64,000 bases of DNA, from NCBI GenBank assembly GCA_044892525.1, contig CM097885.1, forward strand, positions 15,128,001 to 15,192,000, read 5' to 3'. This DNA is from Schmidtea polychroa. Lineage: Eukaryota. This document shows positions 1 to 64,000 of this stretch, piece after piece. The position numbers were made by a program, and so were the translations under genes. Numbering within the stretch: the first letter of the stretch is position 1; every line of letters begins with the position of its first letter. Below the pieces are notes generated by a model. The model made no database searches and was not told the DNA's origin. It saw nothing but the letters and a program-made list of their open reading frames with translations.

Positions 1-805
1 ATGCTTTATCAAATGATCAAAGTTTGTTTCTTGAGAGCCATTTAACTGCTTGATCTCTATTTTGAAAAAACTGAATTACATCTCAATTTTTAAACAATTT
101 GGTTTTTTTTTGGCAACAGGTTCAGTGTCTGAGTCTGAAATATCTTCATCAGAATGGTATTGGTCCAATTCCTGGAATTCACTGCTGTTGTTCATTTTGC
201 TCATTATTATATGTTATACAAAAATATAAAGCGCAAACTCGTCTTTTCCTCAAGTAGTTAAAACAAGTTTGAAAGTAATAATTAATATTAAGATTGATTT
301 TTGTTTTTAAATTTAATTTAATTCTCTTTGATAATTAATTTATCTGCCCTATTTAATTTTTTTCGAGTTAATTAAATTAATTTGTGTGCCCAATTAATAA
401 ATCCATGAGCACAGCAATTTCTTGAAGTAAAATAATTAATTAATGATTACATATTATAAATCCATGGGCACAATCAAGTAATCATTAGCACAGTAATGTT
501 TATTTTTTGAGCACATTTAATAATACCCCTAATAATACAGAATATCAAATAAACATTTTGTAGTACAATTAACATTTTTTGGATATATTTCTGATAAATT
601 TAGAAAAGTGCATTAATATGAAATGCTTTTATTAGAAGATTTATAATACTAAGTTTTTAAGAATATTAATAAACAGTAATTTTCAAATATATGTATATAT
701 TACAAATTAAAATAATTTGATTTCATGTAAATTATAAATACTCGTCATTTGCCCAATTTAATTAGACTTTAAATGTAAATTTCATTTAACAAAAAAATGT
801 TTAAA

Positions 806-997
806 NNNNNNNNNNNNNNNNNNNNNNNNNNNNNNNNNNNNNNNNNNNNNNNNNNNNNNNNNNNNNNNNNNNNNNNNNNNNNNNNNNNNNNNNNNNNNNN
901 NNNNNNNNNNNNNNNNNNNNNNNNNNNNNNNNNNNNNNNNNNNNNNNNNNNNNNNNNNNNNNNNNNNNNNNNNNNNNNNNNNNNNNNNNNNNNNNNN
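806..997. other. Assembly gap (others at 27688-27932, 29328-29490, 35768-35980)
   Basis: Runs of N. Confidence 1.
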
Positions 998-1164
998 AAT
1001 ATTAATAAAAAACATTTATAACACAAAAAAAACCAAAATTCATCAATTATTAAGTAAGTTATTTATTAGTAATAAAATAATTTCAAAATAATGACTGGTT
1101 TATACTCATAATTTAAAGCCTCCAGGACTTCAAAATTCATATAAATTTATTGTATAACTTAGAG

Positions 1165-3365
1165 CAGTGTTTCTCAAACTATGGGTCGCGAAAGAATTTT
1201 TGGTGGGTCGCGATGACTTATGGAAAGATCTACAAATATAAATTTTGGAAGTTTAAGCCTTTTAAATTTATTTATATAAATTAATATTTAGAACGCTTAT
1301 TATTTTCTTAAATATTGTTATTTTGATTTTTTAATAATAAGAGTTAATTTCAAAAAATTTCGATTTAAGCCATTTAAAGTTGAGCAGGGGTCATTGCAAA
1401 GTGAAAAAATTTGAAAAATTTCTATCCATCCATCTCATTTTGTTTCAATAATCTTAAAATGAAATCTCCAAGCTTGTCTAATTCAAACCAAAAACCGCAA
1501 ATCGTAATTTTAATGAAAATTTCATAGACTTTGGGTTTTGTAATAATGGAAATAAACCTCAGTGTGTAATTTGTGGAGTTACTTTATCATCAGAATCATT
1601 AAAACCAAGTAAACTAAAACGACATTTAGAAACAAATCATCCTGATTATGTTAATTCTCCAAGAAGTATTTTTGAAGAAAAGAAAAAGTTATTGACGAAT
1701 CAAAAAAATGCAATATTGAAATTTACTTCGAAAAATGAAACATCAACATTAGCATCATATACTATTGCTTATGAAATCGCTAAACATATGAAGAGCCATA
1801 ATATTGCTGAATCTTTTTTAATGCCTACAATGAAAAAAATTTCATCAATAATGTTTAGTGAAAAAGAATCGGAAAAATTAAATGACATAGCTGTATCTAA
1901 TGATACTATTCGTAGAAGAATAAGTGATATTTCTGCTGATTTATCTGAACAAATTTTAATTGATATTAGAAAATCTCCATACTTTGCAATCCAACTTGAC
2001 GAATCAACTGATATTTCTAATCAATCTAATCTGCTAGTCTTTGCTAGATATATTTGCAATGAATATATTGTGGAAAATTTTCTTTTTCATGAAAATTTTG
2101 CGTCAAATACAAAGGAATTGATATATTTAGATTATTAAATGAATACTTCGAAAAAAATCAGTTAAATTGGAATCAATGTATTGAAGTTTGTACGGATGGA
2201 GCTTCGTCGTGTACAGGGAAAAATGTTGGATTGATGAAATTTATAAGAGAAAAATCACCAAATATTGAATGGAATCATTGCATAATTCATAGAGAAGCAT
2301 TGGTGGCCAAAGATTTATCTCAAGAATTGGACATTGTTATGAATGATATTATAAAAATTGTAAATTTTATAAAATCAAGTCCATTAAAATCACGACTTTT
2401 CAAGTTGCTTTGTAGTGAAATGAATTCTGAATACGAAAATTTATTATATTACAGCAATGTGCGCTGGTTATCAAGAGGAAAAGTGCTTAATCGATTGTTT
2501 GATTTGAAAAATGAAGTTGAACTTTTTTTGCAGTGTGAAAACCAGAACTAGCAACCAAATTTAATGATTTCTTCTGGATTTTGAAATTTGCGTATCTTTG
2601 TGATATATTTGAAAAACTAAATCAACTAAACTTACAACTTCAGGGCTCTGAAAAAACAATTATTGAATCATTTTCTTCATTAAAGGGGTTTATTAACAAA
2701 ATATATTTTTGGAAAGAATGTATTGTTAAAAACGACTTCAATATTTTTCCAAAACTTTCTCAAGAATTGAAAAATTGTGAAAATTCTGATAACATCAAAA
2801 TTATAATTTTTAATCATTTGGATGCTTTGATTGTTAAATTCAATGATTATTTTCATAGTCTATTTTCAAAAGAAACTATTGTTTTGCTTATTTCAAATCC
2901 TTTTAGTACAGAAATTTTATCAACAAAATTTTCTTTAAAAAACGAATTTATCGAAGAAATAATTGATTTAAATTCAGATATTAATATGAAAAAATTTTTT
3001 CATGAAGTTGATTTGTTGAAATTTTGGTGCAATATATCAGAAAAATATTATAACTTGAAAGATTTAGCTATGAAAATTCTTATTCCATTTACATCTACAT
3101 GGCTTTGTGAATCTGGATTTAGTAAATTGGTTCAAATAAAGACAAAGCAAAGAAACCAACTCAATATTTCAAACGATCTTCGAATATGTTTGAGTAAAAA
3201 TTATTCACCAAGGATGTCAAAAATACTTGAACTTAAGCAACTACATTCATCTCATTAAATAAACATTTATTTTAAAATTAATCTTTGTCATGTGGGTCGC
3301 AATAAAATTTTTGGCATGAAATGTCAAAAATTTGGGTCGTGATCAAAAAAGTTTGAGAACCACTG
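1165..3365 (+). mobile_element. hAT DNA transposon (Buster/Charlie-like), full length
   Basis: TIRs CAGTGTTTCTCAAACT (1165) and AGTTTGAGAACCACTG (ends 3365), 15/16 match; identical 8-bp TSD ACTTAGAG at 1157-1164 and 3366-3373 with central TA typical of Buster. Confidence 0.95.
1500..3258 (+). pseudogene. Buster-type hAT transposase, frameshifted into 3-4 pieces
   Basis: BED-like finger PQCVICG...KLKRHLETNH near 1560-1640; FAIQLDESTD, WNHCIIHREAL, VRWLSRG and C-terminal FTSTWLCESGFS motifs in ORFs 1692-2138, 2231-2551 and 2581-3258. Confidence 0.9.
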
Positions 3366-3504
3366 ACTTAGAGTATTGTTCATTATATACAAAACATAAA
3401 CATATAATTTTAAATTATAACACCATTCTGAGTTCAAATACTTTTAAAAAGTATATCAGCTACTAATGGTTATATAATAACTATGGTGATCAGAATACGA
3501 TATA

Positions 3505-4060
3505 CAGTAAAACCTCCATATAAAGTACACCTTATTTGCAAACTATTCTTCTGCGGGTACTTATAAGAGAAATATTGAAAAATAAAAAAGTTTGATACAC
3601 AATATTCAATAAAAATTGTGGGTTTTATATATAGTAAATGTCGTGTAGTTTAAAATTCCAGCAAATAAATTGTTTCAGTCATGAAAAAAGAGATAAAAAT
3701 TAAATATAAAGGATACAACAATTATTTTTTAATTAAGAATTCATCAAGTTTTGCTTGCCTTTTGTTTTCTCTTGCACTTTTCTTACTTTCTCATTAAACT
3801 GCAATAAGTGAATCTCTGTTTCAATTAATCCCTTGGTTTTAGCATAAGTAACAAGTTTTGAAATCATTTGCATTGGTTTACAATTAGTTATGATTTGAAC
3901 TTTTTCATCTTTCTCTTGTTTCTCTTTTTCTAACTTATCATTCTTACTCTCAATTTCTTTATCATCTTGATTAGTTAGATAATCATCTAATATGGCATCA
4001 AGAATCTCATTATCGTTAGGAATATTACGGGGCTCGTACACTTCTTCTTTGAAAACAACA
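3505..4060 (-). mobile_element. Tigger/pogo-like 3' remnant
   Basis: TA|CAGTAAAACCTC terminus at 3505; acidic/basic C-terminal-type ORF 3733-4041; no catalytic motif seen. Confidence 0.35.
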
Positions 4061-6405
4061 TCATTGGGGTAAGTCCAATCATTTTAGCTGATCTATTTAT
4101 TTCCCTGATTTCATATTTAACCTTTTAATAATATTATAAATATATTTCACTAATAAACCTCTAAATAAAATTTTAAAGATTATGAAAAAATATTAGATAT
4201 TTAAAACAAGTATATTGATATTCTTTCTATTGAGTTAGTTAATATTTTTTTAAATTATATAAATAGAAATGTACATTGTATAGTTAATACCCCTTTAAAA
4301 TAAAAATGTGGCTCATTTGCATTTTTTTAGTTTTAAGAGAGCTGTGCTTTTTACAAAAGTTGGGGACAAATGTACTTACTTATTAATACAATTTTATTAT
4401 ATAATTACCGTTAACTTATTGCTTGACATATTTCTGCTGATATTCAAGGATATCGGAGACGAGAAGAAATATATTGAAATATAATTAAAAGAATTTCATT
4501 AATAAGGATATAGTTCATGAAGTCCTCTCTCAGATTAAACAGACCAATTTTTTTAAATCGCTACTGAACAATAACAAAATGATTCCAAACCAAATTAGGG
4601 ATTTCAAAGTATCTGATCATTCGTATACATACCAAACCTTTTACAGTTTTCACCATTTTACACAATTTTTTAAAAATAATTTATCGTTCTTTATTTAATC
4701 TTACACGGTTTTCGGATAACATGGAACTTGTTCCCAATTTCAATATAGGAAAATTATCTACTTTTGCACATATTTTACAGAAATATTCATTTATTTATAC
4801 ATTTTTATTTTTCTAAAATTCTATTATTAAACATTTTGCCTGACTTTTACATTCTGTTTCCCAACGAAATACTTAATAATTGCTCATCAGTATCTGAATA
4901 ATCAAAAATATAATTAAAATAAATGTGCAAGCTTTTTTTCGCTGTTTACATTATTTGAAAATCTTTAACAACAAAATAGCTTCTCTTCATTTAAAACAAA
5001 ATTTTGCCGATTTCCTTATCACTTCGATCGAAAGCATTTAGAACCAAGAAACTATGGAACTTACCTAACCAGGTGTGATGAAGCAGTTAAGTAATAATAA
5101 GAAATTACTGGTTTCTTAAGGAGATTTAAATAAAATTAATTTTCGATGATATATTAAGTTTAAGTAACAATACGTCAAAATAGATGTACTGATGAGTGGA
5201 ATATAATTATTAAATGTGTGACTACAGCACATGCATCATTGGGATAAATAATAAACAATCATGTAATCTGAGGACCCAGGCAATTATGATAAATAGTCAA
5301 ACATGCAGACATTCATATACAGTAATTACATCGTGTATAGTATGGTGCATCGATACTAAGTATGGTACACATGATACTAAGTTATTTAATTTATTTAAAA
5401 TATAAAATTACCATGGGGCAATGAATAGTATATTTCATTTAAGATAGTGATGTTCATAAAGTTTTACATTTATTTTAATCAAATATGAAAATAAATCACC
5501 AATTGCGGTTTCAAATTCTGTCAAAGTTATTTTAGAAGCCTTGTTTATGAAAACGTTATAATTACTCTAGGTACCTAAAATTAATGTTCACATAAGTCAC
5601 ATAAATTTCTAACATGATAAACACATTTTGTTTCAGCTTTGAAAATTTAATAAAAACTGTTTTATTAATAAGATGACAAATGATAAATTTGCACATAAAT
5701 TTCATTTCAATTACAGCTTCTTTAGGGTTCTTTAAATTATATTGACATATCCTTGATATATCCATTCCTTTCACTTAATCTTGAATGACTTAAAACACAC
5801 GGATTGAAGATATATTTATATATTCGATAAAGGTTTATTATCAAAACATATCAAAATAATTTTGAGAATTTCATGAGAAATCGGATTAGAATGACATATT
5901 GATAAGAATACACAGATTTATAATATTAATATATAACATTTTATGCCTTTGGAATTCTTATAGAGAAATACCAAAATAGCTTGATAACTAGAGCTGTCCA
6001 AAACAATAACCAATTGCGAATAGCGATTATATAGGCGAGATTTCAAAATATGTTTTATTCATCGGCAAATGTTGCAAAATGCGTTATCCTAGGTCTAGGA
6101 TAGACAATCCTCCCAGCTTAACTGCAAGGGGTCTCCACGTTTAAATCTTGTTTTTGATCTGATCTTCAATTTTTCCATCTGGTGGTACAATAAAAATAAT
6201 TTTTGAAAACCGTGGCTATATAGTATGATAATACTAACAAGTTTTGTCTAATTTAGGATATCTTGACTGAATTGTTAGTAGTGCATTCAAAATTTAAAAC
6301 TTTTAGTTATTTGAGAAAATATGACTTATTTCTGATAATTAATATTCAATATTATTAAGCCCACATTTTGTTATTTCCAATTTCTTCTTTCCCATTTGTA
6401 TAAAA

Positions 6406-6408
<3 letters not shown>

Positions 6409-6493
<85 letters not shown>
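6409..6493. repeat. (ATT)n microsatellite, about 28 units
   Basis: Direct reading of sequence. Confidence 0.99.
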
Positions 6494-6496
<3 letters not shown>

Positions 6497-7989
6497 CGCC
6501 AACTAAGTATGTTAAAATATAACATTGCTATATATTTCGACCGTTTAACAGTCTCCTTCAGGCTAGGAATAGTATTATTAACAACAAAATGAAAATAATA
6601 ATATTCAAACAAATTAAAGAATAATAATCGTAATCAAACTGTATCAAAAAGATATTTTAATAAAATTTTAAAAACCATTTTTTTAATCATATAGAAATTA
6701 TTTTAATTTTCAAAAACGCACAAAATTGTTAATATTCTCGTACAAAAAATGTAACTAACAATTTTTAATTTTTAAATTTTAAATTTTTTTTTATATTAAT
6801 TTAAAAATTTTTTTATTTAATTATCATTATTATTTATTTTTATTATTATTCTAAGTATAATAATAAAAAATAATGAAGTGTTTCTATTAGAGCCACAGGT
6901 TTTTTATTTGGTGCCTCGAAAAAGTACAGAATTTGTGCTTCCAATTACATATACTCACTTTTCTAGAGATTTAAGAATCACTTGAAAAAGGCTGTGCCGA
7001 AAATTCGTGAATATAAAAAATCGATATCTTTATTGATTCATTGTCAATTATTTTATAAATACAATTTTTTATAAATTGAAATGAAATCGGAGTTGAAAAT
7101 CGAAAGTTCTTATGATTTGAGATAAAGTTTTAGCTAAACTTTGTTTGATAAATTGAATTGCATTTCTATTTCAATATTCTATTAAACATATGAGTAGCAC
7201 TGGAGGCGGAGACTTGATAAATGAGGACCATATAATTCACAACTATTTTTCTTAATAAAATCATAAGTGCATTTGTCGGATATTTTTATCATAGACTAGG
7301 TCACTAAGCTACGGTTAATACTGGTGTATCCACAATGTAGAAAGTTAAGTGAGTATCTATATGATGTCCGTACGTATTCCAGAAAAATTGCTCTCTTTTA
7401 CACAGTCGACACGATCTAAGAGTGGCTGACCACAAAGGCATTTATTGATCGTCTGTCATTTATCTAAGGTTTTGTTTTTTGATCTCACATTTCCAATACT
7501 CCAAAAACGGAGTAGATCACTTTCATAGCATGTACATGGCATAAGGTCTCTGAAAAGATTTAGGCCAAATCTCATAATATAGGCAGGTTGATTACTAATT
7601 TGAAAAATATCCATCAAAATGGTGGTAAAATTAATGAAATCCAAAGGTATTTTGTATTTTACAAATTTTATTAACAAATTTAGTTATTGTTAACAAGTAA
7701 ATATTGAATAATTAACTCCGGATGACATATTTCCATTACTCAGGGCATAATATTTGTCCCAACTCCCATTATGTACATTTCTAAATAATACTTCTATTCC
7801 ACATAAACCTGATTTTTTAAACACGATATATTTTACTAATTATAGTAACATAAAATCGAAGTTTATAATTAAGAATGTAGAATCTTGACTGCGTCTCCTC
7901 TTGCCCAATGACTTTATGGCTTTCAGATATAATTAGCTAACATTTATCGCTGATTGACATCCATAGTTCATCAACATTTCTTGATTTGA

Positions 7990-8420
7990 TTTTTTGATAT
8001 TGTCTGTTTGAGGAATTGAAGAAGCCTAGGTGGTTGACATTTAGTTCAGGAGACTGTAAGTGCTGGTCTACAGTGGTAATAGTTAAATAGTATTGTTATT
8101 GAAATCACTCAACCTTTCAACGTTCTTCTTTCCAGCACGTAGACGAGCATTGTCCATTTGAATAGTCACATTAATGCACCGGTGCATCTTGTTACAAACT
8201 GCTGAAATAACTTTATTGGTTAATAATTCGTAGGAATATTCTGTATATTGTAATTTTTCGAAGAATGCTGGACTTTAACATCTTTTAAAATCATCCAGGT
8301 GCCTATTAATCGCTCAACATCGACATCTTTAAAAGATGGTTAAGAATCTTATTGTGATTCTATTGCAGCTTAGGATATGGTACAATTTATTTGAATGAAT
8401 GTTCTTCGTTGAAATGGTTT
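7990..8420 (-). pseudogene. Degraded mariner-like (DD39D-type) transposase remnant
   Basis: Minus-strand fragments KVISAVCNKM, IQMDNAR and QSPELNVNHLGFF resemble IQxDNAxPH and QPPNSPDLNVLDLGFF; stops and frameshifts present. Confidence 0.5.
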
Positions 8421-8719
8421 GAATTTTGTAAAAAGAAACTATTTAAGATCGTTTGATTACATTGGTCTACAGAAACTTTTTTGGTCTGGTGTCTAATATT
8501 TTTCAACTGATTTATAGCAATTTGGCAAAGCTGAATCCAAGAATGATGCCCATTTTTCTGTATCCGGTCATGTTTTTCTGCTTACTGAATTTTAAAGAAA
8601 TCATTAGAAAATAGGAAATCAGACTTCTCATTTCAACAAGAAGTTTGTATTTCTTAACATATTATATCAAAAAGTTACAGAAACTGATGTTTTTCAGCAT
8701 CATTATTACAAATTCATGG

Positions 8720-8840
8720 CTTGAACTTGAGTTTCTTGGACGTTTCTTTTCAAGGTCCAGCAGTAATCTACCATCATTACTGCATCCCAACGCCACTGAT
8801 ACTCTGTCTCCATCTCTTTCAGGTCTTGATAGAACCTCAT
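8720..8840 (-). pseudogene. DNA transposase C-terminal fragment (probably Chapaev3/CMC-type)
   Basis: Minus strand reads RFYQDLKEMETEYQWRWDAVMMVDYCWTLKR, matching the GERFHQDIxxMExRYQGxWxxxMMADYCWxLKR motif; family assignment from memory. Confidence 0.5.
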
Positions 8841-9049
8841 TGATGATGTTCCTTGCACGGCAGGGCAGTAATTCTTCCGTTATTTTTTATTCTTTTATTG
8901 TTACTGAGATGGATTGATGTTTTTCTCTGATTAAAAGATCTAAGGATATGGTACAATCAATAATTTGATCAAAATGTTAAAGAAGATTACTATATTATGA
9001 TGGGTAGGTACTTTAGTTATTGAACTTTTACTTGTTTGATAGAATATAT

Positions 9050-11010
9050 CGTAATCTTCTTCGTTTGATGTAAAGTAGCCGTGCGGATTATTCAATATTA
9101 AAAAACATCTGCAAAAGTTGTTCGGCGTTCCTTGATACGTAAAATCAATTCTTTTGATTCAATTGAATATTTAAACAGCTATTTTGTTGAGACAATTCAT
9201 CCAGCATAAATTTTAAAGTGATATCAGCACTAAATAGATTTGTGTCTCGACAACAAAGTGTTTCCACCACCACTTTAATGGGAAGCAGCGCTGACATTAT
9301 ACTTGATAATAAGTGACATTGTTCATCTGAAAAGCTAATATCTATGTTAAGGTCAATTAAACTTTTCCTTGTCATATTTTTAATTTGCTGAAATCGTTCG
9401 AGCACATTTAGTAAACTATTCCATCGTGATTTTGAATCTAATTTCAATTCATTTACTTTTCCAAATTCTGCCTTACATATTTTTGGAGAACACTATCATT
9501 TTTTTGTAAGTGATCTGCAAAAACATTTTACGGCCTTTCGTCTTTGTTCAACTAGCGAGTATATTTTTGAGTCCAATATTATCTTCCATGGGCGTACCAT
9601 TAATTATCTTAAAACCGTCATTTTCTTCACTTTCATCATCTTCATCATTATCTGGATTCTCATAATGTATGTTTTTTATAAAGGATTTTTATCGCAGCTA
9701 AGTATATGCTATGTGGTAGGTAAAGCTGATGGCCAGAATTTGCTAATTTTCCCACTTTCGTTATCACGGAAGCACCGTCCGTTTTATTTGAAATAATATT
9801 TTCAATAAAAAAATTAAATTAACGCAATTTTTCACCAAGTAGTTCAACGCACTTCTCTGCTGGCATCGATCCATACACTCGCGTTAAGTCAAGGTTCCAA
9901 AATATGTTATTCGCGTGAATATTAATATTCATATATCGGCGATTTTTAACCGACGTTCACTCCTCAAACGTCAAACTAAATCTTTCGCCGCGAACAGTTC
10001 GTGAAGATGACTCATTTATCATTTCATCACGTAATTTTTGGGAATACGATAAAACTATATTCTAATTGTGTTGGCAGATTTAGGAATTTGTTGATGACCT
10101 TTACTTTTTAAATAGCTCTCTCAAATCATATGACGTACAAAATGTTTTAACTACCAGGCTATCTTTGCTTGTGATCCGAGATATTATTGCAGGTAGAGAT
10201 TCATCAATGGTTTTGGTGGGAAATTTGATATTTTACCAGAAAAATTCGCTGGGGTTGATATTTTTACATTTTTTATTTTGCTTGAGCTCGAGGTTCCACA
10301 ATTTTGATCTCTTTTTAATAAATTCATGTTATGCTGTGTTCTCAGATGGCTACGTAAACCAGTAGTCGTGCCGCCTGAAGATTTTATGGTTTTCGAGCAA
10401 CCTTGGATTGTGCATATACCTGCATTTCCATCTTTAGTGCGGTTAAAATAATTCCACAGTGAATCTTTATTCTTATCATTTACATTTGTATTATTCACCA
10501 TGCCTTGAAAAATATCAACACGTATAATATATATTAAATTTTAAAAAAAATCGTTACCTTTTATAAAATTTACCAAAATGTAGGAGAAGTTCAAATTTAA
10601 CAATTTTACAAACAAACAATTTCAATTTTTTAAAAATAATCTAATAAATTACTAGTAGTAATCATTAAATTTCACAGTTTAAGTGTAAAAACAAAGCCTA
10701 CTGATGCAAACTATTGATATTTTTAATTTTGAAAAACCTTTTCAGAAATTGAAAAATGTGTGTTGGTTTATTTATCGATAATATTTAGGGGATTTATCGA
10801 TAATATTTCGGGGATTTATCGATAATATTTAGGGGATTTATCGATAATATTTAGGGGATTTATCGATAATATTTAGGGGATTTATCGATAATATTTAGGG
10901 GATTTATCGATAATATTTAGGGGATTTATCGATAATATTTAGGGGATTTATCGATAATTTTAAAATGATATTTTTGTCCGATTAATCGGTTTATCGATAT
11001 CGCAATCCTA
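9050..11010 (-). mobile_element. Degraded BED-finger hAT element
   Basis: BED finger LWNYF...C..C...HLRTQH (10184-10501); LDSKSRWNSLLNVLERF (9145-9447); terminus TAGGATTGCGATATCGATA ending at 11010; subterminal tandem repeats. Confidence 0.75.
10771..10958. repeat. 22-bp tandem repeat TTTATCGATAATATTTAGGGGA, 8 copies plus a partial (hAT subterminal)
   Basis: Direct reading; a single A>C variant in the second copy. Confidence 0.97.
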
Positions 11011-11674
11011 ATTGCTGCTTTCTCATACTATCACAATGTTTTCATTCACGATAAAAAGAATACAATTAAAACCATTTTCTAACAATATCGACACATATAG
11101 GCCGATTTATAGCATAATAAATGAACTGTTTATTTTAAAAGTACATAAAGTAAAGTTTTTAATTTCTTCAGACATTTATAATAATAAACAATATTGAACC
11201 GAAATAATAAATTTACATATATTTTACTACAAAACACACAAAAATTGGCTTTATTGAAACGCAAATCTTCAACCTTTTCGCGACGTGCTATTTTCCTATT
11301 AAATATGCTTACAAGACGGAAAGTTGCCGAGGTGCTCACTATGAAATAAGAACTATTACTGCCAGATTTATATATGACAAATGAAATAACCAGCAAGTTT
11401 AAACTTGCCCATAAACACAAATAAACATATCTAACACATAAAACGGAAGCGTCCGACATTTGTCACTTAAATATCATGAAATCGGATAAATACGGTCTTC
11501 GACTATTTGCCGCAATTTGTTTTCCACAGGAATATACGGTCTTTGACGCGAAAATATTAAACATCTCGTTATTACAAAGATGAACTTGGCGTACTTATTT
11601 CAAATTTATTTTTTATTTGAATAGAGCTTCATACAAATTGTATAGAAATTGATAATCGTAATTCACGTTTACAG

Positions 11675-11869
11675 ATACATTTTATGGAAGTTAGTGCTCA
11701 AAGTGGTGAAGGAGTAAATGAATTATATGAAAATTTAACATTGCGCATCTTAAATTCAATCCACAATCAAAGCAAAGCCACAACAATAAAAAAAGAAAGG
11801 CAATCAGTCAGACATAAATTAAGACCAAAAAGTATTCAGAAAAAAAAATCAAAATGCTGTAAAAAATGA
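11675..11869 (+). CDS. Last coding exon of a Rab-like small GTPase
   Basis: Acceptor TTTACAG at 11674, phase 0; reads IHFMEVSAQSGEGVNELY (G5 ExSA motif) and ends KSKCCKK* (di-Cys prenylation type); AATAAA near 12022; upstream exons not found in the window. Confidence 0.75.
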   Translation: MHFMEVSAQSGEGVNELYENLTLRILNSIHNQSKATTIKKERQSVRHKLRPKSIQKKKSKCCKK

Positions 11870-12034
11870 CTTTGTTTTTATATCGTCGACAACATTGATA
11901 TTATTTTTCAGAAAGAAATTGCTTTTGCCATTTGTTAGATTCTTATATATTCTATTATATTGTCTTTTTCTCTAAATACATTTTTCGGTGAGTTAATTTT
12001 TGTTTGAATGAACATGCTTGAATAAATTAATACA

Positions 12035-12760
12035 ATAGGGGCCGGCAAAATAAACTTCGTTCTTAGGTAAATTTTCTAAGACAGGTCATTGACAAGACTG
12101 GAAAGTTTAAGATTTAAATTTAAACAAATTGCTTAGAGTTAGTTAAATGATTTAGCATGAAAGATGAAGGCAAAACAATGCGACATAAATTTCTTTGTTG
12201 CAAATTTAACACAAAATAACTTTTCGGCTACCGAAATCCACCGCTTCCTTATCGAAAGTTTGGATGCAGAGAACGTTGCTAGCCTTCGGAGAGTACAATA
12301 GATTGTCATAGAGTATATAGGAGAACAGCGAAAACATTTTGAGCGAAAAGAAGGTTAAGGAAGACCAAGAACAAGCACTGCATAAAGGAATATCATAATT
12401 GTGCGTGAAGTGATTGAAGAAGATTGCCAATTAAGCTGTCCAGCAATTTCAAGAGTCACAGACATTGAAGATCCAAGTATTCGCAGCATATTGAAATAAG
12501 AACTTGGAAAGAAGTCCCTTTGCAGCAGATGGGCTCACTTGCTGTCAAGAAATGTTGAATGTCCATTCGGCAAGAATGGCTAAGGAAAAAGTCAATGTGA
12601 TCGATGAAAAATGGATTTGGCTAAAATTCCAATCTGATTAAGCGGTACCGCTGTACTATGGCATATTAGCAATTAACGTGTTGTTGAAAACCAAGTGCGT
12701 TCTCAATAGAGACCAGGTGGTTAGATCCAAAGGACTAAATATTGCAATACCATAAATAAT
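12035..12760 (+). mobile_element. Degraded mariner element
   Basis: Fragments resembling the mariner HTH (VREVIEED...LG.K.L.SRW) and DEKWI near 12600; many stops. Confidence 0.6.
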
Positions 12761-13445
12761 ATGAGTAGCGCCTATTGTGTATAACAAGGATATCACAGCT
12801 CCACAGGAATCCACATGTAGTTAATTGTTGAAAAATACAGCTGATTATCACGATCCATGACGGTGGCATAATTATTTAATAATATGCGACCCTTTAACAA
12901 CAAAACTAAGAGTGGTTACTAATAACTAAAACTCAAATGTCACGAGAAAGCAAATACAAAATATATACAGTAGAGCCTCGATTATCCGGATCAATTGTGG
13001 ATGAGGATAGTTTTATAATTGCTTAGTAGTAAAAAGTTTGTACCTTTAACAACACTCCACTCCAAAATGATGGTGATAAGGAATGTCTGGTAGAAGTTGA
13101 ATATATGGAGCCATGGCTGAGGGTGTGGCCGACAAACATTTGTAGACAATTGAAACAAAAGAAACAGGAATGTAGAAGGATTCTGAGGCGAGATAAAAAT
13201 GAATTTTAGTTGTGAGCAGTGATAGAGATAAGCGTACGGTAAGTGTGCCTCAAAGGCTGTATTGAAGTCATTTTTGAAACTATAAACAAAGAAAGAGGCT
13301 GAGAGATAATTTGAGGCGAGATAAGGAGAGTAGATAGATAGTAACACCCTGCACTGTGACTATCCGTTGAACGAACCCTCCCCTCACCCAGATTAAGTAA
13401 ATTAATCCCGATTACATAATTCAATTAAAATTAATTCGTCACATA

Positions 13446-14070
13446 CAGTGTACTTTCAATTATCCGTGCATGGATTATACGGTTAGCGCATTATTCGTGC
13501 CTGAAAATAAATATTTTTTAATTCAAATTTAATTTTATTGATTTTTTTCTATTACAATTATAGGATGCATTAATGATTTGCAATCTGGGATATGCGCGTT
13601 GTTTGAAAAAAATTATTTTTAATTTCTTTCTGTGTGATATTATTTTTATTGTTATATTTAATCTCAAAAATTCATATTTTAGCTCTACATATCTGAACCG
13701 CTTAAAAATAGAAAAAGAACGATTAACAAAAAAACGAAAGAAAATTATACGATAAAACAGAAACTTACATTAATTGAGAGATTCGAAAAGGGAAAATCCA
13801 CTTCAAAACTTTCCGAAGAGTATGGAATTGGTATTCAAACTGTTCAAGATATAGTCATACAAAAAAATAAGTTAGAAACGTTTGTTAGAGATTGTGATAG
13901 TTCTGCGGGTCGTTCGAAACGATAGAGTATGAAAATGTCGACATTCGAATATTTGGATGCAGCCATGCTAATATGGTTCAATAAAAAACGTGCAGAAGGA
14001 AAGCCAAATGTGCATCGAAGCAGCGTCACATTTCATGAGAGTCTAAGAATTAAAGAATGTTTCAACGCCT
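13446..14070 (+). mobile_element. Tigger/Jerky (pogo) 5' remnant with CENP-B-type HTH
   Basis: TA|CAGTGTACTTTCAATTATCCG terminus; KRKNYTIKQKLTLIERFEKGKSTSKLSEEYGIG...LDAAMLIWFNKKR read across a stop; a second pogo-type terminus CAGTAGAGCCTCGATTATCCG at 12968. Confidence 0.8.
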
Positions 14071-15263
14071 CGTCTCAAAATATCAGTTCAAATGCTGAAA
14101 TCTGTATCGAATTTCAAAATTATTTGCTAAGATACCAGTGGTTACGTTAGTCATGAAACGGCATTGAATTGTTTTAAGAATGGTTCGAAGTAAAATAAGA
14201 TATTCGTCAAAAAAATCTCAAAAACAAATTTATTTTCATATTTATGTTCATATAAAAGTATACTTTTTTATATTTTTATGTTCGTATATATGATAAAATA
14301 TTATATTTTTACATATTTGTTTGTGTTTTGTGCACAAATCAGCACCACTCTTACACGAAACAAAATGCAAAATGTTACAAGATGCGTTTAAAAACTCATT
14401 GCAAAGATTAGCCACTGAGACTCTTTACATCAAAAAACTTAAAACGTCCATCAACATTCAACTAAATTAATATTTAATTAGATTTAAAATTTAAAATTAA
14501 AAAAAATATTTAACATTTAAAATATGGAAAACGTTTTTTTTATTAAAAAATTAACAATTTAATTAAATTACAGAATTTAAAATTTTAAAAAAATAGGAAA
14601 TATTTTTTGGGTAATTAAAATAAAATATAAATAGAATATAATTAAACCAATAAATTTATTATAAAATACGAAATAAATTTATTATCCATCAACAATAATT
14701 ATTTAATGTAATAATGATCAAATTCAGTTGAAAAAGGCAGTGCCGAAAATTCGTGAGTATCAACAAACATCGATATATTACTGATTTATAGCCTTCAAAC
14801 TCTCTTTAATTCAATGGATAAAATAATCAGTGGTTAAATTGGAAGAAATAAAAGTTCTTATAACAATATATAGAACAGTCATTTGGATTACTGTTTGGGT
14901 TCGACAAATAGGTGGGAGAAATTGTAGTGAGAGACCACCATCCTCTAGACGAGAACTAAAAGTTGATGTCCACCTAGAGTAGATGGATTGGTACCCGCAA
15001 GACCACATACCATCCCCCCGGAGAAAATGAAGAAAAAATTTTAACGTCAAATTTTAAACAAAGACAGATTACAAGTCGTACAAGCAGCACCAAGATATAG
15101 ACCGGTAAAATGGTCATGGTCCCTAACTGGACTAGGTAAATGTTTATTGCACAAATAGCATGATGTGCTGTTTTCAAACATTAATTATTGTTCATCTGAA
15201 ATAATCATTTTCTTTTGATAATTTTTATAATAATAAGGTGTTACAATATATTTCCCTATCATT

Positions 15264-16711
15264 TCAATTTCTGTAAAAAAATTGATCGGCACAATCTAAA
15301 CCTCTGAACGACTTATAAATTTTTACGCCCGTAATAATATTAATAAAAAGCATACCAGCAGAAATAGGTAGGTGACGTTGAAAGTATCGAATGTCTTTAG
15401 GTGAGATAGCCTCAAAGTCAGCGTAAATAACAAATGGATGAGTAACTGTTTTACTCCAATCAGTAAATTCTAAATATTTATTTTTAGGCAATGTGTACAA
15501 GGTGATTTTTATCACAAAGACCTCTATGTTTATTGAAAGTGTCATCATTCCTAAAACCGTTTAAACACCTAGGACACCACTGGCTACAAATCCTAACAGG
15601 AGTGATTGAACTATTCCTACAATTAAGGAATCTATTTAGGTCTGTGATCGCAAGATAATGATAATTATCATTCTTTTCAATTAATAATAGATTTATAAGT
15701 ATGGCTCCTAATATCTTACTCCTATATATCATGTCAATAAAGGGATGCTTCATAACTGCATCTTCATCAGAAATATCTATCAAAGCCTTTTCGTTGTAAG
15801 TAAGAACATTAATACTATAACCGGGATTTTGTTGTTCAAATTTACTTATATTTGATAGTTTCATCGGTATATCATTAGGGTCAAATTTAATATCAGAAAG
15901 ATTGTATGAATTAGGACGATTTCTATATTGCCTATTTATACTGTCATATTTAATAATTGATAAAAAACTATACAAGAAGCAGAAGTGGTCATTATTAACT
16001 ACATTTATAAGACAGCTTAAGTTTCTTAAAGATCTTGGGGTTTCAATAAAACTTCTGCCACTTAACCGACTTATTTCAGCAAATTTAGTCAGAACTAAGC
16101 TTATGTAATCGATTTTATTGATAGTCCAATTACTACCTTTCTCATTAATTTTAATTATTTTTTCATTTAAACGAGCAATACCTTCGTCAATGAATGTATC
16201 GCTCCAAACTCGGGCGGAATTCGAGATTACAAAAGATTGTAACTCATCATCTTTTATGAATTCCACCTTTAGACAAAATTGCATTTTACATGATTTTAAT
16301 TAATTCACAAAGAAATTAAATTTATTTATTAAAATGTCTGGTACAGAGACCGTTTTTAAATCTAAAGACTAAACGTCCATTTTTAATATAATATGATTAT
16401 TATTTAAATCACTGGTGACATCTACGACACCAAAACCTATTTGATTAATATTATTATAATTATAATTATTATTACTATTATTAAAATAATTATTATTACT
16501 AATACTACTATTATTAATAATTTCTTCATCACTTATTGTGATTACATCGATAACTTTAGATTTTTTAATTGGTATTAAATTTATTTTTTCGTTATTTTTT
16601 CTTTTATTCGTATTAATAAGATTATTTATTTGATCATTTAATTTATTTACTTGATCTTTTAGATTATTTATTTCGTTTATATCATTGTTATTATTATTAT
16701 TGGTGTTGTTG

Positions 16712-16749
<38 letters not shown>

Positions 16750-17002
16750 GATGTTGATATTATTATTAGTGTTGTTAACAAACGATTTATATAAGCTAAA
16801 GAAGAGATTTCTTAGAAGATTTAAATTGTTGGAGATGGAGCCTATGCTTATTAAAAAATTCCTTATATGATATAACTTCAATAACCTCATATTTAGGGCA
16901 TAAGATATAGGTGACACCATTATATTTATGACTATAATAGCTTTCCATTATATCATCGCAGTCATTATGATATTGACTATTGCAAAAGTTTTGATATTTC
17001 AA
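15264..17002 (-). pseudogene. Polinton/Maverick-like protein-primed DNA polymerase N-terminal region, truncated and frameshifted
   Basis: GSNWTINKI...SFIETP...INVVNNDHFCFLYS, YHYLAITDLNRFL, CPRCLNGF...H...C, then VIYADFE...HLPIS (exonuclease I-type motif) after a frameshift; Asn-rich upstream ORFs. Confidence 0.7.
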
Positions 17003-17292
17003 ACCTATGAAAATATTTTTATCATAAAATGTTTAAAAAATATTAAGATATTTTTAATAATCATTTTCAAAGGTTAAGATATTTTTTCATAAGATATTAT
17101 TCAAAATTGTCTTTTAAATAGTATCTTATAAGAAAACATTTAACTAATATATTTAAATAGTACCATAAAAGCAATAAATTAAATTATGATTTGAAATAAT
17201 ATAAAAATTATTATAATCTTCTTTTCATATAAATTTTCATAAATCTAGGCGTCAGACAAAGGGTAAATATTTTTGTAAATAATAAAATTCAG

Positions 17293-18029
17293 GTGGTGTT
17301 AGACGAATACCAACAAAGACCAAAGTTGTGTACTCTGAACTCAGTATCTAAAATGAAACCAAGAAATTTAGTAACCAAAATTCAATATAGCAAGCAAAAA
17401 GCGAACTCAGGTCAATGGCAAGTCACCTTCATTGAAAATAAACTGATTTATCTGTCTAACAATAACTTCTCAAAGAATGTATTGCAAGAAAGCGAGAAAA
17501 AAGCTAAGCAATTAGAAAAAGAAATAACGTCACTAAAAGCATTGGTTAAAGAATTATTGGGAGATAGAGAAGCATTCGAAGAAGCAAGAGTAAGCACAAA
17601 GATACAAACAAATCTGGTCGAGACCAGTCATAACATGGTCAAAGAACTATATCAAAAGATAAACGAACTAAACCTAAGTGAGATAATACCAACAGTACCC
17701 TATATATGGAAAATAACAGGAGGAAAAGAAAATATACAGAGAGCAAAGAATGGGAAGGATACAACGATAACAAGCACATTCATGGAAAAATGGATACAAG
17801 ATGAAAATGAAAATATATCATAACGGAAATGGAATCAAATATGGAACGCATTTCTCGGTATTTTTCTTATTATGTTAAAGGAGAATACGACGAAATAATA
17901 GAATGGCATTTTCAAGCAAAAATTGACATAGCGATGATGAATAACCGAAGTACGCATGAACAAAGTTTCAAAACAGCAGGAAATCACACATGTTATCAGA
18001 GACCATTGAGGCATATAGCCATTATTTGA
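17293..18029 (+). pseudogene. TRAF-like coiled-coil + MATH domain, two frameshifts
   Basis: YIWKI..., then GYKMKMKIYHNGNGIKYGTHFSVF in the next frame, then KGEYDEIIEWHFQAKIDIAMMN...YQRP in the third frame; this is the TRAF-C signature order; preceded by a coiled coil and a TTCAG acceptor. Confidence 0.8.
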
Positions 18030-19560
18030 AACAACTAGTACATGAATCCAGGAAAAGACTGACAGATGAAAATAAAAAACGAGAGATTGAAAAGGAAAGA
18101 GAAGGGAGGAAAACTAATCACCTACTAAGCGAAGCTAGCAAGTGGAAAAGGGAAAACAAGGAAATAAGAAAGCAGATGAAAGAACTGCCTCAAAAATTGG
18201 GATTCAACAATGATCAGGAAAAATGGGAGGAAAACCTCAACCAGAAGGAAGAGCTGAGAACAATGGCAGACAAAAGCAATGGAATTGAAAGATATATGGC
18301 AATGAAGTTAGCATCGAAAGAACAAGAAAAAGTGCCATTGAAGAAATGATTTTGCAACAATCAGGAAGGATTGTAGAGTTAGTAAATAAAGTGGCAGAAA
18401 TCGAGCGGGATAACAACGGCTACAGAGGTGCACTAGAACAAAAAACATAGTGCTAGCCAGAAAAAACAAGAAGCTTAAAAACGAAAGGAAAATGTATGAG
18501 GAAAACACAAAATATTTAGCGAAAGAAATCGAAAAAACGGAGGATCTAGAGAAACAGATCGAAGTAAGGGACGACGAAGCAAGATACCTCACGTATTTGC
18601 TAGATGAGAAATTAAACGTCTCCAGAGCATTAAGAGAGGAGGTACACGAGCTAAGAGCTCAGCTGCCAAGATACTATGTCCCATACGACCCTATCGCCGT
18701 CCACCTGGACCCATCAGTCGAAAGCGATGAAGGGTATGGTGGTCAGTAAGAAACGTTTGTATCGGAGAAACAAAATAAATACGAGAATGTAAAAAATGGG
18801 AACTTTATGCCAACAAAAAAATTAGTAGTAGTAGAATTCAGGGACTGTAACCCTATGTACATAAACGTGACATATAAATGTATAAGTTCAAGCCGCTTTA
18901 TAGCGCATATATTAATTGTATATATTGTAGAAGCGAAAATGAAAATCGAAGAAATAACGGAAACAACAATGATCGAAGTGGAAGAGGGAGAGGTTGAAAT
19001 AGAAACGATAGAAAAAACGAAATCGATAAAATAAGAGTTGCACGAAGAGAAACAGGAAAATGAAAGGTTATTAAACAAATGGAGAGAGAATCGTAAGATA
19101 ATAAAGTATTGAAAAGAGAATACGGAGTATTGGAGGACGTAAAGAAAGAGGTAGAGGAAAAAAACGAATGGTTACAAGAGCAACGAAAGCGAGGGAGAAA
19201 TTGGGAAAAGATCGCGAAAGAGTTATGGAGGGAGAGAGCTAGTTTTAAAGCAGAGGAAGTAATTGAAGGTTATGGAGTCGTAAATACAAAGAGATAGAAA
19301 TAAAGTATCAAAAACAAAAACAAAGAAACAACCATCGAGAGAGCGAAAATGATTTCTTGTAAATCGAGCTAGAACGAAATATCGAAAAGAAAAGAAAAGA
19401 AACCAGAATGTTAGAGAGGGAAATAAGACATCTAAAAAATGAAGCCCGCGAAAAGGACAGGCAAATAGAGATGCTACCCGAATTGAGACACTGTCATAAA
19501 GGCAGAGTCAAATCTAATGAGATTCGTCGAGAAAAACCTTAAAAGAAAACCCTCCGATTA
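17990..19560 (+). pseudogene. Fragmented Glu/Lys-rich coiled-coil ORFs, unknown function
   Basis: Consecutive A-rich ORF pieces (17990-18349, 18450-18749, 19109-19297) with heptad character; no family recognised. Confidence 0.4.
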
Positions 19561-19617
19561 AAAATAAATAAAGATAATTGTATATGTAAAAAGAATAAAT
19601 AACTGTTTATCAGTATA

Positions 19618-20262
19618 ATGTGGCACGGAGTATTATTAACAATAATGATACTGACCAACAATCTGATGGAAGGGCAACAAGTGAACTCTCAGCTGGAAAA
19701 GGTCCGAGATCTCAGAAAATCAGGTCAGAAATCCGAACAAAAGCTACATCAATGCACATACCCAACTTCAGTAAAATCCGATATCATCAATAATATCCGG
19801 TCAACCCGAAACTACATCAAAAACATCAGATTGATGTATAAAAACAACCCAATGTGCAAAATAATAGACAAAAGAATAATGGGACAGATCCACCAATTCG
19901 ACCAGCTGAAACAACAAGTGCAACAGCAAAATGTCCAGAACCCAACCGAGAAAACCGAAAACCCAGTCGAGATAAAAGATACACATAATCTCCTATACGT
20001 GGTAATCGCAGAAATCACATTGATAACCATAATTACCCTCCTCAAATTATATGAAATCTTCAAGACCTGGAAAAGTAGCAACCCAGTACAAGAAAGACCG
20101 TATAGAAACCCTCAAGAAGCCACCATGGCCAATACTATCCATGCAGCATTCCAACCCAAAACATCCATTGCCGAATCCATTCGACCATCAGCAAGTCGTC
20201 GTGTCTATTATAATACCAATTCCCTAAACCACGAACAACAATCACCAGAACCATCAGATTGA
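19618..20262 (+). CDS. Putative type I membrane protein (signal peptide, ectodomain with 2 Cys, TM, cytoplasmic tail)
   Basis: Intact 214-aa ORF; hydrophobic N-terminus MWHGVLLTIMIL; TM LLYVVIAEITLITIITLLKLY; AATAAA near 20387. Confidence 0.6.
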   Translation: MWHGVLLTIMILTNNLMEGQQVNSQLEKVRDLRKSGQKSEQKLHQCTYPTSVKSDIINNIRSTRNYIKNIRLMYKNNPMCKIIDKRIMGQIHQFDQLKQQVQQQNVQNPTEKTENPVEIKDTHNLLYVVIAEITLITIITLLKLYEIFKTWKSSNPVQERPYRNPQEATMANTIHAAFQPKTSIAESIRPSASRRVYYNTNSLNHEQQSPEPSD

Positions 20263-20901
20263 CAAAGGTTTCATTGATTGTATTAGATAACTGAACTATA
20301 TGTGTATCCAGACTATGTGAGTTTTTGTGTATATAAACGGTCACATTAAGTGACCACTGCTTATCTGAATTTGACCTTAATCTGTTTAATAAAAATTTTT
20401 TTCCGGTTTATTGATTTATTTGAATAACATAGGTACGATGTGCATAAGAATTGCAGGGCGCAATTTTAACGGGCCCCGGAGTGATTTGTTGGGCTGATAA
20501 CTAGGTGGGACCCAAAGATCATATAAAATGACAAAAATAGAACTTAAATTAAAGGGGAAAGGACCAAATAAAAGAGTAACACAGGGGAGATAAGAAACCA
20601 ATAATGTAAAATAAAATAACAATAAAAACCTCTAATAACAATAAAAACATCTAAGAGGAAAAAATAAAGAAAATAACCAAAAATGACGGAAATAACGATA
20701 ACAAATCTTAAAATAGAAACAATAGTTGATAAAAAAGAAGTAGAATAAGAAAAATACGAGAAAACACCCCACAACCCTCAAAATTTAAGAAAATAAGAAT
20801 ATTAAAAATTATTTATTAAAAAAGTTGCAGAAATAATAAAGAAAATATAAGAAAAGAATAAAAAAGGAGAAAAAGGAATAAAAACATAATAATACAACTT
20901 A

Positions 20902-20935
20902 CTGGATTCTGATTGGACAGAATCCAGTATATAAG
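20902..20935 (+). promoter_or_regulatory. Inverted CCAAT box + TATA promoter of unit A
   Basis: CTGATTGG 20909-20916, TATATAAG 20928-20935; same arrangement in four other units. Confidence 0.7.
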
Positions 20936-23900
20936 GAAATAGAGCGATAAATCCATTCAGTTTTTAAAATTTCACTTAAGGTACTACCGTGCAACGAACC
21001 TATACCATTCATATTCAACAGGATAAAGCTAATTAATCACCTATCAACCTATTTACTACTCACCAGTTATCGGCTCAACTAGGAATTTTCGAACAGTTAT
21101 ATTTTCATTTTCATATAGAATGATAATTTGCTTTTATTATGATGCTAATAAATAACCGTAATACACCACTTGTTCTCAGTTCTTTTGGTAGTAATTAATG
21201 TTTTATTAAATAATAATTATGTTTTGTCATGTATAGCATTTATGAAAATAATATTTTTATTCATCATTCGTTTCTTTTGTTATATGCATTCAAATAATAA
21301 TCATTCCCTTGAATCTATGTATAAGTAACAATTTGATGGGTAGATCGTTCGAATATGGCAATAGAAGAATGTGATGCACAGTAGAGAATTCATGAGACGA
21401 TATGACTCGGATCTTGGTAGAGATACTGGAATTTTAGCAAAGTATCGTGTGGCAATCTTAGGAGATTCGATCGAAGTGGGGAAAAGTAAAATATTCGTTT
21501 AGTCGAAGATCCATGAATCGAGAGATTTGAGAAGAGCGGAAATAGCGGGGAATGATCCATGACGAGGATGCAGGGATGAGATGGAGTTAGGAGTGAGCGG
21601 TAATCCATGGGAGAGATAGAACGAAGATGATCGATTTGCAGAATATTGATGTAGCCAGCTAAATTGATTATGGATATGTATGATCAGGAGAAGTAGGATA
21701 TGGAAAAAGGAGCTCTATAGTGAAATTTAGGTTTTGGCATGAATAGTTGTGGCAGAAATCAACCGGATATTGATCATGAGGTAGCGGTAGCATAGGTCTG
21801 TGAGGATGGGAATGAACAGAAAATTGCCATTCGAACGATCTACGACTTATTTATCATGATTTAAAATATTATTATTTTAATTACCTTTGATATTATGTTG
21901 ATGATGAGGGGTGGACTGATTAGCCAGGAGGACGTCTGGAACTGTTGATACTCGTATCGATAGGGCACAGATCGTCTTGCTGGATGATTAGTCACGGGTA
22001 TTTGAGTGAAATTATGAACGAATATGAATGAAGAGGGATGGATTCTCTGGATCAGCAATCACAATGTTTCTCCGATTTCACCTTCTATGGTAGGGTAGAG
22101 AGCGCTTTTCTGGACATCACGAAAGACACAGACTTCTTCCTTTTTCGATTTATTCATCTTGTAAAGGGATAGCTTCCGAGACGTGCGACAGAGGGATAAA
22201 ATCCAATTTTCTTACTTCTCCAGTTTGTAATTTTAACGGTTTGATCGCTAACCAGTAGACACCGGTAGTCGCAAAATAACATATCCGTCTTCTTGTACCA
22301 ACTCGTGGGAAACCTGATCTCGTGCACTGATAAAGAACCCCTACAAAAATTCCAGACAGTAAATATCCGATAAAAAATTGACGTTAATAGAGAGTGCCGA
22401 TGTATCCACGATAAACATTCCCTTTTCGATTATTAGATTTCGTTGGTTATAGACGACGTCTGAAGCAAATAGGCATTAGGAGATCCTGATAAATATTTAG
22501 ATAATCTAACTTGTTATGACATAAATCGCGGGGCATAAACTTTACCAAAATCGAATAAACACTCGTGTGTCTATGGGGTCGTCCATCATTGGTAAAAATG
22601 GCAGGTGTTAACCTTCAGAAATTCTTCGTCTCAATTAAATTTCCCTCGCGATAAATAAGATAAGACACGTTAATTACCACACCTTATCAATTGCGAGATA
22701 ATACCCGAGGAAAAGAGAGAAGAATGTCGAAATGTCGATGACATGACAACGGGAGTGCGATAGAAAATACACATATACATTGCGTCACACACACACTAGT
22801 CGCCGGTCACCCATCAGCACACCAGCGCACAACAAAAAAATCCCCGTAGCGACGAGTGTTGCAAGTACCGTAGTAGTCGGGTATGTTTGACTCGCGGAGT
22901 AGATTGTTCGCCAAATAGGCGTGTATAGAATCGTAATATGGCTTTCGTGTAGCAGGTTCCTGATCAGAAGGGGAAACGAATTTTGCGTACCTACAAACGA
23001 TTACATAGATTTTTTTTTGTAAATTAAATTAACATCCACACACCTAGTCAACTAAGCACTCTTATTAACGAATTATTATTAAATTCTGGCATGCTTTAAA
23101 GATCGCAATAAAACAGTTTGGTATGTGACTGCCTGACCACTTTACGAGATGCAATATAGAAAAGGAAATTTTGTATCTGTCAGGAAAATAATAAATCATA
23201 TCTGATATTATTTATTTAGCAGGTGAAATATAAAAATGATCAGAAAAATTGTTAAAATAATCTAGTCTATATTGATTCTCTAGTATGTTTGTCATTTGTT
23301 CTATATAATCTCCTCGTGCAGCTTTGCGCCGAAATTTGGCAAAAGGGCCAGGGCGATAAATATAGCATTTTTCGCATCCACTTATATCCACACTGGGATT
23401 CGAAGATACCCTTCGTGAAAGGTGTTTATTGGAAGGATGAAATAGGATCTTGCGACTAGGGTTTAGATACAAATTACCGTGATTTTCGGACCGAACCCCC
23501 CCCCCCCCCCCTTCCTCAAACCTTCAAGACCTTAACAACCTAATAGCTTACTCTCTGAGTAAAAATGGGCTGAAGATAAAACTGAATGATAAAGCTGATT
23601 AATTAATAAATTCTGACCATTTCACTGATATGCGGTAACTATTTCTAAATCTAATTTTCTAGTTCTATTCGAAATGTCTAAACCAAATCTTCCAACGACT
23701 GGCCCGAGACCGTGCTTCTCGTGTGCCGATAAGAATGTATTACTAAAAGAATCCGCAGAGTACATAGGATCGCTAAAGTGGAAAATCGATAACTTAGAGG
23801 GTACCTGGTTTACCCCGGCCCTCATGAAAGAGGCCCAGATAAAAATTCTCAGACTCGAACACTGTCGGGATAGTCTGCTCGAGGAAAGTCGGAGCCAGCG

Positions 23901-24157
23901 GCCAGGCCCGACGCTAGAGTATTTGGCGCCCTAGGCAAACTAAAAAAATGGCGCCTCTAGTCTAGAAACAAACCCAATAATTAAAGAAGTAAATGAAAAT
24001 AAAATAACTATACTTCATTTATTTATTACACAAAAATATATATAAAAACAAAAACCATTTAAAATTTAATTTTTCGTGCTTTTAGTTTAGCGAAATCTTC
24101 AAGCAGCAACTTCGTATCTATATCACGCGCCATTTCGTGTTCAATCGACAATGTTTC

Positions 24158-25423
24158 TTATGCATGTTCTCTTATGCATATGGGATCTAAATCACAATTT
24201 TCTGTATTTGTATGGACAAAACGAATAATCAACGTCATTTGTTCAGTATGGCTAACGTCTGGTGTGCAATCCAGGATTATTGAAAAATATTTAGCCATGG
24301 AAATCGATTTTAAAATTTTTGTTTTAATACTCTTAGATAAAAGTTGTATTAACTCGATCTGAATATCTTTTCCCAAATAATGAACTTGTGTTTCATTGTT
24401 CTTTATTCTGCGAAGATGCTCACCCATAATTGGATCAAAAGAGGCCAAATATTCTACAAAGCTAAGGAAGTTTCCATTTCCAGGAGAATACAATTTTTCA
24501 TTGCTTCCGCGAAATGCAATATTTTGCGTAGCAAGCACTTTAACTAGACCTATAAGACGCTCTAAGACTTGTTGCCAGTGTCTCTCTTCTTGTTTTATGA
24601 GACGCAAATTATCCTGGTCAATAGTTTTATTCTTTTTTAAACGCAATTCTAGCTCCTTCCAAGTTTGAAAATTAATTAAATGATCCTTATTTTTCTCATG
24701 TCTTTCTAAAATTACAGACATATTTTTCCAATCGCTTGATCCTTTATCGGAGAGATGTATTACACGCTGGTTATTATTAAAAATTTTGCAACAAAAGCAG
24801 AAAGCCGAATTAGTTGTTTTGGAATACTGTAGCCAATGACGCCGCATTTCTTCTCCATTTGCAAGTCTCCTTCTATAAAAATTCATTGAAAATTTTCTAT
24901 GGCTCTCATTTTGAGGAAAATCAAATTCTTCAATTTGTTCTGGTCCGTGTTCAACCAAAATTTGCCTCAAACGGCCAGAACGTAAGTCATGTGAATTTAA
25001 CCAAGTTGCCGGATCACTATAATCAAGACTCGAATTTACGCTTTCTAATATTTCCAAAGTTTCATTAATTAAAATTTCTTCAGTGTCTTCTATAGTTTCT
25101 AATACAATTTCTTCTATAGGTTCTTCAACAGTTTCTTCAATTGTTTCAACTTCAGTTTCTTCTATAGTTTCTTCCACATTCGTATGTGGAAACTCAGTCA
25201 AAATAGGCACCTCTGCATTTCTAGTTGTAGAGTTCCTATCCATTTGCTCTTCCAAATTGCAGTATACTTGTTTTCTCGGAGTCATTTCATTTCGATTTTT
25301 ATCTTGTGATTGTTGACGACAAATATAATTCAGAAAAGCACCTTCTTGCTTTTTTTCTTCATTTTTCTTTTCAGCTTTACGTTTTCTATTTTGTGCGCCA
25401 GATAATTTTTTTCTATCTACCAT
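24158..25423 (-). pseudogene. hAT transposase N-terminal half (TTF zinc finger, DUF4371), C-terminal deletion
   Basis: WLQYSKTTNSAFCFCCKIF; NIAFRG...GNFL; FSIILDCTPDVSH; ORF breaks after the first catalytic Asp, and the tail LSIEHE...FAKLKARKIKF* follows at about 24150-24065. Confidence 0.9.
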
Positions 25424-25897
25424 TATGCTACCTCAAGTAAAAATTAATAGAATATAATAGATTTAATAATAGGTGTAGAAAAATCCAATATAAATTAAAT
25501 TACTGTGTTGTATATATGTAAAAATTATACTGGAAGTACGACCGAAATTATATATACTTTAAATAAAAAAAATTTGAGCCCTGCACTAATTAAATTTTAT
25601 TTTTTTTTTCACTTTCTGTTTATTTATTTTTTAACTTTTTTAACATTTACTTTAGTCTTTTAAAACTTTACTGCATGTGACTTTATTCTTTTAAAATAAA
25701 ACTAAAAATTATTGCGTAATTTAAAAAAATTTCAGAGCATGCTATATGCTAAATTTTTTTTAAAACCGCGTTTCAGTTAACTTTTTTGAACTTGCAAAAT
25801 ATTTTTTTAAATCGATTTTCCGTTGTATTTTTTTAAATTTTAAAAGAAATAAGTAATCGGTATCGGACTAAAACAACGATGGAATTACATGTTTTAC

Positions 25898-25901
<4 letters not shown>

Positions 25902-25960
<59 letters not shown>
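25902..25960. repeat. (TA)n microsatellite
   Basis: Direct reading. Confidence 0.99.
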
Positions 25961-25962
<2 letters not shown>

Positions 25963-26937
25963 AATTCATACATATGTATATATCAATATAAAGATAGAAA
26001 GTTTATAAAATATTTAATTTACTTGATAAAAAAAGCAGAACTATTTGGCGCCCGCTTGTAAATCGGCGCCCTAGGCTGCTGCCGACGTCGCCTATGCCTA
26101 AAACCGGGCCTGCCAGCGGCTCACCATCAAAGCACAATCGGCGGCTCTCCGCCGCATCTATTCGGAAGCCGAATTGAAGGCGCGCATAACCGAGTATCCT
26201 CTCTCGGATAAGGGAAATCCTTTCCCGCAACACCACGAGTAAGTCAACTGGAGCCGGCTCACCCAACTTGCTGTAGTTCCCATGGCCCAACGGTCGTGTC
26301 CCCCGTCGTTGCGGACGTTCTGGAAACGCAAATTCTGGCATCTATACCTTCACTCGTGAATCCTACAAACCCCTTGACGTCTTTGCAGGTAACTCAATCG
26401 GAACTGGTCAAGCAGAAGCGGAAAAAGCAGTTGACACGCGCAGAAAAAACAAAAAAAAACGACGGGAGGAAATTTCTGCTCTGGAAGCGACCTTATTCGC
26501 CATCACTCAGGCAAAAGTAGTACCTCCTACGGGTTCCGTTGCGCAGGTCAAAATCGTGTCAACTACAGTCCCCCGTCGACTCTCGACCCAGTGTTGGAAT
26601 GCGACATCGACGCAATGTTGGCCGAAAGGGAGATGTTCTCGCCAGTACTCCACCTGAAGGGTTCGTCACAATCCCCCTCCAGTCTGACAAATGACTATCG
26701 TAAATTCTGTGAGCAACTATTTGTGATCATGCGTTTTGGTGTAAATTTGTTATGTGTTAAATTTTTGTTGTTTTGTCTGATGTATTTAGAAGCGGATTAA
26801 ATATAATGTATGTTAAAACGCGAAATGTCGTCTCATTGTTTGTTGAATCATCAATTCAACGCTCTAAACACTGTGTTGTAACCGTACAGACAAATCGAAA
26901 AGACCTCACCTGGACCAGAGGCAAATTGCTGATTGAT

Positions 26938-27076
26938 GTAAGTCCTTCTACGGCCTTATAGAACCCAAACAGCGAACACTTTGAGGAGTAGTTTTAGCAA
27001 CAGACCTCACCTGCTCACGGGTTTCGACCTCGGTGGACAACACCAACATGACTCTTTGTCATGGGTACACCAGAGG
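26938..27076 (+). ncRNA. Conserved two-hairpin cis RNA motif, copy A
   Basis: GTAAGTCCTTC; TGAG-GAG...CTC-ACCTG-CTCA; outer stem with 8-nt bulge AACACCAA and inner CATGAC/GTCATG hairpin. Confidence 0.6.
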
Positions 27077-28183
27077 AAATATGTCGATAAGTCATTTTGG
27101 GTACTTGGTAGAAACAAGACTAATGGTATAGGCAACCCCTAGTTGCGTCAGTTGCGATGAGCACACCCAGGTACCCAACACAACCGAATTATAGAAACTT
27201 TAAGTAATGTCTATTGAGGAATATGATGCCCCCACTGCTATTGGGAAAGATGATGTTTTGAAAAATATTATACCAGCGGTTATTGAAGATGAATCTGATG
27301 CCCCAACTCTGGATGCTCCTATGCGGGATGCATTCTCTGAGGATGCCCTCTCTGAGGATGAAACAGATTCCGACATGGAATCACAATGTTAGTTTTTTAT
27401 TTTTATATATTTATTTTAAAAAGTTTATTATTTTCAAAGTACTTTTTCTATTATTATTATTTTTGATGAACATTTTCATAAGATTTTCATTAAGATTTTC
27501 ATTAGTATTTTCAGAAACACTTTATTTCCATAATTTCATTAACATCAGGAACACATGAATTTCAGGAACATTTTCATAGTTTCATTTAAATTTTCTTAGT
27601 TTCATTAACATTTTCATTATTCACGTGATAATTTAGGAAAATAATAATAATAGAAATATTACGTTAAATATAGTAATAATTAACTCANNNNNNNNNNNNN
27701 NNNNNNNNNNNNNNNNNNNNNNNNNNNNNNNNNNNNNNNNNNNNNNNNNNNNNNNNNNNNNNNNNNNNNNNNNNNNNNNNNNNNNNNNNNNNNNNNNNNN
27801 NNNNNNNNNNNNNNNNNNNNNNNNNNNNNNNNNNNNNNNNNNNNNNNNNNNNNNNNNNNNNNNNNNNNNNNNNNNNNNNNNNNNNNNNNNNNNNNNNNNN
27901 NNNNNNNNNNNNNNNNNNNNNNNNNNNNNNNNATATATTCTCTCTCATTATAATAATACAACAAATTATATAGATATTAAGTGTTAATAATTAATCCGTT
28001 TTATAATTATTATATAATAAAAACGGATTAACTACTAACAATTGGTAATAAATATTTAGATAAATATTCAAATAATATTTATATAATTATTTAAAGATTT
28101 ATCGTTATTAGGTCAATTATACCCACGTTACTGCCAGGCTTCTCGACATTCAAAATCTTATCATAAAATCATGAAAAAATATT

Positions 28184-28903
28184 ATGGCGATAAATTCTAT
28201 GGACTCAAATTTTATCTGTCCATTATGTCAGACTTCCCAACATATAAAATATTCCGAATTTTTTAAAACACATAGTAAACATCTTGATCAGTTTACTATA
28301 AAGAAACTTAAACTCTTTAATCAGATAAATAAAAATGTAAATAAAAACCAAAATAATAATGTGAATAGCACAGAACATATAAATAAAAATCTAAATAATA
28401 AACGGCCTGCTGTTTGTCAAGTGTCTTGTGTACCATCTAAAGTTATTAAAGTTAATGGTGGTGGTGATGAAATAAATAACGAAATAAATAAAGAAATCAA
28501 TAACCAAATGAATAACCAAATAGGTGGGTCAATATGCGGCTCGGTCGATACAGACGACGAACCAGAAATAGAAATAGATTTTAAGGGGGCTAGAAAAAAT
28601 CTAAGGTTTGACGTTGAGAAAAACAAGTTAGTCCAAATATCATTAACATCAAAAATTATAGAAAAGTTAATAGCTGAAATGGAAGGAATGGGGTCAGTTA
28701 AAATCCAGTCCACTGTTCTCGTACAATTTGAGAAAGATGGCGAATTAAAGGATAATTTTTTCTCCTATAATGCTGAAGTTTTTTCCGATAATTTTCTATT
28801 AGAGGGCATCACTAAGTTAAATAATAAAATTGAAAAGTTCTCATATTTAGGAAGCAAATGGCGGGTTGTTAAGATAAAAAAAAATTGTCTTTATAATAAA
28901 TAA
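28184..28903 (+). pseudogene. Second Polinton-like pPolB N-terminal fragment
   Basis: CPLCQ...YSEFFKTHSKHLDQF aligns with 16796-17002; VQFEKDGEL...EGITKLNNKIEK...GSKWRVVKI aligns with VEFIKDDEL...EGIARLNEKIIK...GSNWTINKI of 15484-16284. Confidence 0.65.
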
Positions 28904-29594
28904 ACGAATCAGAACTGGATAATCCTGGTCAGATATTCAAATATGAAGACATTGGCCCAATTTTTGGTGGCTTGAGTCCTGATTTTGACGAGGAATCAGA
29001 AAATGACATTTACGTTCGTGAAATCGGAATCGATATTGACAATGTTATTTTATTTTTGATCTGTTATTTAATATATTTTTTAAAAAATGATTTATTTGAT
29101 ATTGATTTATAAAAACTTTTTATAGAAAACTGGTTATAGTTTTCACAGTTCTTACAACTGTTAAACGCTTGTATAAATGTATTTATAAAAATTTGATTAT
29201 TCCAAATGTTAACTTTTGTAAGAATTTTGGTAGAAATTTTATTATTATATTTTTATTGCAGTGGACACGCAACATTATTTATCGGTTGATAGTATTTTTA
29301 TTTTATTTAAAACTCTAAAGGTAATTTNNNNNNNNNNNNNNNNNNNNNNNNNNNNNNNNNNNNNNNNNNNNNNNNNNNNNNNNNNNNNNNNNNNNNNNNN
29401 NNNNNNNNNNNNNNNNNNNNNNNNNNNNNNNNNNNNNNNNNNNNNNNNNNNNNNNNNNNNNNNNNNNNNNNNNNNNNNNNNNNNNNNNNNTCAACAAGCG
29501 GTTACTAGTTACTAAGGGATGATAGTCCAAAACAGAATGACCTTACAACATATCCTGCGGACCGCTGACCAAAAACCCACACGACTATTTCCAC

Positions 29595-29728
29595 AACATG
29601 ACACCCATGATTTGCATCATGTCGGTACTGTACCATGCCGGCGAGCTACGGTGAAGCAGGTGAGCCCCTGCTTTAGGACTACTCCTTCACCCTAACTCGA
29701 CTTTTCGACTGCCAATAGAAGGACTTAC
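29595..29728 (-). ncRNA. Conserved two-hairpin cis RNA motif, copy B
   Basis: GTGAAG/CTTCAC outer stem with ACCTG bulge; second hairpin with AGTACCGA bulge and CATGAT-GCAA-ATCATG. Confidence 0.65.
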
Positions 29729-30151
29729 GTCTTTTCTACTATTCGAGATGCTGGTCAAGATCACGTGACTCCATTATCCATTACTACTTCATCACCACAA
29801 CTCTTCACTCACTTCGACATTACAGAACCGAATACAACACAAAAATCAACAGAACTCCCTTACCACTTGACTCAACATTTATTTGACGAAATACCTTTAT
29901 GACACCGATTATTACCGCCTATTGGGGTAGTTTTACACAACCTTCCTATTATTAGAAAATCAAAAAAAAATCAGACGACAGAAAGGCTACTCATTCAATC
30001 ACAATATCAAGATGTTTATACAAATATTACAAAGTCTATGGGGAAGTCCCAGCGAAAATCATGTCGAGATCAAAGAAATCTCTCGCGTCTTCTTCCCAGG
30101 TAGTGCTAGAGGTGGGCACTACTCGAAACGTAGGCGGTGATCGGACTGCTA

Positions 30152-30796
30152 CTATCGCTGGCAATGTCTGGAGTTTCTGCGTAGCTTCGGCGACCAGTTT
30201 CGCCTCCCGCTCGGCTTGAAGTAATTTTCGTCTTTCGTCCGTTCGGCTCGGGTTGGTTGCCGTCTTTTTGAAGTGTTCGGTGATACCAGGAGAGTGACCG
30301 CTTCCGGTACGACGACTGGCCTCGGAGGGGCTTGGTTGATGCCGGTGATATTGACGTCCGATTGTACGGATGGTAATAGGGTGTCTACACAACTAGTGCA
30401 AGCCTTGCTTGTTGATCGAATCGGGCTTGTTGAGCGATGATGATGAGGGAAAACATTGTCTTCTTCCGATATCGGTATATTAGCGATCGTCTTAGTAATA
30501 GTCGCTTGCACGTAAACCTTGTGCAGGGCCTCTGATTGTTCCTTGATTAATAACCGTAACGAGCGACTCTCTTCGATCATACTATCGCGGTAGTGTTCGG
30601 CCCGCGCCAGTTTCAATGGTACCTCTTTCATTTGCGCAGGTGAAAAGTAGGTACCCTCTAGATGGTCCGATTTATTTTTTAGCAATCCTATCTGAGTCTG
30701 CAGGGTCTTAATGATGGCATTCTTATCAGCGCACGAGAAACATGGCCGAAGAATAGTTGTAGCTTTTGGAGTTTTCGACATGTCTAAAATAACCAA
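30152..30796 (-). CDS. CxxC/coiled-coil LTR ORF, copy B (214 aa, intact)
   Basis: RPCFSCADKN, EGTYFSPAQMKE, EHYRDS, CTSC, KRRQPTRAE; overlapping ORF 30036-30392 ends TWEEDARDFFDLDMIFAG. Confidence 0.7.
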   Translation of the reverse strand: MVILDMSKTPKATTILRPCFSCADKNAIIKTLQTQIGLLKNKSDHLEGTYFSPAQMKEVPLKLARAEHYRDSMIEESRSLRLLIKEQSEALHKVYVQATITKTIANIPISEEDNVFPHHHRSTSPIRSTSKACTSCVDTLLPSVQSDVNITGINQAPPRPVVVPEAVTLLVSPNTSKRRQPTRAERTKDENYFKPSGRRNWSPKLRRNSRHCQR

Positions 30797-33525
30797 GTAA
30801 AGACAGTAAAATCATGCAACATAATGGCAGGCGTAGTAATAATTTATAGTACGCAATCATATCTCATGGTCGTCGACGGCAGTTAGGAGAATAAAGAAAG
30901 TATCAACTTCGCCTCATACCTTCGCGTCGGAGAGGTCTCCCATTTTTGACGATGCCAGCCCGTAGGCTCGTTAACTCAAAACAGAATTATTTTGTCTCAG
31001 TTATTGATTTAATTCCCTAGTTTGTAAGGTATTTACCCGAGTTGAGTTGTGGTTCCCTGCATAAAATATCTAAATTATTTAATTACTTATCAAACCCCAA
31101 CCATTTACTTAAATTATCCGATATAATGCATTCATTGGATAACATACTCGATGACTTATCGGAATTATTCGTTCGTAGAAAAAGCATCCCAATGAAATTA
31201 TATTACTCGATTTTTGGAATAAATCAAAACCTACTAGAGGAGAATAATTGTATACTACCCACCCTTTGCGATTATCCCATGTGATAACTTAAGTCGGGCA
31301 TTATCCAAATAGATAAATGAATTCCATAACATCAACTCTCCTCTTATTATTTGTCATTAAGGTCATTAGCTATACCATTAGGATGATGTTTATATCTATA
31401 GTCAGGACTATTAATTATTATTATCATTATCACGATTGGCATACCATTATAACCCTGATTGCTGCCCTCATTATAAATATCATCACCATTACAGTTGTTA
31501 CTATCATGATTATTGCCCTTATTATCCTCACTACAATCTTTATGGCTATTATTATTAGTATTGTCATTAACATTATAATTGTTATTGTGAGCATCACTAT
31601 AGCCATGGTCTCCGGCTTTATTGTTATCCTTTTATTTCATGGTTATTCTAATTGTTATCATAATAATTAACATATTCGCTTAATCTTTATCCAAAATATG
31701 ATTATTAATGATTTAGCTTGAGAATTGCCGATTGAGAACTAGTCACCAGTACTATGATTAAATTCTCGCCTATCTATCTACATGTTAGAAAAATCGAAAA
31801 AGTCGCACACTTTACTACCCATCGGATTTGACTCATACTGTAGTAATGCCGTTATCTGCGAATCATATGCAGTGATTATGTCATCTAGGCACCGCATGCC
31901 GTTTACCCACGATCTCACCTATTACGAAATTGGAAACCTGGCAGTTTTCGAATTTTACAGAGTGAGTTGTGATAAGAGTAGATTAGGTGCTGTGTATGTT
32001 ACCGTTCTGTCTCAGCAGCGGTGTTACCTAGTGTCGTGAGTAGTGGTTATCTGCAATTCGATTTCGATGCGGCTGGGCATGGTTGGTGATCGGAGTCTAT
32101 TCATTATCATATTCCAGATGTCGCGTCAACTGCCAAGACTTTATCATACAGAAAATGAGTTCAATGTCCATTCTTCATTTCACTACGAACGCACTCGTCT
32201 AGATCTCATTTTCCAGAAAACTGCTAATCGGATGGGATTCTATATCACGAAGAGATCAAATGAGCGGTGGATATGACAATTTCAAGAAAAGACTTTCGAA
32301 ATCGAATTCACATGGCATTTTAATTTTTCCGATGAAGATTCACTACACCTGGAGGCGAAGCCTGATACAGTGAGATTTAGTACTGCGCCTTTAACATTGA
32401 AAATTCATTTCTAGATGAAGAATGGACATTGAACTACGGGCTCCCTCAGTCATTGCGAGTACTTTCGTTCTCTTAGTAAGAAAGTTATAGTTTCATTTTA
32501 CTATGGTAATTTGAAAAAAATCTCTCTTTCAGATAAAGTTACAGTTCACATCCTGTGGCGACAGATCAGTGGAGAAACCCCCACAAGATGACCCGATCCC
32601 AACCACTACGACGCTGAAATATCGTCTGACCTTCTGGCAAGAAGAACAACAAGTGTCTCTCGAGCTGTGGCCTGCCGAACCCCAGTGTCGTGGAATATAA
32701 AAATCATAATCTCATTGTATCTTCAATAAACTGTTTCTAAGAATAGATCAGTCTAGCTCATATTCAATCATTTTAAGTTCACCCATAAATCGAATTGACG
32801 GTTTAATATATCTACACTTAGGAAATAAAATAAATAATCGCAAATCATTTATTTATGAAATCATTACTTTGCTTATGCATTTACTTAGAAAATTCAACAA
32901 AATATGAACCGGTAATTTAACAGAAAGGGAAGCTAACCATTACAAATTTTCAAAATAATTTACATATATGAATAAAAAAAATCATATAAATAGAAGTTTA
33001 CTTTCTGCTTGAAATCCGGATTTGTAATAGAATGATTCATTTCTCGCAAAATCTGTTTACACTGTTGAGTCCTCGAGTGGCTTGTCGGCTGTATGAATTA
33101 TTAAAATGTCCCTAGTGATAGTTGAATGTAGATTGTCGTAACTAAGTTTGTTGATTTTTAACATTGAAATTTTTATTTCGATGTTGTCCTTATATAGTCG
33201 GTTGTGAAATGCGCGGGCCAATCAGAATTGAGGCGCCGTTAATTTATTTAATTTAATTTAAATTCTATGTTTTGTGTTAGTTTTCATAGTTTTCCTTATT
33301 TTTTCTTATACTTTTATTTATTTTCTTAATTTTTCTATTAAATGCCTAATTTTGATGTTGTTTTCTTAGTTTGATCGGCTTTTCTATCTTGATTTTTTAT
33401 TTTTATTTTTTGTTTTAATTCTTTTATGTTTTTTTTATATTGCTGCACCTTTATTGTGTTTTCTAATTTTTCTTATTTATTCTATCTAATTTTATTTCAG
33501 CCCAACAATAATAATAATAATGATA

Positions 33526-33560
<35 letters not shown>

Positions 33561-33991
33561 CATAATATCATTGTGAGAAGTGATCAGTACCCTTGCTTGA
33601 AAATATCTTTGAAAATAATAATAATATCATTGTGAGCAGTACCCTTGTGACTTGTTGAGCTTGACCAGTACCCTTGTGAGCAATATCCATAGGGGGACAG
33701 AATATTTTGTCGGATAAACTCGCAGTATATGTTACAGTGAATTTGTATTACCAGTGAGAATATGTTTTCACTGGTGAAAATATATTTTCGCTAAGCCGGT
33801 CAGTGAATGTATATTTAACAATGAAGATACAAATTCGCCGGTTACATTTAGTGTGTTCGTATTCATTGACAAGCCGCGTGGAAATATTTGGCCCTAAGTG
33901 TCGATGTGCCGCCCTACCAACTGTCAATTTTATTCGCTTCGTCGCATGGGGATAAGGATCGGAGCCAAGATGGGATCCAATGGACCATTTG

Positions 33992-34432
33992 TCATAGACC
34001 TAGAGCCTGAGAGAACCGGGGCGAGAATGGGTGGCAATTGTGAGCCATGCCCCTTGCAGCTGGTCGTTGATGAGGCTTCAGGCGACTGATGATGTATCGG
34101 GAACACATTAGTCCCGTCTTGGATGGGATATTCTCGAACTCTTTTGGCGATTTCGGTGTCCTGTAGATCTTGTGTAGGGCCTCGGATTGGGCTTTTATCG
34201 TTAGTCTCTGGCACCTACTTTCTTCCAGGAGACTGTCACGGCAGTGCTCCAATCGTAGAATTTTACTCTTCTCCTCTTTCATTTGTGGCCGGGAGAACCA
34301 CGTCCCTTCATACAAGTCGATGCGCTTTTTTAGTGCCCCAATATAGAGATGAAGTTGCGCTATGTCTGCGTTTTTGTCTGCGCAGGAGAAACACGGGCGA
34401 AGGTCTTTGTTGGAATTGGTTGAAGTAGACAT
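33992..34432 (-). pseudogene. CxxC/coiled-coil LTR ORF, copy C (frameshifted C-terminus)
   Basis: RPCFSCADKN...EGTWFSRPQMKE...LEHCRDSLLEESRCQRLTIKAQSEALHKIY. Confidence 0.8.
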
Positions 34433-35102
34433 CTAAAGATCAAGTCGTTTGAGCGTCATTTATAATTTCGAGTGCGAGTTTTATAATATTATCAATCCTT
34501 CTACTTGGTAATGACCCACAAAATCCATATCGCTCGTCAACATTCATGCCCATTCATCCTCTAGCATTCAAGTTGATCCACTCAATTCATTTACTACGAC
34601 TTCCACTTTAGGTTTAATTTTCGGATTTGACCATTTCCGTCTAATGTACTTATATTAATTTATTACGGTTGGTTCTATCATCTTTATTTTTCATCTCTTA
34701 TTAATTATATTTTATTCCTCTTATATTTTATTCCTTTATTAGATTATGTGTGCGTTGTATTAAAAAAGAGTAGTTCAGTGTTACTGGTGTCTCTTGGTGC
34801 TGCATTAAGCCTGAACAAATTTATAAAAGAATCGAAATGTATTAATTTAAATTTTTATTATAAATTAAAATTTGATTATTTTAAATCGTGCGCCGTAAAT
34901 GTCGTCATGGCGACGCCTAGCTGCGTGCCGTTGTGTTAGTAAAAAAAAAAAAAAAAAAATCAAATTTTATTTTAATCAATTGACGGCACTTGGCTAGGAA
35001 GGGGAGAACTTCTCACCCTTAGAGTTCTGTAGCTTTTAATTCAATGACCGATGGATACCAGAGTTATAAACTCAGGTATCAGAACGTGGGTTTCCAAATG
35101 GG

Positions 35103-35204
35103 TTGGAGTAATTGGAGCAGTTGGAGTAATTGTAGCAATTGGAGTAATTGTAGCAGTTGTAGCAGTTGGAGCAATTGGAGTAATTGGAGCAGTTGGAGTT
35201 GGAG
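35103..35204. repeat. 9-bp degenerate tandem repeat (TTGGAGTAA/TTGGAGCAG), about 11 units
   Basis: Direct reading; minus strand would encode Pro/Thr-rich PTAPITPIA repeats. Confidence 0.9.
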
Positions 35205-36197
35205 ATCGTCATTTAGTTGGGAGAAAGATGGTGTCAGAGTTATGGATTCTGCAATAGTGGTAACATTATCTTGGTAGAGTTTTGGGAAGTCATCATCGTA
35301 GGAGTTTTCAGTAGTTTAAAGATTTGGTGCAGGTGTTCAGAATTTAGAGGTTTGGATTGGTCTTGATAGGTGGAGGTGATCGATATTGCACGATTATTGA
35401 TGTTGGTGTATATTTCACTGTTTGGATTGATTGTAGTAGTTGGAGTAAATGGAGCAGTTGGGGAGGTCCGCCATTTGAGAGGAATACCGGATCGTACATG
35501 ATAATATCTGAAATAAATAAATGTCGGGGCAGGAAGGCTCCCTTGCAAGGTTTATATATCGCATATTATATTACTTATTATAGTATATATTGGAAGGAGT
35601 TGGTGAAGGTTGGGATAAGTATGGTAGTGATTATAGTAGTGATAGTATAATAAAGATCATTATAGTATTGATAAGAACAACTAAAAAGACCACCAAATAG
35701 GCAGAACCCCTACAAGGATTCCTACATTAACCCATTCGGTGATTGGCACACGCAGTACATTATTAATNNNNNNNNNNNNNNNNNNNNNNNNNNNNNNNNN
35801 NNNNNNNNNNNNNNNNNNNNNNNNNNNNNNNNNNNNNNNNNNNNNNNNNNNNNNNNNNNNNNNNNNNNNNNNNNNNNNNNNNNNNNNNNNNNNNNNNNNN
35901 NNNNNNNNNNNNNNNNNNNNNNNNNNNNNNNNNNNNNNNNNNNNNNNNNNNNNNNNNNNNNNNNNNNNNNNNNNNNNNNNATTAGCAATAACAATAATAA
36001 TATTATATTAAATACATTAAGAATAATAATATTACACCATTAGGAATTATGGTCATTAAGTTAATTTAGAGAGTTTAGATATTTATATAGTTGATTAGTA
36101 ATAGTAAATAATATAGATAATAGCCATAGTACACAAATAAAATAGGATAATGCTCTGAGTATATATTATATATCAATATCTGGGTTTCAAGATTGGT

Positions 36198-38798
36198 TTA
36201 CCAAGAGACAAAGAAAATTGTAGAGGGGTGATATATAATAACCATAGAATACAAATAAATAAAAGATGCTTTGGCTACAAAAAGATAAATATATAAGTAT
36301 AATTTATTTTTATAAATATGTTGACGATATATGTGGTAGCTGCTATTGATTGCAGCTACGCAAGCTTTTTTGGCTAGTTCCTTTATTTCATTATTGGATA
36401 GGCCGATAATTTTAAGTATCGAGTCATTATTTTTGTCCCATGAACCAAGGGTGCCAACTACCAGGGCATGTAGAGTGTGTGGGCATTTATGGAGTCTACC
36501 TATTTCCTCTCCTAGTTCCTTAAATTTGTAATAGTTATTTCTCCTAGAGTTGTCGTAGTTTTCTCTGGTGTCGAAAGGAACCTTAATGTCTAAGATATGG
36601 ATAGATTTGTTACGCTTAGATTTTAGAAGAAGATCGGGCTTAAGGGTGGAATTGGTACCTTCAGGTACTTTCTCTATGTCTACTTCATAGTTAATAGATA
36701 TAAGGAAGTTTGCCACAGTTTCTAGGACAATATCATGCTTATTTCGTCTTGCATTAATACGTGCTTGGCAATGATTAAAGATGTGTGCAGGTGTTTCTGG
36801 GTGGGCATGGCAGTGCCGGCAGAGTATAGATTTATTAGTCTTTAGGCGGTGTGGTGAGTAGTTCAGTTTTAGAAGGTTGTTGCGTGCGCGAATAAGAAAG
36901 AGGAATTGGGCATCAGGAAGGATGTCACTTTTAAAGAAATAGTCGGCGATGTTGCTTTCGCTAATTGCCTTTGCCATATAGCCCTGGCATTTCATCGCAC
37001 ACCAACGTTCAGCATGAATAAGGCCAATAATAGAGTGTAGTTCAGCTGAGGTTCTATCCACATTAACGAGGGAGAAGTAATTGATACGACTCTTATATTT
37101 TATTTCAAGCTGTAGAAGGTCCTCAAGCATTACAATTTTGGTAGATATACCGTAGTTATGAAGCAGACGGCGGGCGGATTTTTTAAATTTTGAGAAGATG
37201 GAGAAAGTTGGGTAGCTTTTAGAGAGTTGGCCATTCAGCCAGGACAGTGCCACATTTAAATCTCCTTGTCCCCTAGCCTCGATAAGTTCAGCAGTAATGA
37301 GAGTCTTAAAGTTAAGATCGCTAGAGTTTAAAGCCCTGATAAGTTGTACGATGCTTTGAATAAGGTATTCGTCAATGGATGATACAAGTCCAAGACCACC
37401 AAGCTTGCAAGCTGCATATAAGAAGTTGTCGTTCAGCTGCATTATCCTATCGCCAATGGATCTTTTAATACCCTGTTTTATTTGCAGGTCGAATCCATAT
37501 TGTTGTATTTCAGAGTTACGAAGGATGTTGCGCGGAGAGTCAAGGATGTTGTGGTTAATGACACAATTTCTAAAAGTAAAGTTCAAGCGGGAGTGGATGA
37601 ATACTTTAAAGGCATTAATTTTTTGCGAAGGATGTAGATGAGAGTTGAGAATTTTGTTTGTGTCTATAATAGCGGAGTCTAGTCTTTCTTTGATACAGTG
37701 TTTAGTTTTATGGGAGAAGTCAACCCCAAGATATCTGTACATATTAGAGTCGTCAATTTTTGGAAGGGTTTCGCCATAGAGTAGAATAGGTTGGTAGTTG
37801 CAGTCGTGATCAACATGAAAGTATCCGGATTTCGAGGGTTTAAAGCGTAGGTTGACCTTTGTTGCAAGGGAGACAGTGAGAGATAGGGCCGACTTGATAT
37901 TGGAGTAGGAATCAGATATAAGCACTATATCATCGGCATACGCAAGAATTCTAATGTTGTGATTATGAAAGAGAAACGGGTGAGTTTGTAAGACATTGCG
38001 GAGTATGAAGTCAATGGATAGACAGAACAGAGTCATGGACAAGGGGCAGCCTTGTTTCACACCTTTATAAATTGGTGTATAATCAGATTTTTCTCCCTCA
38101 CATTCAAAGTAAGTTTGTACATTGTTGTACATGTCCTGAAGAAGAGCAATAGTGGTGTTGTGAAGACCCATCTCTGAGAGAGTGTACCAGATGAGTTCAT
38201 GTGGAATAGATCCGAAGGCATCCGCTATATCTAGCCAAATGATATGTAGGTCGTTTTTCTTGCGATAGGAAGAGTCTTTTATGAGATGGAGGATAAGATT
38301 GTGTTCAGCACATCCATCCGGTGCGCAGATAGCTTTTTGGTTAGGTGTTAGGAGATTTCCGTTACTGATCCATTCAAGAAGACGGTTATTCATTAGTGAG
38401 GCAAATATCCTATAGGCAGTGTTCATAATTGAGATCGGTCTCCAGGAGTTAGCCTCGTGGCTTATTTCAGCTTTACCAGATTTAAGAATGAGTCGGGTAC
38501 GAAAGGATTTCCAGCATACTGGAGATCTGGAATTACGAAGGATGTTGTTACATAAGGCAAGGATGAGCTCAAAGTTAGGAGATATCTTTCTCCAATCGCT
38601 AAGAGATATTTTATCAGTACCAGGGGCAGTATTGTCGAGTTGGCAGAAGGTGCTTTTAATGTCATCAGTGTCAAAGGGAGTGATGGTGAAGGATTCAGAG
38701 AGTGTTGGGTACTGATAGTTAAGGTCAAAGGTGCAATCAGAGGTTTTGCTAGCGAAGAGTTTTAGGATACTATCCATATTTGGTGTGTGAGTTTTCAC
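36198..38798 (-). CDS. Reverse transcriptase + restriction-like endonuclease
   Basis: WRPISI, GCAEHN, GVKQGCPLS, LAYADD, YLG; CRHC...HIFNHC zinc knuckle; KPDL...ILDIKVPF. Confidence 0.95.
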   Translation of the reverse strand: MKTHTPNMDSILKLFASKTSDCTFDLNYQYPTLSESFTITPFDTDDIKSTFCQLDNTAPGTDKISLSDWRKISPNFELILALCNNILRNSRSPVCWKSFRTRLILKSGKAEISHEANSWRPISIMNTAYRIFASLMNNRLLEWISNGNLLTPNQKAICAPDGCAEHNLILHLIKDSSYRKKNDLHIIWLDIADAFGSIPHELIWYTLSEMGLHNTTIALLQDMYNNVQTYFECEGEKSDYTPIYKGVKQGCPLSMTLFCLSIDFILRNVLQTHPFLFHNHNIRILAYADDIVLISDSYSNIKSALSLTVSLATKVNLRFKPSKSGYFHVDHDCNYQPILLYGETLPKIDDSNMYRYLGVDFSHKTKHCIKERLDSAIIDTNKILNSHLHPSQKINAFKVFIHSRLNFTFRNCVINHNILDSPRNILRNSEIQQYGFDLQIKQGIKRSIGDRIMQLNDNFLYAACKLGGLGLVSSIDEYLIQSIVQLIRALNSSDLNFKTLITAELIEARGQGDLNVALSWLNGQLSKSYPTFSIFSKFKKSARRLLHNYGISTKIVMLEDLLQLEIKYKSRINYFSLVNVDRTSAELHSIIGLIHAERWCAMKCQGYMAKAISESNIADYFFKSDILPDAQFLFLIRARNNLLKLNYSPHRLKTNKSILCRHCHAHPETPAHIFNHCQARINARRNKHDIVLETVANFLISINYEVDIEKVPEGTNSTLKPDLLLKSKRNKSIHILDIKVPFDTRENYDNSRRNNYYKFKELGEEIGRLHKCPHTLHALVVGTLGSWDKNNDSILKIIGLSNNEIKELAKKACVAAINSSYHIYRQHIYKNKLYLYIYLFVAKASFIYLYSMVIIYHPSTIFFVSW

Positions 38799-38806
38799 TT
38801 CATTAT

Positions 38807-39568
38807 TTAAATTTTGGAGATTTCCTCTTTAGGGGCAAATTTATATTTTTGTCTCTTGGTAAAGACCAGTTCTTTACTAACCTTATAATTTTTATGAATT
38901 ATGTCCGCTGCTTTCTTTGTGATGTATTTATGAGGATTAATGCTTCCATTAATTCTCTCAATCTCACTTAAAGCAGCATCGCACTCTATTAGATTATTGT
39001 TAAGATTAATAATTAGACAATTGATAAATGGTCGGAATCTCCGCACATCATCAATTGGCAGTTTGCAATAATTATAATTATTTATAGTAGTTTTAATATT
39101 ATTTATCATATTGGGTATATTAGGACAAGTTAATTTTTCACGTTTAATAAGGCATTCGATAAAGTGACATATATAGAAGGCAGAGTCAGTAGGTATGAAG
39201 CAGCGAGGGTAATCGGGGTTTTGAAGTTCAATTTTGACAGGGCTAACAATTTTTTGGAGATCAAGAATGGTTTCGAGAATATTTTGAGCTAGAAAGAGGT
39301 GAGTAGAAAGGCCATCATCCAGAAGCGGGTCAATGAGGACGGCAAGTCTACGGTGTTTGTCGAGTAGAAAAAAGAACCAGTTGTCCTTACCATCAGACAT
39401 GGGCATGATAATCTCATTCCATTGAGCAAATTCAGAGAATGGAAAGGTGGCAAAGAAAGTTACATAGTTATGCTGGATAAGTGCATTTCCTATGAAAGGG
39501 TCCACAAAGATAGAGGAGTTTTTCAAGGCATTTGAAAAGATGTATGCCTTGATTGCGTGTTGGGACCA
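38807..39568 (-). pseudogene. Ulp1-like cysteine protease domain with altered catalytic residues
   Basis: WSQHAIKAYI...IIMPM..DNWFFFLLD...VLIDPL...PTDSAFYICHF follows the Ulp1 layout; His>Asn, Cys>Ser. Confidence 0.6.
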
Positions 39569-42500
39569 TCATGTCGACTCTTTCTCAACATTATTACCAA
39601 AAATAAGGGTATCAGGAAGAGGTCGTTTGACAATTTCACTTTCAGAGAAGGTAGCCTCAAATTCTTGCGACTCAAGTATAGGGCGTAGGTTGTTCACATT
39701 ATCGGGGGAACTATCCATTACTTGGGAGATCACAGGCGGAGTGGGGATATTGCCCGGATACACGTAAGGTTCAGGGTGGTTTTCGAGAATATGTTGTCGG
39801 ACATGGTGATGAGGGATCCATGATCCGCAGAAGCAGTATACCTCCTCGTCAGGATAAAAGATAAGTTTTTTATGCTTGACCTTTATATGGTTAATAATGG
39901 TCATAAGAGGGGTGTCAATGTCGAAGGTGATTTTACATTTTTTACGATTTTTGCTATAGTTGAAGCAGGTAAGGTTATTGGAGGGTGATATCCGTATTTC
40001 AGCGCGGCTCATATATTCAAGATCACATTGGTCTATGTGTTGAAAATGGACAATGTGATTATAGATTTGTTTGAAGGTTATAGGATTTGGCGCGTATTTA
40101 TTCTCACCGGGGGCTCTACATTGAATGCAATCAATAAGTGTGTTTTCGTCAATTTTTAATCTATGAAAGTCCCATGCGTGTTTAAAGATTTTTTTACGAT
40201 TATGGACAGAAATAGGACTGCATAGGGTTGTCTTGCATTTCAATCTGCATTCAATTTTACCCCTACCATTAAGTTTGAAAAATATTTTGTTGTCTAGTTC
40301 ACTCTCATCTGCAGTTTTTGGGATGAAGACATTGCGTGTGTGTTTGGCTAGTGTAATGGGTCTGAGATAATTAGGAGATGGGCCAGGGATATTAGTCGCA
40401 AACACTTGTATTTTTTTATTAAATACTTCCATTTGTGATTGTATTCTTAATGCCTCTTGGATTTCGTTGCATTCAGATTCAGAAGGAGTAGGTGCGGTGA
40501 TTTTAGGTGTACTGCTAAGCTCAATAGCGTTGGTAGTTTTAGATTGAGTAAGTTCAGGCGTATTATGAAGAGAGGCAGTTGTCATAGGATGTAGGTCAGT
40601 GTTGTTGTCGGGAGAGGAAGAGGCTGTGGGCTGGAGAGGTGGTTCTTGGTCGATAGAGGCTATACTGCTGCTCGATAGATTCACATCATCTATGTCCGAG
40701 TTAAAAAGATCATTGTTTGGCTGGGGATTTACAAGAGATTGAGAAGGGTTATGAGGAGTTTGAGAATTAGACTCATCCATTGGAAGGGGGTCAATGGTGT
40801 CATCAAGGTCACAGCTGTAGTGTGAAGTGTCAAGAATGTAATCAGAGCAAGAGGAGGACGAGTGGTTAGGCGAGAGATCAGAGTCATTGTCAATAGTATC
40901 ATTTAATGGAGATCGTTTAACATGGGGAAGGGCAATGAGGGAATCATCAGTATTGTTCTCATAATTATTAATTTTATTTTTATTTTTATAAATAGAGTAA
41001 AGGGTTGTGTATTTACCCTTACGTATGATTTTTTTAACAAAACACGATTTTATTACTTTATTATTGTTATCGTTATAAGTTGGGGGAAGGTTTTTAAGAT
41101 CCTTGGGCTTATGGATGAAGTCATTGGGAATAGGCTCAGAATAATGACGTTTCATTGAAGTTCCAAGGTTGTTATTTGAAGGATTTACAGGTATAGTTGG
41201 GATATTTGAAGAGTTAGCTAAGTAATTGGGCTTGTTTAGAGAAGTAAGAAAGGTATCAGTAGCTTGGGAATTTGCTGGTTGTGTTCCAGTTGAGTGTTCT
41301 AAGGTAGGCGAAAGACTAACAGGATTTCCACTGAAGGTGACTGTCTTTGCAGATGCGAGGCGGCCGTAGGCCTGCGAGCTGCGTGTTTTCTCGTGTTCCG
41401 AAGGAACACGAGAAAAATTTTTAAGAGAAAAAGCATGGTTAAATAAATGATATTTAAACAAAGATTTATCTTTGTTTAATATAGATAATTTATTTAAGCT
41501 AATAAAATCAGAAATATTATTAAATATAATGCTAATTAATTCGTTAGGGAGTCTTTCGGTGGAGTTTTGAATTTTATTATAATCAATAATTATTTTTTTA
41601 ATAACATATTTAATTTTGTTCTTAAAAAATTTTTCATAATTATAATTAGTTAGGTCATTTTCATAATTATTATTTTTATCTTTTAGATTTAGATTTTCAA
41701 CATTTAAATTGGAAGTATATTTAGAATTATAATTAGTTTGGACATTTTCATTATTATTTTTATCCTTTAGAATTAAATTTTTATCATTTAAATTGAAAGT
41801 ATATTTAGAATTATAATTAGTTTGGTCGTTTTCATAATTATTATTTTTATCCTTTAGATTTAAATTTTCATTATTTAAATTGAAAGTATATTTAGAATTA
41901 GATTTAATTAAATTACAATTATTACAGTTTAATTTCAATTCATAGTTTTTAAAATTTAAATTAAAATTATGATTATCAAAAATTACATTACAATTTTTAC
42001 TATTTAAATTGCATTTACAATTATTACATATTAATTCGTGAATAGACTTTTTATGATTATAATCATTATAGAAATTTTGATTATAATTACCTTTATTTTT
42101 ATTTAGGATGTGAATCCTCCGAGCAGGGCAAAAGGCTTTCCAAGAAGTATCTCTGGTCGGGTCCGAGGATGCATTCTCTGGAGCAATAATATCATAACAA
42201 GGAGGAGAGATTCCGTATTTCTTCAGGATCTTCCTGGCAGGACAGAATCTGCTATCCATCACCTCACAGTCGTCTGGTTTCCTTGGAGCATCAAGATTCG
42301 ATACATCAGGGCAGGAGGCATAAGGTGATTCAAGGAATCGGATTTCATTATTTCTATAAGGAGGATTAGTAAATGTTGAAAGTAATTTATCCTTGATGCC
42401 ATTTCCCGGATTGGAGCTTCTTCCATTTCTGTTTGAAGGAGCTTTATCGGATCTAGAAAGGAGATTAGACTGTGATAAAATCAAATTTTTATTAATGATA

Positions 42501-42655
42501 TCTCCAGGATTGGAGTTTCTTCCATCAGTAAACGTATCGTCATGTTCAGAGTCCTCAGCCGATTTCTGCCCAGTGCTATGAATGATATATAGCAGTAGTT
42601 CTGCTAAGCACTGGGTAACGGCGGGTAATAAGTATTTGAATAGATTGACTTGCAT
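39569..42655 (-). CDS. N-terminal region of the NeSL polyprotein: C2H2-like fingers, low-complexity linker, inserted Asn-rich segment
   Basis: 1028-aa ORF with four Cys/His clusters near its C-terminus; separated from the Ulp1-like part by a single in-frame TGA. Confidence 0.75.
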   Translation of the reverse strand: MQVNLFKYLLPAVTQCLAELLLYIIHSTGQKSAEDSEHDDTFTDGRNSNPGDIINKNLILSQSNLLSRSDKAPSNRNGRSSNPGNGIKDKLLSTFTNPPYRNNEIRFLESPYASCPDVSNLDAPRKPDDCEVMDSRFCPARKILKKYGISPPCYDIIAPENASSDPTRDTSWKAFCPARRIHILNKNKGNYNQNFYNDYNHKKSIHELICNNCKCNLNSKNCNVIFDNHNFNLNFKNYELKLNCNNCNLIKSNSKYTFNLNNENLNLKDKNNNYENDQTNYNSKYTFNLNDKNLILKDKNNNENVQTNYNSKYTSNLNVENLNLKDKNNNYENDLTNYNYEKFFKNKIKYVIKKIIIDYNKIQNSTERLPNELISIIFNNISDFISLNKLSILNKDKSLFKYHLFNHAFSLKNFSRVPSEHEKTRSSQAYGRLASAKTVTFSGNPVSLSPTLEHSTGTQPANSQATDTFLTSLNKPNYLANSSNIPTIPVNPSNNNLGTSMKRHYSEPIPNDFIHKPKDLKNLPPTYNDNNNKVIKSCFVKKIIRKGKYTTLYSIYKNKNKINNYENNTDDSLIALPHVKRSPLNDTIDNDSDLSPNHSSSSCSDYILDTSHYSCDLDDTIDPLPMDESNSQTPHNPSQSLVNPQPNNDLFNSDIDDVNLSSSSIASIDQEPPLQPTASSSPDNNTDLHPMTTASLHNTPELTQSKTTNAIELSSTPKITAPTPSESECNEIQEALRIQSQMEVFNKKIQVFATNIPGPSPNYLRPITLAKHTRNVFIPKTADESELDNKIFFKLNGRGKIECRLKCKTTLCSPISVHNRKKIFKHAWDFHRLKIDENTLIDCIQCRAPGENKYAPNPITFKQIYNHIVHFQHIDQCDLEYMSRAEIRISPSNNLTCFNYSKNRKKCKITFDIDTPLMTIINHIKVKHKKLIFYPDEEVYCFCGSWIPHHHVRQHILENHPEPYVYPGNIPTPPVISQVMDSSPDNVNNLRPILESQEFEATFSESEIVKRPLPDTLIFGNNVEKEST
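41640..41900. repeat. 84-87-bp tandem repeat x3 inside the ORF
   Basis: Encodes SKYTFNLNxxNLxLKDKNNNxENxxTNYN three times. Confidence 0.9.
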
Positions 42656-44452
42656 TTAAAAATTTTTAAGAGAAAAATCTGTTTGCAGATAGTCAGAAGA
42701 ATTAGTCGGAGCGGTGAATGAAAAATGGATTGCTATGAGGGCTTGGGTTAATTATTAATCTACCAGATAAAATTGATTCCAGAGTTAGATTTTCCTCTGC
42801 TATGTTGATTCGTGATAAGGACTGTCAACTCGTTCGCTCAACGGCCTCCACCCATAATCGATACACTAGATATCTTATCGACTGTCTGACTGTCTACTGC
42901 GACTAACTCTAATCTGAATGGAAATGAACAGATGATTACTCGAGATTACAGTTTCTTTCGGGCTTATGGTAAGTGTTTTAATCTATTATCAAGAAATGTT
43001 TACATTCATATCTAAGTCGAGCTATTATCGATGACAGTGGCTAGGCACCGGCCGATTATCAAGTCTATTCAGAACCAATAAAATCAAGATTATGGATTTA
43101 TTCGTTAGCGTCCTGGCGATGCAAATCTTAGAAAAGCTTCAATAATCATGACACCCAACGCGAACACCGTCTGAACCCCGCAAATAATGATCTCCTGACG
43201 GATATTTAGACAACCAATTTTTGCAATGTAAGAGGAAATCGTCTATCAATCAAAGCTCAATAAAGACGCGATTGGATATAGTGCTGATGATTTCTCAAAT
43301 CGTACTCCTCCTGGATTCAGTGGATTCATTTTCGGCTTCAAATTATGTAACTGCTAGTTTTCAATTGAAAATCTTTTCGACGACGAGAGTGGCTGATCTC
43401 ACTCGGTGAAAGAACCTCTGGCATCATATATTATCATTTCTCTCGGGGTTTCCTCACCCCTCATGACCCACCCAAGAACAGTACGCAATGCTGCCACCGC
43501 TCTTATACCGTCATGAAGGACGAATCGACCCAATTACTCTCAGAACAATAAATATAGCAAAAATCAGTTACGGATATCAATAAATAAATAAAATGAATAT
43601 TTACCTGGCGACCATGCCATTTGGGTTCCTGGTGTGATGAGTCTCAATTCCTCCACCGTTTCGTTGCTTATTTGTTCATCTTTCCGCATTTCACAAGCCT
43701 CCATCATCTTGGCTGATGTCCCCCACATTACTTATCTCTTCGATTTCGAAAAATTACTCGGATTCATATCTACAACTCATTTCCATCACACCAGAAGCTC
43801 CCAGAGGACATCGTCGCCAGCACCATGAAGAAAAAGCAATATGTTGTATGATAAATAAAATTTATTAATATTAAATTGTTAGTTTGAATATCATTTCAAA
43901 ATAAAATCTAAATACACATAAATAAAATAAATGATAACCCTTACCAAAATTCTTCCTTGAGGATGTCGAAAATTTGAATCAAACGGTATCTTAAAAATTT
44001 TCGCTAAAGCTAATGTCCTGGTTCTCTTAACTTAATTCACTGTCCGATCTGTCTAGATAAATTCGGTTCGATTCTGGTAAACGATCCCTGTAAATGATTT
44101 GTGAAGTTTTGTTCAAAGTGGTTCCGGTTAGTAGATTGAATGAGTATCGTCCCTGTAGTGTTTGGTTAAAAATCGGTTCCTGCAATCGTGGATTAAAAAG
44201 TGGTTCCTGAATGTCGTTCTGTAGAGTTTGGTTAAAAGTGGTTGTTCAAATTTAAAAATTTTACCTGTAGAGTTTGGTTAAAAGTGGTACTCTAGTAATT
44301 TTTCGCGTTTCTTATATACTATTTTTTATCCAATCAGGACTCGGTTAGTTTGTAATTTTATTATTTATTATTATTTTTATGTTTTTCATTGTAATATAAT
44401 GAATTTTAGTGACCTTATTTTATTTTTTATTATTATTTTATTATTTTCTTAA

Positions 44453-47040
44453 CCCTTAAATGCATGATGATGTATTTATACATCAGTGTATTTGTCCTTA
44501 AATAATTTCTAAACGGTAACTCAAACACAGTATATTTTGCTTTTATTAGGTGCTAAAAATATTTATCTTAGTTTCTGAACGCAAGCTGTCACAATATGGC
44601 AGTTAACTTTTTCAATTGTCAAAATTTGACAGCTTGGCGCAGCATTTTCGAATACGCACTTTGGCGGTCAAATTAAAATTTTATTTTAATGCATACTAAA
44701 TAGTATTATTACGCGATAAAAGTGATTGACGAGAGGATAGAGGTAAGCAGAACACGTTGCATTATTTTTTTTTAAATACAGTAACAGTTTTTGTAAATAT
44801 TAGCTGTACAATTGTGATGTAGAAATACATCAGTATGCAAAATCGGTTAAAAAAAAGTTTTACTGCAGGTATAATATATTTTTTTATTTTTGACTTATTT
44901 GTATACAGATACATACTATATTCATATGAATTTTATGATTATTTATCCAGAATGTCCCGTGAATTGGCAGACAAAGACATAGAACAACTTCTGGCAGCTT
45001 TAGAAGATGGAAATATTTCTGAGGATGGCTTGGAAGATGAAAGTGAAGATGAAGAAACCTTTTTCGCTAATGCAAGAGAAATAATTCAAGAGTTGGAAGA
45101 CGAGGATGCAGAGGACCATGAAGATCCTACCTATAGTGATCCACCACTAGTTCAAGATTTGCCTGGCCCATCAAGTCAAACTATTATTTCATTACCCATG
45201 CAAGAAGGTATTCAACAATATGTAGAGTTTGATAAAAGGAAACTCATTTGGAAAAAAGACAGTTTGTTGTTTGACGAATCGAAAATAATTCACCAACCAA
45301 ACACAACAGACTCTGCTATAACTGAACTTGATACACCATATAAATGTTTTTTGCACTACTTCACACCAGAGTTCCTTCAAAAAATTGTTGATAAAACTAA
45401 CTTATATGCAGTACAGAAAAACCCTTCAGTATCTTTCACTACTACTGTTGGGGAGTTAAAAAAATTCATAGGTATTCTTTTATTTATGTCAGTGGAGCAA
45501 TTCCCTAGTGTACGCTCATACTGGCATTCCAAGTTTGGGTACGATCCTGTAAAGAGCGCGATGCCTGTAAATCGGTTTGAGATGATTCGGAGCTACTTAC
45601 ATTTCAACGATAATAATAAACATCTTCCGCGAGACCATTCCGATCACGATCGCCTCCATAAGATTCGGCCTGTGATAGAACAGCTAAATACGACATTTTC
45701 ATCAGTTGCAATAGACCAACGACTTTCTATAGATGAACAGATGTGTTCCACTAAAATTGCACATTTCCTGAAGCAATATTTACCAAATAAGCCTCACAAA
45801 TGGGGCTATAAGCTTTTTGTTCTCTGTAATCTTATGGGATATGCTTACAGATTTGAGGTCTATTCTGGACAAGAAGAAAAAAAAGACAAACCAGCCCATG
45901 AACCTGATCTAGGAATAACAAATAACGTCGTTATACGTATGGCGAGAGCTATACCAAGGATGAACAATCATATAGTATTCTTCGATAATTTTTACACATC
46001 CCTGCCTTTAGTAAATTATTTGAATAAACAGGGTATACAATGTGTCGGAACTATTCAGCAAAACAGGCTACCGAATTGTCGACTCCCTGATAAAAAGGAA
46101 CTTATGAAAACTTCTGTTCCGAGAGGCACATATGAGGAACGCGTTTCCCATTCAGATGGAGTAGACTTTTCGGCCACTGCGCGGAAAGATAATAAAGTCG
46201 TCACTCTTTTATCGACTTACGTCGGCGCCGAGCCTGTTGGAAAAGTATCAAGATACGACAAGAAAGCTAAACAAAAAATTGACATCCCTTGCCCCAAAAT
46301 TGTGCAAGAGTACAACATGCATATGGGAGGAGTCGACCTAATGGACAGCTTTTTAGGACGCTATCGAATTCGAATAAAGAGCCGAAAATGGTATTTACGC
46401 TTGTTTTATCATCTACTGGACCTCACTACAATGAACTTATGGGTGCTTATGAAAAAAAATTTAATTGCTAAAGGTGTCACAAAAAAGCAGCTGCCTAATC
46501 TTGGGGAGTTTCGTAATTGTTTAGCTGACACACTGTGTAATATAGGTATGTCTGGAGGTAGTAAAAGAGGGCGCCCTAGTACTTCCTCTCTAGAACGCGA
46601 GCTTCAAATAAAAAGGCAAAAAGGTCCGCAACATCCACTCCCGTCAAAAGATGTACGCGTAGATAAATTCGAACATTGGCCCGTATTTGCCAATCGATTA
46701 CGGTGCAAGATGCCCAATTGTAAGGGCACCACACAATGGTCGTGTACCAAATGTAATATACCGCTGTGTCTAAATCAGAGAAACAACTGTTTCAAAGATT
46801 TTCATTCACTGCAGTAAGCCTAATTCGACGACAATCGTCCAATAGCACAGTACTTAGGCTACATTATTAATATTAACTGTAATGCATACTGATGTAGATC
46901 TACATCAGTAAGATTTTTTTATAAAAATATACTTTTTGGAAAATAAATATTTTTTTCTTTATTTTTCCCTTTATCTATGCTTAATTATTTATCTGTGTCA
47001 ATTTATAGTATTAAAAAAGGAAAAATCATGCATTTAAGGG
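44453..47040 (+). mobile_element. Complete piggyBac transposon
   Basis: TTAA 44449-44452 and 47041-47044; perfect 16-bp TIR CCCTTAAATGCATGAT. Confidence 0.98.
44835..46817 (+). CDS. piggyBac transposase, intact (likely start MSRELADK at 44952)
   Basis: DDD triad SIDEQM, FFDNFYTS, GGVDLMD; C-terminal Cys-rich domain RCKMPNC...CTKC...C...CFKDFH. Confidence 0.95.
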   Translation: MQNRLKKSFTAGIIYFFIFDLFVYRYILYSYEFYDYLSRMSRELADKDIEQLLAALEDGNISEDGLEDESEDEETFFANAREIIQELEDEDAEDHEDPTYSDPPLVQDLPGPSSQTIISLPMQEGIQQYVEFDKRKLIWKKDSLLFDESKIIHQPNTTDSAITELDTPYKCFLHYFTPEFLQKIVDKTNLYAVQKNPSVSFTTTVGELKKFIGILLFMSVEQFPSVRSYWHSKFGYDPVKSAMPVNRFEMIRSYLHFNDNNKHLPRDHSDHDRLHKIRPVIEQLNTTFSSVAIDQRLSIDEQMCSTKIAHFLKQYLPNKPHKWGYKLFVLCNLMGYAYRFEVYSGQEEKKDKPAHEPDLGITNNVVIRMARAIPRMNNHIVFFDNFYTSLPLVNYLNKQGIQCVGTIQQNRLPNCRLPDKKELMKTSVPRGTYEERVSHSDGVDFSATARKDNKVVTLLSTYVGAEPVGKVSRYDKKAKQKIDIPCPKIVQEYNMHMGGVDLMDSFLGRYRIRIKSRKWYLRLFYHLLDLTTMNLWVLMKKNLIAKGVTKKQLPNLGEFRNCLADTLCNIGMSGGSKRGRPSTSSLERELQIKRQKGPQHPLPSKDVRVDKFEHWPVFANRLRCKMPNCKGTTQWSCTKCNIPLCLNQRNNCFKDFHSLQ

Positions 47041-47955
47041 TTAATGTTTATTGTTTTTCTCTTATTTTTCTATAGATTTATTGTCGTTTTGTTGCGATAT
47101 AATTTTTTGTTTTAATTAGCTTACAAATTTATTCAGGAATTGTTTTATTTTTATTTTATTTCTTTACTTTCTTATTTATCTTTCTTAAATTTTTGCTATT
47201 CTATTTCCCCTTTATTTGTTATGCGCATTAGGTAGTTTCTTTTTTGTCTTATTTTTTAGTCTTAAGGGTTTTATTATTTTATTAATTATTCCTATTTCTT
47301 TTATTGGTGTTTTATTTGTTTCTTCCTATATATTACTGAGGTTTTCGGTAAAATCTATTTTTATCTTATTCTATTATTCCGTGGGATTCCTTTCTACCTT
47401 TGATTCACTTCTCGACATTCTCAAGACTCGGCCCAACAGGAACACTAACTTGTTGCATGACCAAATGTAGGTTTCCGCTAGAAGAAAGACATTATTTTTT
47501 AAAATATTAATATTTTAAAAAATTAATGCCTTTGTTCCAGCGGAGACCTGCTTTTTGATGAGTCATCAGAAATACCAAGGTCAATGTTTATAAAGTGATT
47601 GTGATTTTCAAAATCAACCAATCAACTTTAACATAAATTTAAATCAATAAAATAGATTAATTAATAAAATAAAACCTGGATAAGTGAAAGATCAGCCTAA
47701 AATACATATCAGAGACTTATATGAGCGTGATTTTCATATAGTTCATAATACATTTGAAAAGAGAATCAAGAAAGTCGACTTTAAAATTGTCAACCATTCT
47801 CCTTATTACAACAAAGGATATGGTTATTGATGCTGCGGAGTCATGGTTTGCAGAATAGGATTAGAAAAACCTTGTGACCAATGCATTAAATATATATAGT
47901 TGAAAAGTGATTATGTTATATAAAATGATATTATATATCAACATTATATATATAT

Positions 47956-50312
47956 CAACGATGGGCAAATGCGGCTCTTCGTTGAGTAAACTGCGGCTCA
48001 TTGATAATTGAATTCTTGATAATCGAATTCGATTTTTTATTTTGAAATTTTTCACTAAATGTCATAAATGTCAAAAATTAACGAAACATTGTTTTTCACA
48101 TTTTACTGCTTTTTAAAATTATTTTGTAGTAGGCGGCGCTTTGTTATAACAACGAGAGAGAAGCATCAAAAATAAATTTAGTGAATTTTGATTGGTTATT
48201 ATTTTGTTTGTACAAGATTGCGGTCGTTTGTATATTTTAGTATAGTTTTCTATTCGTGTTTTTTGAAAAATTTGGTAAGAAGATTTTTTTATGAAGCATT
48301 TTAAAATTTTAAACTAATTAAAATTAAATTAATGTCTTTTTATTATTTTGTTTAAATTTCAGCCATATAGTTATTTAAATTTATTATTATAATGACATCA
48401 GAAAACATCAAAAACCAATTTACGTCGACACTATGAAGTAAGTCATCCACACTTATCAATTCAATATCCAATCAATTCAAACTTGCGGACAGAAAAACTT
48501 AAGTCATTGCAATCAGGGCTTCAAGCCCAACAAGGACTATTATCTACTTTTAGTCGAGAAGATGACAGTGCCAACGAAGCTAGTTTTTTGATAGCTCGTG
48601 CTAAACGTCCATATGGAGAAGGTGAATTTATTAAGAGAAACTTGGAAGAAGTGATTAAAGTTTTGGATCCGGACAACTCAAAACTACATAAATTGATCTC
48701 ACGTATTCCTATTTCACGTCGTACAACTGAGCGTCGAATTGGCCAAATTAGCGAAAATGTTGAAAATAATTTGATGTGTGATTTAAAAAATTGTACAGCA
48801 TTCAGTTTAGCTCTCGACGAGTCTACTGACATTCAGGATGTTCCACAATTAGCCGTTTTTGTCCGCTTTGTACCTTCTGACGTAAAAGTGAAGGAAGAAA
48901 TGTTAGACCTAGTAGCTCTTCTCGAAATAACTCGCGGTATCGATGTCAAAACTGCGCTTGATGTAGTTATGGACAGGTTCGAATTGGCTCGTGACAAACT
49001 TGTAAGTGTTGCGACAGACGGAGCGCCTGCAATGATGGGGAAAAATCAAGGTCTCATTGGTCTTTTAAACAGAGATCCTAATATTCCTCACTTTTTATCT
49101 CTTCACTGCATAATTTATCGCGAGCATCTCATAGCGAAGTACTTTAAATACGAAAATGTGTGGAAGATTGTTTTGAAGATTGTGAATTTAATTAGAACAA
49201 ATGCCAAAACACATCGTCAATTTAAAAACTTTTTGGAAGAATTAAGATTAAATGACGAAACTGATGATTTGCCTAATGATGTCTCCTTATGGTGTATTGT
49301 TAGATGGCTGTCAACTTACAATGTTTTGAACCGTTTTGTGGAACTCCTAAATCCTATCATAATATTTACCAAAGAAAACGGAATAGCATACCCAGAATTA
49401 GAAAATGAAACTTGGCTTTCTGACTTAATGTTCCTTACAGACATTATGGAACATTTGCAAACATTAAATTTGGCTTTACAAGGAAAAGAAAAGATAATTA
49501 TTGATTTGTCACAAACGTTATTTAGTTTTGAAGCTAAACTTCGGCTTTTTGTGAGCGATCTTAGGTCGAAAATATTTAATCATTTTCCACGAATAAAAGC
49601 TAATATAATTGATATTACATAAGAAAAAGTAAACGAATACAGTGAAAAATTGGAAGAATTGCAAGCGGATTTCAAATGTAGGTTTGAAGATTTGAAAAGT
49701 TATAAATCTACATTTGCATTTTTTGTGAACCCATTTATTTGTGATATTATTGAAGATGGATTTCCAATTTCTGAAGTAATACTTGTTAAAAAAGCGGTTG
49801 GGGAATTGAAGTTATTAAATATGAAAGAGGACCAGGCTTTGCAAATGCACCATAAATCTACTTCTATAGTTGAATTTTGGAAACTCGTACCAGAGGCAAA
49901 ATATCCACACTTAAAACAAGCTGCTTGCCGTCTAATTTCAATTTTTGGTACAACATATTGTTGTGAATCTTTGTACTCCACAATGAAGTTCGCAAAGTCG
50001 AAATATCGTTCACAGTTGACCAATCAGCATCTTACAGAATTGCTGCGAACAGCTTTGACAAAGTATACACCAAATTTCAAAGATTTGACCAAAAGTCTTC
50101 GTTAATTCAAGAAATTTTATTACTTTTTATTAATGGATTTTTATGTTTGTTACTTAATGTTTGAAATAATTATTTTGTTTTTTTGTAATAGCGTTTTAGT
50201 CTCTTTAATCAAATTAATGAAATAAAAAAAATATGTACTTTACTATGGTGGCTCTGTAAAAAATAAATTTTCGGAAAATGGCTCTTATTGAACCCATGCG
50301 TGCCCACCCTTG
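47956..50312 (+). mobile_element. SPIN/GTF2IRD2-like hAT element
   Basis: Imperfect ends CAACGATGGGCAA and GTGCCCACCCTTG; no clear TSD; transposase inside. Confidence 0.8.
48400..50105 (+). pseudogene. hAT transposase with N-terminal damage and one in-frame stop (49620-49622)
   Basis: FSLALDESTD, ATDGAPAM, LHCIIYRE, VRWLS, FGTTYCCESLYS; ORFs 48483-49622 and 49650-50105 share a frame. Confidence 0.9.
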
Positions 50313-51899
50313 TACTAATATGTCAAACCTTGACCCATTTGACCCTTGTAAGATATCCATAAAATTATATTGTTAAAGTTATATAGATTTGTGAGAAATA
50401 TTTAACTCCACAAAAAAATGGTGCAAACCAAATAAAAATATTAAAATTAACAAAATTAAAAAATGTTAATTAAAATCAATATTTTTTTTTGAGTTAAGGA
50501 TATATGCAATTGAAATGAAAAAAAAATGAGTATGAATATAATAATTTTAAATTGATGGAGGTCAATAGTAGATATTATTTTTAAAAATATAAATAAATAA
50601 ATTTAATATAAGACAACAATCATGCCATTAAAGAAATAAAATTACATCAATTTATCTATTTAGAATTTTTAGCATTTTATGTATTCTCATTATAAATGTT
50701 ATTTAAACCCCTGTAGCGCTAAGATGCACATTTAAACATAATTAATAGTCACAAATATCAAATAATGAATTGTTGTAATAGTCATAGATTGTGATTGTGT
50801 TGTAATAGATATATTATTGTGATATTGCAATAATTATTTACAAATATATTTTACAGTGATATAACTTTCATATTTTGCGTTTTTTTTTCAAATTTTCAAA
50901 ATTAGGTGCCCGCAAGACCACTTAATAATATTTTTTAAATAATAATAATTCAGTGGTGAGTCATCGACTTTGTTTCAATGACCTTGGCGAGTCATCCGAT
51001 GAGTCCTGTCCTTGAATGAGTCATATGTCTTCGTTTAAAATTTTATCATTGAACATTTTTTTAAACTTTCCCATGGGGATGAGGTTTTGCGGGTACCAAT
51101 CCATCTATTACCTAGCAGCACCCCAACAGAATTCTAAAAATTACTGGGGGCATTTTGGTTCATGAGTTTGTTGGATACTTGCAACGACAGTTTCTCGGGA
51201 ACGAAAAAACAGGTAAATATTTATGATTTGTTTATGGGAAATTAGATTTTTTGTTTAGATTGGTAAGACACTATCTGCGACGATATCTAGATCTACTGAA
51301 TTTTCCCATCGATTCAGTGGAATTGTCAGGTTCGGCGATTTTTCTATAGACTTCGCCTATCAAGATCGATTGACGTGCTGAAACAAAGTAAGTAGGTTCT
51401 CATTTCATACGTAATGAATTTAACGTCAATTTTCCTTACAAGACTGTAGGTGCAAGGTATTCTACTGACCATACTCTATATCGAACATTTTGTGTCGAAC
51501 ATTTTCAGAAAAATCTGATGTTTTTCACGGGTTACAGGCATAACTTCTACAGCTCAAATTATCCATATTTGTTTGAGGTGTGGCACTAGAATTCAAAATT
51601 TATGAATAACTCCCCTCTTTACACTCGATGAATGAATAAACCAAAGTTTCTGATTTGCTGTAAGGCATCCTTTAAATCACGTAAAAATATATTTAGATTT
51701 ATTCAAACTTGCAAGTATAACGACAAATGAAGATTCAAAAATGATTGGAGCAAATAATGTTATGGGACACAGAAACAAGCTAATTAAATATCGCAGTATT
51801 ATATACCAAGAAATCTGGTAGGTAAAAATTTGGGGTTTGAAAATGTTATGGTCATTGTAATGCCTACAGTAAACTTTATAAAAACTAACGGACTGAATC

Positions 51900-52350
51900 A
51901 CTTAGAGTTCAGAATCTTTTTTGATGAAATCGATGCTGAATATAATGATTTATTGCACTACTGAGAAGTTCTTTGGCCAAGCTGAGACTAATTTTTGACT
52001 AGATTCATGTTACTTTTAAAAGAAATCAAAAGTTTCTTAGTTTACTAAGAAAATCTATCGATATTATGGAAGATTCTCAATGGCCGTGTGATTTAGCTTT
52101 CCTGTGGATTTTACAACATACCTTAATGATGTGAATCAGCGATTACAAGGTAAAAATCAGAATTTCTCAGATTTAGAAACCAATATATCAGCTTTCCGGA
52201 AAAACTTGAATTATTTCATACACGGCTGAAAGAAAATAGGTTTTGCCACTTTCTGCACTGCAAAGAAACGTTTCATTCACGTGATATTGATTTTAGCCTG
52301 AAGTATGCTTGCCCCATTATCCGTATTTAAGAATCTTTTGAAAGGAGATT
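51900..52350 (+). pseudogene. Highly degraded hAT transposase fragment
   Basis: Pieces resembling EIDAEYNDLL.Y.EVRW and CDLAFL.D...LN.LN..LQGK. Confidence 0.5.
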
Positions 52351-53352
52351 TTTGGGATTTTAGTCGTGAGCAAAACCTGTTTAAAATTTACAGTTAGATT
52401 TGATTGGTCTACAGAAATTGACAATGGATATCTTATAGTCGAAAATTTTTTAATTTATATTAAATATGCTATTTGTAACAAAGGGCTTAAATTATCATTT
52501 AATTGTTTAAAATTTAATTCATGCTGCTACCAAAAAAATCATCACTTTATAATTATAACACCCTTAATTATTAAATTGTATTATATTTAATTTCCACTAC
52601 CACAAGTGACAATTTGCAAAAAAATTAATTCCAACACTGCCTATTAAACACAATATATAAAATGCCAAGTAAAGCTGAAAATGATGAAATAGCAAAAAAG
52701 AAATTTAACTTAATATTTTATTTATTATTTGTCAGTAAAACTTAGAGTATTGAATAAACCAATTTTATTATGCTTAAAACGAAAATTATATAGAGAATTA
52801 AATTTATAATATTTTTAGTAATTAAAGAAGTCGTTAATGACAATCGATAATGGTAATATTTAAATAATTAAGATAAAAATATGAAATTTTTATTTTCACA
52901 AAATTTATCTTTTCAACCATAAGCTGTCGTAAGTTATTCATTTGATCGATTCATGAAAAGTAACACAACTATTAAAGGTTTTCAACTAAAAGAGTGTTTC
53001 TTTGGTTCATGAATATAATATATTTCTATATAAAATAAATGTTTTTTTCCTCTCAAAATATTTCGACGTTTCGAATTTTAAGATTATTGGTCTACCGATT
53101 CAATATTAGAAAGAAATTTATTCGGCCAATATATCACCAGATTGTTGGGCTGAGTCGAAAAGTATATAGGAAACTAGGAAGTAAGAAACTAAATAAAATA
53201 AAAACAAAAACAAACAAACTTAAAAATAAACAATAATCAAACATATGTTGGTGTATGTAGGGGGAAAGATCAACATTATTATCAAACACTCAAATCGTCA
53301 TCGTTCAATTCGGCCTTTTCCCGACATACATCCAAATGATCTTGCTAATATT

Positions 53353-53491
53353 CCGACGCATGAGCCCGTGGTGATGTTCCACGTTGGTGCTGCCCACACG
53401 GGTCGGAAGAGGTTAGCAGGTGAGCCTCTGCCTTAAAACTACTCCTAACCCCTTCTCGGTTCAGGTTCCTAGGCGCCTTGGAAGGACTTAC
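53353..53491 (-). ncRNA. Conserved two-hairpin cis RNA motif, copy D
   Basis: GGGGTTAG/CTAACCTC outer stem, ACCTG bulge; second hairpin with AGCACCAA bulge and CGTGG/CCACG. Confidence 0.65.
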
Positions 53492-54539
53492 CCATTTCCA
53501 TGCTCATACTCGGTCCAACCCTGGTCCAAGGGGTCGACCTTCATTTCATGGCATGTATTCAGTTAATAAATCAATCCATGCGTTTTACTCACCATTCTCA
53601 CAATTAAATCAACCAACATCAAGGAAATTATATTATTTGCATCACACGCTACAGGTTATTGAAGACAAAACATCTTACACTAATGTTTAATATAATATCG
53701 ACCAAAAACACTGATGAGTTGTCATGCACATAAGGATTGGTTAGTAAGCCTATTAGGAACAAGAGGTCGACACTGTCGTCACGTTAGGTCCTCAGAAGGC
53801 TTCTCCGTCGGCGAACACTTCGTCTATGTCTACGGGATATCGACGGTCCGCAAGATACTTGATTCCATCGGCCGGAACCACTCTAAATATTTCCTTGGCC
53901 GGAATCACATGGGAGGCTGAGATATCCTTAATAGTGGACTGGGCCACATCTACTATTGGAAATAACAAGATTCACTAAGAAACGATCAAATCTTCGCGTT
54001 GATGTTGGAATATATAACGATTTCCTCTGAGCTTTCCTATGCAATTTCTCTCTTTTACCGAGCTAGAAGGCTACTATTCCTCCATGGAAAAGTTGTCAAG
54101 ACATCATCGATCTCACTCGGCGAAGAAGCTCCTCTCGACTCGATCATTATTATCGACCAGATGTCCTCACCCCTCCTGACCCACCCAAGAGTGGCATACA
54201 TCTCTGTCACCACTCTTGGACCGTCAGGAAGGACGATTCTATCTCTACCCAACTCCCATCATAAATATATAGTGAACGATTATCAAAAAAAAATGAATTA
54301 CATGATTTGCTAGATGGATTTACCTATATAAAAAGATTATTTACCTGGCGACCACGCCGTCTGAATTTCGAACATGATGCCATATCGTAGTATCCATCCT
54401 ATTTTTACTGCTTCATTTCCAGTGAGGTCTCATTTATTCAGATCCTCAATTCAACGTCTTCACTGCTTATCGTTCATTCATAGGCATTTCCATTCATTCG
54501 AGTAAAGGATTATATATTAAACCGAATATCGAACCCACG

Positions 54540-55031
54540 TGCAATGAAAAAAAATGTTAAAATCGCTGTTCAGCAAATAGGATATAATATAATAAACCTT
54601 ACACAGAGTTCAACAGCCGAAGGAACAGCGGCAAATAGATCTGTCAGCAAGCGACCAAGATGTTATATTTGCCCTCGATCCGCTGATAAGAAAACAGGAA
54701 CAAGATGTTATGTTTGTAATCAGCCATCTTGCAAAACACATAAAAACCGTTTGCATAAATTGTATCAACGAAGAAGTAATGGATTCGCTCGAAGAAGAAA
54801 ACAATGAAATTATGTCAGACGATGCGTCTGGTTAATTTTTTTTATGTAATATAATATAATTTAAATTATCTTAATCTTATATATTTTGAATAAAAAAGTT
54901 TTTTTCATTAATTAATAAAAATAACATGACTATTTTTTAACAAAAAGATCATAAAAAGCATTAAAATATATATGGGGTCGGGTTGACCCCATGCACAGAC
55001 TATGGAAAATTTACTATGCACAGACAGAAGG
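54540..55031 (+). mobile_element. piggyBac 3' remnant (Cys-rich domain + terminus)
   Basis: RCYICPRSADKKT..RCYVC...C..H; subterminal GGGGTCGGGTTGACCCC; ends AAGG|TTAA. Confidence 0.75.
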
Positions 55032-58000
55032 TTAAAAATAAAGCATTTTAGTTAATTCTCTTTACACATATATATATATATATATATATATATCAATCAT
55101 AAACATAAGAATTCATTCATACTATTTACTACAATGATTTCTTCGAGAGTATTGAAACCAAGATCTATGAATTTTTCCCTTTTTCCTAGTAAATCGTATG
55201 GTTAGTTTTGCTGAAATTTCGATCGCTGTCTATTGAATGCTATATAAATGTTTGATGAATAGTTCTGGAAGGTTTTCGTATATCCTAGTCTGGTAGGTTC
55301 TGTTAGTAAATTGAATGAATATCGTCCCTGTAGAGTATAGCGGTTAAATGGTACTTAAAAATAATGGAATTTTACCTGTAGAATATAGCGGTTAAATGGT
55401 ACTCTACAGATATTCTTCATTGCTTATATACTATTTTTCGTCCAATCAGGACGCGACTAGTGTGTAATATTATTGTTTATTATTTTTATGTTTTTTAATG
55501 TAATATGTTAGATTTTAGCGACTTCTCTTATTTTTATTATTATTTTATTTATTTTCCTATTTTTTATTATCTTTCTCCTGTTTTTCTTATGACTTTATTG
55601 TTATTCGGTTATAATATAATTTTTTGTTTTAATTACTTCATATAAATATTTGAAAATGGTTTTATTTCTATTTTATTCCTAATATCTTGTTTATTTTTCT
55701 TAAATTTATTATTTTATTTCCTTCCGCTATCATAGGTGTTAGGTAATTTTCTTTTTCGTCTTACTTTTCGTCTTATGAACTTTATTATTTTATTATTTAT
55801 ATTTATTCCCTTTATTTTCTTTTATTGTTGTCTAATTTAATTGTTCTTATAGTTTCTGTGTTTTTTTTCGGGAAATTTATTTTATCCTTTTTTATTTATC
55901 CTTAACCTGGTTCTCAATACTCTCGAAGCTTGGCCCAACACATAAAAGAAACAATCAACTAAGAAAATAAGAATTAAAACAAAAAATAAAATTAAGAAAA
56001 TTTAAATAGGAAAATATAATGACGCATAAAATAACGAAAAATGCAATAAATAATCAGGAAATTAATAAAACAAATAAAAAATATAATAAAAATAAAGAAA
56101 ATTAAGGAAAATAACAAAAAAAAACAGGAAAAAGTAAACTAAATTAGAAAATAAGCGGTACTCAATACTGATTGGTCCGCACAAATGAAAAATTACTATA
56201 TAAACTGGCATTAAACCCTCACAATTACAGTTAACAAAAAATTCTACTTAGGTAAGGAACAATGTAAATTATCAACAGTTAACAAAAAATTCTACTTAGG
56301 TATTACCAGCAATAGACAGGAACTCCAGTTACGAATCATCGACAAATTTCGAATAATATTCAATCAGATCCAGTACATTTCGACTCAGCCTTCAAATCTA
56401 TCGAACAATTTGGTAAGGGAATTTTTTAATTATTACTACTTTCGTATCGTAATGTTAATTAGATAAAATTAATTTGTAATGATACTATTTCTTTTCATTT
56501 GATCTAGAAAATTTTTGGTAAATGTCGTTTCTATGCTTAATAAACGTATTATTTATAAACGGTTATGATTTATTTTATAATGGAATGATTAACAAATTTT
56601 ATGATTTCAACTTGCTGAGGAACGTGGAGTTGAGACTTTTCATACCATGGTGTGAGGGGCCTTCGGGTGCTCAGCCGGTGGGTATGAAATGTTTCAATCA
56701 CGCAGCTGATTCGGGCCGAAATGTGGGGGCTTCCTCACGGGTCCGTCGCTGAAGGTGCGACTAAATTATATGAAAAGATTACTCTAGAAAGGTGGTAGTT
56801 ATACAGTGATTAGAAGAGTAGATGTATAGAAGAGTTTTTGAGAATTCGCACAGTGATTGAGGGGGTCACACTATTAATTCGTAGGGTCGTCTTTGTGAAC
56901 TTTATAACATCTCGGTTATCTGAAAAATCCATACAACGATTCCTCGAATTCGTCTAAAAATTGGTGTCATCTCATAGCATACATCACCTAAAGGCATAAT
57001 CCTACGAAAAATGATTCCTATAACTTTCATTTTCCAGAACTCCGTAAACGTATTTTATCATATATCTCTTTCGCGCGTGCTTGATTTTGATAAATCTGTC
57101 AAGGTCGTATGTTAAAGTAAATTCCAAAAATTAACTAATTCTAAGAAGTACAAAAATACCACTAAATCCAATTTAACGAAATTTATTTCCCACAAAGAAA
57201 AACAGTTCAGCACAATATCTACCCAATATATCGAATATATAATGTCTGAGACTTAATTACGAACATTTACGATAATCCATCCAATTTAGAAAATTCCAAT
57301 CCGGATAGAGCACAGCGAGTAGTTGAAAATTAGCTTTTTTCTTTATTGTCTTCTATCGATCATCGAGATATTCCGTAAAAGTCCAACTATTGATGCTAAC
57401 GATGAGAAAAATTCCATATTGAGAGATAGCAGCAGTAGTAATGGAAAATTTCTATAACCGATCGTGCGGTGAGAGTCAGATAACATACGAATGACGAAAC
57501 GTCTGGGAAAATAACATCAAATGAGATAAAATCACAAAATTCATTTTGAGTAACGATCGGCAGCACGCAAGTTCACATTAGATAGGGCAGAGCAGAATAC
57601 ACACAGTAGGAGTAATTCCACTCAAGCACCAGACAATTTCGCCATGAAAGTCACAATTACACACACCGATTCACAGCGACAAATCAACATACAAGCATAT
57701 TAGTAGTCCCAGCATACCGCTGATGATAAATGGATAAACGAATTCACACCCACTACACGCTATGACTGCTATCGGTAAAGATCCAGCTATTAAAATCTCC
57801 TTCACATGCCATTCAGTGTTATCTCGAGTAGATGAGAACTAACCTAGTAGATTTGATCAGTAAACGTTAGATTCCTAGCACTAGGCAGATGTTCTGATTT
57901 CTTCAACATTTATACAAAGTTTATCAAACACGTCTGGTTAATTTCACTATTATCCTCTTCACATTGAACTAACCACAATAGGTCGCTAAATTATGATGTA

Positions 58001-58567
58001 ATAGTAAATCACTTGTTTAATGTTAAATGAATAATATAACAATTTTGTTTTTAAGTAAATTCTAATTAAATCTCAATCGTGCAATAATCCTATTCGGGGC
58101 TTATATCATTTAATTTATAGTTTTATTAAAGGGGGCATATAAATTTTCGAATTACTGATACTGAGTAACCCACTAAGATTTCGACTGAATGTATGTTTGT
58201 TTTGATGACCAGAATATTATTGTCCTACCACTATTAGCTTACCATCATTAATATTGCTAAGCGTTATAAACCCACAAATCTTCAGGTATAAAACATTGTC
58301 GAGATGACCAGTGCGGTTTTAGTATCATTGTTGGTCTACCATGCGATTTAGTATTTGAAGAGGGAAAATTAGGAGTTATTAATTATACTCATCTGTAGAA
58401 TTTTGATATTAGGGTGGTTTGCATTCGTCAGGTCAATGTTATCTAATTAATTGAATTATCTTTAAATAATTTACAAAGTGGAACCGATTCGTCAAAGGGG
58501 TTCTTTTTCTTTTGTCTGTCGAGTATCCGAGAGTAGCTAGTTAGTCATGTTCGATTTATTCTGAATA

Positions 58568-59230
58568 TTGCATATTCTATATCTCAATCTTACCTTTATA
58601 GCTATCATGATGCCAACTGCGAAGCCCGTGTTACGTCCATGCTTCTCCTGCTCGGATAAAAACGCAATCATCAAGGACCTACAGACCCAGATTGGGCGAT
58701 ATAAAAAGAAAATAGATGAATTAGAGGGGACATGGTTTAGTCCCGCTCAAATGAAAGAAACACAGAAAAAGCTATACCGTAGCGAACATTGTCGGGACGC
58801 TCTAATCTCCGAGAGCCGTTCCAAAAGAAGTTTGATAAAGGAGCAGTCCGAAGCGCTGCACAAAGTACACCTGCAGGCAGCGACCACTAGGAAAATAGTC
58901 AGAATTCCCATCAATGAAGCCGACAATCTCTTTCCGGCACACCACGACACTTCTTCAAAGTCGTCGCCTCCTTCTAAGAAGTCTTGCCAAGAGTGCATAG
59001 AGACTCAGCTCTCGCCCAAACAACCAGACGTCATTTTCGTGGGAACAAGTAAAGCGCCACCTACTATCGCTTCTACATCCACTATACCTCCAACTAATCC
59101 AACGACATCCAAGCCAAAGCGTCGGCAATTATCAAGAGCCGAATGTAAAAGGAAGCAGCGGGAGCGAATAACCACCAAGCAGAACACACAACCAACGGAA
59201 ATTGTAGCCAGGCATATGCATCTCACCTTT
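58568..59230 (+). CDS. CxxC/coiled-coil LTR ORF, copy E, truncated by the viral insertion (likely start at MMPTAK)
   Basis: RPCFSCSDKN...EGTWFSPAQMKE...EHCRD...CQEC...KRRQLSRAE. Confidence 0.75.
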
Positions 59231-59262
59231 ATAAATACGAGGTTTCATTTTATAATTTCAGA

Positions 59263-60165
59263 ATGACTGATAATATTCTAAATACTTTTGTAGAAAAAAT
59301 TAAATTGTACTTAAACAAACCAAACGAAACTTACCCAGAATATATTTTACCTGAATATTTCAATAGATTTTCAGACACACCGAAGGCATATATCAAAGAA
59401 GATAGTGAAATTTATTCACTATACAAACACTATTATAACGAATTTCATCCGCTACTGATTGGTCCACACTCGGTCAAATTAGCATTCGTATTAGATTCAT
59501 TTGCTGGTAAGTTTAGTTTATATGAATATTTTATTATTTAAATATTAGATTTAGATTTTCAAAACGACATATTAGAATTATGGGATCTAGTAATCATGAA
59601 AAGGACGATGAGGGTCAATCAAATACCAATCTCTCCAATGATGGACGAAGTCATGAGAGGAAACGAAGGAGACATTCTTCTCGAAGACATAAACGAACTC
59701 ATCACAAACGACATTCCAGCATACAAGAAATCTCTAGCGACAGTCAAGAGCGGTCAAGTAGTATATCTACCGTACTGTCTGGCACATCTGTGTCCGATAT
59801 GCGAACTCCTTCGAAGACTAGTTCGATACCTAAAATCAAGCGACCTGCTAAGCACGTTTCCCGCAAACATTCGAGCAGGAGACACAATGATTCTCAGCAT
59901 CGTGATATACCAGCTATCAAAGATGTTACTGAGTTGGTTTCAGATAATAAAGCTCAAAATAATCATCCGGAACGAGCAAGAAGATTTAATTCCTTCAAAT
60001 TTCAAGTATCTGTTAACAAATATCGATCTTTGGAGCCGGAGCTTAAAAAGCTCATGGAGGACAAATCCTTCACAAGATTCGTTACAGGTCAAGAAGAGGA
60101 AGGTGATAATGGATATCACCATATGCAAATGTATTGGGAGGTATTATTTATTTTATTCAATTTAG
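59263..60165 (+). CDS. Spliced accessory ORF (exon 59263-59506, exon 59555-60165) overprinting Rep
   Basis: G|GTAAGT donor at 59507 and TTAG acceptor at 59554 (or 59548) join ORF 59263 in frame to ORF 59596. Confidence 0.6.
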
Positions 60166-60999
60166 ATATTAATGGAATAAAATTAATAATTACAGATTTA
60201 CAACAATATGTCAGTATATGCCTTTAGGGCAAAGACGGATATTCCCTTTGTCAGAGGAGTCGCCGGAGTCGAGCGTCAATCCGCTATCGAATATGCAACA
60301 AAACCTGAGTCTCGAGTTACAGGAGGACTATCTGTAAACATAGGAACTCAAAGTAAATTCAATTGTGCTTCTAATACAGATTACTTCAAACAAGCTCTAA
60401 ATTCTGCCTCGATGAAAATAGGATTAGAAATATTAATGCAGCACGAAGCATTCCATTACACAACAAAACGAAAAACAATAATGGAAACTTTCGTAAATAA
60501 ATTCGGACAATCAACTATGCCAAATTTTAATGACAATTTCATGATTGACAAAATAAATTTACTTGACTGGAAGAGCCATATTTTTGTTGGAGAATCTGGC
60601 ATTGGTAAAACAAACTTTGCCTTGTCACACTTCAAGAATCCTGTTCATTGCAAGCATCTCCAAATGCTTAACAGAATATCCGATAATGTAGATAAATGTG
60701 ACGGTGTAGTTTTTGACGATCTATATTTTAATAAAACAAGAATAGAAGAATTTCTTTCATTGGTAGATTGTGCATATGAAAATGTCATAAATATCAAGTA
60801 TTCGGTAGCTGTTGTTCCAAAGGGATTACCCAGAATATTTTGTATAAACGATTTGGACCTATTTTACCCAGAATGCATTTCTCCAACAATTATGGAAGCT
60901 GTACATAGAAGAATAAAAATACATCATTTCCGAGGCAGGATATTTAGAGAATACAAATCTGAACAAGTAAAAATTTTGTTATATTATTTTTTAAATTAA
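59580..60999 (+). CDS. rep: Rolling-circle Rep (HUH endonuclease + SF3 helicase), exons 59580-60140 and 60196-60999
   Basis: Motif I-like FKFQVSVN, motif II HHMQMY, motif III YATK, Walker A GESGIGKT, Walker B VVFDD, motif C RIFCIN, Arg finger AVHRR; a 55-nt GT-AG phase-0 intron joins the halves. Confidence 0.85.
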
Positions 61000-61171
61000 T
61001 TATTAGACAATGAAACATCCATATCTGATACCGAGCCAATGTCCCAACCAAAGTGTCGATTGCTCAGTATCCAGTGCAAATCATGTATGAAGTTCATGCG
61101 AATTTACTTGGGAGTGTGCAATAATAGTTTTTAATGTTTAATGTTTTATAATAATAAATGTTTATAAACAG

Positions 61172-61840
61172 TTAAAAGAAATTCTTTATTTTATCAAAAA
61201 TATCATACTTAACATCATTCAATACATTTATATCTTCAAATACATTTATATGAGTATTAAATTCGTATGCCTTTTCTACAACAATATATAGGGAACGATT
61301 TTTAAGAGCTTGTTCATGTTCAGAGGCATATTTCCATATAGGATGATTATTGGATATTATACATGGGCAATTACTTAGTTCAATTTTTGAATCACCTTTA
61401 CGAGAAACTTTTAGAAAAATATTACCTTCACATAATAACTTTAATAAATTAACATTTTTGAAATCGCAATATATTTCTTCTCCAATGATAATTTCTTTTC
61501 CGACACAATCATCGAAACAAAATTCACTTTGAGTTTGTGCACCAGTAAAAAATCCATGTTTAAGAGTCCCACGACAAATTGCAGTAAATAATGTTTTTCC
61601 ACCATTACTTGCACCTTCTAATATAATCGTCTTGGTCTTTCCGGCTTGAGACGATAAGATTGTATATATCCCAAGAAGACGACGAATATATTTTTCATTT
61701 TCTTTAGGGATAATGTGACGATTTTCAGAAATAAGTTTATTAATTTGTCGATTGTGATCGCTGTTAAAATGGAAATTATTGTTATTAATAAAAGCTTCCA
61801 TAAAAGTTGATAATTCATTGTATAACAATAGCTTATTCAT
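61172..61840 (-). CDS. Stand-alone parvovirus NS1/papillomavirus E1-like SF3 helicase domain
   Basis: Walker A GASNGGKT, FCFDDC...IIIGEE (Walker B), KLLCEG...VSRK (B'), PCIISNN (C), ALKNR; no nuclease domain. Confidence 0.85.
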   Translation of the reverse strand: MNKLLLYNELSTFMEAFINNNNFHFNSDHNRQINKLISENRHIIPKENEKYIRRLLGIYTILSSQAGKTKTIILEGASNGGKTLFTAICRGTLKHGFFTGAQTQSEFCFDDCVGKEIIIGEEIYCDFKNVNLLKLLCEGNIFLKVSRKGDSKIELSNCPCIISNNHPIWKYASEHEQALKNRSLYIVVEKAYEFNTHINVFEDINVLNDVKYDIFDKIKNFF

Positions 61841-62034
61841 TAGACAATGAAAGATAATTGTAATATGTGTGTATAAATATTATTGATTATTTGTGTTTTA
61901 TGACTCATCTTAAAAATATTATAGTAAAGTAAAGGCATTTATTACTATGCCATTCTTGGATAACCCATCTGCCTGTACTTTACTATATATATTTTAATAA
62001 ACTCCCACGCAGTCATGTGTTTTGCGGTGTGCTT

Positions 62035-62173
62035 CTCTCATAGACTTGGTAAGAGAGGGGTGTCGGGGGGCCCCTATATCTATAGCACGCCATGGCGTGC
62101 TTATTAATAAACCATGGTTTATTATGAGATATAGGGGCCCCCCGACACCCCCCTCTTACCAAATCTATGAGAG
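62035..62173. repeat. T-shaped terminal hairpin (inverted repeat with two internal palindromes)
   Basis: 47-bp arms 62035-62081 and 62127-62173 (2 mismatches); palindromes GCACGCCATGGCGTGC 62085-62100 and TAATAAACCATGGTTTATTA 62105-62124. Confidence 0.95.
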
Positions 62174-62537
62174 TGACTTGGGAGGAGAATGCCTCTGAGA
62201 TTTTCGACTTAGAGGAGTTGCTAGCAGATACGGAGTGTTAGAAATAAGAATGCTCTCGTGGGGTAACTCTATCATTAGGAAAATAGTCGAACTAAATATC
62301 ATCGTGTTTTTCTGTCATTGTTTTCTCTCATCTAGATATTCCTGTTGTATATAAATCATCGATGTTGTGTATGTTTGATGCTACAACAAATAATTTTATG
62401 TCTTTACCTCATTTAGTTTGTAAAGGATTTAGTATGACTGTAACAAAGAGGGTTGAAGGTTCCTCGAGAATTCTAGGAGTATTAGTCAATTGTATCCCAA
62501 CCAGAGGTAGGAAAGTGAATTTATAATTCGGATAGAC

Positions 62538-62679
62538 GTAAGTCCTTCTATCGGCGGTCGAAAGCGGTAAGTCGAGGCCTCAGTAAGGAGTAGTCCTAAG
62601 GTAGGGGCTCACCTGCTTACTGGTGTCTCGCCGGCATGGTACAGTTCCAACGTGGAGCAATTCACGGGTACCATGTTGG
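62538..62679 (+). ncRNA. Conserved two-hairpin cis RNA motif, copy in unit E
   Basis: CAGTAAG/CTTACTG stem with ACCTG bulge; CCGGCATGGTAC/GTACCATGTTGG stem, AGTTCCAA bulge, CGTGGA-GCAA-TTCACG. Confidence 0.65.
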
Positions 62680-64000
62680 ATGGCAGGTTATGTGCGGGCT
62701 CTGCTCGGGGTTGACAAAGTAATGACGAGCATAATCGTAACGGGCATTCATCTCCTAGGCCAAAGTTGAATTATTGGTGAGTAGTGCCCCAGCAAGATAT
62801 AAATTTATTCAAATAATGCGTTTCTTCCATTTTTTGAACAACGAAAATTAAAATACCTGTAAACTTGGTAAGATCGAAAATATAATGCAAAAACTGGCTC
62901 AAATTTCCTAACTGCATTCACACTGGTAAAAATATATGTATTAATAAAGCTTGCAGCTTTGAAAAAGTTAGCTAAGTTTCAATCAATATATGATGATAAA
63001 TGCAATTCTAGTCCAGCACTATTTCAATACTACAAAATCGGAGGTGGTGACATTGTAGACAAATAAAAAAAGTTTATTTCATTTTCAAAAATGGAGATAT
63101 TGAATGTCCTCTTCGCCCAAAAATGGCAAGATAAAAGAAGTTTATAAGTTGTAAATTATTCACATTAATGAGTTTGCTAATTGTAGCAATAGTAACCGAG
63201 TTACAAATAAAAATATAACGAAACCATGATCTATTATGGAGTATTCGAAGCATATGAGATGTGTAGATTCATTTGATATGCAGAATTTGATTTTCAGAAT
63301 CTGGCAAAACAATAAAATGATAAATAATTGTTTTCCGTTTCATAGATATGACAGTGTATTATTTGCCATAATGTATTTGCTTTTTACAAAATAAAGCATA
63401 AAAATATAAAGCATTTGACAGATATACGCCTTGTAGTGGTTTATTTTTTAAATATGTAACTTTTATCATTTATCAAATTGCAGACATTCAATCGCAATTT
63501 CGAAAAGTAAATGGTAACTTTCAAACCTCAACAAAAGGGGTTTATCAAAAAAATTTGCAACTATGTGTAAAGATTACAACATCCAACATTGTACAATAGA
63601 TTATTTCGAAGATTATCATAGCAAAATTCAATTTTAGTCAAAAGAATAATTAGGATAAATTTATTGATGTAAATAAAAATAACAAAATATAAAATTTAAT
63701 AATTCAAGTTCCTTTTCAAAATTTTTCATCATTTAGAACCTGTTTTTATTGAAAGTTATCTTTAAAAATTTTATTGTATAATGTTACGCAATTCAGACTT
63801 TATATTTTTTTCAATTCACTTTCATATGAAGGTGAGACATTATTTAATCAATAAATTAGTAAACACATTGACGACAATACGAATTTTTTCATTTCTGCTT
63901 TGTGAGACAAAACTAATAAAATAATACAGTACGTGAGGTGAAGAAGTTAAGCAAGTACTACGGACGTACTATTGTCGCAAATCGAACAAGACAGGTCCAC

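Follow-up and report, generated by a model that had tools for sequence, protein, structure and literature searches.

The open reading frame (ORF) described here, located in a 64,000-nucleotide stretch of the Schmidtea polychroa genome (the window), is a copy of a real, selected and uncharacterised gene carried in the long terminal repeats (LTRs) of a known giant retroelement. The reading placed first, tentatively and as somewhat short of probable, is that of an accessory gene of ~250 aa, expressed from a spliced and polyadenylated message within one LTR, whose product may act as a nuclear activator of element transcription.

LTR units of the window and their host element

The flagged open frame runs from 30152 to 30811 on the minus strand, with its first ATG at 30781, and contains the motifs noted in an earlier sequence-only reading (RPCFSCADKN, EGTYFS, EHYRD, CTSC and KRRQPTRAE). 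When aligned with its relatives, this copy follows one frame to ~30233 and another from ~30254, the change falling at about 30230–30254. The residues after RAERT in the flagged frame are not protein, the 3' part ends in a stop two codons short of the end, and the copy is an old, frameshifted and decayed relic. The unit that holds it (unit B, Table 1) is probably a solo LTR, and its last bases run into a stretch of N that masks any target-site duplication.

Table 1. Features of the window, numbered from its first letter.
Feature	Position	Strand	Remarks
LTR unit A	20661..27180	+	3' LTR of a decayed element; promoter module at 20909
LTR unit B	29491..33507	-	~4.0 kb, holds the flagged ORF; start TGTTGGG at 33507; relatives match along its length to 29510
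Unit B promoter module	33190..33225	-	CTGATTGG (reverse CCAAT box) and TATA box, by motif; 2.44 kb upstream of ATG
Unit B candidate 3' splice site	30784..30793	-	pyrimidine-rich run and TAG, two bases before ATG
Unit B ORF, 5' part	30230..30781	-	CxxC, helical hairpin with EGT[WY]F[ST]P turn, HH, second C-x2-C/H, disordered linker, start of basic helix
Unit B ORF, 3' part	30027..30254	-	out of frame; remainder of basic helix and acidic-aromatic tail
Unit B candidate poly(A) signal	29878..29883	-	AATAAA, 144 nt past stop
Unit B 3' conserved block	29645..29728	-	GTAAGT donor-like site and covarying RNA hairpin, near LTR 3' end
LTR unit C	33951..44450	-	interrupted by RT-bearing non-LTR element; promoter module at 44337
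LTR unit D	53246..55940	-	solo LTR with 4-bp target duplication, nested in unit E
LTR unit E	53142..62794	+	promoter module at 56168
Tandem post-TATA segment, examples	56168-56300, 55449-55330, 44337-44220
hAT, non-LTR and piggyBac-type features	1482-3258, 24158-25432, 36198-42655, 44823-46817, 48396-50105		Pfam

Four copies had been counted in the window. This number is correct for the flagged ORF and the three others detected by tblastn (23674–23901, +; 33992–34432, −; 58607–59266, +; E 2e-25 to 2e-54), but it misses a fifth unit (unit D), which retains only the C-terminal part of the ORF (53792–53953), and the genome family numbers thousands. The location inside an LTR holds for all of the window copies. 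All five LTRs are decayed by frameshifts, deletions, or hAT, non-LTR, LTR or Rep/NS1 insertions. The ORF of unit A (23674–23901 and 26111–26644, +) is divided by a hAT insertion, and decayed accessory ORFs precede this unit at 17233–20262. The ORF of unit C (34432–33951, −) is frameshifted, and that of unit E (58607–59206, with the tail at 62173–62241) is divided by a Rep/NS1 virus-like insertion.

The window is a transposon nest, with hAT transposases, an RT-bearing non-LTR element and a piggyBac-type transposase. Frames without a Pfam match at 15484–16947 and 28175–28903 look by eye like what we take to be N-terminal parts of Polinton-type DNA polymerase genes. The virus-like insertion of unit E (59207–62172) contains a Rep-like helicase frame (60190–60999, recognised by eye, no Pfam match), a Parvo_NS1 frame (61172–61879, Pfam E 8e-14) and a 47-bp inverted repeat (96%) at 62035–62173. 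It resembles the planarian PEVE/PIVE elements as far as the text of PMC3198968 describes them, a likeness drawn from that description.

In the 781-Mb genome, a first look with the four window copies gave 6,522, 5,878, 5,306 and 4,935 candidates, figures that are not copy numbers; 150 candidates were scored per window copy, and the ORF family numbers thousands genome-wide. It comprises at least four subfamilies, with 33–44% protein identity between them. Five spaced pairs were examined, of which three were LTR pairs (3.76–4.16 kb, 99.7–99.98% identical, with TGTTGG..CAACA ends and 4-bp target duplications), one was a tandem duplication and one a pair of unrelated LTRs; a fourth LTR pair was also found. 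The interior between paired LTRs measures 20–25 kb, and the ORF begins ~2.8 kb into the ~4-kb LTR, in the same sense as the polyprotein. The primer site after the LTR matches the 3' end of tRNA-Pro(TGG) genes. These tRNA genes form a tandem array with a 475-bp period, with 2,164 pattern matches genome-wide.

A 4,732-codon frame was present in two of the three LTR-paired elements. According to Pfam, it encodes gag, Zn knuckles, a viral fusion glycoprotein, PR, RT, RH, IN and ankyrin repeats, in this order, and a ubiquitin-like module also occurs in elements carrying the ORF. Downstream of the polyprotein, a RING-MATH ORF and further small ORFs were found, and some of the accessory ORFs are coiled-coil-like. 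By its architecture, and by the published description to which it was likened, the host element is a giant env-bearing Ty3/gypsy with Burro architecture. The planarian giant Ty3/gypsy Burro/GYPSM1, to the extent covered by the text of PMC6431247, shares a length of about 30 kb, a polyprotein of ~4.7k residues and thousands of copies; the gag, Zn knuckles, ubiquitin-like module, in-frame fusion glycoprotein, PR, RT, RH, IN and ankyrin repeats; and a MATH domain in an accessory ORF, which here lies downstream of the polyprotein. The same portion of text names neither an ORF in the LTR nor an LTR intron. No description of an ORF in Burro LTRs was found in the literature searched, and Grohme et al. 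2018, the Repbase entry or figure 2A of PMC6431247 may mark it. BIR and BCL2-like motifs gave no Pfam match at E 0.05 in the single element scanned. By eye, most of the small ORFs of the element (a leader ORF after the primer site, RING-MATH and three further 3' ORFs) start a few bases past a TAG, a pattern which suggests a family of spliced messages.

Additionally, 600 matches were retrieved by their LTR end and primer site, criteria that do not involve the ORF. Among the first 30 of these junctions, 15 had the ORF (12 of them in one frame across the profile) and 15 lacked it. The latter 15 belong to an ORF-less family of ~15.5 kb, which has 1.65-kb LTRs that are 99.8–100% identical and keeps the promoter module and the 3' hairpin block; three of the four followed contain an 877-codon gag-like frame, with no pol or env between the LTRs. 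This family is likely, from its sequence, a young non-autonomous element. Its existence shows that the ORF region is not required in cis, which is what a product acting in trans would lead one to expect. The ORF-less family also has tandem GGGCCAATCCC-like repeats, which were considered as a shared response element and rejected, since they are absent from the LTRs of the coding families (isolated partial matches, 3/23).

One continuous protein under purifying selection

Among 120 loci selected by similarity to the window copies, 45 carry one uninterrupted frame of 238–258 aa with the acidic motif at its end (21, 7, 13 and 4 of the 30 loci of each subfamily), and the breaks in the other copies fall at scattered positions. 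Therefore, what had been taken for an overlapping second frame ending in D(I/L)(D/E)xx(F/L)A is the true C-terminus of the same protein, and the change of frame, for which splicing or frameshifting had been suggested, is decay. The intact product is one protein of 243–254 aa with an acidic C-terminus. The basic tail described earlier was partly an artefact, because the acidic C-terminus of the flagged copy is out of frame by decay: a basic helix does exist, but it is not the end of the protein.

In an alignment of 40 rows, C14, C17, GT[WY]F, P48, E62, R65 and H87 are invariant, C64, H114 and H115 are nearly so, and an Arg/Lys-rich helix is found in every row. The second CxxC, also listed as conserved, is present as such in 18 of the rows but reads C-x2-H in 15. 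It is plausible that these Cys/His residues bind zinc. The last 24 residues contain 4–9 D/E and 5–8 bulky hydrophobics in all 39 uninterrupted rows, a make-up that is that of acidic activation domains. A strongly acidic-aromatic tail is found in two of the four subfamilies, and the other two keep only a shorter D-I-D-x-M-L/I-A motif. The AlphaFold2 model built from the 40 rows (mean pLDDT 65.5, pTM 0.34) shows confident helices at 15–42 and 48–100, joined by the invariant EGT[WY]F[ST]P turn into an antiparallel helical hairpin, followed by a disordered linker, a basic helix at 178–205 and low-confidence tail helices (pLDDT about 50). No transmembrane or signal segment was found in the protein model.

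A GY codon model applied to 39 uninterrupted copies gave an omega of 0.141 overall (2ΔlnL 2,597 against omega 1). By region, the values were 0.044 for residues 11–115, 0.38 for the linker, 0.12 for the basic helix and 0.125 for the tail, so the last two are also selected; within each subfamily alone omega was 0.105–0.176. No sign of positive selection was detected, all region omegas being below 0.6. In the N-terminal domain, pS reached 0.64–0.79, with synonymous sites near saturation, against a pN of 0.05–0.12, and in the other frames, the antisense mirror excepted, pN/pS was near or above 1. The dN/dS among copies is thus far below 1, and the past purifying selection proposed from the motifs is confirmed. 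Because the 39 copies had been chosen as intact, the test was repeated on 114 distinct loci, broken copies included. Shared differences were distributed over codon positions 1/2/3 as 149/66/546, and private differences as 122/115/105: selection acted on the replicating lineages, and the inserted copies drift. On this evidence from the sequences, the ORF is an element gene and not a domesticated host gene.

The earlier statement that no family could be recognised still stands. Nothing was found by a single-protein homologue search (89 candidates) or by an alignment-based search at near lengths (6,903 candidates) or longer lengths (7,999 scored). Viral contigs gave 13 pattern matches, none of them confirmed, and PDB sequences gave four matches, the best with E 0.33. 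In Pfam, only coiled-coil-type matches below the cut-off were obtained, and no gag family for the 40 rows. In the Atlas, the best scores for the N-terminus were 0.91 (unnamed) and 0.90 (Mua), and for the whole protein 0.81, with few shared features. Comparison of the AlphaFold model by Foldseek yielded no specific fold match (0/500 at E 0.001 in the viral library and in the PDB). A SAND domain was considered and rejected: its matches were faint (PDB sequences E 1.2; Pfam 1/40 rows, E 0.04), and the model is all-helical around GxWF[ST]P with no KDWK motif after it, against the beta-rich fold of SAND. The zinc-finger/leucine-zipper N-termini of CR1/L2 ORF1 proteins have a CxxC followed by an amphipathic helix, as in the present protein, which differs in having one CxxC before the helix, a predicted antiparallel hairpin and an LTR context instead of a LINE ORF1.

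The absence of homologues in protein collections and the broken state of most window copies might be taken to mean that there is no gene here at all, the frame being a gag/ORF1 fragment or one kept by a cis-acting RNA or DNA element. This is extremely unlikely in view of the pS, pN and shared-difference values given above. Moreover, the profile, searched at E 10, matched one of the nine ORFs of the element (itself) and none of the ten window ORFs; finding nothing in the polyprotein or the accessory ORFs, it argues against a gag/ORF1 fragment, and the partner family transposes without the region. A structural or trafficking accessory of the particle, such as a coiled-coil partner of Gag or Env, would suit the long confident helices, the coiled-coil-like accessory ORFs of the element and some generic helical-hairpin matches, e.g., to the EHBP1 Rab-binding domain (E 0.6). 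However, these matches are not significant, and the placement behind an LTR promoter, the basic helix and the acidic tail better suit a regulator, which makes a particle role very unlikely.

Likely transcription unit of the LTR

A module formed by CTGATTGG and a TATA box was found ~330–550 nt into the LTR in 16 of 23 stretches, compared with 20 of 1,150 shuffles. Each of the five LTRs of the window has it, and the window contains one more match outside them. The distance from this module to the ATG is about 2.0–2.6 kb in most stretches (~2.4 kb), and a donor-like AG/GT follows it in 11 of 16. Directly ahead of the ATG, at a distance of 0–16 nt, a pyrimidine-rich YAG was present in 83 of 99 distinct copies; among other ATGs, 139 of 2,395 had one. 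The acceptor-to-ATG distances (0, 2, 5, 8, 9, 11 and 13 nt) fall in every phase, which implies a non-coding upstream exon, and no other conserved ORF was found between promoter and ATG. A poly(A)-like hexamer occurs 110–165 nt (~130 nt) past the stop in 38 of 43 uninterrupted copies, compared with 12, 1, 4 and 7 in neighbouring windows. Taken together, the CCAAT and TATA boxes upstream, the acceptor motif at the ATG and the hexamer behind the stop make it likely that the ORF is expressed by splicing from the promoter of its LTR, unlike a U3 gene. The upstream promoter module speaks against an alternative placement in U3, in which splicing would proceed from the donor-like site close to the end of the LTR.

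The rules for the promoter, acceptor and poly(A) motifs were set with the sequences already in view, and two patterns found no copy with the leader joined to the ORF and no intron-less LTR; the promoter, the intron and the R region are therefore inferred. Contigs of four runs, compared with the ORF and LTR end of a young relative, showed no leader-to-ORF joint; one presumed-RNA run mirrored the DNA run, and two covered mainly the LTR end, so that these contigs speak neither for nor against a spliced message. A segment of ~25 nt after the TATA box is tandemly repeated (segment-AG/GTAAG...segment-AG, about 45 nt, at ~380–620 of the LTR). Some copies, including unit B, have one such segment only, the product expected from mini-intron loss or recombination.

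The ORF had been compared with the LTR-encoded genes sag of MMTV and nef of lentiviruses, and the analogy fits poorly. MMTV sag and HIV nef, in the portion of PMC12789967 that deals with them, share with the present gene an accessory ORF in the LTR that is duplicated with it and, probably in the present case too, expressed by splicing. However, sag and nef lie in U3, upstream of the start site, whereas the present ORF lies ~2.4 kb downstream of the promoter motifs and before the likely poly(A) site. Sag is described there as a type II membrane protein, whereas the present protein has no such segment, combines a basic helix with an acidic tail and has no sequence similarity to either.

Further downstream, a GTAAG-type site was found in 57 of 99 copies (strict pattern), followed by a hairpin with two-sided changes at 8 of its 14 pairs, more than in any of 500 shuffles or any slid control, the structure having been derived from the same alignment as the covariation test. 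Rfam contains no family for this block. The hairpin (window 29645–29695 and relatives) includes GGGGCTCA, the start letters of the tRNA-Pro primer site, and packaging or primer activation are candidate roles for it. A second hairpin was seen next to it by eye.

These features bear on a rather unlikely alternative, a Rev/Rex/Rem-like regulator whose basic helix would bind the conserved hairpin, so that the intron-retaining full-length RNA escapes splicing or early polyadenylation and is exported. Genomic RNA has to retain the ~2.3-kb stretch of the LTR that the ORF message would lose as an intron, and it has to pass the poly(A)-like signal of the 5' LTR, two tasks that retroviruses handle by regulation, as far as PMC3694450 and PMC12789967 describe them. 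The Arg/Lys-rich helix is universal in the alignment, and the covarying hairpin is also kept in the ORF-less family. In what PMC12789967 reports of Rev, Rex, Rem and Rec, the basic helix and the conserved RNA hairpin have counterparts here, and a small spliced message and the need to export intron-retaining RNA would be shared as well. However, both the likely poly(A) site and the donor-like site precede the hairpin, a position that would also suit a packaging signal, and the strongest selection falls on the N-terminal domain instead of the basic helix. The tail is acidic with an xxLL-type ending and offers no clean leucine-rich export signal (by eye, against the usual consensus), the Cys/His N-terminal domain is larger than in those proteins, and no similarity to them was detected.

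Candidate functions and their meaning

The basic helix, the acidic-aromatic tail and the short LTR message fit a nuclear regulator of the element. A transcriptional activator is ranked first, and the Rev-like RNA regulator and a host-directed modulator come next. For an activator, transcription would start ~30 nt past the TATA box, a short non-coding leader would be joined to the acceptor at the ATG by removal of ~2.3 kb, and the 3' end of the message would fall ~150 nt past the stop. The ORF would thus lie in a very long R region, and the short message would therefore be the default early product of any LTR. In the protein, the candidate Cys/His zinc sites and the helical hairpin would form an oligomerisation or targeting module, the basic helix would serve nuclear import or nucleic-acid binding, and the acidic-aromatic tail would recruit co-activators. 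The protein would then raise the output of full-length RNA in trans, including that of the non-autonomous partner family without the gene.

Foamy virus Tas, lentiviral Tat and HTLV Tax combine a Cys/His-rich part, a basic stretch and an activation-like segment, as the present protein does. In the relevant text of PMC12789967, they also share the condition of a small early product, which here would raise LTR output, but their genes lie outside the LTR, they have no sequence or fold similarity to the present protein, and activation by the latter is predicted. Against an activator stand the lack of a recognised DNA-binding domain, the lack of a homologue or specific fold match to any activator, and the leader-to-ORF joined copies that the two patterns failed to find. 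Moreover, the tail is of low confidence in the model, its acidic-aromatic form is strong in only two of the four subfamilies, and short acidic helices also serve many non-transcriptional contacts.

The sequence-only reading had favoured a host-modulating accessory gene. Its first half, a selected accessory gene encoded in the LTR, is supported, but host modulation itself received no specific support. In a host-directed role, the protein would be an adaptor that docks on a host protein through its acidic helix and dampens innate sensing, apoptosis or silencing by the piRNA/heterochromatin route. RING-MATH, ankyrin and ubiquitin-like modules occur in these same elements, and a gene in every LTR would give a high dosage. 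The text of PMC6431247 adds BIR and BCL2-like motifs for Burro elements, and that of PMC8532177 places BURRO1 under repression by SMEDWI-2, which would favour such a role. However, none of the searches gave similarity to a host domain, the even spread of private differences over codon positions indicates that inserted copies are not maintained, and the positive selection often seen in host-conflict genes is missing. This role is accordingly judged fairly improbable, and the activator remains the preferred reading.

The accessory genes known in LTRs come from a few retroviruses and are located in U3. If a selected gene lies behind the LTR promoter and has an intron and a poly(A) signal of its own, each LTR would be a transcription unit in its own right, with an implied R region of about 3 kb. 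In the most far-reaching form of this proposal, which is speculative and which we hold as doubtful, every LTR, solo LTRs included, would be a complete intron-containing gene for a new zinc-binding regulator, the element would run an early/late switch in which the factor made from the short LTR message licenses read-through, export or activation of the 30-kb genome, and regulation of the complex-retrovirus type would have evolved independently in a gypsy lineage. If this is true, the host genome contains hundreds to thousands of dispersed expression cassettes. With this gene, the largest known LTR elements, which are shapers of planarian genomes and targets of PIWI silencing, gain a candidate regulator, and the regulation of these elements becomes testable through a small protein rather than through a 30-kb element.

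Follow-up and report, generated by a model that had tools for sequence, protein, structure and literature searches.

Burro-type LTRs carry a conserved, probably spliced gene of about 250 amino acids whose protein may regulate expression of the element

Solo long terminal repeats (LTRs) are, as far as we know, normally promoter remnants without coding capacity. Protein-coding sequence does occur in the LTRs of MMTV (sag) and HIV (nef), but it sits in U3, ahead of the promoter, which in a solo LTR therefore cannot express it; the planarian ORF treated here has LTR coding in common with these genes and differs in being downstream of the predicted promoter. Tat and foamy-virus Tas are laid out as a Cys motif, a basic region and an acidic tail. 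In planarians, giant gypsy-like elements are known as Burro or GYPSM1 (Jurka 2007; Grohme 2018, as given in PMC6431247). According to the passages on Burro in PMC6431247, this element is about 30 kb long, with an internal region of up to 25 kb and a single polyprotein of ~4,900 aa, whose domains include BIR and BCL2-like, SUMO-like, ankyrin and MATH/TRAF. The text of those passages, the figure aside, makes no mention of an LTR gene, an intron or an RNA structure. No description of a gene inside Burro LTRs was found in the titles, abstracts and passages searched; Grohme 2018, Lee 2026, the supplements and Repbase may describe one. The giant gypsy element itself is already known, and the new part would be the gene of about 250 aa inside its LTR. 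The main reading, to which a probability of about 0.6 is given, is that a conserved spliced gene lies in the Burro-type LTR and that its protein works in the nucleus, in trans, to regulate the element's expression.

The window, that is, the whole 64-kb stretch of DNA analysed, contains five units (A to E, Table 1), which a preliminary description had taken for solo LTR-like, self-contained genes of gypsy type, possibly akin to Burro. As it had claimed, all five share the start TGTTGGGC, with an A-rich tract, CTGATTGG and TATATAA near it, and D and E have exact 4-bp target site duplications (TSDs). The other common features are spread less evenly: the CCAACA/CCAGCA terminus is present in A, D and E and missing from C, which stops near 33930, while the 3′ end of B lies in N; the conserved 3′ RNA motif is found in A, B, D and E, not in C; the homologous ORF is found in A, B, C and E, D having lost its start; and donors lie inside duplicated motifs in C, D and E, but are not clear in A or B. 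D and E are indeed solo LTRs, but A is a 3′ LTR: the sequence at 17482-20497 is 65-74% identical, at the nucleotide level, to internal sequence from the 3′ part of a full element. Outside its inserts, unit E is 87-95% like two other copies of the family (L061 and L063). Unit D is about 2 kb shorter than its relatives of 4.1-4.3 kb and retains only the last ~45 codons of the ORF; its deletion does not start at a donor.

Table 1. Features of the five units in the 64-kb window (positions within the window)
Feature	Position	Strand	Remarks
TGTTGGGC start of units	20487, 53143	+	A, E
TGTTGGGC start of units	33507, 47438, 55940	-	B, C, D
3′ internal region adjoining A	17482..20486	+	MATH-region remnant and three accessory ORFs; ends in GAGTGATT
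Unit A	20487..27180	+	3′ LTR of truncated element; ORF from 23674
hAT element splitting A's ORF	23903-26112		8-bp TSD CCAGCGGC
Unit B	29491..33507	-	LTR; ORF 30781-30155, frameshift before tail; 3′ end in N
Unit C	33930..47438	-	LTR, same type as D; without 3′ end; ORF 34432-33992
Non-LTR retrotransposon nested in C	about 36.1-42.7 kb		
piggyBac nested in C	44453-47040		TTAA
Unit D	53246..55940	-	solo LTR, TSD CATA; ~2-kb internal deletion takes out ORF start
Remnant in D	about 54440-55035		presumably piggyBac-like, named from TTAA-CC end and Cys-rich ORF
Unit E	53143..62794	+	solo LTR, ~4 kb minus inserts; TSD AGAT; two nested inserts
E promoter-like motifs	56168..56203	+	CTGATTGG (reverse CCAAT) and TATATAA; putative promoter
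E candidate splice donors	56252..56414	+	GT at 56252 and 56413; predicted non-coding first exon(s)
E-type conserved structured RNA	56623..56755	+	within predicted intron; candidate response element
E acceptor	58585..58601	+	pyrimidine tract and AG, 5 nt upstream of ATG
E LTR gene, codons 1-199	58607..59203	+	CxxC, coiled coil, Arg-rich helix; interrupted by virus-like insert
E virus-like insert	59204..62170	.	Rep-like helicase ORF (+), Parvo_NS1 ORF (-)
E LTR gene, final codons	62173..62241	+	acidic tail
E AATAAT	62389..62394	+	at AATAAA position of 29/29 full-length E-type relatives
E conserved 3′ RNA structure	62538..62685	+	invariant GTAAGT and CTCACCTGC

The five units are almost certainly LTRs, 3.7-4.3 kb long, that belong to giant gypsy elements of the Burro type. 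The LTR identity, the gypsy type and the 4-bp TSDs hold genome-wide, where paired LTRs of the E type and of the C/D type were found to flank gag-env-pol. First of all, one full element (G000:C2:121354348-121383648; 29.3 kb in total, internal region 21.8 kb) has LTRs of 3756 and 3755 bp that are 99.7% identical, with the TSD ATTC, and a C/D-type pair (4187/4186 bp, 99.3%, TSD AATT) encloses a related internal region. All four full elements have 4-bp TSDs, and the LTR ends are TG..CA. The primer-binding site after the LTR is complementary to tRNA-Pro and matches tRNA-Pro(TGG) genes, and the conserved end of the internal region beside the 3′ LTR reads GGGxCCCxGAGTGATT, which is not a plain purine run. 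The domain order of the full element is Gag (N-terminus matching Retrotrans_gag PF03732, 4e-10), CCHC (PF00098, 5e-8), SUMO-like (2e-4, below the curated cut-off), fusion glycoprotein (PF24664, 1.5e-63, between gag and protease and sharing one open frame with PR and RT), PR, RT, RH, IN, ankyrin and then RING-TRAF-MATH, with MATH/TRAF in its own ORF downstream of pol; the polyprotein of the examined copy lies in four pieces of ~4,000 aa together. The suspected Burro link is supported by this domain content and by the size of about 30 kb: common to both are Gag with CCHC, the SUMO-like domain, a fusion glycoprotein placed after gag and ahead of the protease, PR-RT-RH-IN, ankyrin, MATH/TRAF and thousands of candidate copies. 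Unlike in Burro, RING-TRAF-MATH is here a separate post-pol ORF. BIR and BCL2 had no match at E <= 0.05 in 10 pieces of one copy, a scan of ORFs of at least 200 aa that covered the polyprotein save for about 106 codons.

The genome holds 6373 first-look candidates for the LTR ORF, and since all 150 that were scored match at E <= 7e-68, the ORF is not a product of chance. Of the LTRs sampled, 59 in all, solo copies with an exact 4-bp TSD make up 34; a further 6 adjoin internal sequence, 4 are complete at both ends yet show neither of these features, and 15 lack one or both recognised ends; the classification is the union of two end-calling scripts and includes segmental duplicates, e.g., L114/L115. 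Three of the five paired matches first examined are true LTR pairs, and the other two (C336 and C1:16.98 Mb) are tandem duplications. A B-like pair turned out to be a solo LTR and an unrelated copy, so that the flanking of gag-pol is seen for the E and C/D types, not for the B type.

Each intact LTR very probably contains a real spliced gene of about 250 aa, as judged from comparison of genomic copies. The ORF is demonstrably under purifying selection at the codon level: dN/dS is 0.107 in 29 E-type ORFs, a value biased downwards because the set was chosen by protein likeness, and likewise in 9 C/D-type ORFs, chosen by DNA overlapping only the last ~45 codons. For residues 1-115 it is 0.04-0.07. 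All these values were obtained at dS above 1, and 48 columns are conserved across four subfamilies. A splice acceptor stands just upstream of the ATG in 70/80 ORFs versus 591/4800 random ATGs, a looser pattern with this background control having been used instead of a strict one that caught 7/40 E-type copies. Moreover, AATAAA lies 129-149 nt 3′ of the stop codon in 29/29 full-length E-type ORFs, amid divergent sequence; after the stop of 10 C/D-type ORFs there are only variant hexamers, without a conserved canonical AATAAA. In L104, a solo LTR with the TSD ATTA, the ~2-kb intron is missing exactly (GTAAGT..CAG), by which it is shown from the genomic copy that the intron was removed precisely at least once ahead of reverse transcription. 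This exact loss is the only one among 40 scored matches, and six further short copies, L102 and five of the E type, showed no exact GT-AG removal at blastn resolution. In a look for expression, contigs of four runs were compared with one young LTR, and no splice-type joint appeared among the matches listed, a result uninformative either way. That the ORF is a chance or captured frame without function would agree with the lack of named family matches, but it is extremely improbable in view of a dN/dS of 0.04-0.11, the conserved columns, the acceptor placement and the exact intron loss, and the selection test largely refutes it.

The claim of a self-contained gene is strongly supported for the family, on dN/dS, acceptor, poly(A) signal and intron loss, but not for the window, where none of the five ORFs is unbroken: that of A is split by hAT, that of B is frameshifted, that of C is frameshifted and cut short, that of D is deleted, and that of E is split by the virus-like insert. 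This damage bears on whether host selection keeps the solo LTR genes, that is, on domestication. Solos are the majority, the frame is open in 17/22 E-type and 7/12 C/D-type solos, and private changes in the ORF copies are mostly synonymous (52 versus 17 non-synonymous), although active lineages outside the sample and the choice of copies confound this test, in which selection on solos is not separable from that on source elements. On the other hand, all five window copies are broken, and post-insertion differences between paired LTRs in two elements (4 non-synonymous, 1 synonymous; tiny numbers) look like neutral decay. Domestication is very unlikely on this evidence, and what preserves the LTR gene would rather be selection on the element as it replicates. 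Solo LTRs, more common than any other remnant of this major planarian repeat, are predicted to have the build of a complete spliced gene, and each intact one, among thousands of leftovers, could be a working gene.

In the proposed expression model, transcription would start just 3′ of the TATA box, at about +390 in the E type, and splicing over the ~2-kb intron would join a short non-coding exon to the acceptor that precedes the ATG. The AATAAA 130-150 nt past the stop would set the end of the mRNA, and this short mRNA would come from the 5′ LTR and from each intact solo LTR. Such a start and end imply an R of about 3 kb, and a long R is fairly probable. It would alternatively be short, with a giant U5: a U3 AATAAA would end the genomic RNA a short way past the TATA box in the 3′ LTR, and the gene would lie in a ~3.3-kb U5 leader, its own AATAAA serving only the subgenomic mRNA. 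Although the A-rich U3 has many AATAAA hexamers and the C/D types have no conserved canonical hexamer after the ORF, the TATA box is not followed by a U/GU-rich tract, as the post-ORF AATAAA is, the latter is retained throughout the full-length E-type copies, and strong-stop DNA would need >3 kb. The exact intron loss is compatible with either layout, and the short R is rather improbable. With a long R, genomic RNA would arise by read-through of the post-ORF poly(A) site in the 5′ LTR, probably because U1 binds the invariant GTAAGT in the 3′ structure. In foamy viruses, according to PMC3694450, poly(A) is controlled by U1 acting on a donor that both LTRs contain; an invariant donor in a conserved LTR RNA structure close to the poly(A) signal is common to both systems, but it lies ~155 nt downstream of the hexamer here and upstream in foamy viruses. 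Since GTAAGT is present in both LTRs, the choice of poly(A) site needs an additional switch, and none was found.

The 3′ RNA structure has compensatory changes in 15/28 pairs, and 96.8% of its cells are paired versus 35-46% with slid partners; the E-type intronic RNA has 11/49 compensatory pairs in 20 copies. Searches of Rfam gave no match, at the gathering score for the window and at E <= 5 for a young LTR, so that no known ribozyme or RNA family is recognised in either.

The LTR protein has predicted helices at residues 13-40, 46-98 and 177-190, and its predicted layout is CxxC, coiled coil, Arg-rich helix (median 10-11 K+R per 20 residues) and a conserved acidic tail (net charge -6, -4 and -2.5). 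Its overall fold is of low confidence (pLDDT 62, pTM 0.24). The predicted homodimer scores 0.55 against 0.00 for the best control, with at least 86% of contacts agreeing between runs and pLDDT of at least 79; the dimer mark was reached by 21/30 solved pairs and 0/23 single chains of microbes and by 7/16 animal pairs, and coiled coils may pass such tests easily. No match to the LTR ORFs was found in Pfam, none to the protein in Foldseek/PDB at E <= 0.001 or among 680 candidates of a word-index search, and Atlas matches of 0.82 or lower name no function. A profile search found 16 database relatives, all within unnamed proteins and most fused to unrelated host-type or transposase parts; the LTR acceptor probably corrupts gene models.

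It is supposed that the protein dimerises via its coiled coil and that the Arg-rich helix may bind a nucleic-acid element of the LTR. On balance, its features lean towards a role in regulating the element that encodes it. Between the E and C/D types the LTR protein has no more than 36-38% identity, versus 85-98% for RT/RH/IN-region blocks, as would be expected if regulator and target co-diverge; such fast divergence would also suit a component of the particle or a factor for anti-silencing or host interaction. For these roles speak also the many host-interaction domains of Burro (passages of PMC6431247) and its silencing by PIWI (passages of PMC8532177), but the basic helix, together with the acidic tail and the covariation in two LTR RNA structures, suits a regulator with a cis-target, and a non-regulatory role is the less probable.

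Within the regulator reading, the acidic tail might possibly activate, as in Tat/Tas, with which the Cys motif, basic region, acidic tail and a predicted early spliced product are shared. The Tat/Tas genes differ in lying in the internal region, and the likeness described is one of layout. Rev-like export of unspliced RNA is conceivable and somewhat more doubtful still. With Rev, Rex and Rem, as described in passages of PMC3856414, the LTR gene shares a small protein from a spliced mRNA, a predicted multimer, an Arg-rich helix and a structured RNA in the intron; it differs in lying wholly inside the LTR of a gypsy element, and in that neither sequence likeness nor a conserved export signal was found. 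The leucine-rich export pattern is absent from the L061 protein, has no common position among six proteins and is not conserved across subfamilies, and it is present in a distant relative (P0008). If the protein were Tat- or Rev-like, control of this kind would not be confined to retroviruses and could be exerted in trans by scattered solos, and Burro expression data and Burro RNAi might mix LTR-gene transcripts with genomic RNA. It is speculated, as an unlikely but coherent extension, that this gypsy lineage independently evolved control in the style of complex retroviruses: the LTR would be a regulatory operon (~3-kb R, spliced Tat/Rev-like gene, RNA response elements), LTR types, each a module in which regulator and target match, would be swapped while the polyprotein backbone is shared, and the regulator would be supplied in trans by solo LTRs in their thousands.

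The virus-like insert of unit E matches Parvo_NS1 (PF01057, 7.6e-14) and carries a T-shaped hairpin at 62035-62173 (z = -15.8). Planarian virus-like elements, PIVE/PEVE, have a parvovirus NS1-like helicase, a hairpin end and many integrated copies, as given in passages of PMC3198968; all three traits are shared with the insert, which is likened to them by description, not by sequence. About 76 nt of E's LTR are missing at the insertion site.

A search of the genome (781 Mb, four large chromosomes; a planarian, judging by its repeats) with the approximately 250-aa ORF lying within the LTR gave 6373 first-look candidates, of which 150 were scored, and paired copies flanking gag-pol were found, so that the five units of the window (A to E in the table) are LTRs. 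Among the five same-strand pairs fetched, three are LTR pairs with 4-bp TSDs, while the other two were rejected as tandem duplications. The cleanest full element (G000:C2:121.35 Mb) has a total length of 29.3 kb and LTRs of 3756 and 3755 bp, which are 99.7% identical and bounded by the TSD ATTC. Its internal pieces include Gag, CCHC knuckles, a SUMO-like domain, a fusion glycoprotein, PR, RT, RH, IN and ankyrin, with RING-TRAF-MATH and three unnamed ORFs downstream of the ankyrin. This domain set agrees with that of Burro (PMC6431247, section 7); however, MATH is placed differently, and no BIR/BCL2 match was found among the scanned pieces. Burro itself is already known: it is under PIWI control (PMC8532177) and is reported to support regeneration (cited in PMC13465017). 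The passages of PMC11410931 add nothing on LTR anatomy. In the titles, abstracts and passages searched, no description of an LTR-internal gene was found.

The primer site starts 7 nt past the 5′ LTR end and is complementary to tRNA-Pro(TGG) genes, which also occur as a tandem array with a 475-bp period (G000:C1:130.90-130.95 Mb) and give 1555 pattern matches genome-wide. On the 3′ side, the internal region closes with GGGxCCCxGAGTGATT, which is not a purine run; the genomic loci for these two features are the L120:3893 region and L076:7303. Given this end and the 7-nt offset, the processing of the ends and the priming of the plus strand may be out of the ordinary. A C/D-type pair (LTRs 4187 and 4186 bp, TSD AATT) surrounds a related internal region, 75-81% alike as DNA, while the two LTR types are alignable at the 5′ end only. 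The elements at G000:C2:121.35 Mb and C1:61.16 Mb have closely related polyproteins and non-aligning LTRs, which points to an exchange of LTRs or to their rapid divergence. B-type LTRs were observed solo only.

On re-inspection, the motif positions in the preliminary description were borne out, as were the exact 4-bp TSDs of E and D, but its reading of the units needs correction. A is a 3′ LTR, with 3 kb of 3′ internal sequence of the element before it; from D, which keeps its TSD, about 2 kb are missing, among them the start of the ORF; the 3′ end is absent from C and falls in N in B; a virus-like insert of 3 kb interrupts the ORF of E. The units align poorly as DNA and have in common the ORF family and the 3′ motif, a conserved RNA motif near the LTR 3′ end. 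LTRs nested in or beside another type, as D within E, were also seen at loci L103 and L108, the latter inserted at the 3′ motif of another LTR in opposite orientation.

Features of the window and their positions
Feature	Position	Strand	Remarks
Unit A	20487-27180	+	
Unit B	29491-33507	-	
Unit C	33930-47438	-	
Unit D	53246-55940	-	
Unit E	53143-62794	+	
Virus-like insert in E	59204-62170		Helicase ORF; Parvo_NS1 ORF on opposite strand; T-shaped hairpin
GCTCAGCCGG in intronic RNA	56669-56678		Identical to core of tRNA-Pro primer site
In-frame TGA	39569-39571	-	In nested non-LTR retrotransposon
Other repeats	1482-3258, 15484-16947, 28175-28903, 48396-50105		hAT-like transposase frames and Polinton-like fragments, named provisionally from their features

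In a survey of 40 of the best E-type and 19 D-type matches, classed by the union of two end-calling scripts, 34 of the 59 LTRs were solo with a 4-bp TSD, 6 were joined to internal sequence, 4 were neither and 15 had no complete pair of ends. One of the two end-calling passes yielded no TSD of 5 bp. Without interruptions, the LTR length is 3.7-4.3 kb.

The LTR gene is real, as proposed, according to selection, splice sites and intron loss, although no window copy (0/5) has an intact ORF. Of 86 loci searched, 80 yielded an ATG-bearing ORF, and 70 of these have a splice acceptor no more than 14 nt upstream of the ATG, versus 12% of random ATGs. From 41 unbroken ORFs (243-263 aa; six removed as duplicates or for shifted tails), dN/dS was 0.107 (dS 1.26) among 29 E-type ORFs, a set biased by the selection of copies, and also 0.107 among 9 C/D-type ORFs, where this bias is much smaller; in residues 1-115 it was 0.04-0.07. 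Given 4 non-synonymous changes and 1 synonymous change between the paired LTRs of two elements, it is the replicating lineages, and not the solos, that seem to be under selection. AATAAA lies 129-149 nt past the stop in all 29 full-length E-type ORFs; no conserved canonical poly(A) hexamer follows the stop across 10 C/D-type ORFs. Moreover, L104, a 2083-bp solo LTR (TSD ATTA), lacks the intron exactly, from GTAAGT through the CAG before the ATG. It is the only exact loss in 40 scored matches (of 79 candidates). Reverse transcription of a spliced RNA is the best explanation for such a loss, which means that splicing at these sites has taken place in vivo.

In the AlphaFold model of the LTR protein, whose overall confidence is low, residues 13-40 and 46-98 form long helices, the middle is disordered, residues 177-190 form a basic helix, and the acidic tail is helical; across subfamilies, both the basic window and this tail are retained. 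A homodimer of residues 8-115 is predicted, the score being 0.55 and that of the best control 0.00; the animal calibration counts are small. No named family or fold was matched in Pfam, a word-index search, Atlas or Foldseek/PDB. Distant relatives, sixteen in all with E-values from 8e-17 to 3e-4, were found in unnamed proteins, most with unrelated attached parts; several have longer Arg runs, and one, P0008, has an export-signal-like stretch.

In the fold of the 3′ motif, 15 of 28 pairs are compensatory (30 copies, four subfamilies), and covariation is 0.40 against 0.07-0.11 for slid partners and 0.16 for shuffles, the latter test being inflated by relatedness of the copies. Its GTAAGT and CTCACCTGC do not vary among the copies. 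Within the E-type intron there is a second structure, in which 11 of 49 pairs are compensatory (20 copies). Neither matched Rfam when the window and one young LTR were searched. The intronic RNA (also at L120:6884-7048, minus) carries GCTCAGCCGG, the same sequence as the core of the tRNA-Pro primer site, with which the primer tRNA might pair too.

The LTR would run from promoter through a short exon, a 2-kb intron with structured RNA, the ORF and a poly(A) signal to about 400 bp with the structured donor, and R would be about 3 kb. A short spliced mRNA is predicted from the 5′ LTR and from intact solos. Genomic RNA would need read-through, for which the likely switch would be U1 at the invariant donor; PMC3694450 offers a precedent for such poly(A) control. 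The LTR protein would most likely feed back on the element, whether by activation or by Rev-like export, the features compared being those in PMC3856414.

The virus-like insert in E is likely PIVE-like. Its Rep-like P-loop helicase ORF, with motifs read by eye, has no Pfam match. The insert has relatives elsewhere in the genome (69-89%), some of them arranged head to head in arrays near G000:C3:28.1 Mb and C1:52.6 Mb. In the nested non-LTR retrotransposon, the single in-frame TGA lies between frames of 1028 and 253 aa.

Follow-up and report, generated by a model that had tools for sequence, protein, structure and literature searches.

A putative 55-nt spliceosomal intron between motifs II and III of a Rep gene in a PEVE-related cassette of Schmidtea polychroa

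The window analyzed here is a stretch of 64,000 nucleotides of the Schmidtea polychroa genome (assembly GCA_044892525.1, contig CM097885.1, positions 15,128,001 to 15,192,000, forward strand), and all the positions refer to it unless a locus of another element is named. Close to its right end a cassette is inserted in a host repeat; it carries a Rep gene with HUH endonuclease motifs I-III fused to an SF3 helicase, as in CRESS-DNA viruses, an open frame (ORF X) that overlaps the 5' part of Rep, a convergent gene for a helicase-only protein, and a T-shaped terminal palindrome. The features of the region are the following:

58607..59198, plus strand: 5' part of the host repeat ORF Y, target of the insertion (paralogues at 30036-30811 and 33992-34432, both on the minus strand)
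59199..62173, strand not assigned: PEVE-related cassette of about 2.97 kb in the host repeat (alignment of its flanks with the paralogue at 29560-30830, and contig joints)
59230..59235, plus strand: TATA-like box upstream of ORF X (putative function)
59263..59506, plus strand: ORF X exon 1, from the first ATG (open frame)
59507..59548, plus strand: candidate intron 1, 42 nt, GTAAGT donor, phase 1, linking X exon 1 to the frame 59542-60165
59549..60140, plus strand: ORF X exon 2, in the other frame over Rep exon 1 (open frame)
59580..60140, plus strand: Rep exon 1, with the Ser/Arg-rich extension, motif I and motif II (His codon at 60120) (homology)
60141..60195, plus strand: predicted intron, GT-AG, 55 nt, phase 0 for Rep and phase 2 for X
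60196..60337, plus strand: ORF X exon 3, 46 codons to the stop, over Rep exon 2 (open frame)
60196..60966, plus strand: Rep exon 2, with motif III (Tyr codon at 60292) and the SF3 helicase (homology)
60967..61006, plus strand: candidate intron 3, 40 nt, phase 0, behind the helicase (GT..AG, 93% A+T)
61007..61090, plus strand: possible last Rep exon, 27 codons (predicted)
61153..61190, both strands: facing poly(A) signals, AATAAA on the plus strand at 61153 and on the minus strand at 61185-61190 (putative function)
61172..61879, minus strand: helicase-only SF3 ORF (Parvo_NS1/E1-like), 235 codons, convergent with Rep (Pfam PF01057, E 7.6e-14)
62035..62173, strand not assigned: T-shaped terminal palindrome with a 47-bp stem (fold z -14; 0 of 200 shuffles)
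62174..62241, plus strand: final codons of ORF Y, which restarts directly after the hairpin (flank alignment)

At the right border of the cassette the last base of the hairpin is the insertion junction, and ORF Y resumes at 62174 in register with the paralogue at approximately 30 kb, with a loss of about 60 nt of the repeat. The left end lacks a hairpin and is uncertain by approximately 15 nt. For comparison with other copies, four (X1, X4, X5 and X7) of the 15 listed sequencing runs, all of them contigs, were compared with the window at 80% likeness. A relative in X5 aligns from 59198 onward, which places the left boundary, and the contig joints 59183 to 62171 and 59200 to 62171 represent copies of the repeat without the cassette, either a paralogue or an empty allele. 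PEVE was represented by its long segment (locus L001) and its small segment (L006), and its two other large ORFs had no tblastx match in the 64-kb window. Given the missing left hairpin and these two unmatched ORFs, the copy looks cut short at the left, and we consider it probably left-truncated; the replication origin could lie in the missing part. No capsid/VP ORF was found in this cassette copy; the 277-codon PEVE ORF that possibly encodes a capsid gave a single-sequence fold with a pLDDT of 34 and no match in a PDB search.

The ORF Y repeat family (58607-59198 with 62174-62780; 30036-30811 and 33992-34432 on the minus strand) has a length of about 220-270 codons and showed no Pfam family above the cut-off. 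The contig depth of its 3' part is very high in three of the runs; pieces of this part are also present in run X7, assigned to RNA by guess, and one of these pieces ends in a run of A. Other repeat-like DNA is also present in the window: a 38-nt inverted match (84%) connects 53412-53449 with 62583-62620, in copies 9 kb apart, and transposon-like ORFs were recognized by eye at 36198-42655 (minus strand), 44823-46817, 54484-54807, 1482-3258, 24158-25432 and 48396-50105. These ORFs may represent a reverse-transcriptase element (frame junctions at approximately 38810 and 39569) and piggyBac-like and hAT-like transposases.

The protein encoded by the helicase-only gene is similar to the product of the PEVE small segment L006 1053-1703 (31% identity over 219 aa, E 9e-28), and a word-index search gave no homologue for it. 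An imperfect 28-bp inverted repeat (61910-61997) surrounds the TATA-like box of this gene. The hairpin includes two perfect inner palindromes (62084-62101 and 62105-62124) and no nonanucleotide; the sole NANTATTAC match is located at 61417, inside the helicase ORF.

The Rep coding region is interrupted by a change of frame. The frame that starts at ATG 59580 ends at the stop 60225-60227, and the downstream frame comprises 60190-60999; the two are connected by the plus-strand segment 60141-60195, which has 55 nt, starts with GT, ends with AG and is in phase 0 with respect to the upstream frame. Both the GT donor and the YAG acceptor of a U2-type intron are therefore present, and the A+T content of the segment is 87%, versus 59% and 66% in the flanking exons. 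Two TTAAT words (60169 and 60183) are branch-point-like, a weak sign in DNA with 87% A+T. Removal of the 55 nt restores the frame and yields a Rep of homologue length, 454 aa, in good agreement with the complete protein of about 455 aa of the original prediction; it would be 471 aa if the candidate 60967-61006 were also removed, whereas if this last segment is retained exon 2 continues to the stop 60997-60999. A strict scan for mini-introns (GT[AG][AT]..YAG, 30-70 nt, at least 85% A+T) detected 3 donors in 59200-61170, versus 0.36 per kb window-wide and 0.015 per exon-base shuffle; in a looser list the 42-, 55- and 40-nt candidates are among 21 rows.

The position of the junction was evaluated by homology. 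A profile search, with the two Rep pieces of the window included in the profile, recovered 2043 relatives at E <=0.001, of which 150 were listed; the spacing of motifs within each homologue is independent of the inclusion of these pieces. From the His of motif II to the Tyr of motif III there are 39 codons if 60141-60195 is removed and approximately 57 (57.3) if it is kept. Among the first 70 homologues listed (280-460 aa), 67 have the His and the Tyr at the corresponding columns, and their spacing is 36-47 codons (37-40 in 51 of them); in the related loci L001, L012, L015 and L016 it is 39, 39, 37 and 39 codons, respectively. The alignment of homologue P0001 crosses the junction with neither a missing nor an additional residue, and for 28 of the 33 homologues aligned to both pieces the gap implied at the junction is between -2 and +1 (overall range, -6 to +4); retention of the segment would require a gap of +18. 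It was also observed that, among 10 frame-linking GT/GC-AG choices, scored with X at the junction, 60141-60195 ranks first with 279.7 bits, followed by a choice that includes a stop (264.4) and by the next open one (260.6). Two other choices were discarded: the in-frame acceptor at 60165 (25 nt) leaves a stop, and a 94-nt choice leaves only 26 codons between motifs II and III. The uninterrupted homologues thus carry no coding sequence at the place of 60141-60195, and the original proposal of a phase 0 GT-AG intron of 55 nt that splits Rep between motifs II and III stands as regards position, phase and order of the motifs. From these sequence comparisons, we conclude that 60141-60195 is very likely a true mini-intron of the U2 type, which the spliceosome would remove. 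The Rep gene that contains it belongs to an integrated element of the ssDNA type, related to PEVE/PIVE, in a copy that is probably truncated at the left.

The related copies are informative in this regard. Several distinct contigs of X1, X4 and X5 cover the cassette at 80-96% identity, which indicates that related cassette copies exist. One of them (X4 record 11, 89% identity) covers 60096-60537 without gaps. In the X5 relative there are three one-base indels, all of them inside 60141-60195 and with a net change of +1; no other row from the cassette appears in the 12 listed of 157 indel rows, and given that exon-sequence gaps also occur in related contigs (X5 records 16 and 17, X1 record 5), this contrast is not a full count. 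Regarding substitutions, among the 40 listed of 1439 rows, 9 of the 13 in exon 2 fall on third positions of Rep, and 5 of the 6 in 59580-59960 fall on third positions of X. None of the 15 listed contig joints (of 45) removes 60141-60195, which has no bearing on expression either way; run X7 covers 2 of 30 bins, none of them within the cassette. A joint from 60143 to 60217 in X5 was set aside because its ends are non-canonical and one side has only 20 letters.

An alternative that we regard as very unlikely is that a 55-nt insertion broke the gene after integration, and that its GT and AG ends occur by chance. The host DNA is indeed AT-rich, no intron is present at this position in any of the four relatives with DNA (PEVE L001, L012, L015 and L016, in which the region from motif II to motif III is contiguous), and degenerate copies exist, as shown by the frame breaks of L015 and L016. 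Nonetheless, both exons and both genes of the cassette are otherwise open, copies that have diverged by approximately 11% retain the segment, the insertion point leaves the register of the homologues exact, open frames are likewise connected by two other such segments, and strict look-alikes are rare. Even less probable is a programmed ribosomal frameshift that joins the frames within their 35-nt overlap (60190-60224): the upstream frame is certainly open through 60141-60195, but motifs II and III would then be 57-58 codons apart, more than the 36-47 of the 67 homologues, there is no slippery heptamer in 60141-60227, and the net +1 base of the X5 relative lies inside the segment. Finally, a sequencing or assembly error, conceivable in a window that has N gaps elsewhere, is practically negligible, since an X1 contig (60096-60474) and an X4 contig (60096-60537) match the window with 0 differences and 0 gaps (one of these runs may be the source sample), so that the frame break belongs to the DNA; nor would an error account for 18 codons more than in the homologues.

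The predicted intron would also serve the frame that overlaps Rep. X is predicted from 59263 to 60337 as a protein of 325 aa encoded in three exons, and it probably uses the same 55-nt intron as Rep; if the segment is retained, X ends at the stop 60163-60165, inside it. The removal of candidate intron 1 (59507-59548) eliminates the sole ATG between the X and Rep starts. When the codons of Rep exon 1 were shuffled synonymously, the X frame remained open in 1 of 2000 shuffles; past the 60140/60196 junction, it was open for 46 codons in 53 of 2000 synonymous shuffles. X therefore looks like the constrained frame over the Ser/Arg-rich N-terminus of Rep, and, considering the shuffles together with the substitutions at X third positions, the Ser/Arg-rich extension of Rep may be largely a by-product of X. 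The Ser/Arg-rich N-terminus that had been assigned to Rep is thus present, but it is overlapped by this second, apparently constrained open frame. X has no detectable similarity to the overlapping ORF of PEVE, and no homologue was found elsewhere, including a word-index search.

The Rep and the convergent helicase-only protein are both, as judged from sequence, homologues of PEVE proteins; the identity between the window and PEVE Reps is 29% over 242 aa. In a quick tree of 64 rows (a short search with no bootstrap, in which no starred set holds the window Rep), the Rep falls in a group of 10 rows with PEVE and with the soil-metagenome loci L012, L015 and L016 (SH-aLRT 94). The predicted model of a group member (P0014) matches the vientovirus Rep first and also the Reps of PCV2 and AAV, and the profile of the homologue alignment matches the PCV2 Rep by sequence. 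Pfam named neither Rep piece, and nothing useful was obtained from a phage collection, viral-contig scans with single window proteins, a PDB sequence search with exon 2, or Rfam. The gene is no isolated CRESS-like Rep: it sits in a cassette related to PEVE/PIVE, together with a second gene, for a helicase-only protein, and with a hairpin at one end, a context that the initial description lacked. Integrated PEVE relatives, known as PIVE, are described from Schmidtea mediterranea (PMC3198968).

The cassette and PEVE share a circovirus-like CRESS-type HUH-SF3 Rep with a separate helicase-only E1/NS1-like gene, an upstream ORF that overlaps the Ser/Arg-rich Rep extension, and, within the HUH domain, a small GT-AG segment by which both ORFs change frame. 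In PEVE, too, Rep and the helicase gene are probably convergent, given that the last codons of its helicase lie in the repeat that faces Rep. The differences are also evident. The candidate intron of PEVE is located between motifs I and II and that of the window between motifs II and III; L001 has AT-rich inverted repeats of 243 nt, whereas there is none between or around Rep and the helicase gene in the window, and for this reason the cassette was classed as PEVE-related and not as PEVE. In addition, the two further large ORFs of the long segment have no counterpart in the window, and the cassette ends in a T-shaped hairpin, in contrast to the deposited PEVE ends, which do not form one: nothing in the three PEVE stretches tested folds like the GC-rich T-shaped hairpin of the window. 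Extrachromosomal, partly single-stranded forms were reportedly described in the 2002 PEVE paper.

Candidate introns were also identified in the related Reps. In PEVE, a 56-nt GT-AG segment (L001 4028-4083) is predicted between motifs I and II; it ranks first of 19 frame-linking choices in spite of a weak donor, and as in the window it is in phase 0 for Rep and in phase 2 for the overlapping frame. The PEVE Rep as deposited has 272 aa, and motif I is encoded upstream of it in a different frame (L001 3548-4083). L012 (1958-2909) has two predicted AT-rich GT-AG segments, one ahead of motif I (48 nt) and one close to the end of the helicase (46 nt), and in L015 (96-996) segments of 45 and 40 nt are predicted at the same two places. 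In L016 there is one before motif I (up to 410), with a donor that is unsure by phase, and another of 40 nt after motif C (1218-1257). A profile scan of five Rep loci outside the group (L011, L013, L014, L017 and L018) detected no such interruption. The Rep unit of L012 lies among ORFs that resemble a non-LTR retroelement. In the close homologues P0010, P0011 and P0012, the start of the protein or an odd hydrophobic stretch of approximately 17 residues lies immediately on one side or the other of motif II; judging from the proteins, the gene caller probably read through additional introns there. Since the predicted introns of the related elements are at other positions, they would have been gained (or lost) lineage by lineage.

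Several known systems can be compared with this locus. In geminiviruses, RepA keeps motifs I-III when the transcript is unspliced; in contrast, retention of the segment in the window Rep loses motif III. Parvoviridae include viruses with the T-shaped ITR of AAV, the overlapping NS frames and convergent transcription of densoviruses, and the helicase-only protein Rep40 of AAV. The cassette resembles them in its T-shaped terminal palindrome (at one end only), the facing poly(A) signals, the overlapping frames and a helicase of the Parvo_NS1 type; it differs in that its HUH-SF3 protein is CRESS-like, the parvo-like helicase is a separate protein without an HUH domain, and there is no VP. Within CRESS viruses, the literature reports a spliced Rep for the geminivirus C1:C2 (PMC13649057), putative Rep introns in 36 cruciviruses (PMC7468197), Rep introns in cycloviruses (PMC8622408, PMC9241739) and other Reps marked as interrupted by introns (PMC6186406). 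In these spliced Reps, as in the window, a GT-AG intron links two frames into a full HUH-SF3 protein; nonetheless, those viruses have circular genomes that encode a capsid and a nonanucleotide stem-loop, whereas the window gene is chromosomal and its hairpin lacks the nonanucleotide, and the window unit has up to three mini-introns and a splice common to an overlapping frame. The cyclovirus CN9E has a putative intron of 56 nt, and the ORF downstream of it lacks motifs I and II (PMC8622408), so that this intron is apparently at a place similar to that of the window; the position is thus less unique than the original contrast with geminiviruses and genomoviruses implied. Replitrons (PMC10288648) lack a fused helicase and bear short direct terminal repeats, and Replitron-1 has host-type introns. 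Replitrons and Helitrons share with the cassette the chromosomal HUH genes and hairpins at an end; the window Rep departs from Replitrons in its fused SF3 helicase, and from Helitrons, which have two catalytic Tyr, in its one Tyr motif together with the fused SF3 helicase. On the features compared, the labels of Replitron, Helitron, parvovirus and plain CRESS virus were excluded.

With putative introns already reported in the Reps of cyclo-, cruci- and geminiviruses, an intron by itself is modest news and ordinary for CRESS Reps. The interest lies in the shifting of the predicted intron positions in a neglected group, the splice that serves two frames, and the combination of a parvovirus-like hairpin with a CRESS-type Rep. 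The word intron does not appear in the text or in three supplements of PMC3198968, which discusses PEVE/PIVE, and the text of the preprint 10.1101/551184 only cites these elements; introns or termini may already be mentioned in the 2002 description of PEVE or in the entry for PIVE in Repbase. Our literature search, the 2002 PEVE paper aside, returned no publication on linear hairpin-ended CRESS/parvovirus-like elements in flatworms.

We propose that the gene could work as follows. Transcription by host Pol II would begin downstream of the TATA box (59230), and the introns of 42, 55 and probably 40 nt would be taken out by the spliceosome. The first AUG (59263) would direct the synthesis of the 325-aa protein X, and the AUG that follows it once the message is spliced (59580, with A at -3 and G at +4) that of the HUH-SF3 Rep of 454-471 aa by leaky scanning, with the single splice at 60141-60195 serving both frames. 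The layout of X and Rep has an analogue in the overlapping NS2/NS1 frames of densoviruses. A message that retains the 55 nt would give a 215-aa product with neither the Tyr nor the helicase, and X would stop within the intron; with the metal-binding motif II on one side of the intron and the catalytic Tyr on the other, splicing would act as an all-or-none gate on nicking. Such introns would be gained or lost lineage by lineage in hosts whose own introns are short and AT-rich.

More tentatively, and with considerable doubt, PEVE-related elements may be linear ssDNA replicons with hairpin ends, in which a CRESS-type Rep, aided by a Rep40-like helicase, resolves parvovirus-like T-shaped termini, and in which Rep is gated by host-style mini-introns of fast turnover; these would lie within the nuclease domain, and one of them would be common to Rep and an overlapping frame. 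If this is true, these elements would represent a natural hybrid of rolling-circle and rolling-hairpin replication. A splice common to two frames and placed between the metal-binding motif and the catalytic Tyr would be a simple and testable control point, and the hairpin at the exact boundary of the insertion offers a first handle on the replication and integration of PEVE-like elements. The gene models would also be corrected: motif I is missing from the deposited PEVE Rep and is found upstream of a candidate intron that the annotation lacks, and Reps of this kind come out of ORF callers split or truncated. With seven or so predicted intron positions in five related Reps, this group may provide a compact case of intron gain and loss in virus-like DNA.

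What the first reader, a model, noticed from the sequence alone, without database searches (positions are those of the whole stretch)
62035..62173. AAV/densovirus-like T-shaped hairpin with both arms centred on CCATGG
A 47-bp GC-rich stem (2 mismatches) encloses two perfect palindromes of 16 and 20 bp, both centred on CCATGG. The element ends exactly at the base of the stem. This is the geometry of rolling-hairpin replication origins, yet it is paired with a CRESS-type Rep. It suggests hairpin-primed replication and integration at the terminus.
Basis: partly seen in the sequence, partly recalled or inferred. Interest (0 to 1): 0.8.

Follow-up and report, generated by a model that had tools for sequence, protein, structure and literature searches.

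The report
Terminal hairpin of integrated Rep-helicase element
A real 139-base T-shaped DNA hairpin sits at the end of a roughly 3-kb virus-like insertion that carries a circovirus-type replication gene and an AAV Rep40-like helicase gene, a pairing already known from planarian virus-like elements, though such a hairpin has not been reported for them as far as I could check.

Summary
The hairpin is real. It has 47-nt arms that are 96% complementary and two inner perfect palindromes of 18 and 20 nt, both centred on CCATGG. The DNA fold is -63 kcal/mol (z = -14).

It lies at the right edge of a roughly 2.97-kb insertion (about 59210-62173). The insertion splits one copy of a four-member host or transposon gene family; an uninterrupted paralog at 30.8-30.0 kb fixes the right boundary to within 0-11 nt of the stem base.

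The insertion carries a CRESS/circovirus-type Rep (one frame change) and, 195 nt from the hairpin, an intact 222-aa stand-alone SF3 helicase. The helicase model is closest to AAV2 Rep40.

[quoted passage not shown] An integrated form, PIVE, is listed in Repbase. So the gene pairing is known but obscure. The AAV-like hairpin differs from the plain 251-nt terminal repeats of the one relative whose ends I could read.

Most likely it is the cis-acting terminal signal of this element. There is no second hairpin, no other copy and no capsid gene, so function remains inferred. Verdict: new variant of a known kind, moderate to high interest.

The parts
62035..62173 (.). T-shaped terminal hairpin (whole palindrome)
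62035..62081 (.). left arm of the 47-bp stem
62127..62173 (.). right arm of the 47-bp stem
62084..62101 (.). inner palindrome 1, 18 nt, centred on CCATGG (7-bp arm with a 4-nt loop in the fold)
62105..62124 (.). inner palindrome 2, 20 nt, centred on CCATGG (8-bp arm with a 4-nt loop in the fold)
   Evidence: (I22)
62003..62016 (.). inboard stretch complementary (6+5 bp with a 3-nt bulge) to the 11 nt just outside the right arm; separated from the stem by an 18-nt unpaired stretch
   Evidence: P about 0.005-0.035, suggestive only
62174..62184 (.). 11 nt outside the stem that pair with 62003-62016; they also belong to the resumed host reading frame
61913..61994 (+). second stem-loop (about 26-bp stem, 32-nt loop that starts with TTTATTACT); candidate CRESS-type origin, unproven
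   Evidence: I2; z = -5.5; the octamer alone is at chance frequency
61172..61840 (-). intact ORF of 222 aa: stand-alone SF3 helicase of parvovirus NS1 / AAV Rep40 type
   Evidence: (Parvo_NS1, 6e-14)
59580..60999 (+). CRESS/circovirus-type Rep gene with HUH motifs I-III, Walker A/B and motif C; read in two overlapping frames (one frame change, possibly a short intron); long basic Ser/Arg-rich N-terminal extension
59263..59541 (+). ORF of 92 aa preceded by a TATA-like box; no known family
59596..60165 (+). ORF of 189 aa overlapping the 5' part of the Rep gene in another frame; no known family
59210..62173 (.). the whole insertion (left bound uncertain by about 25 nt, right bound by 0-11 nt)
58568..59209 (+). 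N-terminal part of the interrupted ORF232-family gene (copy B)
62174..62241 (+). C-terminal part of the interrupted gene (copy B), conserved acidic tail
30036..30796 (-). paralog (copy A) that runs through the insertion site without the element; it has one frame change of its own

Best explanation
The hairpin is the cis-acting terminal structure (telomere) of a small Rep-plus-helicase virus-like element of the planarian PEVE/PIVE kind. The element has integrated into one copy of a repeated host or transposon gene.

Shown:
- the hairpin is real;
- it lies at the edge of a roughly 2.97-kb insertion;
- the insertion encodes a CRESS-type HUH-SF3 Rep and a separate Rep40-like SF3 helicase;
- the helicase gene starts 195 nt inboard of the hairpin.

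Inferred mechanism: in a single-stranded or nicked form the palindrome folds back into a three-way junction. Its 3' end primes strand synthesis. The HUH Rep nicks and rejoins near the stem to resolve or terminate replication, and an SF3 helicase melts the stem, as Rep40/Rep68 do on the AAV terminal repeat.

The copy in the window is one-ended. It lacks the roughly 500-aa ORF that relatives carry and has no left terminal structure. It is therefore either a truncated integrant or a single-hairpin, Helitron-style HUH element.
For: - Hairpin.
- Insertion and boundary: copy A (30796 to 30036, minus strand) is colinear with copy B on both sides. The N-parts share 56% aa identity. The acidic C-terminal tail resumes at 62174-62176. 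A 78%-identical non-coding block follows the stop codon at about 290 nt in copy B and about 300 nt in copy A. Copy B has about 2.97 kb where copy A has 48 nt.
- Helicase: Pfam Parvo_NS1, 6e-14. The model has pLDDT 88, and its best PDB matches are AAV2 Rep40/Rep68 bound to terminal-repeat DNA (7.5e-9), then B19V NS1, then papillomavirus E1.
- Rep: 70 relatives, most carrying PF02407; motifs aligned.
- The pair forms one unit: Rep and helicase are adjacent in two independent contigs, L001 and L002.
- Literature: PIVE/PEVE (PMC3198968).
Against: - There is one copy only, with no matching left hairpin and no structure at the left junction.
- No relative contig shows a terminal hairpin.
- The 251-nt repeats of the named relative do not fold on themselves (z = 0.2).
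- The gene orders of the L002 and P0009 contigs would fit a circular genome.
- Rep and helicase are convergent here but tandem in L001 and L002.
- Complementarity continues 11 nt into sequence that is homologous to the uninterrupted paralog. This could mean the junction was made by microhomology, or that part of the palindrome formed at integration.
- No capsid gene was found.
Confidence: 0.55

Rival explanations
1. The hairpin is an independent foldback or MITE-type repeat that happens to lie next to the Rep-helicase unit. Either one inserted beside the other, or the hairpin is a preferred landing site.
For: A 139-nt element made of two 47-nt inverted arms and a short core has MITE dimensions. 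The window is crowded with transposons: piggyBac, hAT, LINE and several repeat families. No relative of the genes shows the hairpin.
Against: No target-site duplication flanks it (read). No second copy or fragment occurs in 64 kb. The paralog comparison shows genes plus hairpin missing together from copy A, with the host frame resuming right at the stem base. The two nested perfect palindromes give a viral-telomere geometry that MITEs do not need.
Confidence: 0.15
2. The palindrome, or its outer stem, is a by-product of integration: an inverted duplication of junction or host sequence made during break repair, not a pre-existing end of the element.
For: Complementarity runs past the 47-bp stem into 11 nt that belong to the resumed host reading frame (P about 0.005-0.035). 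The right arm is open in the host frame and shows a faint likeness to the paralog.
Against: That likeness is not significant. At the DNA level P = 0.36, the same as for the control arm, and at the protein level P = 0.12. An inverted duplication does not explain the two inner CCATGG palindromes. It also does not explain the 18-nt one-sided bubble beside arms that are 96% matched.
Confidence: 0.12
3. The element replicates as a CRESS-type circle from the smaller stem-loop at 61913-61994, whose loop holds TATTAC. On this reading the T-hairpin has another role, such as a termination signal for rolling-circle transfer as in Helitrons, a packaging signal or an insulator.
For: The Rep is a typical CRESS Rep. 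The stem-loop at 61913-61994 is significant (z = -5.5) and has two tandem GTAAA units in its stem. The L002 and P0009 contigs fit a circular layout. The element has asymmetric ends, no target-site duplication and one terminal hairpin, as HUH transposons do.
Against: TTTATTAC occurs at chance frequency in the window (7 found, 8.1 expected). No comparable stem-loop is conserved in L001, L002 or L003. A 32-nt loop on a 26-bp stem is atypical for a CRESS origin. Helitron end motifs are absent.
Confidence: 0.13
4. The hairpin is an assembly or chimeric-read artefact.
For: Palindromes can arise from missed adapters in long reads.
Against: Such artefacts give long perfect palindromes without structured cores. 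Here there are two arm mismatches, a 45-nt core with two nested palindromes, and unique sequence on both sides in the proper host frame. No N run lies near.
Confidence: 0.03

Closest known systems
[quoted passage not shown] 2002) and its integrated counterpart PIVE (Repbase; Schmidtea mediterranea; cited in PMC3198968)
   Same: Both carry two helicase-type genes in one small element: a circovirus-like Rep plus an NS1/E1-like helicase. The helicase here has this element's helicase as its best named relative. The ends are inverted-repeat structures. PIVE shows that this kind does integrate.
   Different: Helicase identity is only 31-32%. The one PEVE record I could read (the small segment, L003) has plain 251-nt terminal inverted repeats that do not self-fold, not a 139-nt T-shaped palindrome. 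Here there is one end only, and Rep and helicase are convergent. I could not read the PEVE paper, its large segment or the Repbase entry, so whether they show such a hairpin is untested.
AAV (Dependoparvovirus) inverted terminal repeat with Rep40/Rep68
   Same: The hairpin is a three-way-junction hairpin of similar size at a genome end. The stand-alone SF3 helicase has a model whose best structural matches are AAV2 Rep40/Rep68, including complexes with terminal-repeat DNA.
   Different: The HUH nuclease is on a separate CRESS-type Rep, not an NS1-type domain fused to this helicase. There is no VP gene and only one hairpin. I saw no tandem tetranucleotide binding repeats in the stem by eye.
Cressdnaviricota Rep (Pfam PF02407 clade) on roughly 2-kb circular genomes
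   Same: The Rep has HUH motifs I-III and an SF3 helicase, with the shared G-I-G-K-T..F-A-L-x-H-F-K-N-P block.
   Different: Relatives are about 2-kb contigs without a second helicase. Here the Rep has a long basic N-terminal extension, a frame change, a second helicase gene and a terminal hairpin.
Helitrons and other HUH rolling-circle transposons
   Same: They share an HUH Rep with helicase, asymmetric ends, a hairpin at one end only, no terminal inverted repeats and no target-site duplication.
   Different: The helicases here are SF3, not Pif1-like. The hairpin is far larger and sits at the very end. Helitron end motifs are not present (read).
Bidnaviridae
   Same: They have a parvovirus-type NS1 helicase in a chimeric linear ssDNA element with terminal repeats.
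   Different: There is no PolB gene in the insertion, and the Rep here is of CRESS type.

Membership tests
PEVE/PIVE planarian virus-like elements | Circovirus-like Rep and a second NS1/E1-like helicase in one small element | tested here: met
   the pair also occurs in L001 and L002
PEVE/PIVE planarian virus-like elements | Helicase clusters with the PEVE helicase | tested here: met
   Of the 150 best of 320 hits, the third is the PEVE small-segment helicase (6e-22, 32% identity). It is the only named protein among the ten of these hits whose source names I looked up. No tree was built.
PEVE/PIVE planarian virus-like elements | Unique regions flanked by inverted repeats | tested here: inconclusive
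   There is one terminal palindrome only and no second copy of its arms in the window. PEVE small-segment repeats are of another form.
PEVE/PIVE planarian virus-like elements | Planarian host | not testable with these tools
   The source genome is not in the protein collections: exact look-ups failed and no helicase hit exceeds 50% identity. The window is AT-rich animal-type DNA with piggyBac, hAT and LINE elements.
Parvoviridae | Terminal hairpins at both ends of a linear 4-6 kb genome | tested here: not met
   There is one hairpin, none at the left junction, and the insertion is only about 3 kb.
Parvoviridae | NS1 with an HUH nuclease fused to the SF3 helicase | tested here: not met
   The helicase ORF is 222 aa and holds only the helical bundle plus the AAA+ core. 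Only 195 nt separate its start from the hairpin.
Parvoviridae | VP capsid gene | tested here: not met
   No Pfam match for any other ORF of the insertion.
Cressdnaviricota | Rep with HUH motifs plus an SF3 helicase | tested here: met
Cressdnaviricota | Origin stem-loop with a conserved nonanucleotide in the loop | tested here: inconclusive
   The candidate is 61913-61994. It is not conserved in relatives and the octamer is at chance frequency.
Cressdnaviricota | Circular genome | not testable with these tools
   Only an integrated copy and open-ended contigs are at hand.
MITE / foldback transposon | Target-site duplication and many dispersed copies | tested here: inconclusive
   There is no duplication at the flanks and no other copy in 64 kb. 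The genome-wide count could not be made.
Helitron | Rep fused to a Pif1-type helicase, with the typical end motifs | tested here: not met
   The helicases are SF3. The end motifs were not seen.
Bidnaviridae | Protein-primed PolB gene | tested here: not met
   No such ORF or Pfam match in the insertion.

The most novel reading that the evidence does not exclude
A lineage of flatworm-type ssDNA elements whose replication initiator is a CRESS-type Rep nonetheless has a linear genome ending in an AAV-like T-shaped telomere, which is served by a separate Rep40-like helicase. That would be a living intermediate, or an independent second route, between rolling-circle CRESS viruses and rolling-hairpin parvoviruses. 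It would also be able to enter the germline through that end.
Probability: 0.3. Interest if true: 0.8.

Novelty: new variant of a known kind. Interest (0 to 1): 0.6.

Why it matters
Parvoviruses are thought to descend from CRESS-type ancestors by linearisation and acquisition of hairpin ends. An element that keeps a CRESS-type nuclease but carries a parvovirus-style telomere and a Rep40-style helicase would make that transition concrete. It would also give the long-neglected PEVE/PIVE group a defined terminal structure. Finally, the locus is a clean example of a small DNA virus-like element integrated with one end intact inside a gene.

Tried and rejected
- Exact look-ups of window proteins failed, as did the first word-based helicase search. 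The source genome is not in the collections.
- IMG/VR scans for the stem sequence and for close relatives of either protein found nothing. Alignment-based scans returned only the PEVE small segment, one ordinary small parvovirus-like contig (L006) and ordinary CRESS contigs without the second helicase.
- A gapped pattern for the two CCATGG arms was non-specific. It matched 120 or more stretches, and none of the fetched pattern-matched loci encodes a relative of either protein.
- The idea that the right arm is host sequence was tested and not supported.
- The TATTAC stem-loop as a conserved origin was not supported by relatives or by frequency.
- No significant non-coding similarity to relatives was found.
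- Two 9-mers repeated inside and just inboard of the hairpin, and a GACTTGG heptamer present both in the left arm and just outside the right arm, are within chance.
- The 528-aa ORF of L002 has no Pfam or PDB relative, so 'capsid' remains a guess.
- The PEVE paper could not be opened. What I say about its Ul/Us layout is from memory.
- The run accessions of the Logan contigs are in no held paper.

Full report
**1. The observation**

The sequence at 62035-62173 is as described. It has two 47-nt arms that are 96% complementary with 45 nt between them. The spacer holds two perfect palindromes, 62084-62101 (18 nt, not 16) and 62105-62124 (20 nt), each centred on CCATGG.

With DNA parameters the region folds into a three-way junction at -63 kcal/mol. 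Shuffles give -19 +/- 3, so z = -14, and none of 200 shuffles folds as well. The other strand does the same. The stem is 55% G+C in a window of about 32%. The arms are unique in the window even with 3 mismatches, and no N run is near. An assembly artefact is unlikely, because the arms differ at two positions and the core is structured.

**2. The neighbours**

The window is AT-rich, transposon-rich animal-type DNA: piggyBac, hAT, and a LINE reverse transcriptase.

- **Helicase.** The hairpin lies 195 nt beyond the start codon of a minus-strand ORF, 61172-61840 (222 aa, intact). It matches Pfam Parvo_NS1 (6e-14) and AAV Rep40/Rep68 by sequence (2e-4). A model built from nine relatives has pLDDT 88. 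Its best PDB matches are AAV2 Rep40 and Rep68, several of them bound to terminal-repeat DNA (7.5e-9), followed by B19V NS1 and papillomavirus E1. It is a helicase-only protein, with a helical bundle plus the AAA+ core and no nuclease domain.
- **Rep.** Convergent with the helicase, at 59580-60999 on the plus strand, lies a CRESS-type Rep. Motifs I and II are in one frame. Motif III, Walker A, Walker B and motif C are in a second, overlapping frame. That is one frame change and no other break. A profile search gave 70 relatives, most carrying PF02407, on contigs mostly 1-5 kb long, one of them named Cressdnaviricota.
- **Other ORFs.** Two further ORFs (59263-59541 and 59596-60165) have no known family.

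**3. The insertion**

The 232-aa ORF at 58568-59266 belongs to a family with four copies in the window. Copy A (30796 to 30036, minus strand) shares 56% aa identity with it. Copy A continues, after one frame change of its own, into an acidic tail.

In copy B the N-part stops matching at about 59210. The tail resumes at 62174-62176, at the foot of the stem. A 78%-identical non-coding block then follows at about 290 nt in copy B and about 300 nt in copy A.

The left junction has no hairpin, no structure (z = +1.4) and no likeness to the hairpin. No target-site duplication is visible.

**4. An oddity at the junction**

The 11 nt just outside the right arm (62174-62184), which are part of the resumed host frame, pair with 62003-62016 inboard (6+5 bp with a 3-nt bulge) across an 18-nt one-sided bubble. 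By shuffling, P is about 0.005; against random window pairs it is 0.035.

This could be chance. It could be a microhomology used in joining, in which case the true end lies up to 11 nt further out. Or it could be a trace of inverted duplication. I tested whether the right arm itself is host sequence, and it is not supported: DNA P = 0.36, equal to the control arm, and protein P = 0.12.

**5. Relatives**

A full scan of 1.8 billion representatives found no protein above 38% identity to the helicase. Neither this genome nor close copies are in the collections.

- The top hits are helicase-only proteins of 222-244 aa.
- Two of them sit directly downstream of a related Rep on the same strand in Logan contigs L001 and L002. 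Rep plus helicase is therefore a unit, although here the helicase is inverted relative to the Rep.
[quoted passage not shown] This is a 1911-bp linear record with 251-nt terminal inverted repeats, and those repeats do not fold on themselves.
- Liu et al. 2011 (PMC3198968) report that Schmidtea mediterranea carries integrated relatives, listed in Repbase as PIVE, that group with this Girardia tigrina element (PEVE).
- From memory only (the paper could not be opened), PEVE has two unique regions flanked by inverted repeats, a circovirus-like Rep and an E1-like helicase.
- Relatives L002 and the P0009 contig also carry a 460-530-aa ORF that the insertion here lacks.
- No relative contig shows a terminal hairpin. 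However, short-read contigs rarely keep such ends.

**6. How it most likely works**

The best reading (0.55) is that the hairpin is the terminal cis-element of this Rep-helicase element. It would fold back, prime synthesis and be resolved by the HUH Rep, with an SF3 helicase opening the stem. The integrated copy would be truncated on the left, or naturally one-ended.

Only the anatomy is shown; every mechanistic step is inferred by analogy with AAV.

A second stem-loop at 61913-61994 (z = -5.5) carries TATTAC in its loop and could be a CRESS-type origin. However, the motif is at chance frequency and is not conserved in relatives.

The rivals are an independent MITE (0.15), a palindrome made at integration (0.12), a circular element with the T-hairpin in another role (0.13) and an artefact (0.03).

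**7. Comparison and novelty**

By its genes, the element belongs with PEVE/PIVE. It is not a parvovirus: it has no fused nuclease, no VP gene and only one hairpin. It is not an ordinary CRESS virus either, and it is neither a bidnavirus nor a Helitron.

The gene pairing is known. The AAV-like T-shaped end next to a Rep40-like helicase is, as far as I could check, not described for this group, and it differs from the one PEVE end I could read. Hence my rating: new variant of a known kind.

Notebook entry 2 records coordinates of a candidate intron, judged by eye, in an ORF of the element; that stretch contains an in-frame stop. In my working I also located the frame junction of the Rep gene.

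Noticed in passing
window 58568-59266; 30036-30796 (-); about 34029-34438 (-); 23659-23901 plus 26114-26469 (+): A four-copy family of roughly 230-aa coiled-coil proteins with Ser/Thr/Pro-rich stretches; an acidic C-terminal tail is seen in two copies. No Pfam family matches. One copy is split by the Rep-helicase element and another by about 2.2 kb that holds a hAT-like ORF. A conserved non-coding block follows about 300 nt after the stop codon (62534-62678, 29594-29732; partial match at 53412-53449).
   Followed up: partly
window 44815-46907: An apparently intact piggyBac-type transposase ORF (660 aa, DDE_Tnp_1_7, 1e-83) is bracketed by 25-nt inverted repeats (92% complementary).
   Followed up: no
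window 36198-42655 (-): Three consecutive long ORFs (1028, 239 and 866 aa) include a LINE-type reverse transcriptase. Repeats of about 85 nt occur at 41566-41907.
   Followed up: no
window 10726-10989: A tandem array of nine 22-nt units, nearly perfect in the middle.
   Followed up: no
window 43451-44451 and 54164-55559; 47047-47375 and 55563-55896: Two dispersed repeat families are 73-79% identical, in the same order about 11 kb (first family) and about 8.5 kb (second) apart. They flank the piggyBac and hAT region.
   Followed up: no
window 60143-60190: A 48-nt AT-rich self-complementary stretch (83%) lies inside the Rep gene.
   Followed up: no
L001 1-300; L002 1910-2335: Relatives of the Rep also have long low-complexity N-terminal extensions. 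L002 likewise reads its Rep in two frames, but the frame change sits at a different place relative to the motifs. L001 shows a splice-acceptor-like site upstream. These contigs may also be integrated or intron-bearing copies.
   Followed up: partly
L017 467-835: This AT-rich Logan contig carries a shortened helicase relative (46% identity over 109 aa) with no Rep or hairpin nearby. It is probably a decayed integrated copy in another genome.
   Followed up: partly

What the first reader, a model, noticed from the sequence alone, without database searches (positions are those of the whole stretch)
62538..62679. Covarying two-hairpin RNA motif conserved about 105-115 nt from the end of four diverged LTRs
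Copies at 26938-27076, 29595-29728(-), 53353-53491(-) and 62538-62679. Hairpin 1: the outer stem changes completely but stays paired (TGAG/CTCA, GTGAAG/CTTCAC, GGGGTTAG/CTAACCTC, CAGTAAG/CTTACTG) around invariant GAGTAGT, CTC and a 5-nt ACCTG bulge, with a constant 17-nt inner segment. Hairpin 2: covarying outer and inner stems, an 8-nt bulge ARYWCCRA, a single G opposite it, and GCAA tetraloops in two copies. An invariant GTAAGTCCTTC lies upstream. It does not match hammerhead, twister or HDV cores by eye. Candidate roles (inference): packaging/dimerisation or priming signal, splice-control element, or a new ribozyme.
Basis: seen in the sequence. Interest (0 to 1): 0.85.

Follow-up and report, generated by a model that had tools for sequence, protein, structure and literature searches.

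The report
Conserved two-hairpin RNA, not in LTRs
Four old, diverged copies of an unclassified repeat each keep the same ~140-base folded RNA about 300 bases after a small orphan gene, so the RNA is real and under selection, but it does not lie in LTRs and its job is still unknown.

Summary
The motif is real. Its invariant blocks occur exactly four times in the window, with about 0.01 expected by chance. The stems keep pairing through compensatory changes: 87% of cells pair, against 38-45% in slid controls, and 12 pairs change on both sides. Sixteen G·U pairs and much lower folding energies in three of four copies put the RNA on the stated strand. No reading frame runs through it, and none of Rfam's 4227 families matches.

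The LTR context is not supported. There are no paired repeats, no second motif copy upstream, and no RT or integrase next to the units. The flanks are no more alike than shuffled DNA.

Each copy instead lies 299-310 nt (measured in three copies) after the stop of a repeated orphan gene, which I call ORF-X. ORF-X encodes a helical hairpin followed by a basic region. Its synonymous sites are saturated while the protein is conserved. In other animals it turns up fused to unrelated host genes, which is how a mobile element behaves.

Best reading (confidence 0.4): a protein-recognised cis-acting RNA in the 3' part of this element's transcript, starting at an invariant splice-donor-like GTAAGT. Rivals are a structured intron, a new ribozyme, and an snRNA-like gene. 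With only four copies, function cannot be settled.

The parts
62538..62679 (+). Motif copy c4 (the finding): invariant GTAAGTCCTTC 62538-62548, linker 62549-62572, hairpin 1 62573-62630, hairpin 2 62631-62679
   Evidence: MFE -51.3 kcal/mol, z -4.7; the MFE fold is the two-hairpin model
62573..62630 (+). c4 hairpin 1: basal stem 62573-76/62627-30; 4x4 internal loop; outer stem 62581-87/62616-22; invariant GAGTAGT 62588-94 facing CTC+ACCTG 62608-15; inner 3-6 bp stem and 6-7 nt loop 62595-62607
   Evidence: the outer stem differs in all four copies and stays paired
62631..62679 (+). c4 hairpin 2: outer stem 62631-42/62668-79 (12 bp), 8-nt bulge 62643-50, inner stem 62651-56/62661-66, GCAA loop 62657-60, single G 62667
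26938..27076 (+). Motif copy c1 (hairpin 1 26973-27026, hairpin 2 27028-27076); the weakest fold of the four
   Evidence: z -1.6
29591..29728 (-). Motif copy c2 (hairpin 1 29699-29642, hairpin 2 29641-29591); 81% identical to c4
   Evidence: z -5.6
53354..53491 (-). Motif copy c3 (hairpin 1 53458-53402, hairpin 2 53400-53357)
   Evidence: z -2.75
58607..62240 (+). ORF-X copy D, upstream of c4. Broken once, by one nested insertion of about 2.9 kb of foreign DNA. Its stop lies 299 nt before GTAAGT
30039..30781 (-). ORF-X copy B, upstream of c2. Broken once, by one frame change. Its stop lies 310 nt before GTAAGT
23674..26800 (+). ORF-X copy A, upstream of c1. Broken by one nested hAT-like insertion and at least two frame changes, and the original stop is not kept
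53792..53971 (-). C-terminal piece of an ORF-X copy upstream of c3, with its stop 303 nt before GTAAGT. The N-terminal domain is not recognisable
33995..34432 (-). ORF-X copy C: N-terminal part only, with no motif downstream (truncated unit)
62241..62537 (+). A+T-rich spacer between the ORF-X stop and motif c4. Its length is kept (299-310 nt in three copies) but its sequence is not

Best explanation
The motif is a cis-acting structured RNA in the 3' untranslated part of the transcript of an unclassified, mobile-element-like repeat. That repeat's only recognisable gene is ORF-X, a ~290-aa protein with an N-terminal helical hairpin, a disordered middle and a basic helix. Two irregular hairpins act as a scaffold. 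Their stems are free to change as long as they pair. Their unpaired parts are fixed: GAGUAGU facing CUC+ACCUG in hairpin 1, the 8-nt A-R-Y-W-C-C-R-A bulge facing one G in hairpin 2, and GUAAGUCCUUC at the 5' edge. These fixed parts are what a partner reads. The partner is most likely a protein, either ORF-X's own basic region or the machinery of a helper element. It would mark the transcript for handling such as nuclear export, packaging or copying. The GUAAGU edge would additionally engage the splicing machinery as a donor-like site. Shown: the structure, its strand, its non-coding nature, purifying selection on it, and its fixed position after ORF-X. Inferred: that it is transcribed together with ORF-X, that a protein reads it, and what the consequence is.
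For: The motif occurs 4 times against about 0 expected. 87% of cells pair against 38-45% when partners are slid; 12 pairs change on both sides against 0-5; 0 of 500 shuffles reach the observed values. A hand-made structural alignment gives 115 of 119 cells paired, with 16 G·U pairs that would be mismatches on the other strand. Sense-strand MFE is -39 to -51 kcal/mol in c2-c4 (z -2.8 to -5.6) against about -31 kcal/mol antisense. No frame is open through all copies. The flanks are at random-level identity while the motif gives z 4-13. Neighbouring ORF-X copies have saturated synonymous sites (pS 0.81-0.94) but pN of only 0.24-0.32. The invariant nucleotides of the motif have therefore survived a divergence that erased neutral sequence. 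An ORF-X stop lies 299-310 nt upstream on the same strand in three copies, and the C-terminal peptide is also present in the fourth. ORF-X behaves like a mobile-element gene: its 13 distant homologues are animal gene models in which it is joined to unrelated host domains. ORF-X has a confident helical hairpin and a basic helix, and its homologues carry long arginine runs.
Against: There are only four sequences from one 64-kb window. The alignment used was fitted to the model, and a proper R-scape-type test has no power at this depth. No expression data exist. Co-transcription with ORF-X is inferred only from strand and constant spacing. The element's ends, class and way of moving are unknown, and no helper is identified. 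Copy c1 folds weakly, and its antisense strand folds slightly better. Five ORF-X copies within 35 kb could also be a decayed local gene cluster rather than insertions. No related copy was found in any outside collection.
Confidence: 0.4

Rival explanations
1. Structured intron. GTAAGT is a working 5' splice site, and the two hairpins form the 5' part of an intron of about 215-255 nt in the 3' UTR of the ORF-X transcript. The structure would control splicing, or would survive as a stable intron-derived RNA.
For: Conservation begins exactly at an invariant GTAAGT. The 300 nt before it are at random-level identity. By general knowledge this hexamer is the animal splice-donor consensus. A pyrimidine-rich stretch ending in AG lies 216-255 nt downstream in c1, c2 and c4. 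In other species, gene models splice ORF-X-like exons to host exons.
Against: The exon-side bases before GT are not conserved. The candidate acceptor region is not conserved (z about 0) and c3 has none at that distance. Pyrimidine-AG strings are common by chance. There are no junction reads to consult.
Confidence: 0.22
2. A new class of self-cleaving ribozyme that trims the element's transcript. The invariant internal-loop nucleotides of the two hairpins would dock to form the active site.
For: The conservation pattern is that of small ribozymes: fixed nucleotides in internal loops and bulges, with freely covarying helices. Two adjacent helix-loop-helix domains are present. The motif sits in a repeated mobile-element-like unit, as with ribozymes of other repeat families (general knowledge).
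Against: No match to any Rfam ribozyme family in any copy, even at E up to 10. No cleavage site or conserved pseudoknot could be identified. The same pattern fits protein-binding RNAs equally well. Nothing computed here bears on catalysis.
Confidence: 0.1
3. One reading: the motif lies in the R-U5 part of LTRs of an LTR retroelement and serves as a leader signal for packaging, dimerisation or priming.
For: The spacer before the motif is A+T-rich with TATA-like strings. ORF-X would sit where a last internal ORF sits before a 3' LTR. Homologues in other species carry a PPPY string, as known from Gag late domains (general knowledge).
Against: There are no paired repeats anywhere. The covariance model finds no motif upstream of ORF-X copies A, B or D. 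The only reverse transcriptase in the window is a non-LTR type 2-20 kb away from the units, and no integrase, protease or capsid-like fold was found. No tRNA-complementary site or tRNA-like element was seen. The supposed LTR bodies are not alignable.
Confidence: 0.07
4. An independent small RNA gene, either an Sm-class snRNA-like or a spliced-leader-RNA-like gene, that merely neighbours ORF-X. It would consist of a donor site followed by hairpins and a U-rich Sm-like site.
For: GTAAGT is followed by hairpins. A U-run followed by GG lies 17-25 nt after hairpin 2 in c1, c2 and c3. The copies are clustered within 35 kb.
Against: c4 lacks the U-run at that place. The sequence before GT, which would be the leader exon and promoter, is not conserved. 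No Rfam snRNA or SL family matches. The RNA would be much longer than such RNAs usually are. The fixed 300-nt spacing to ORF-X argues for one unit.
Confidence: 0.06
5. A DNA-level signal, such as transposase or recombinase binding sites or single-stranded DNA hairpins of a rolling-circle or parvovirus-like replicon.
For: Parvo_NS1-like and P-loop ORFs and a 139-nt palindrome lie next to c4.
Against: That DNA is a nested insertion present only at copy D; c1-c3 have nothing like it. 16 of 115 pairs are G·U and valid on one strand only. There are no terminal inverted repeats.
Confidence: 0.03

Closest known systems
Export and response elements of retroviruses (constitutive transport element type, Rev/Rex/Rec-response type)
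   Same: A long irregular hairpin RNA placed after the last ORF, with fixed internal-loop nucleotides and covarying stems. It lies next to an unused splice donor. An arginine-rich, oligomerising small protein is encoded nearby, and ORF-X has that general layout.
   Different: No sequence or model match (Rfam). No LTRs, gag, pol or env around it. Binding is untested. The Pfam REV hit on homologue P0006 is below threshold (E 0.0013).
3'-UTR stem-loops of stringent-type LINEs and their non-autonomous partners
   Same: A conserved structured RNA near the 3' end of a repeat, read by a helper's reverse transcriptase. The unit itself may lack the enzyme.
   Different: The motif is larger, with two hairpins over about 110 nt, and lies about 110 nt from the composition-defined end. 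It has no similarity to the LINE in this window. There is no A-rich or short-repeat tail and no 5'-truncation series.
Ribozyme-bearing repeats (retrozymes, Penelope-like elements with hammerheads; hairpin-ribozyme architecture)
   Same: A repeated non-autonomous unit carrying a small RNA with fixed loop nucleotides. Two adjacent helix-internal loop-helix domains are present, as in the hairpin ribozyme.
   Different: No Rfam ribozyme family matches in any copy. There is no three-way junction core and no LTR or tandem arrangement. Catalysis is untested.
Sm-class snRNAs and spliced-leader RNAs
   Same: A donor site followed by hairpins and, in 3 of 4 copies, a U-run followed by GG.
   Different: The upstream 'exon' is not conserved, the RNA is much longer, c4 lacks the U-run, and no family matches.

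Membership tests
LTR of an LTR retrotransposon or retrovirus | Two direct repeats flanking an internal region (or a solo repeat alignable to such repeats) | tested here: not met
   Self-comparisons find no such pair. The covariance model finds no motif upstream of ORF-X A, B or D. The flanks of the four copies are not alignable.
LTR of an LTR retrotransposon or retrovirus | Neighbouring gag/pol (capsid fold, protease, RT, RNase H, integrase) | tested here: not met
   Pfam on neighbouring ORFs found none; the only RT is a non-LTR type (RVT_1 + zf-RVT) at 36198-38798. The ORF-X model is a helical hairpin, not a capsid fold.
LTR of an LTR retrotransposon or retrovirus | Defined termini with target-site duplication; primer-binding site after the repeat; polypurine tract before it | tested here: inconclusive
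   Only chance-level 8-mers are shared between candidate ends. No tRNA or tRNA-like site was found. The ends cannot be placed from four unalignable copies.
Known self-cleaving ribozymes (hammerhead, HDV-like, twister, twister-sister, pistol, hatchet, hairpin, VS) as held in Rfam | Match to the family covariance model | tested here: not met
   No match at gathering score over the whole window. At E up to 10 each copy gives a different noise hit and none is a ribozyme.
Known self-cleaving ribozymes | Site-specific self-scission | not testable with these tools
   Needs RNA end data.
microRNA precursor | Conserved arms with a variable loop; a regular ~22-bp stem | tested here: not met
   The pattern is the reverse: stems vary while loops and bulges are fixed, and there is an 8-nt one-sided bulge. 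The mir-1976 hit scores 15 bits against a 71-bit threshold.
H/ACA snoRNA (hairpin-hinge-hairpin-tail) | Single-stranded hinge and tail boxes between and after the two hairpins | tested here: not met
   The two hairpins abut with 0-1 nt between them. No snoRNA family reaches threshold.
tRNA or tRNA-like element | Cloverleaf | tested here: not met
   ARAGORN finds no genes in the window.
Sm-class snRNA or spliced-leader RNA | Sm site between hairpins; conserved 5' part; discrete small capped RNA | tested here: inconclusive
   A U-run followed by GG is present in 3 of 4 copies. The upstream sequence is not conserved. There is no family match. Expression is not testable here.
Protein-coding exon | A frame open in all copies | tested here: not met
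   Every frame is interrupted by stops in at least two copies, on both strands.
Rev/RRE-type protein-RNA pair | Specific binding of the arginine-rich protein to the structured RNA | not testable with these tools
   Only the layout is seen.

The most novel reading that the evidence does not exclude
ORF-X and the RNA together form the whole working kit of an undescribed class of small animal mobile element. Either the RNA is a new self-cleaving ribozyme class, or it is the specific target of ORF-X's basic region, giving a Rev/RRE-like export or packaging pair outside the retroviruses.
Probability: 0.12. Interest if true: 0.85.

Novelty: new variant of a known kind. Interest (0 to 1): 0.55.

Why it matters
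Strongly constrained, covarying RNA structures in animal repeats are rarely described outside the ribozyme-bearing families and LINE 3' ends. Here an RNA of about 140 nt has kept 26 or more fixed nucleotides and all its helices across a divergence that saturated synonymous sites next door. It also sits in a repeat family whose protein has no annotated relative. If more copies confirm the structure, it would give a new RNA family. It would also give a handle for classifying an unrecognised element that contaminates gene models in several animal genomes, and a defined candidate for a protein-RNA recognition pair or a new catalytic RNA.

Tried and rejected
These searches and checks found nothing that bears on the motif:
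- Rfam gave nothing, either at gathering score over the whole window or at E up to 10 on each copy.
- Exact-pattern scans of viral, metagenome and prokaryote genome collections returned 0 hits or 15 chance hits. None of the chance hits had the hairpins or the upstream block.
- Protein searches for ORF-X returned no hit or only unnamed UniParc models (HMM search). No DNA context could be fetched for those models or for window ORFs, and viral loci gave none. The organism and further copies therefore stayed out of reach.
- Pfam, PDB sequence, PHROGs and Foldseek searches on ORF-X gave nothing informative.
- A literal search of the literature for the invariant strings found nothing relevant.
- A search for terminal inverted repeats or target duplications found only chance matches.
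- A third hairpin that would present GTAAGTCC in its loop can be drawn in c2, c3 and c4, with one compensatory change, but it has no energetic support (z about 0). I left it as a possibility only.
- I rejected the idea of a rod-like deltavirus-type copy: there is no long self-complementarity.
- I rejected the idea that the motif is the target site of a site-specific insertion: nothing is conserved upstream of ORF-X.
- MAFFT alignments of hairpin 2 put c1 and c3 out of register. I therefore used the model-fitted alignment for the pair counts and a hand segmentation as the check.

Full report
WHAT IS THERE

GTAAGTCCTTC starts at 26938(+), 29728(-), 53491(-) and 62538(+). GGAGTAGT, 13 variable bases and CTCACCTGCT follow 32-38 nt later. 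Allowing three mismatches, the second block still occurs exactly four times in 64 kb, against 0.01 expected. The first block occurs four times exactly. A covariance model built from the four copies finds only these four, with E 1e-16 to 1e-22. The window itself is A+T-rich (22-40% G+C) and full of animal-type transposons: a non-LTR RT, a piggyBac transposase and hAT-like ORFs.

IS IT A STRUCTURE?

- **Pair counts.** On the model-fitted alignment, 87.4% of cells form standard pairs, against 38-45% when partners are slid by 1-3 columns. Twelve pairs carry changes on both sides, against 0-5 in the slid controls. No shuffle out of 500 reaches any observed measure.
- **Hand check.** That alignment leans towards the model, so I also segmented the four copies by hand. 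This gave 115 of 119 helix cells paired. The hairpin 1 outer stem is different in every copy and always paired. Hairpin 2's inner stem switches A-U to G-C at two positions.
- **Strand.** Sixteen pairs are G·U, so pairing falls to 83% on the opposite strand.
- **Folding energies.** Single-sequence folding recovers the same two hairpins as the minimum-energy fold in c2, c3 and c4 (-48.8, -39.5 and -51.3 kcal/mol; z -5.6, -2.75 and -4.7). Their antisense strands reach only about -31 kcal/mol. Copy c1 is weak (z -1.6), and its antisense strand folds slightly better.
- **Not coding.** No reading frame stays open through all copies.
- **Register of the inner stem.** The data cannot separate them, because the bases involved are invariant or are runs of Y and R.

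With four sequences, none of this is a formal significance test.

THE CONTEXT IS NOT AN LTR

- Self-comparison of the window finds no long direct repeats around the copies.
- Between copies, the 300 nt before the motif, the 110 nt after it and the next 200 nt are no more alike than shuffled sequence (z -0.8 to 1.3). The motif gives z 4-13, and c2 and c4 are 81% identical.
- The 'end' about 110 nt downstream is only a fall in G+C.

What does recur is an ORF upstream on the same strand, which I call ORF-X.

- There are five copies within 35 kb.
- Its C-terminal peptide and stop lie 299, 303 and 310 nt before GTAAGT in c4, c3 and c2. The same peptide is also present before c1.
- All copies are damaged. 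Copy A has one nested hAT-like insertion and at least two frame changes. Copy B has one frame change. Copy C is truncated and has no motif. Copy D has one nested insertion of about 2.9 kb. The copy before c3 keeps only its C-terminal piece.
- Nothing is conserved upstream of ORF-X. No motif lies upstream of any ORF-X, and no terminal inverted repeats or convincing target duplications were found.

The unit is therefore ORF-X (about 0.9 kb), an A+T-rich spacer of about 300 nt, and the motif. It has no terminal repeats.

WHAT IS ORF-X?

- It has no Pfam, PDB or PHROG relative.
- The word-indexed protein searches found nothing annotated.
- A full HMM search of 1.84 billion representatives gave 13 hits. 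All are unnamed UniParc entries. In each, the ORF-X-like domain is joined to an unrelated host domain: neurotransmitter symporter, glycine-cleavage P protein, CRAL-TRIO, ribosomal L21, subtilase, actin, ABC, tyrosine phosphatase, ion channel or hAT transposase. That is the usual trace of a dispersed mobile element swallowed by gene predictions.
- These homologues carry long arginine runs and a PPPY string.
- The AlphaFold model shows a confident helical hairpin (residues 15-97, pLDDT above 90), a disordered middle and a basic helix. Foldseek returns only generic coiled coils.
- Between window copies, synonymous sites are saturated (pS 0.81-0.94) while pN is 0.24-0.32.

The copies therefore descend from lineages that separated long ago while under selection for the protein. 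The same depth of divergence randomised the spacer but left the motif's loops invariant and its helices compensated. This is the main argument that the RNA is functional.

WHAT IT IS NOT

- It matches no Rfam family, at gathering score or at E up to 10. Each copy gives a different noise hit.
- No tRNA-like element was found.
- It is not miRNA-like, because the stems vary while the loops are fixed.
- It has no H/ACA-type hinge, because the two hairpins abut.
- Outside collections gave only chance matches, so no further copies could be added.

HOW IT MOST LIKELY WORKS

I commit to a cis-acting RNA in the 3' part of the ORF-X transcript (confidence 0.4). Its two hairpins display fixed unpaired nucleotides to a partner. 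That partner is probably a protein, possibly ORF-X's own basic region or a helper element's machinery.

Conservation starts exactly at an invariant GTAAGT, the animal splice-donor hexamer by general knowledge. The RNA therefore probably also engages the splicing machinery. One form of that is the main rival (0.22): the hairpins are the 5' part of a 3'-UTR intron. Pyrimidine-AG strings lie 216-255 nt downstream in three copies, but they are not conserved.

The other readings are weaker:
- A new ribozyme (0.10) fits the conservation pattern but has no positive evidence.
- The LTR-leader reading (0.07) fails its defining tests.
- An snRNA- or SL-RNA-like gene (0.06) is suggested by a U-run followed by GG after hairpin 2 in three copies. 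That run is also complementary to the CC(A/G)A of the 8-nt bulge, so it could equally be a pseudoknot partner.
- A DNA-level signal (0.03) is contradicted by the one-strand G·U pairs.

NOVELTY

The RNA belongs to no described family. Its host element is unclassified and its protein is an orphan. The kind of thing it is, a constrained cis-RNA of a mobile element, is known. I rate it a new variant of a known kind, interest 0.55.

- I used them as leads.
- I have not repeated them here beyond the outer bounds of genes and of neighbouring features, and nothing was deleted.

Noticed in passing
window 59580-62173: Foreign DNA is nested in ORF-X copy D. It holds two overlapping P-loop ORFs at 59580-60227 and 60208-60999 (+), with no Pfam hit and only a PDB match at E 0.65 to a 'replication-associated protein'. 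It also holds a Parvo_NS1-like helicase piece at 61172-61840 (-) (Pfam E 6e-14) and a 139-nt near-perfect palindrome at 62035-62173. This could be a fragment of a parvovirus-like or other small-DNA-replicon integration that kept a terminal hairpin.
   Followed up: partly
window 24158-25423 (-); protein P0008: A hAT-like ORF (DUF4371) is nested in ORF-X copy A. In another species a gene model (P0008) joins an ORF-X-like N-terminus to a related hAT transposase (33% identity, tblastn E 1e-40). The same two families are thus neighbours in two genomes. Whether this is chance, a target preference or a real link is unknown.
   Followed up: partly
window 62241-62537, 29729-30038, 53492-53794: The spacer between the ORF-X stop and the motif keeps its length (299, 310 and 303 nt) although its sequence is at random-level identity between copies. 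This hints at a constraint on spacing.
   Followed up: partly
window 27094-27100, 29567-29574 (-), 53331-53336 (-), 62676-62679: A U-run followed by GG lies 17-25 nt after hairpin 2 in c1-c3, and a TTGG directly follows the hairpin in c4. It is Sm-site-like, and it is also complementary to the CC(A/G)A of the 8-nt bulge, so it could be a pseudoknot partner.
   Followed up: no
window 62525-62560, 29740-29705 (-), 53505-53470 (-): In c2, c3 and c4 the bases just before GTAAGT can pair with the bases just after GTAAGTCC(TT). The stems are 5-6 bp, with one A-U to G-C switch between c2 and c3. This would place the donor-like hexamer in a 10-13 nt loop. It has no energetic support (z about 0) and is unclear in c1.
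   Followed up: partly
window 36198-42655 (-): A non-LTR retrotransposon is present: an 866-aa ORF with RVT_1 and zf-RVT, preceded by ORFs of 239 and 1028 aa with no Pfam match, in a stretch of strong G-over-C skew on the + strand.
   Followed up: no
window 44835-46817 (+); 44208-44451 and 55316-55559: An intact-looking piggyBac-type transposase ORF (660 aa, DDE_Tnp_1_7, E 1e-83) is present. A 77%-identical 250-nt repeat lies upstream of it and again 11 kb away.
   Followed up: no
window 10726-10989: A tandem array of a 22-nt unit, about 12 copies at 93-100% identity.
   Followed up: no
window 27207-27392 (+): A 61-aa acidic ORF starts about 130 nt after motif c1, in DNA that stays G+C-rich. 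No counterpart exists after c3 or c4, and there is no family match.
   Followed up: partly
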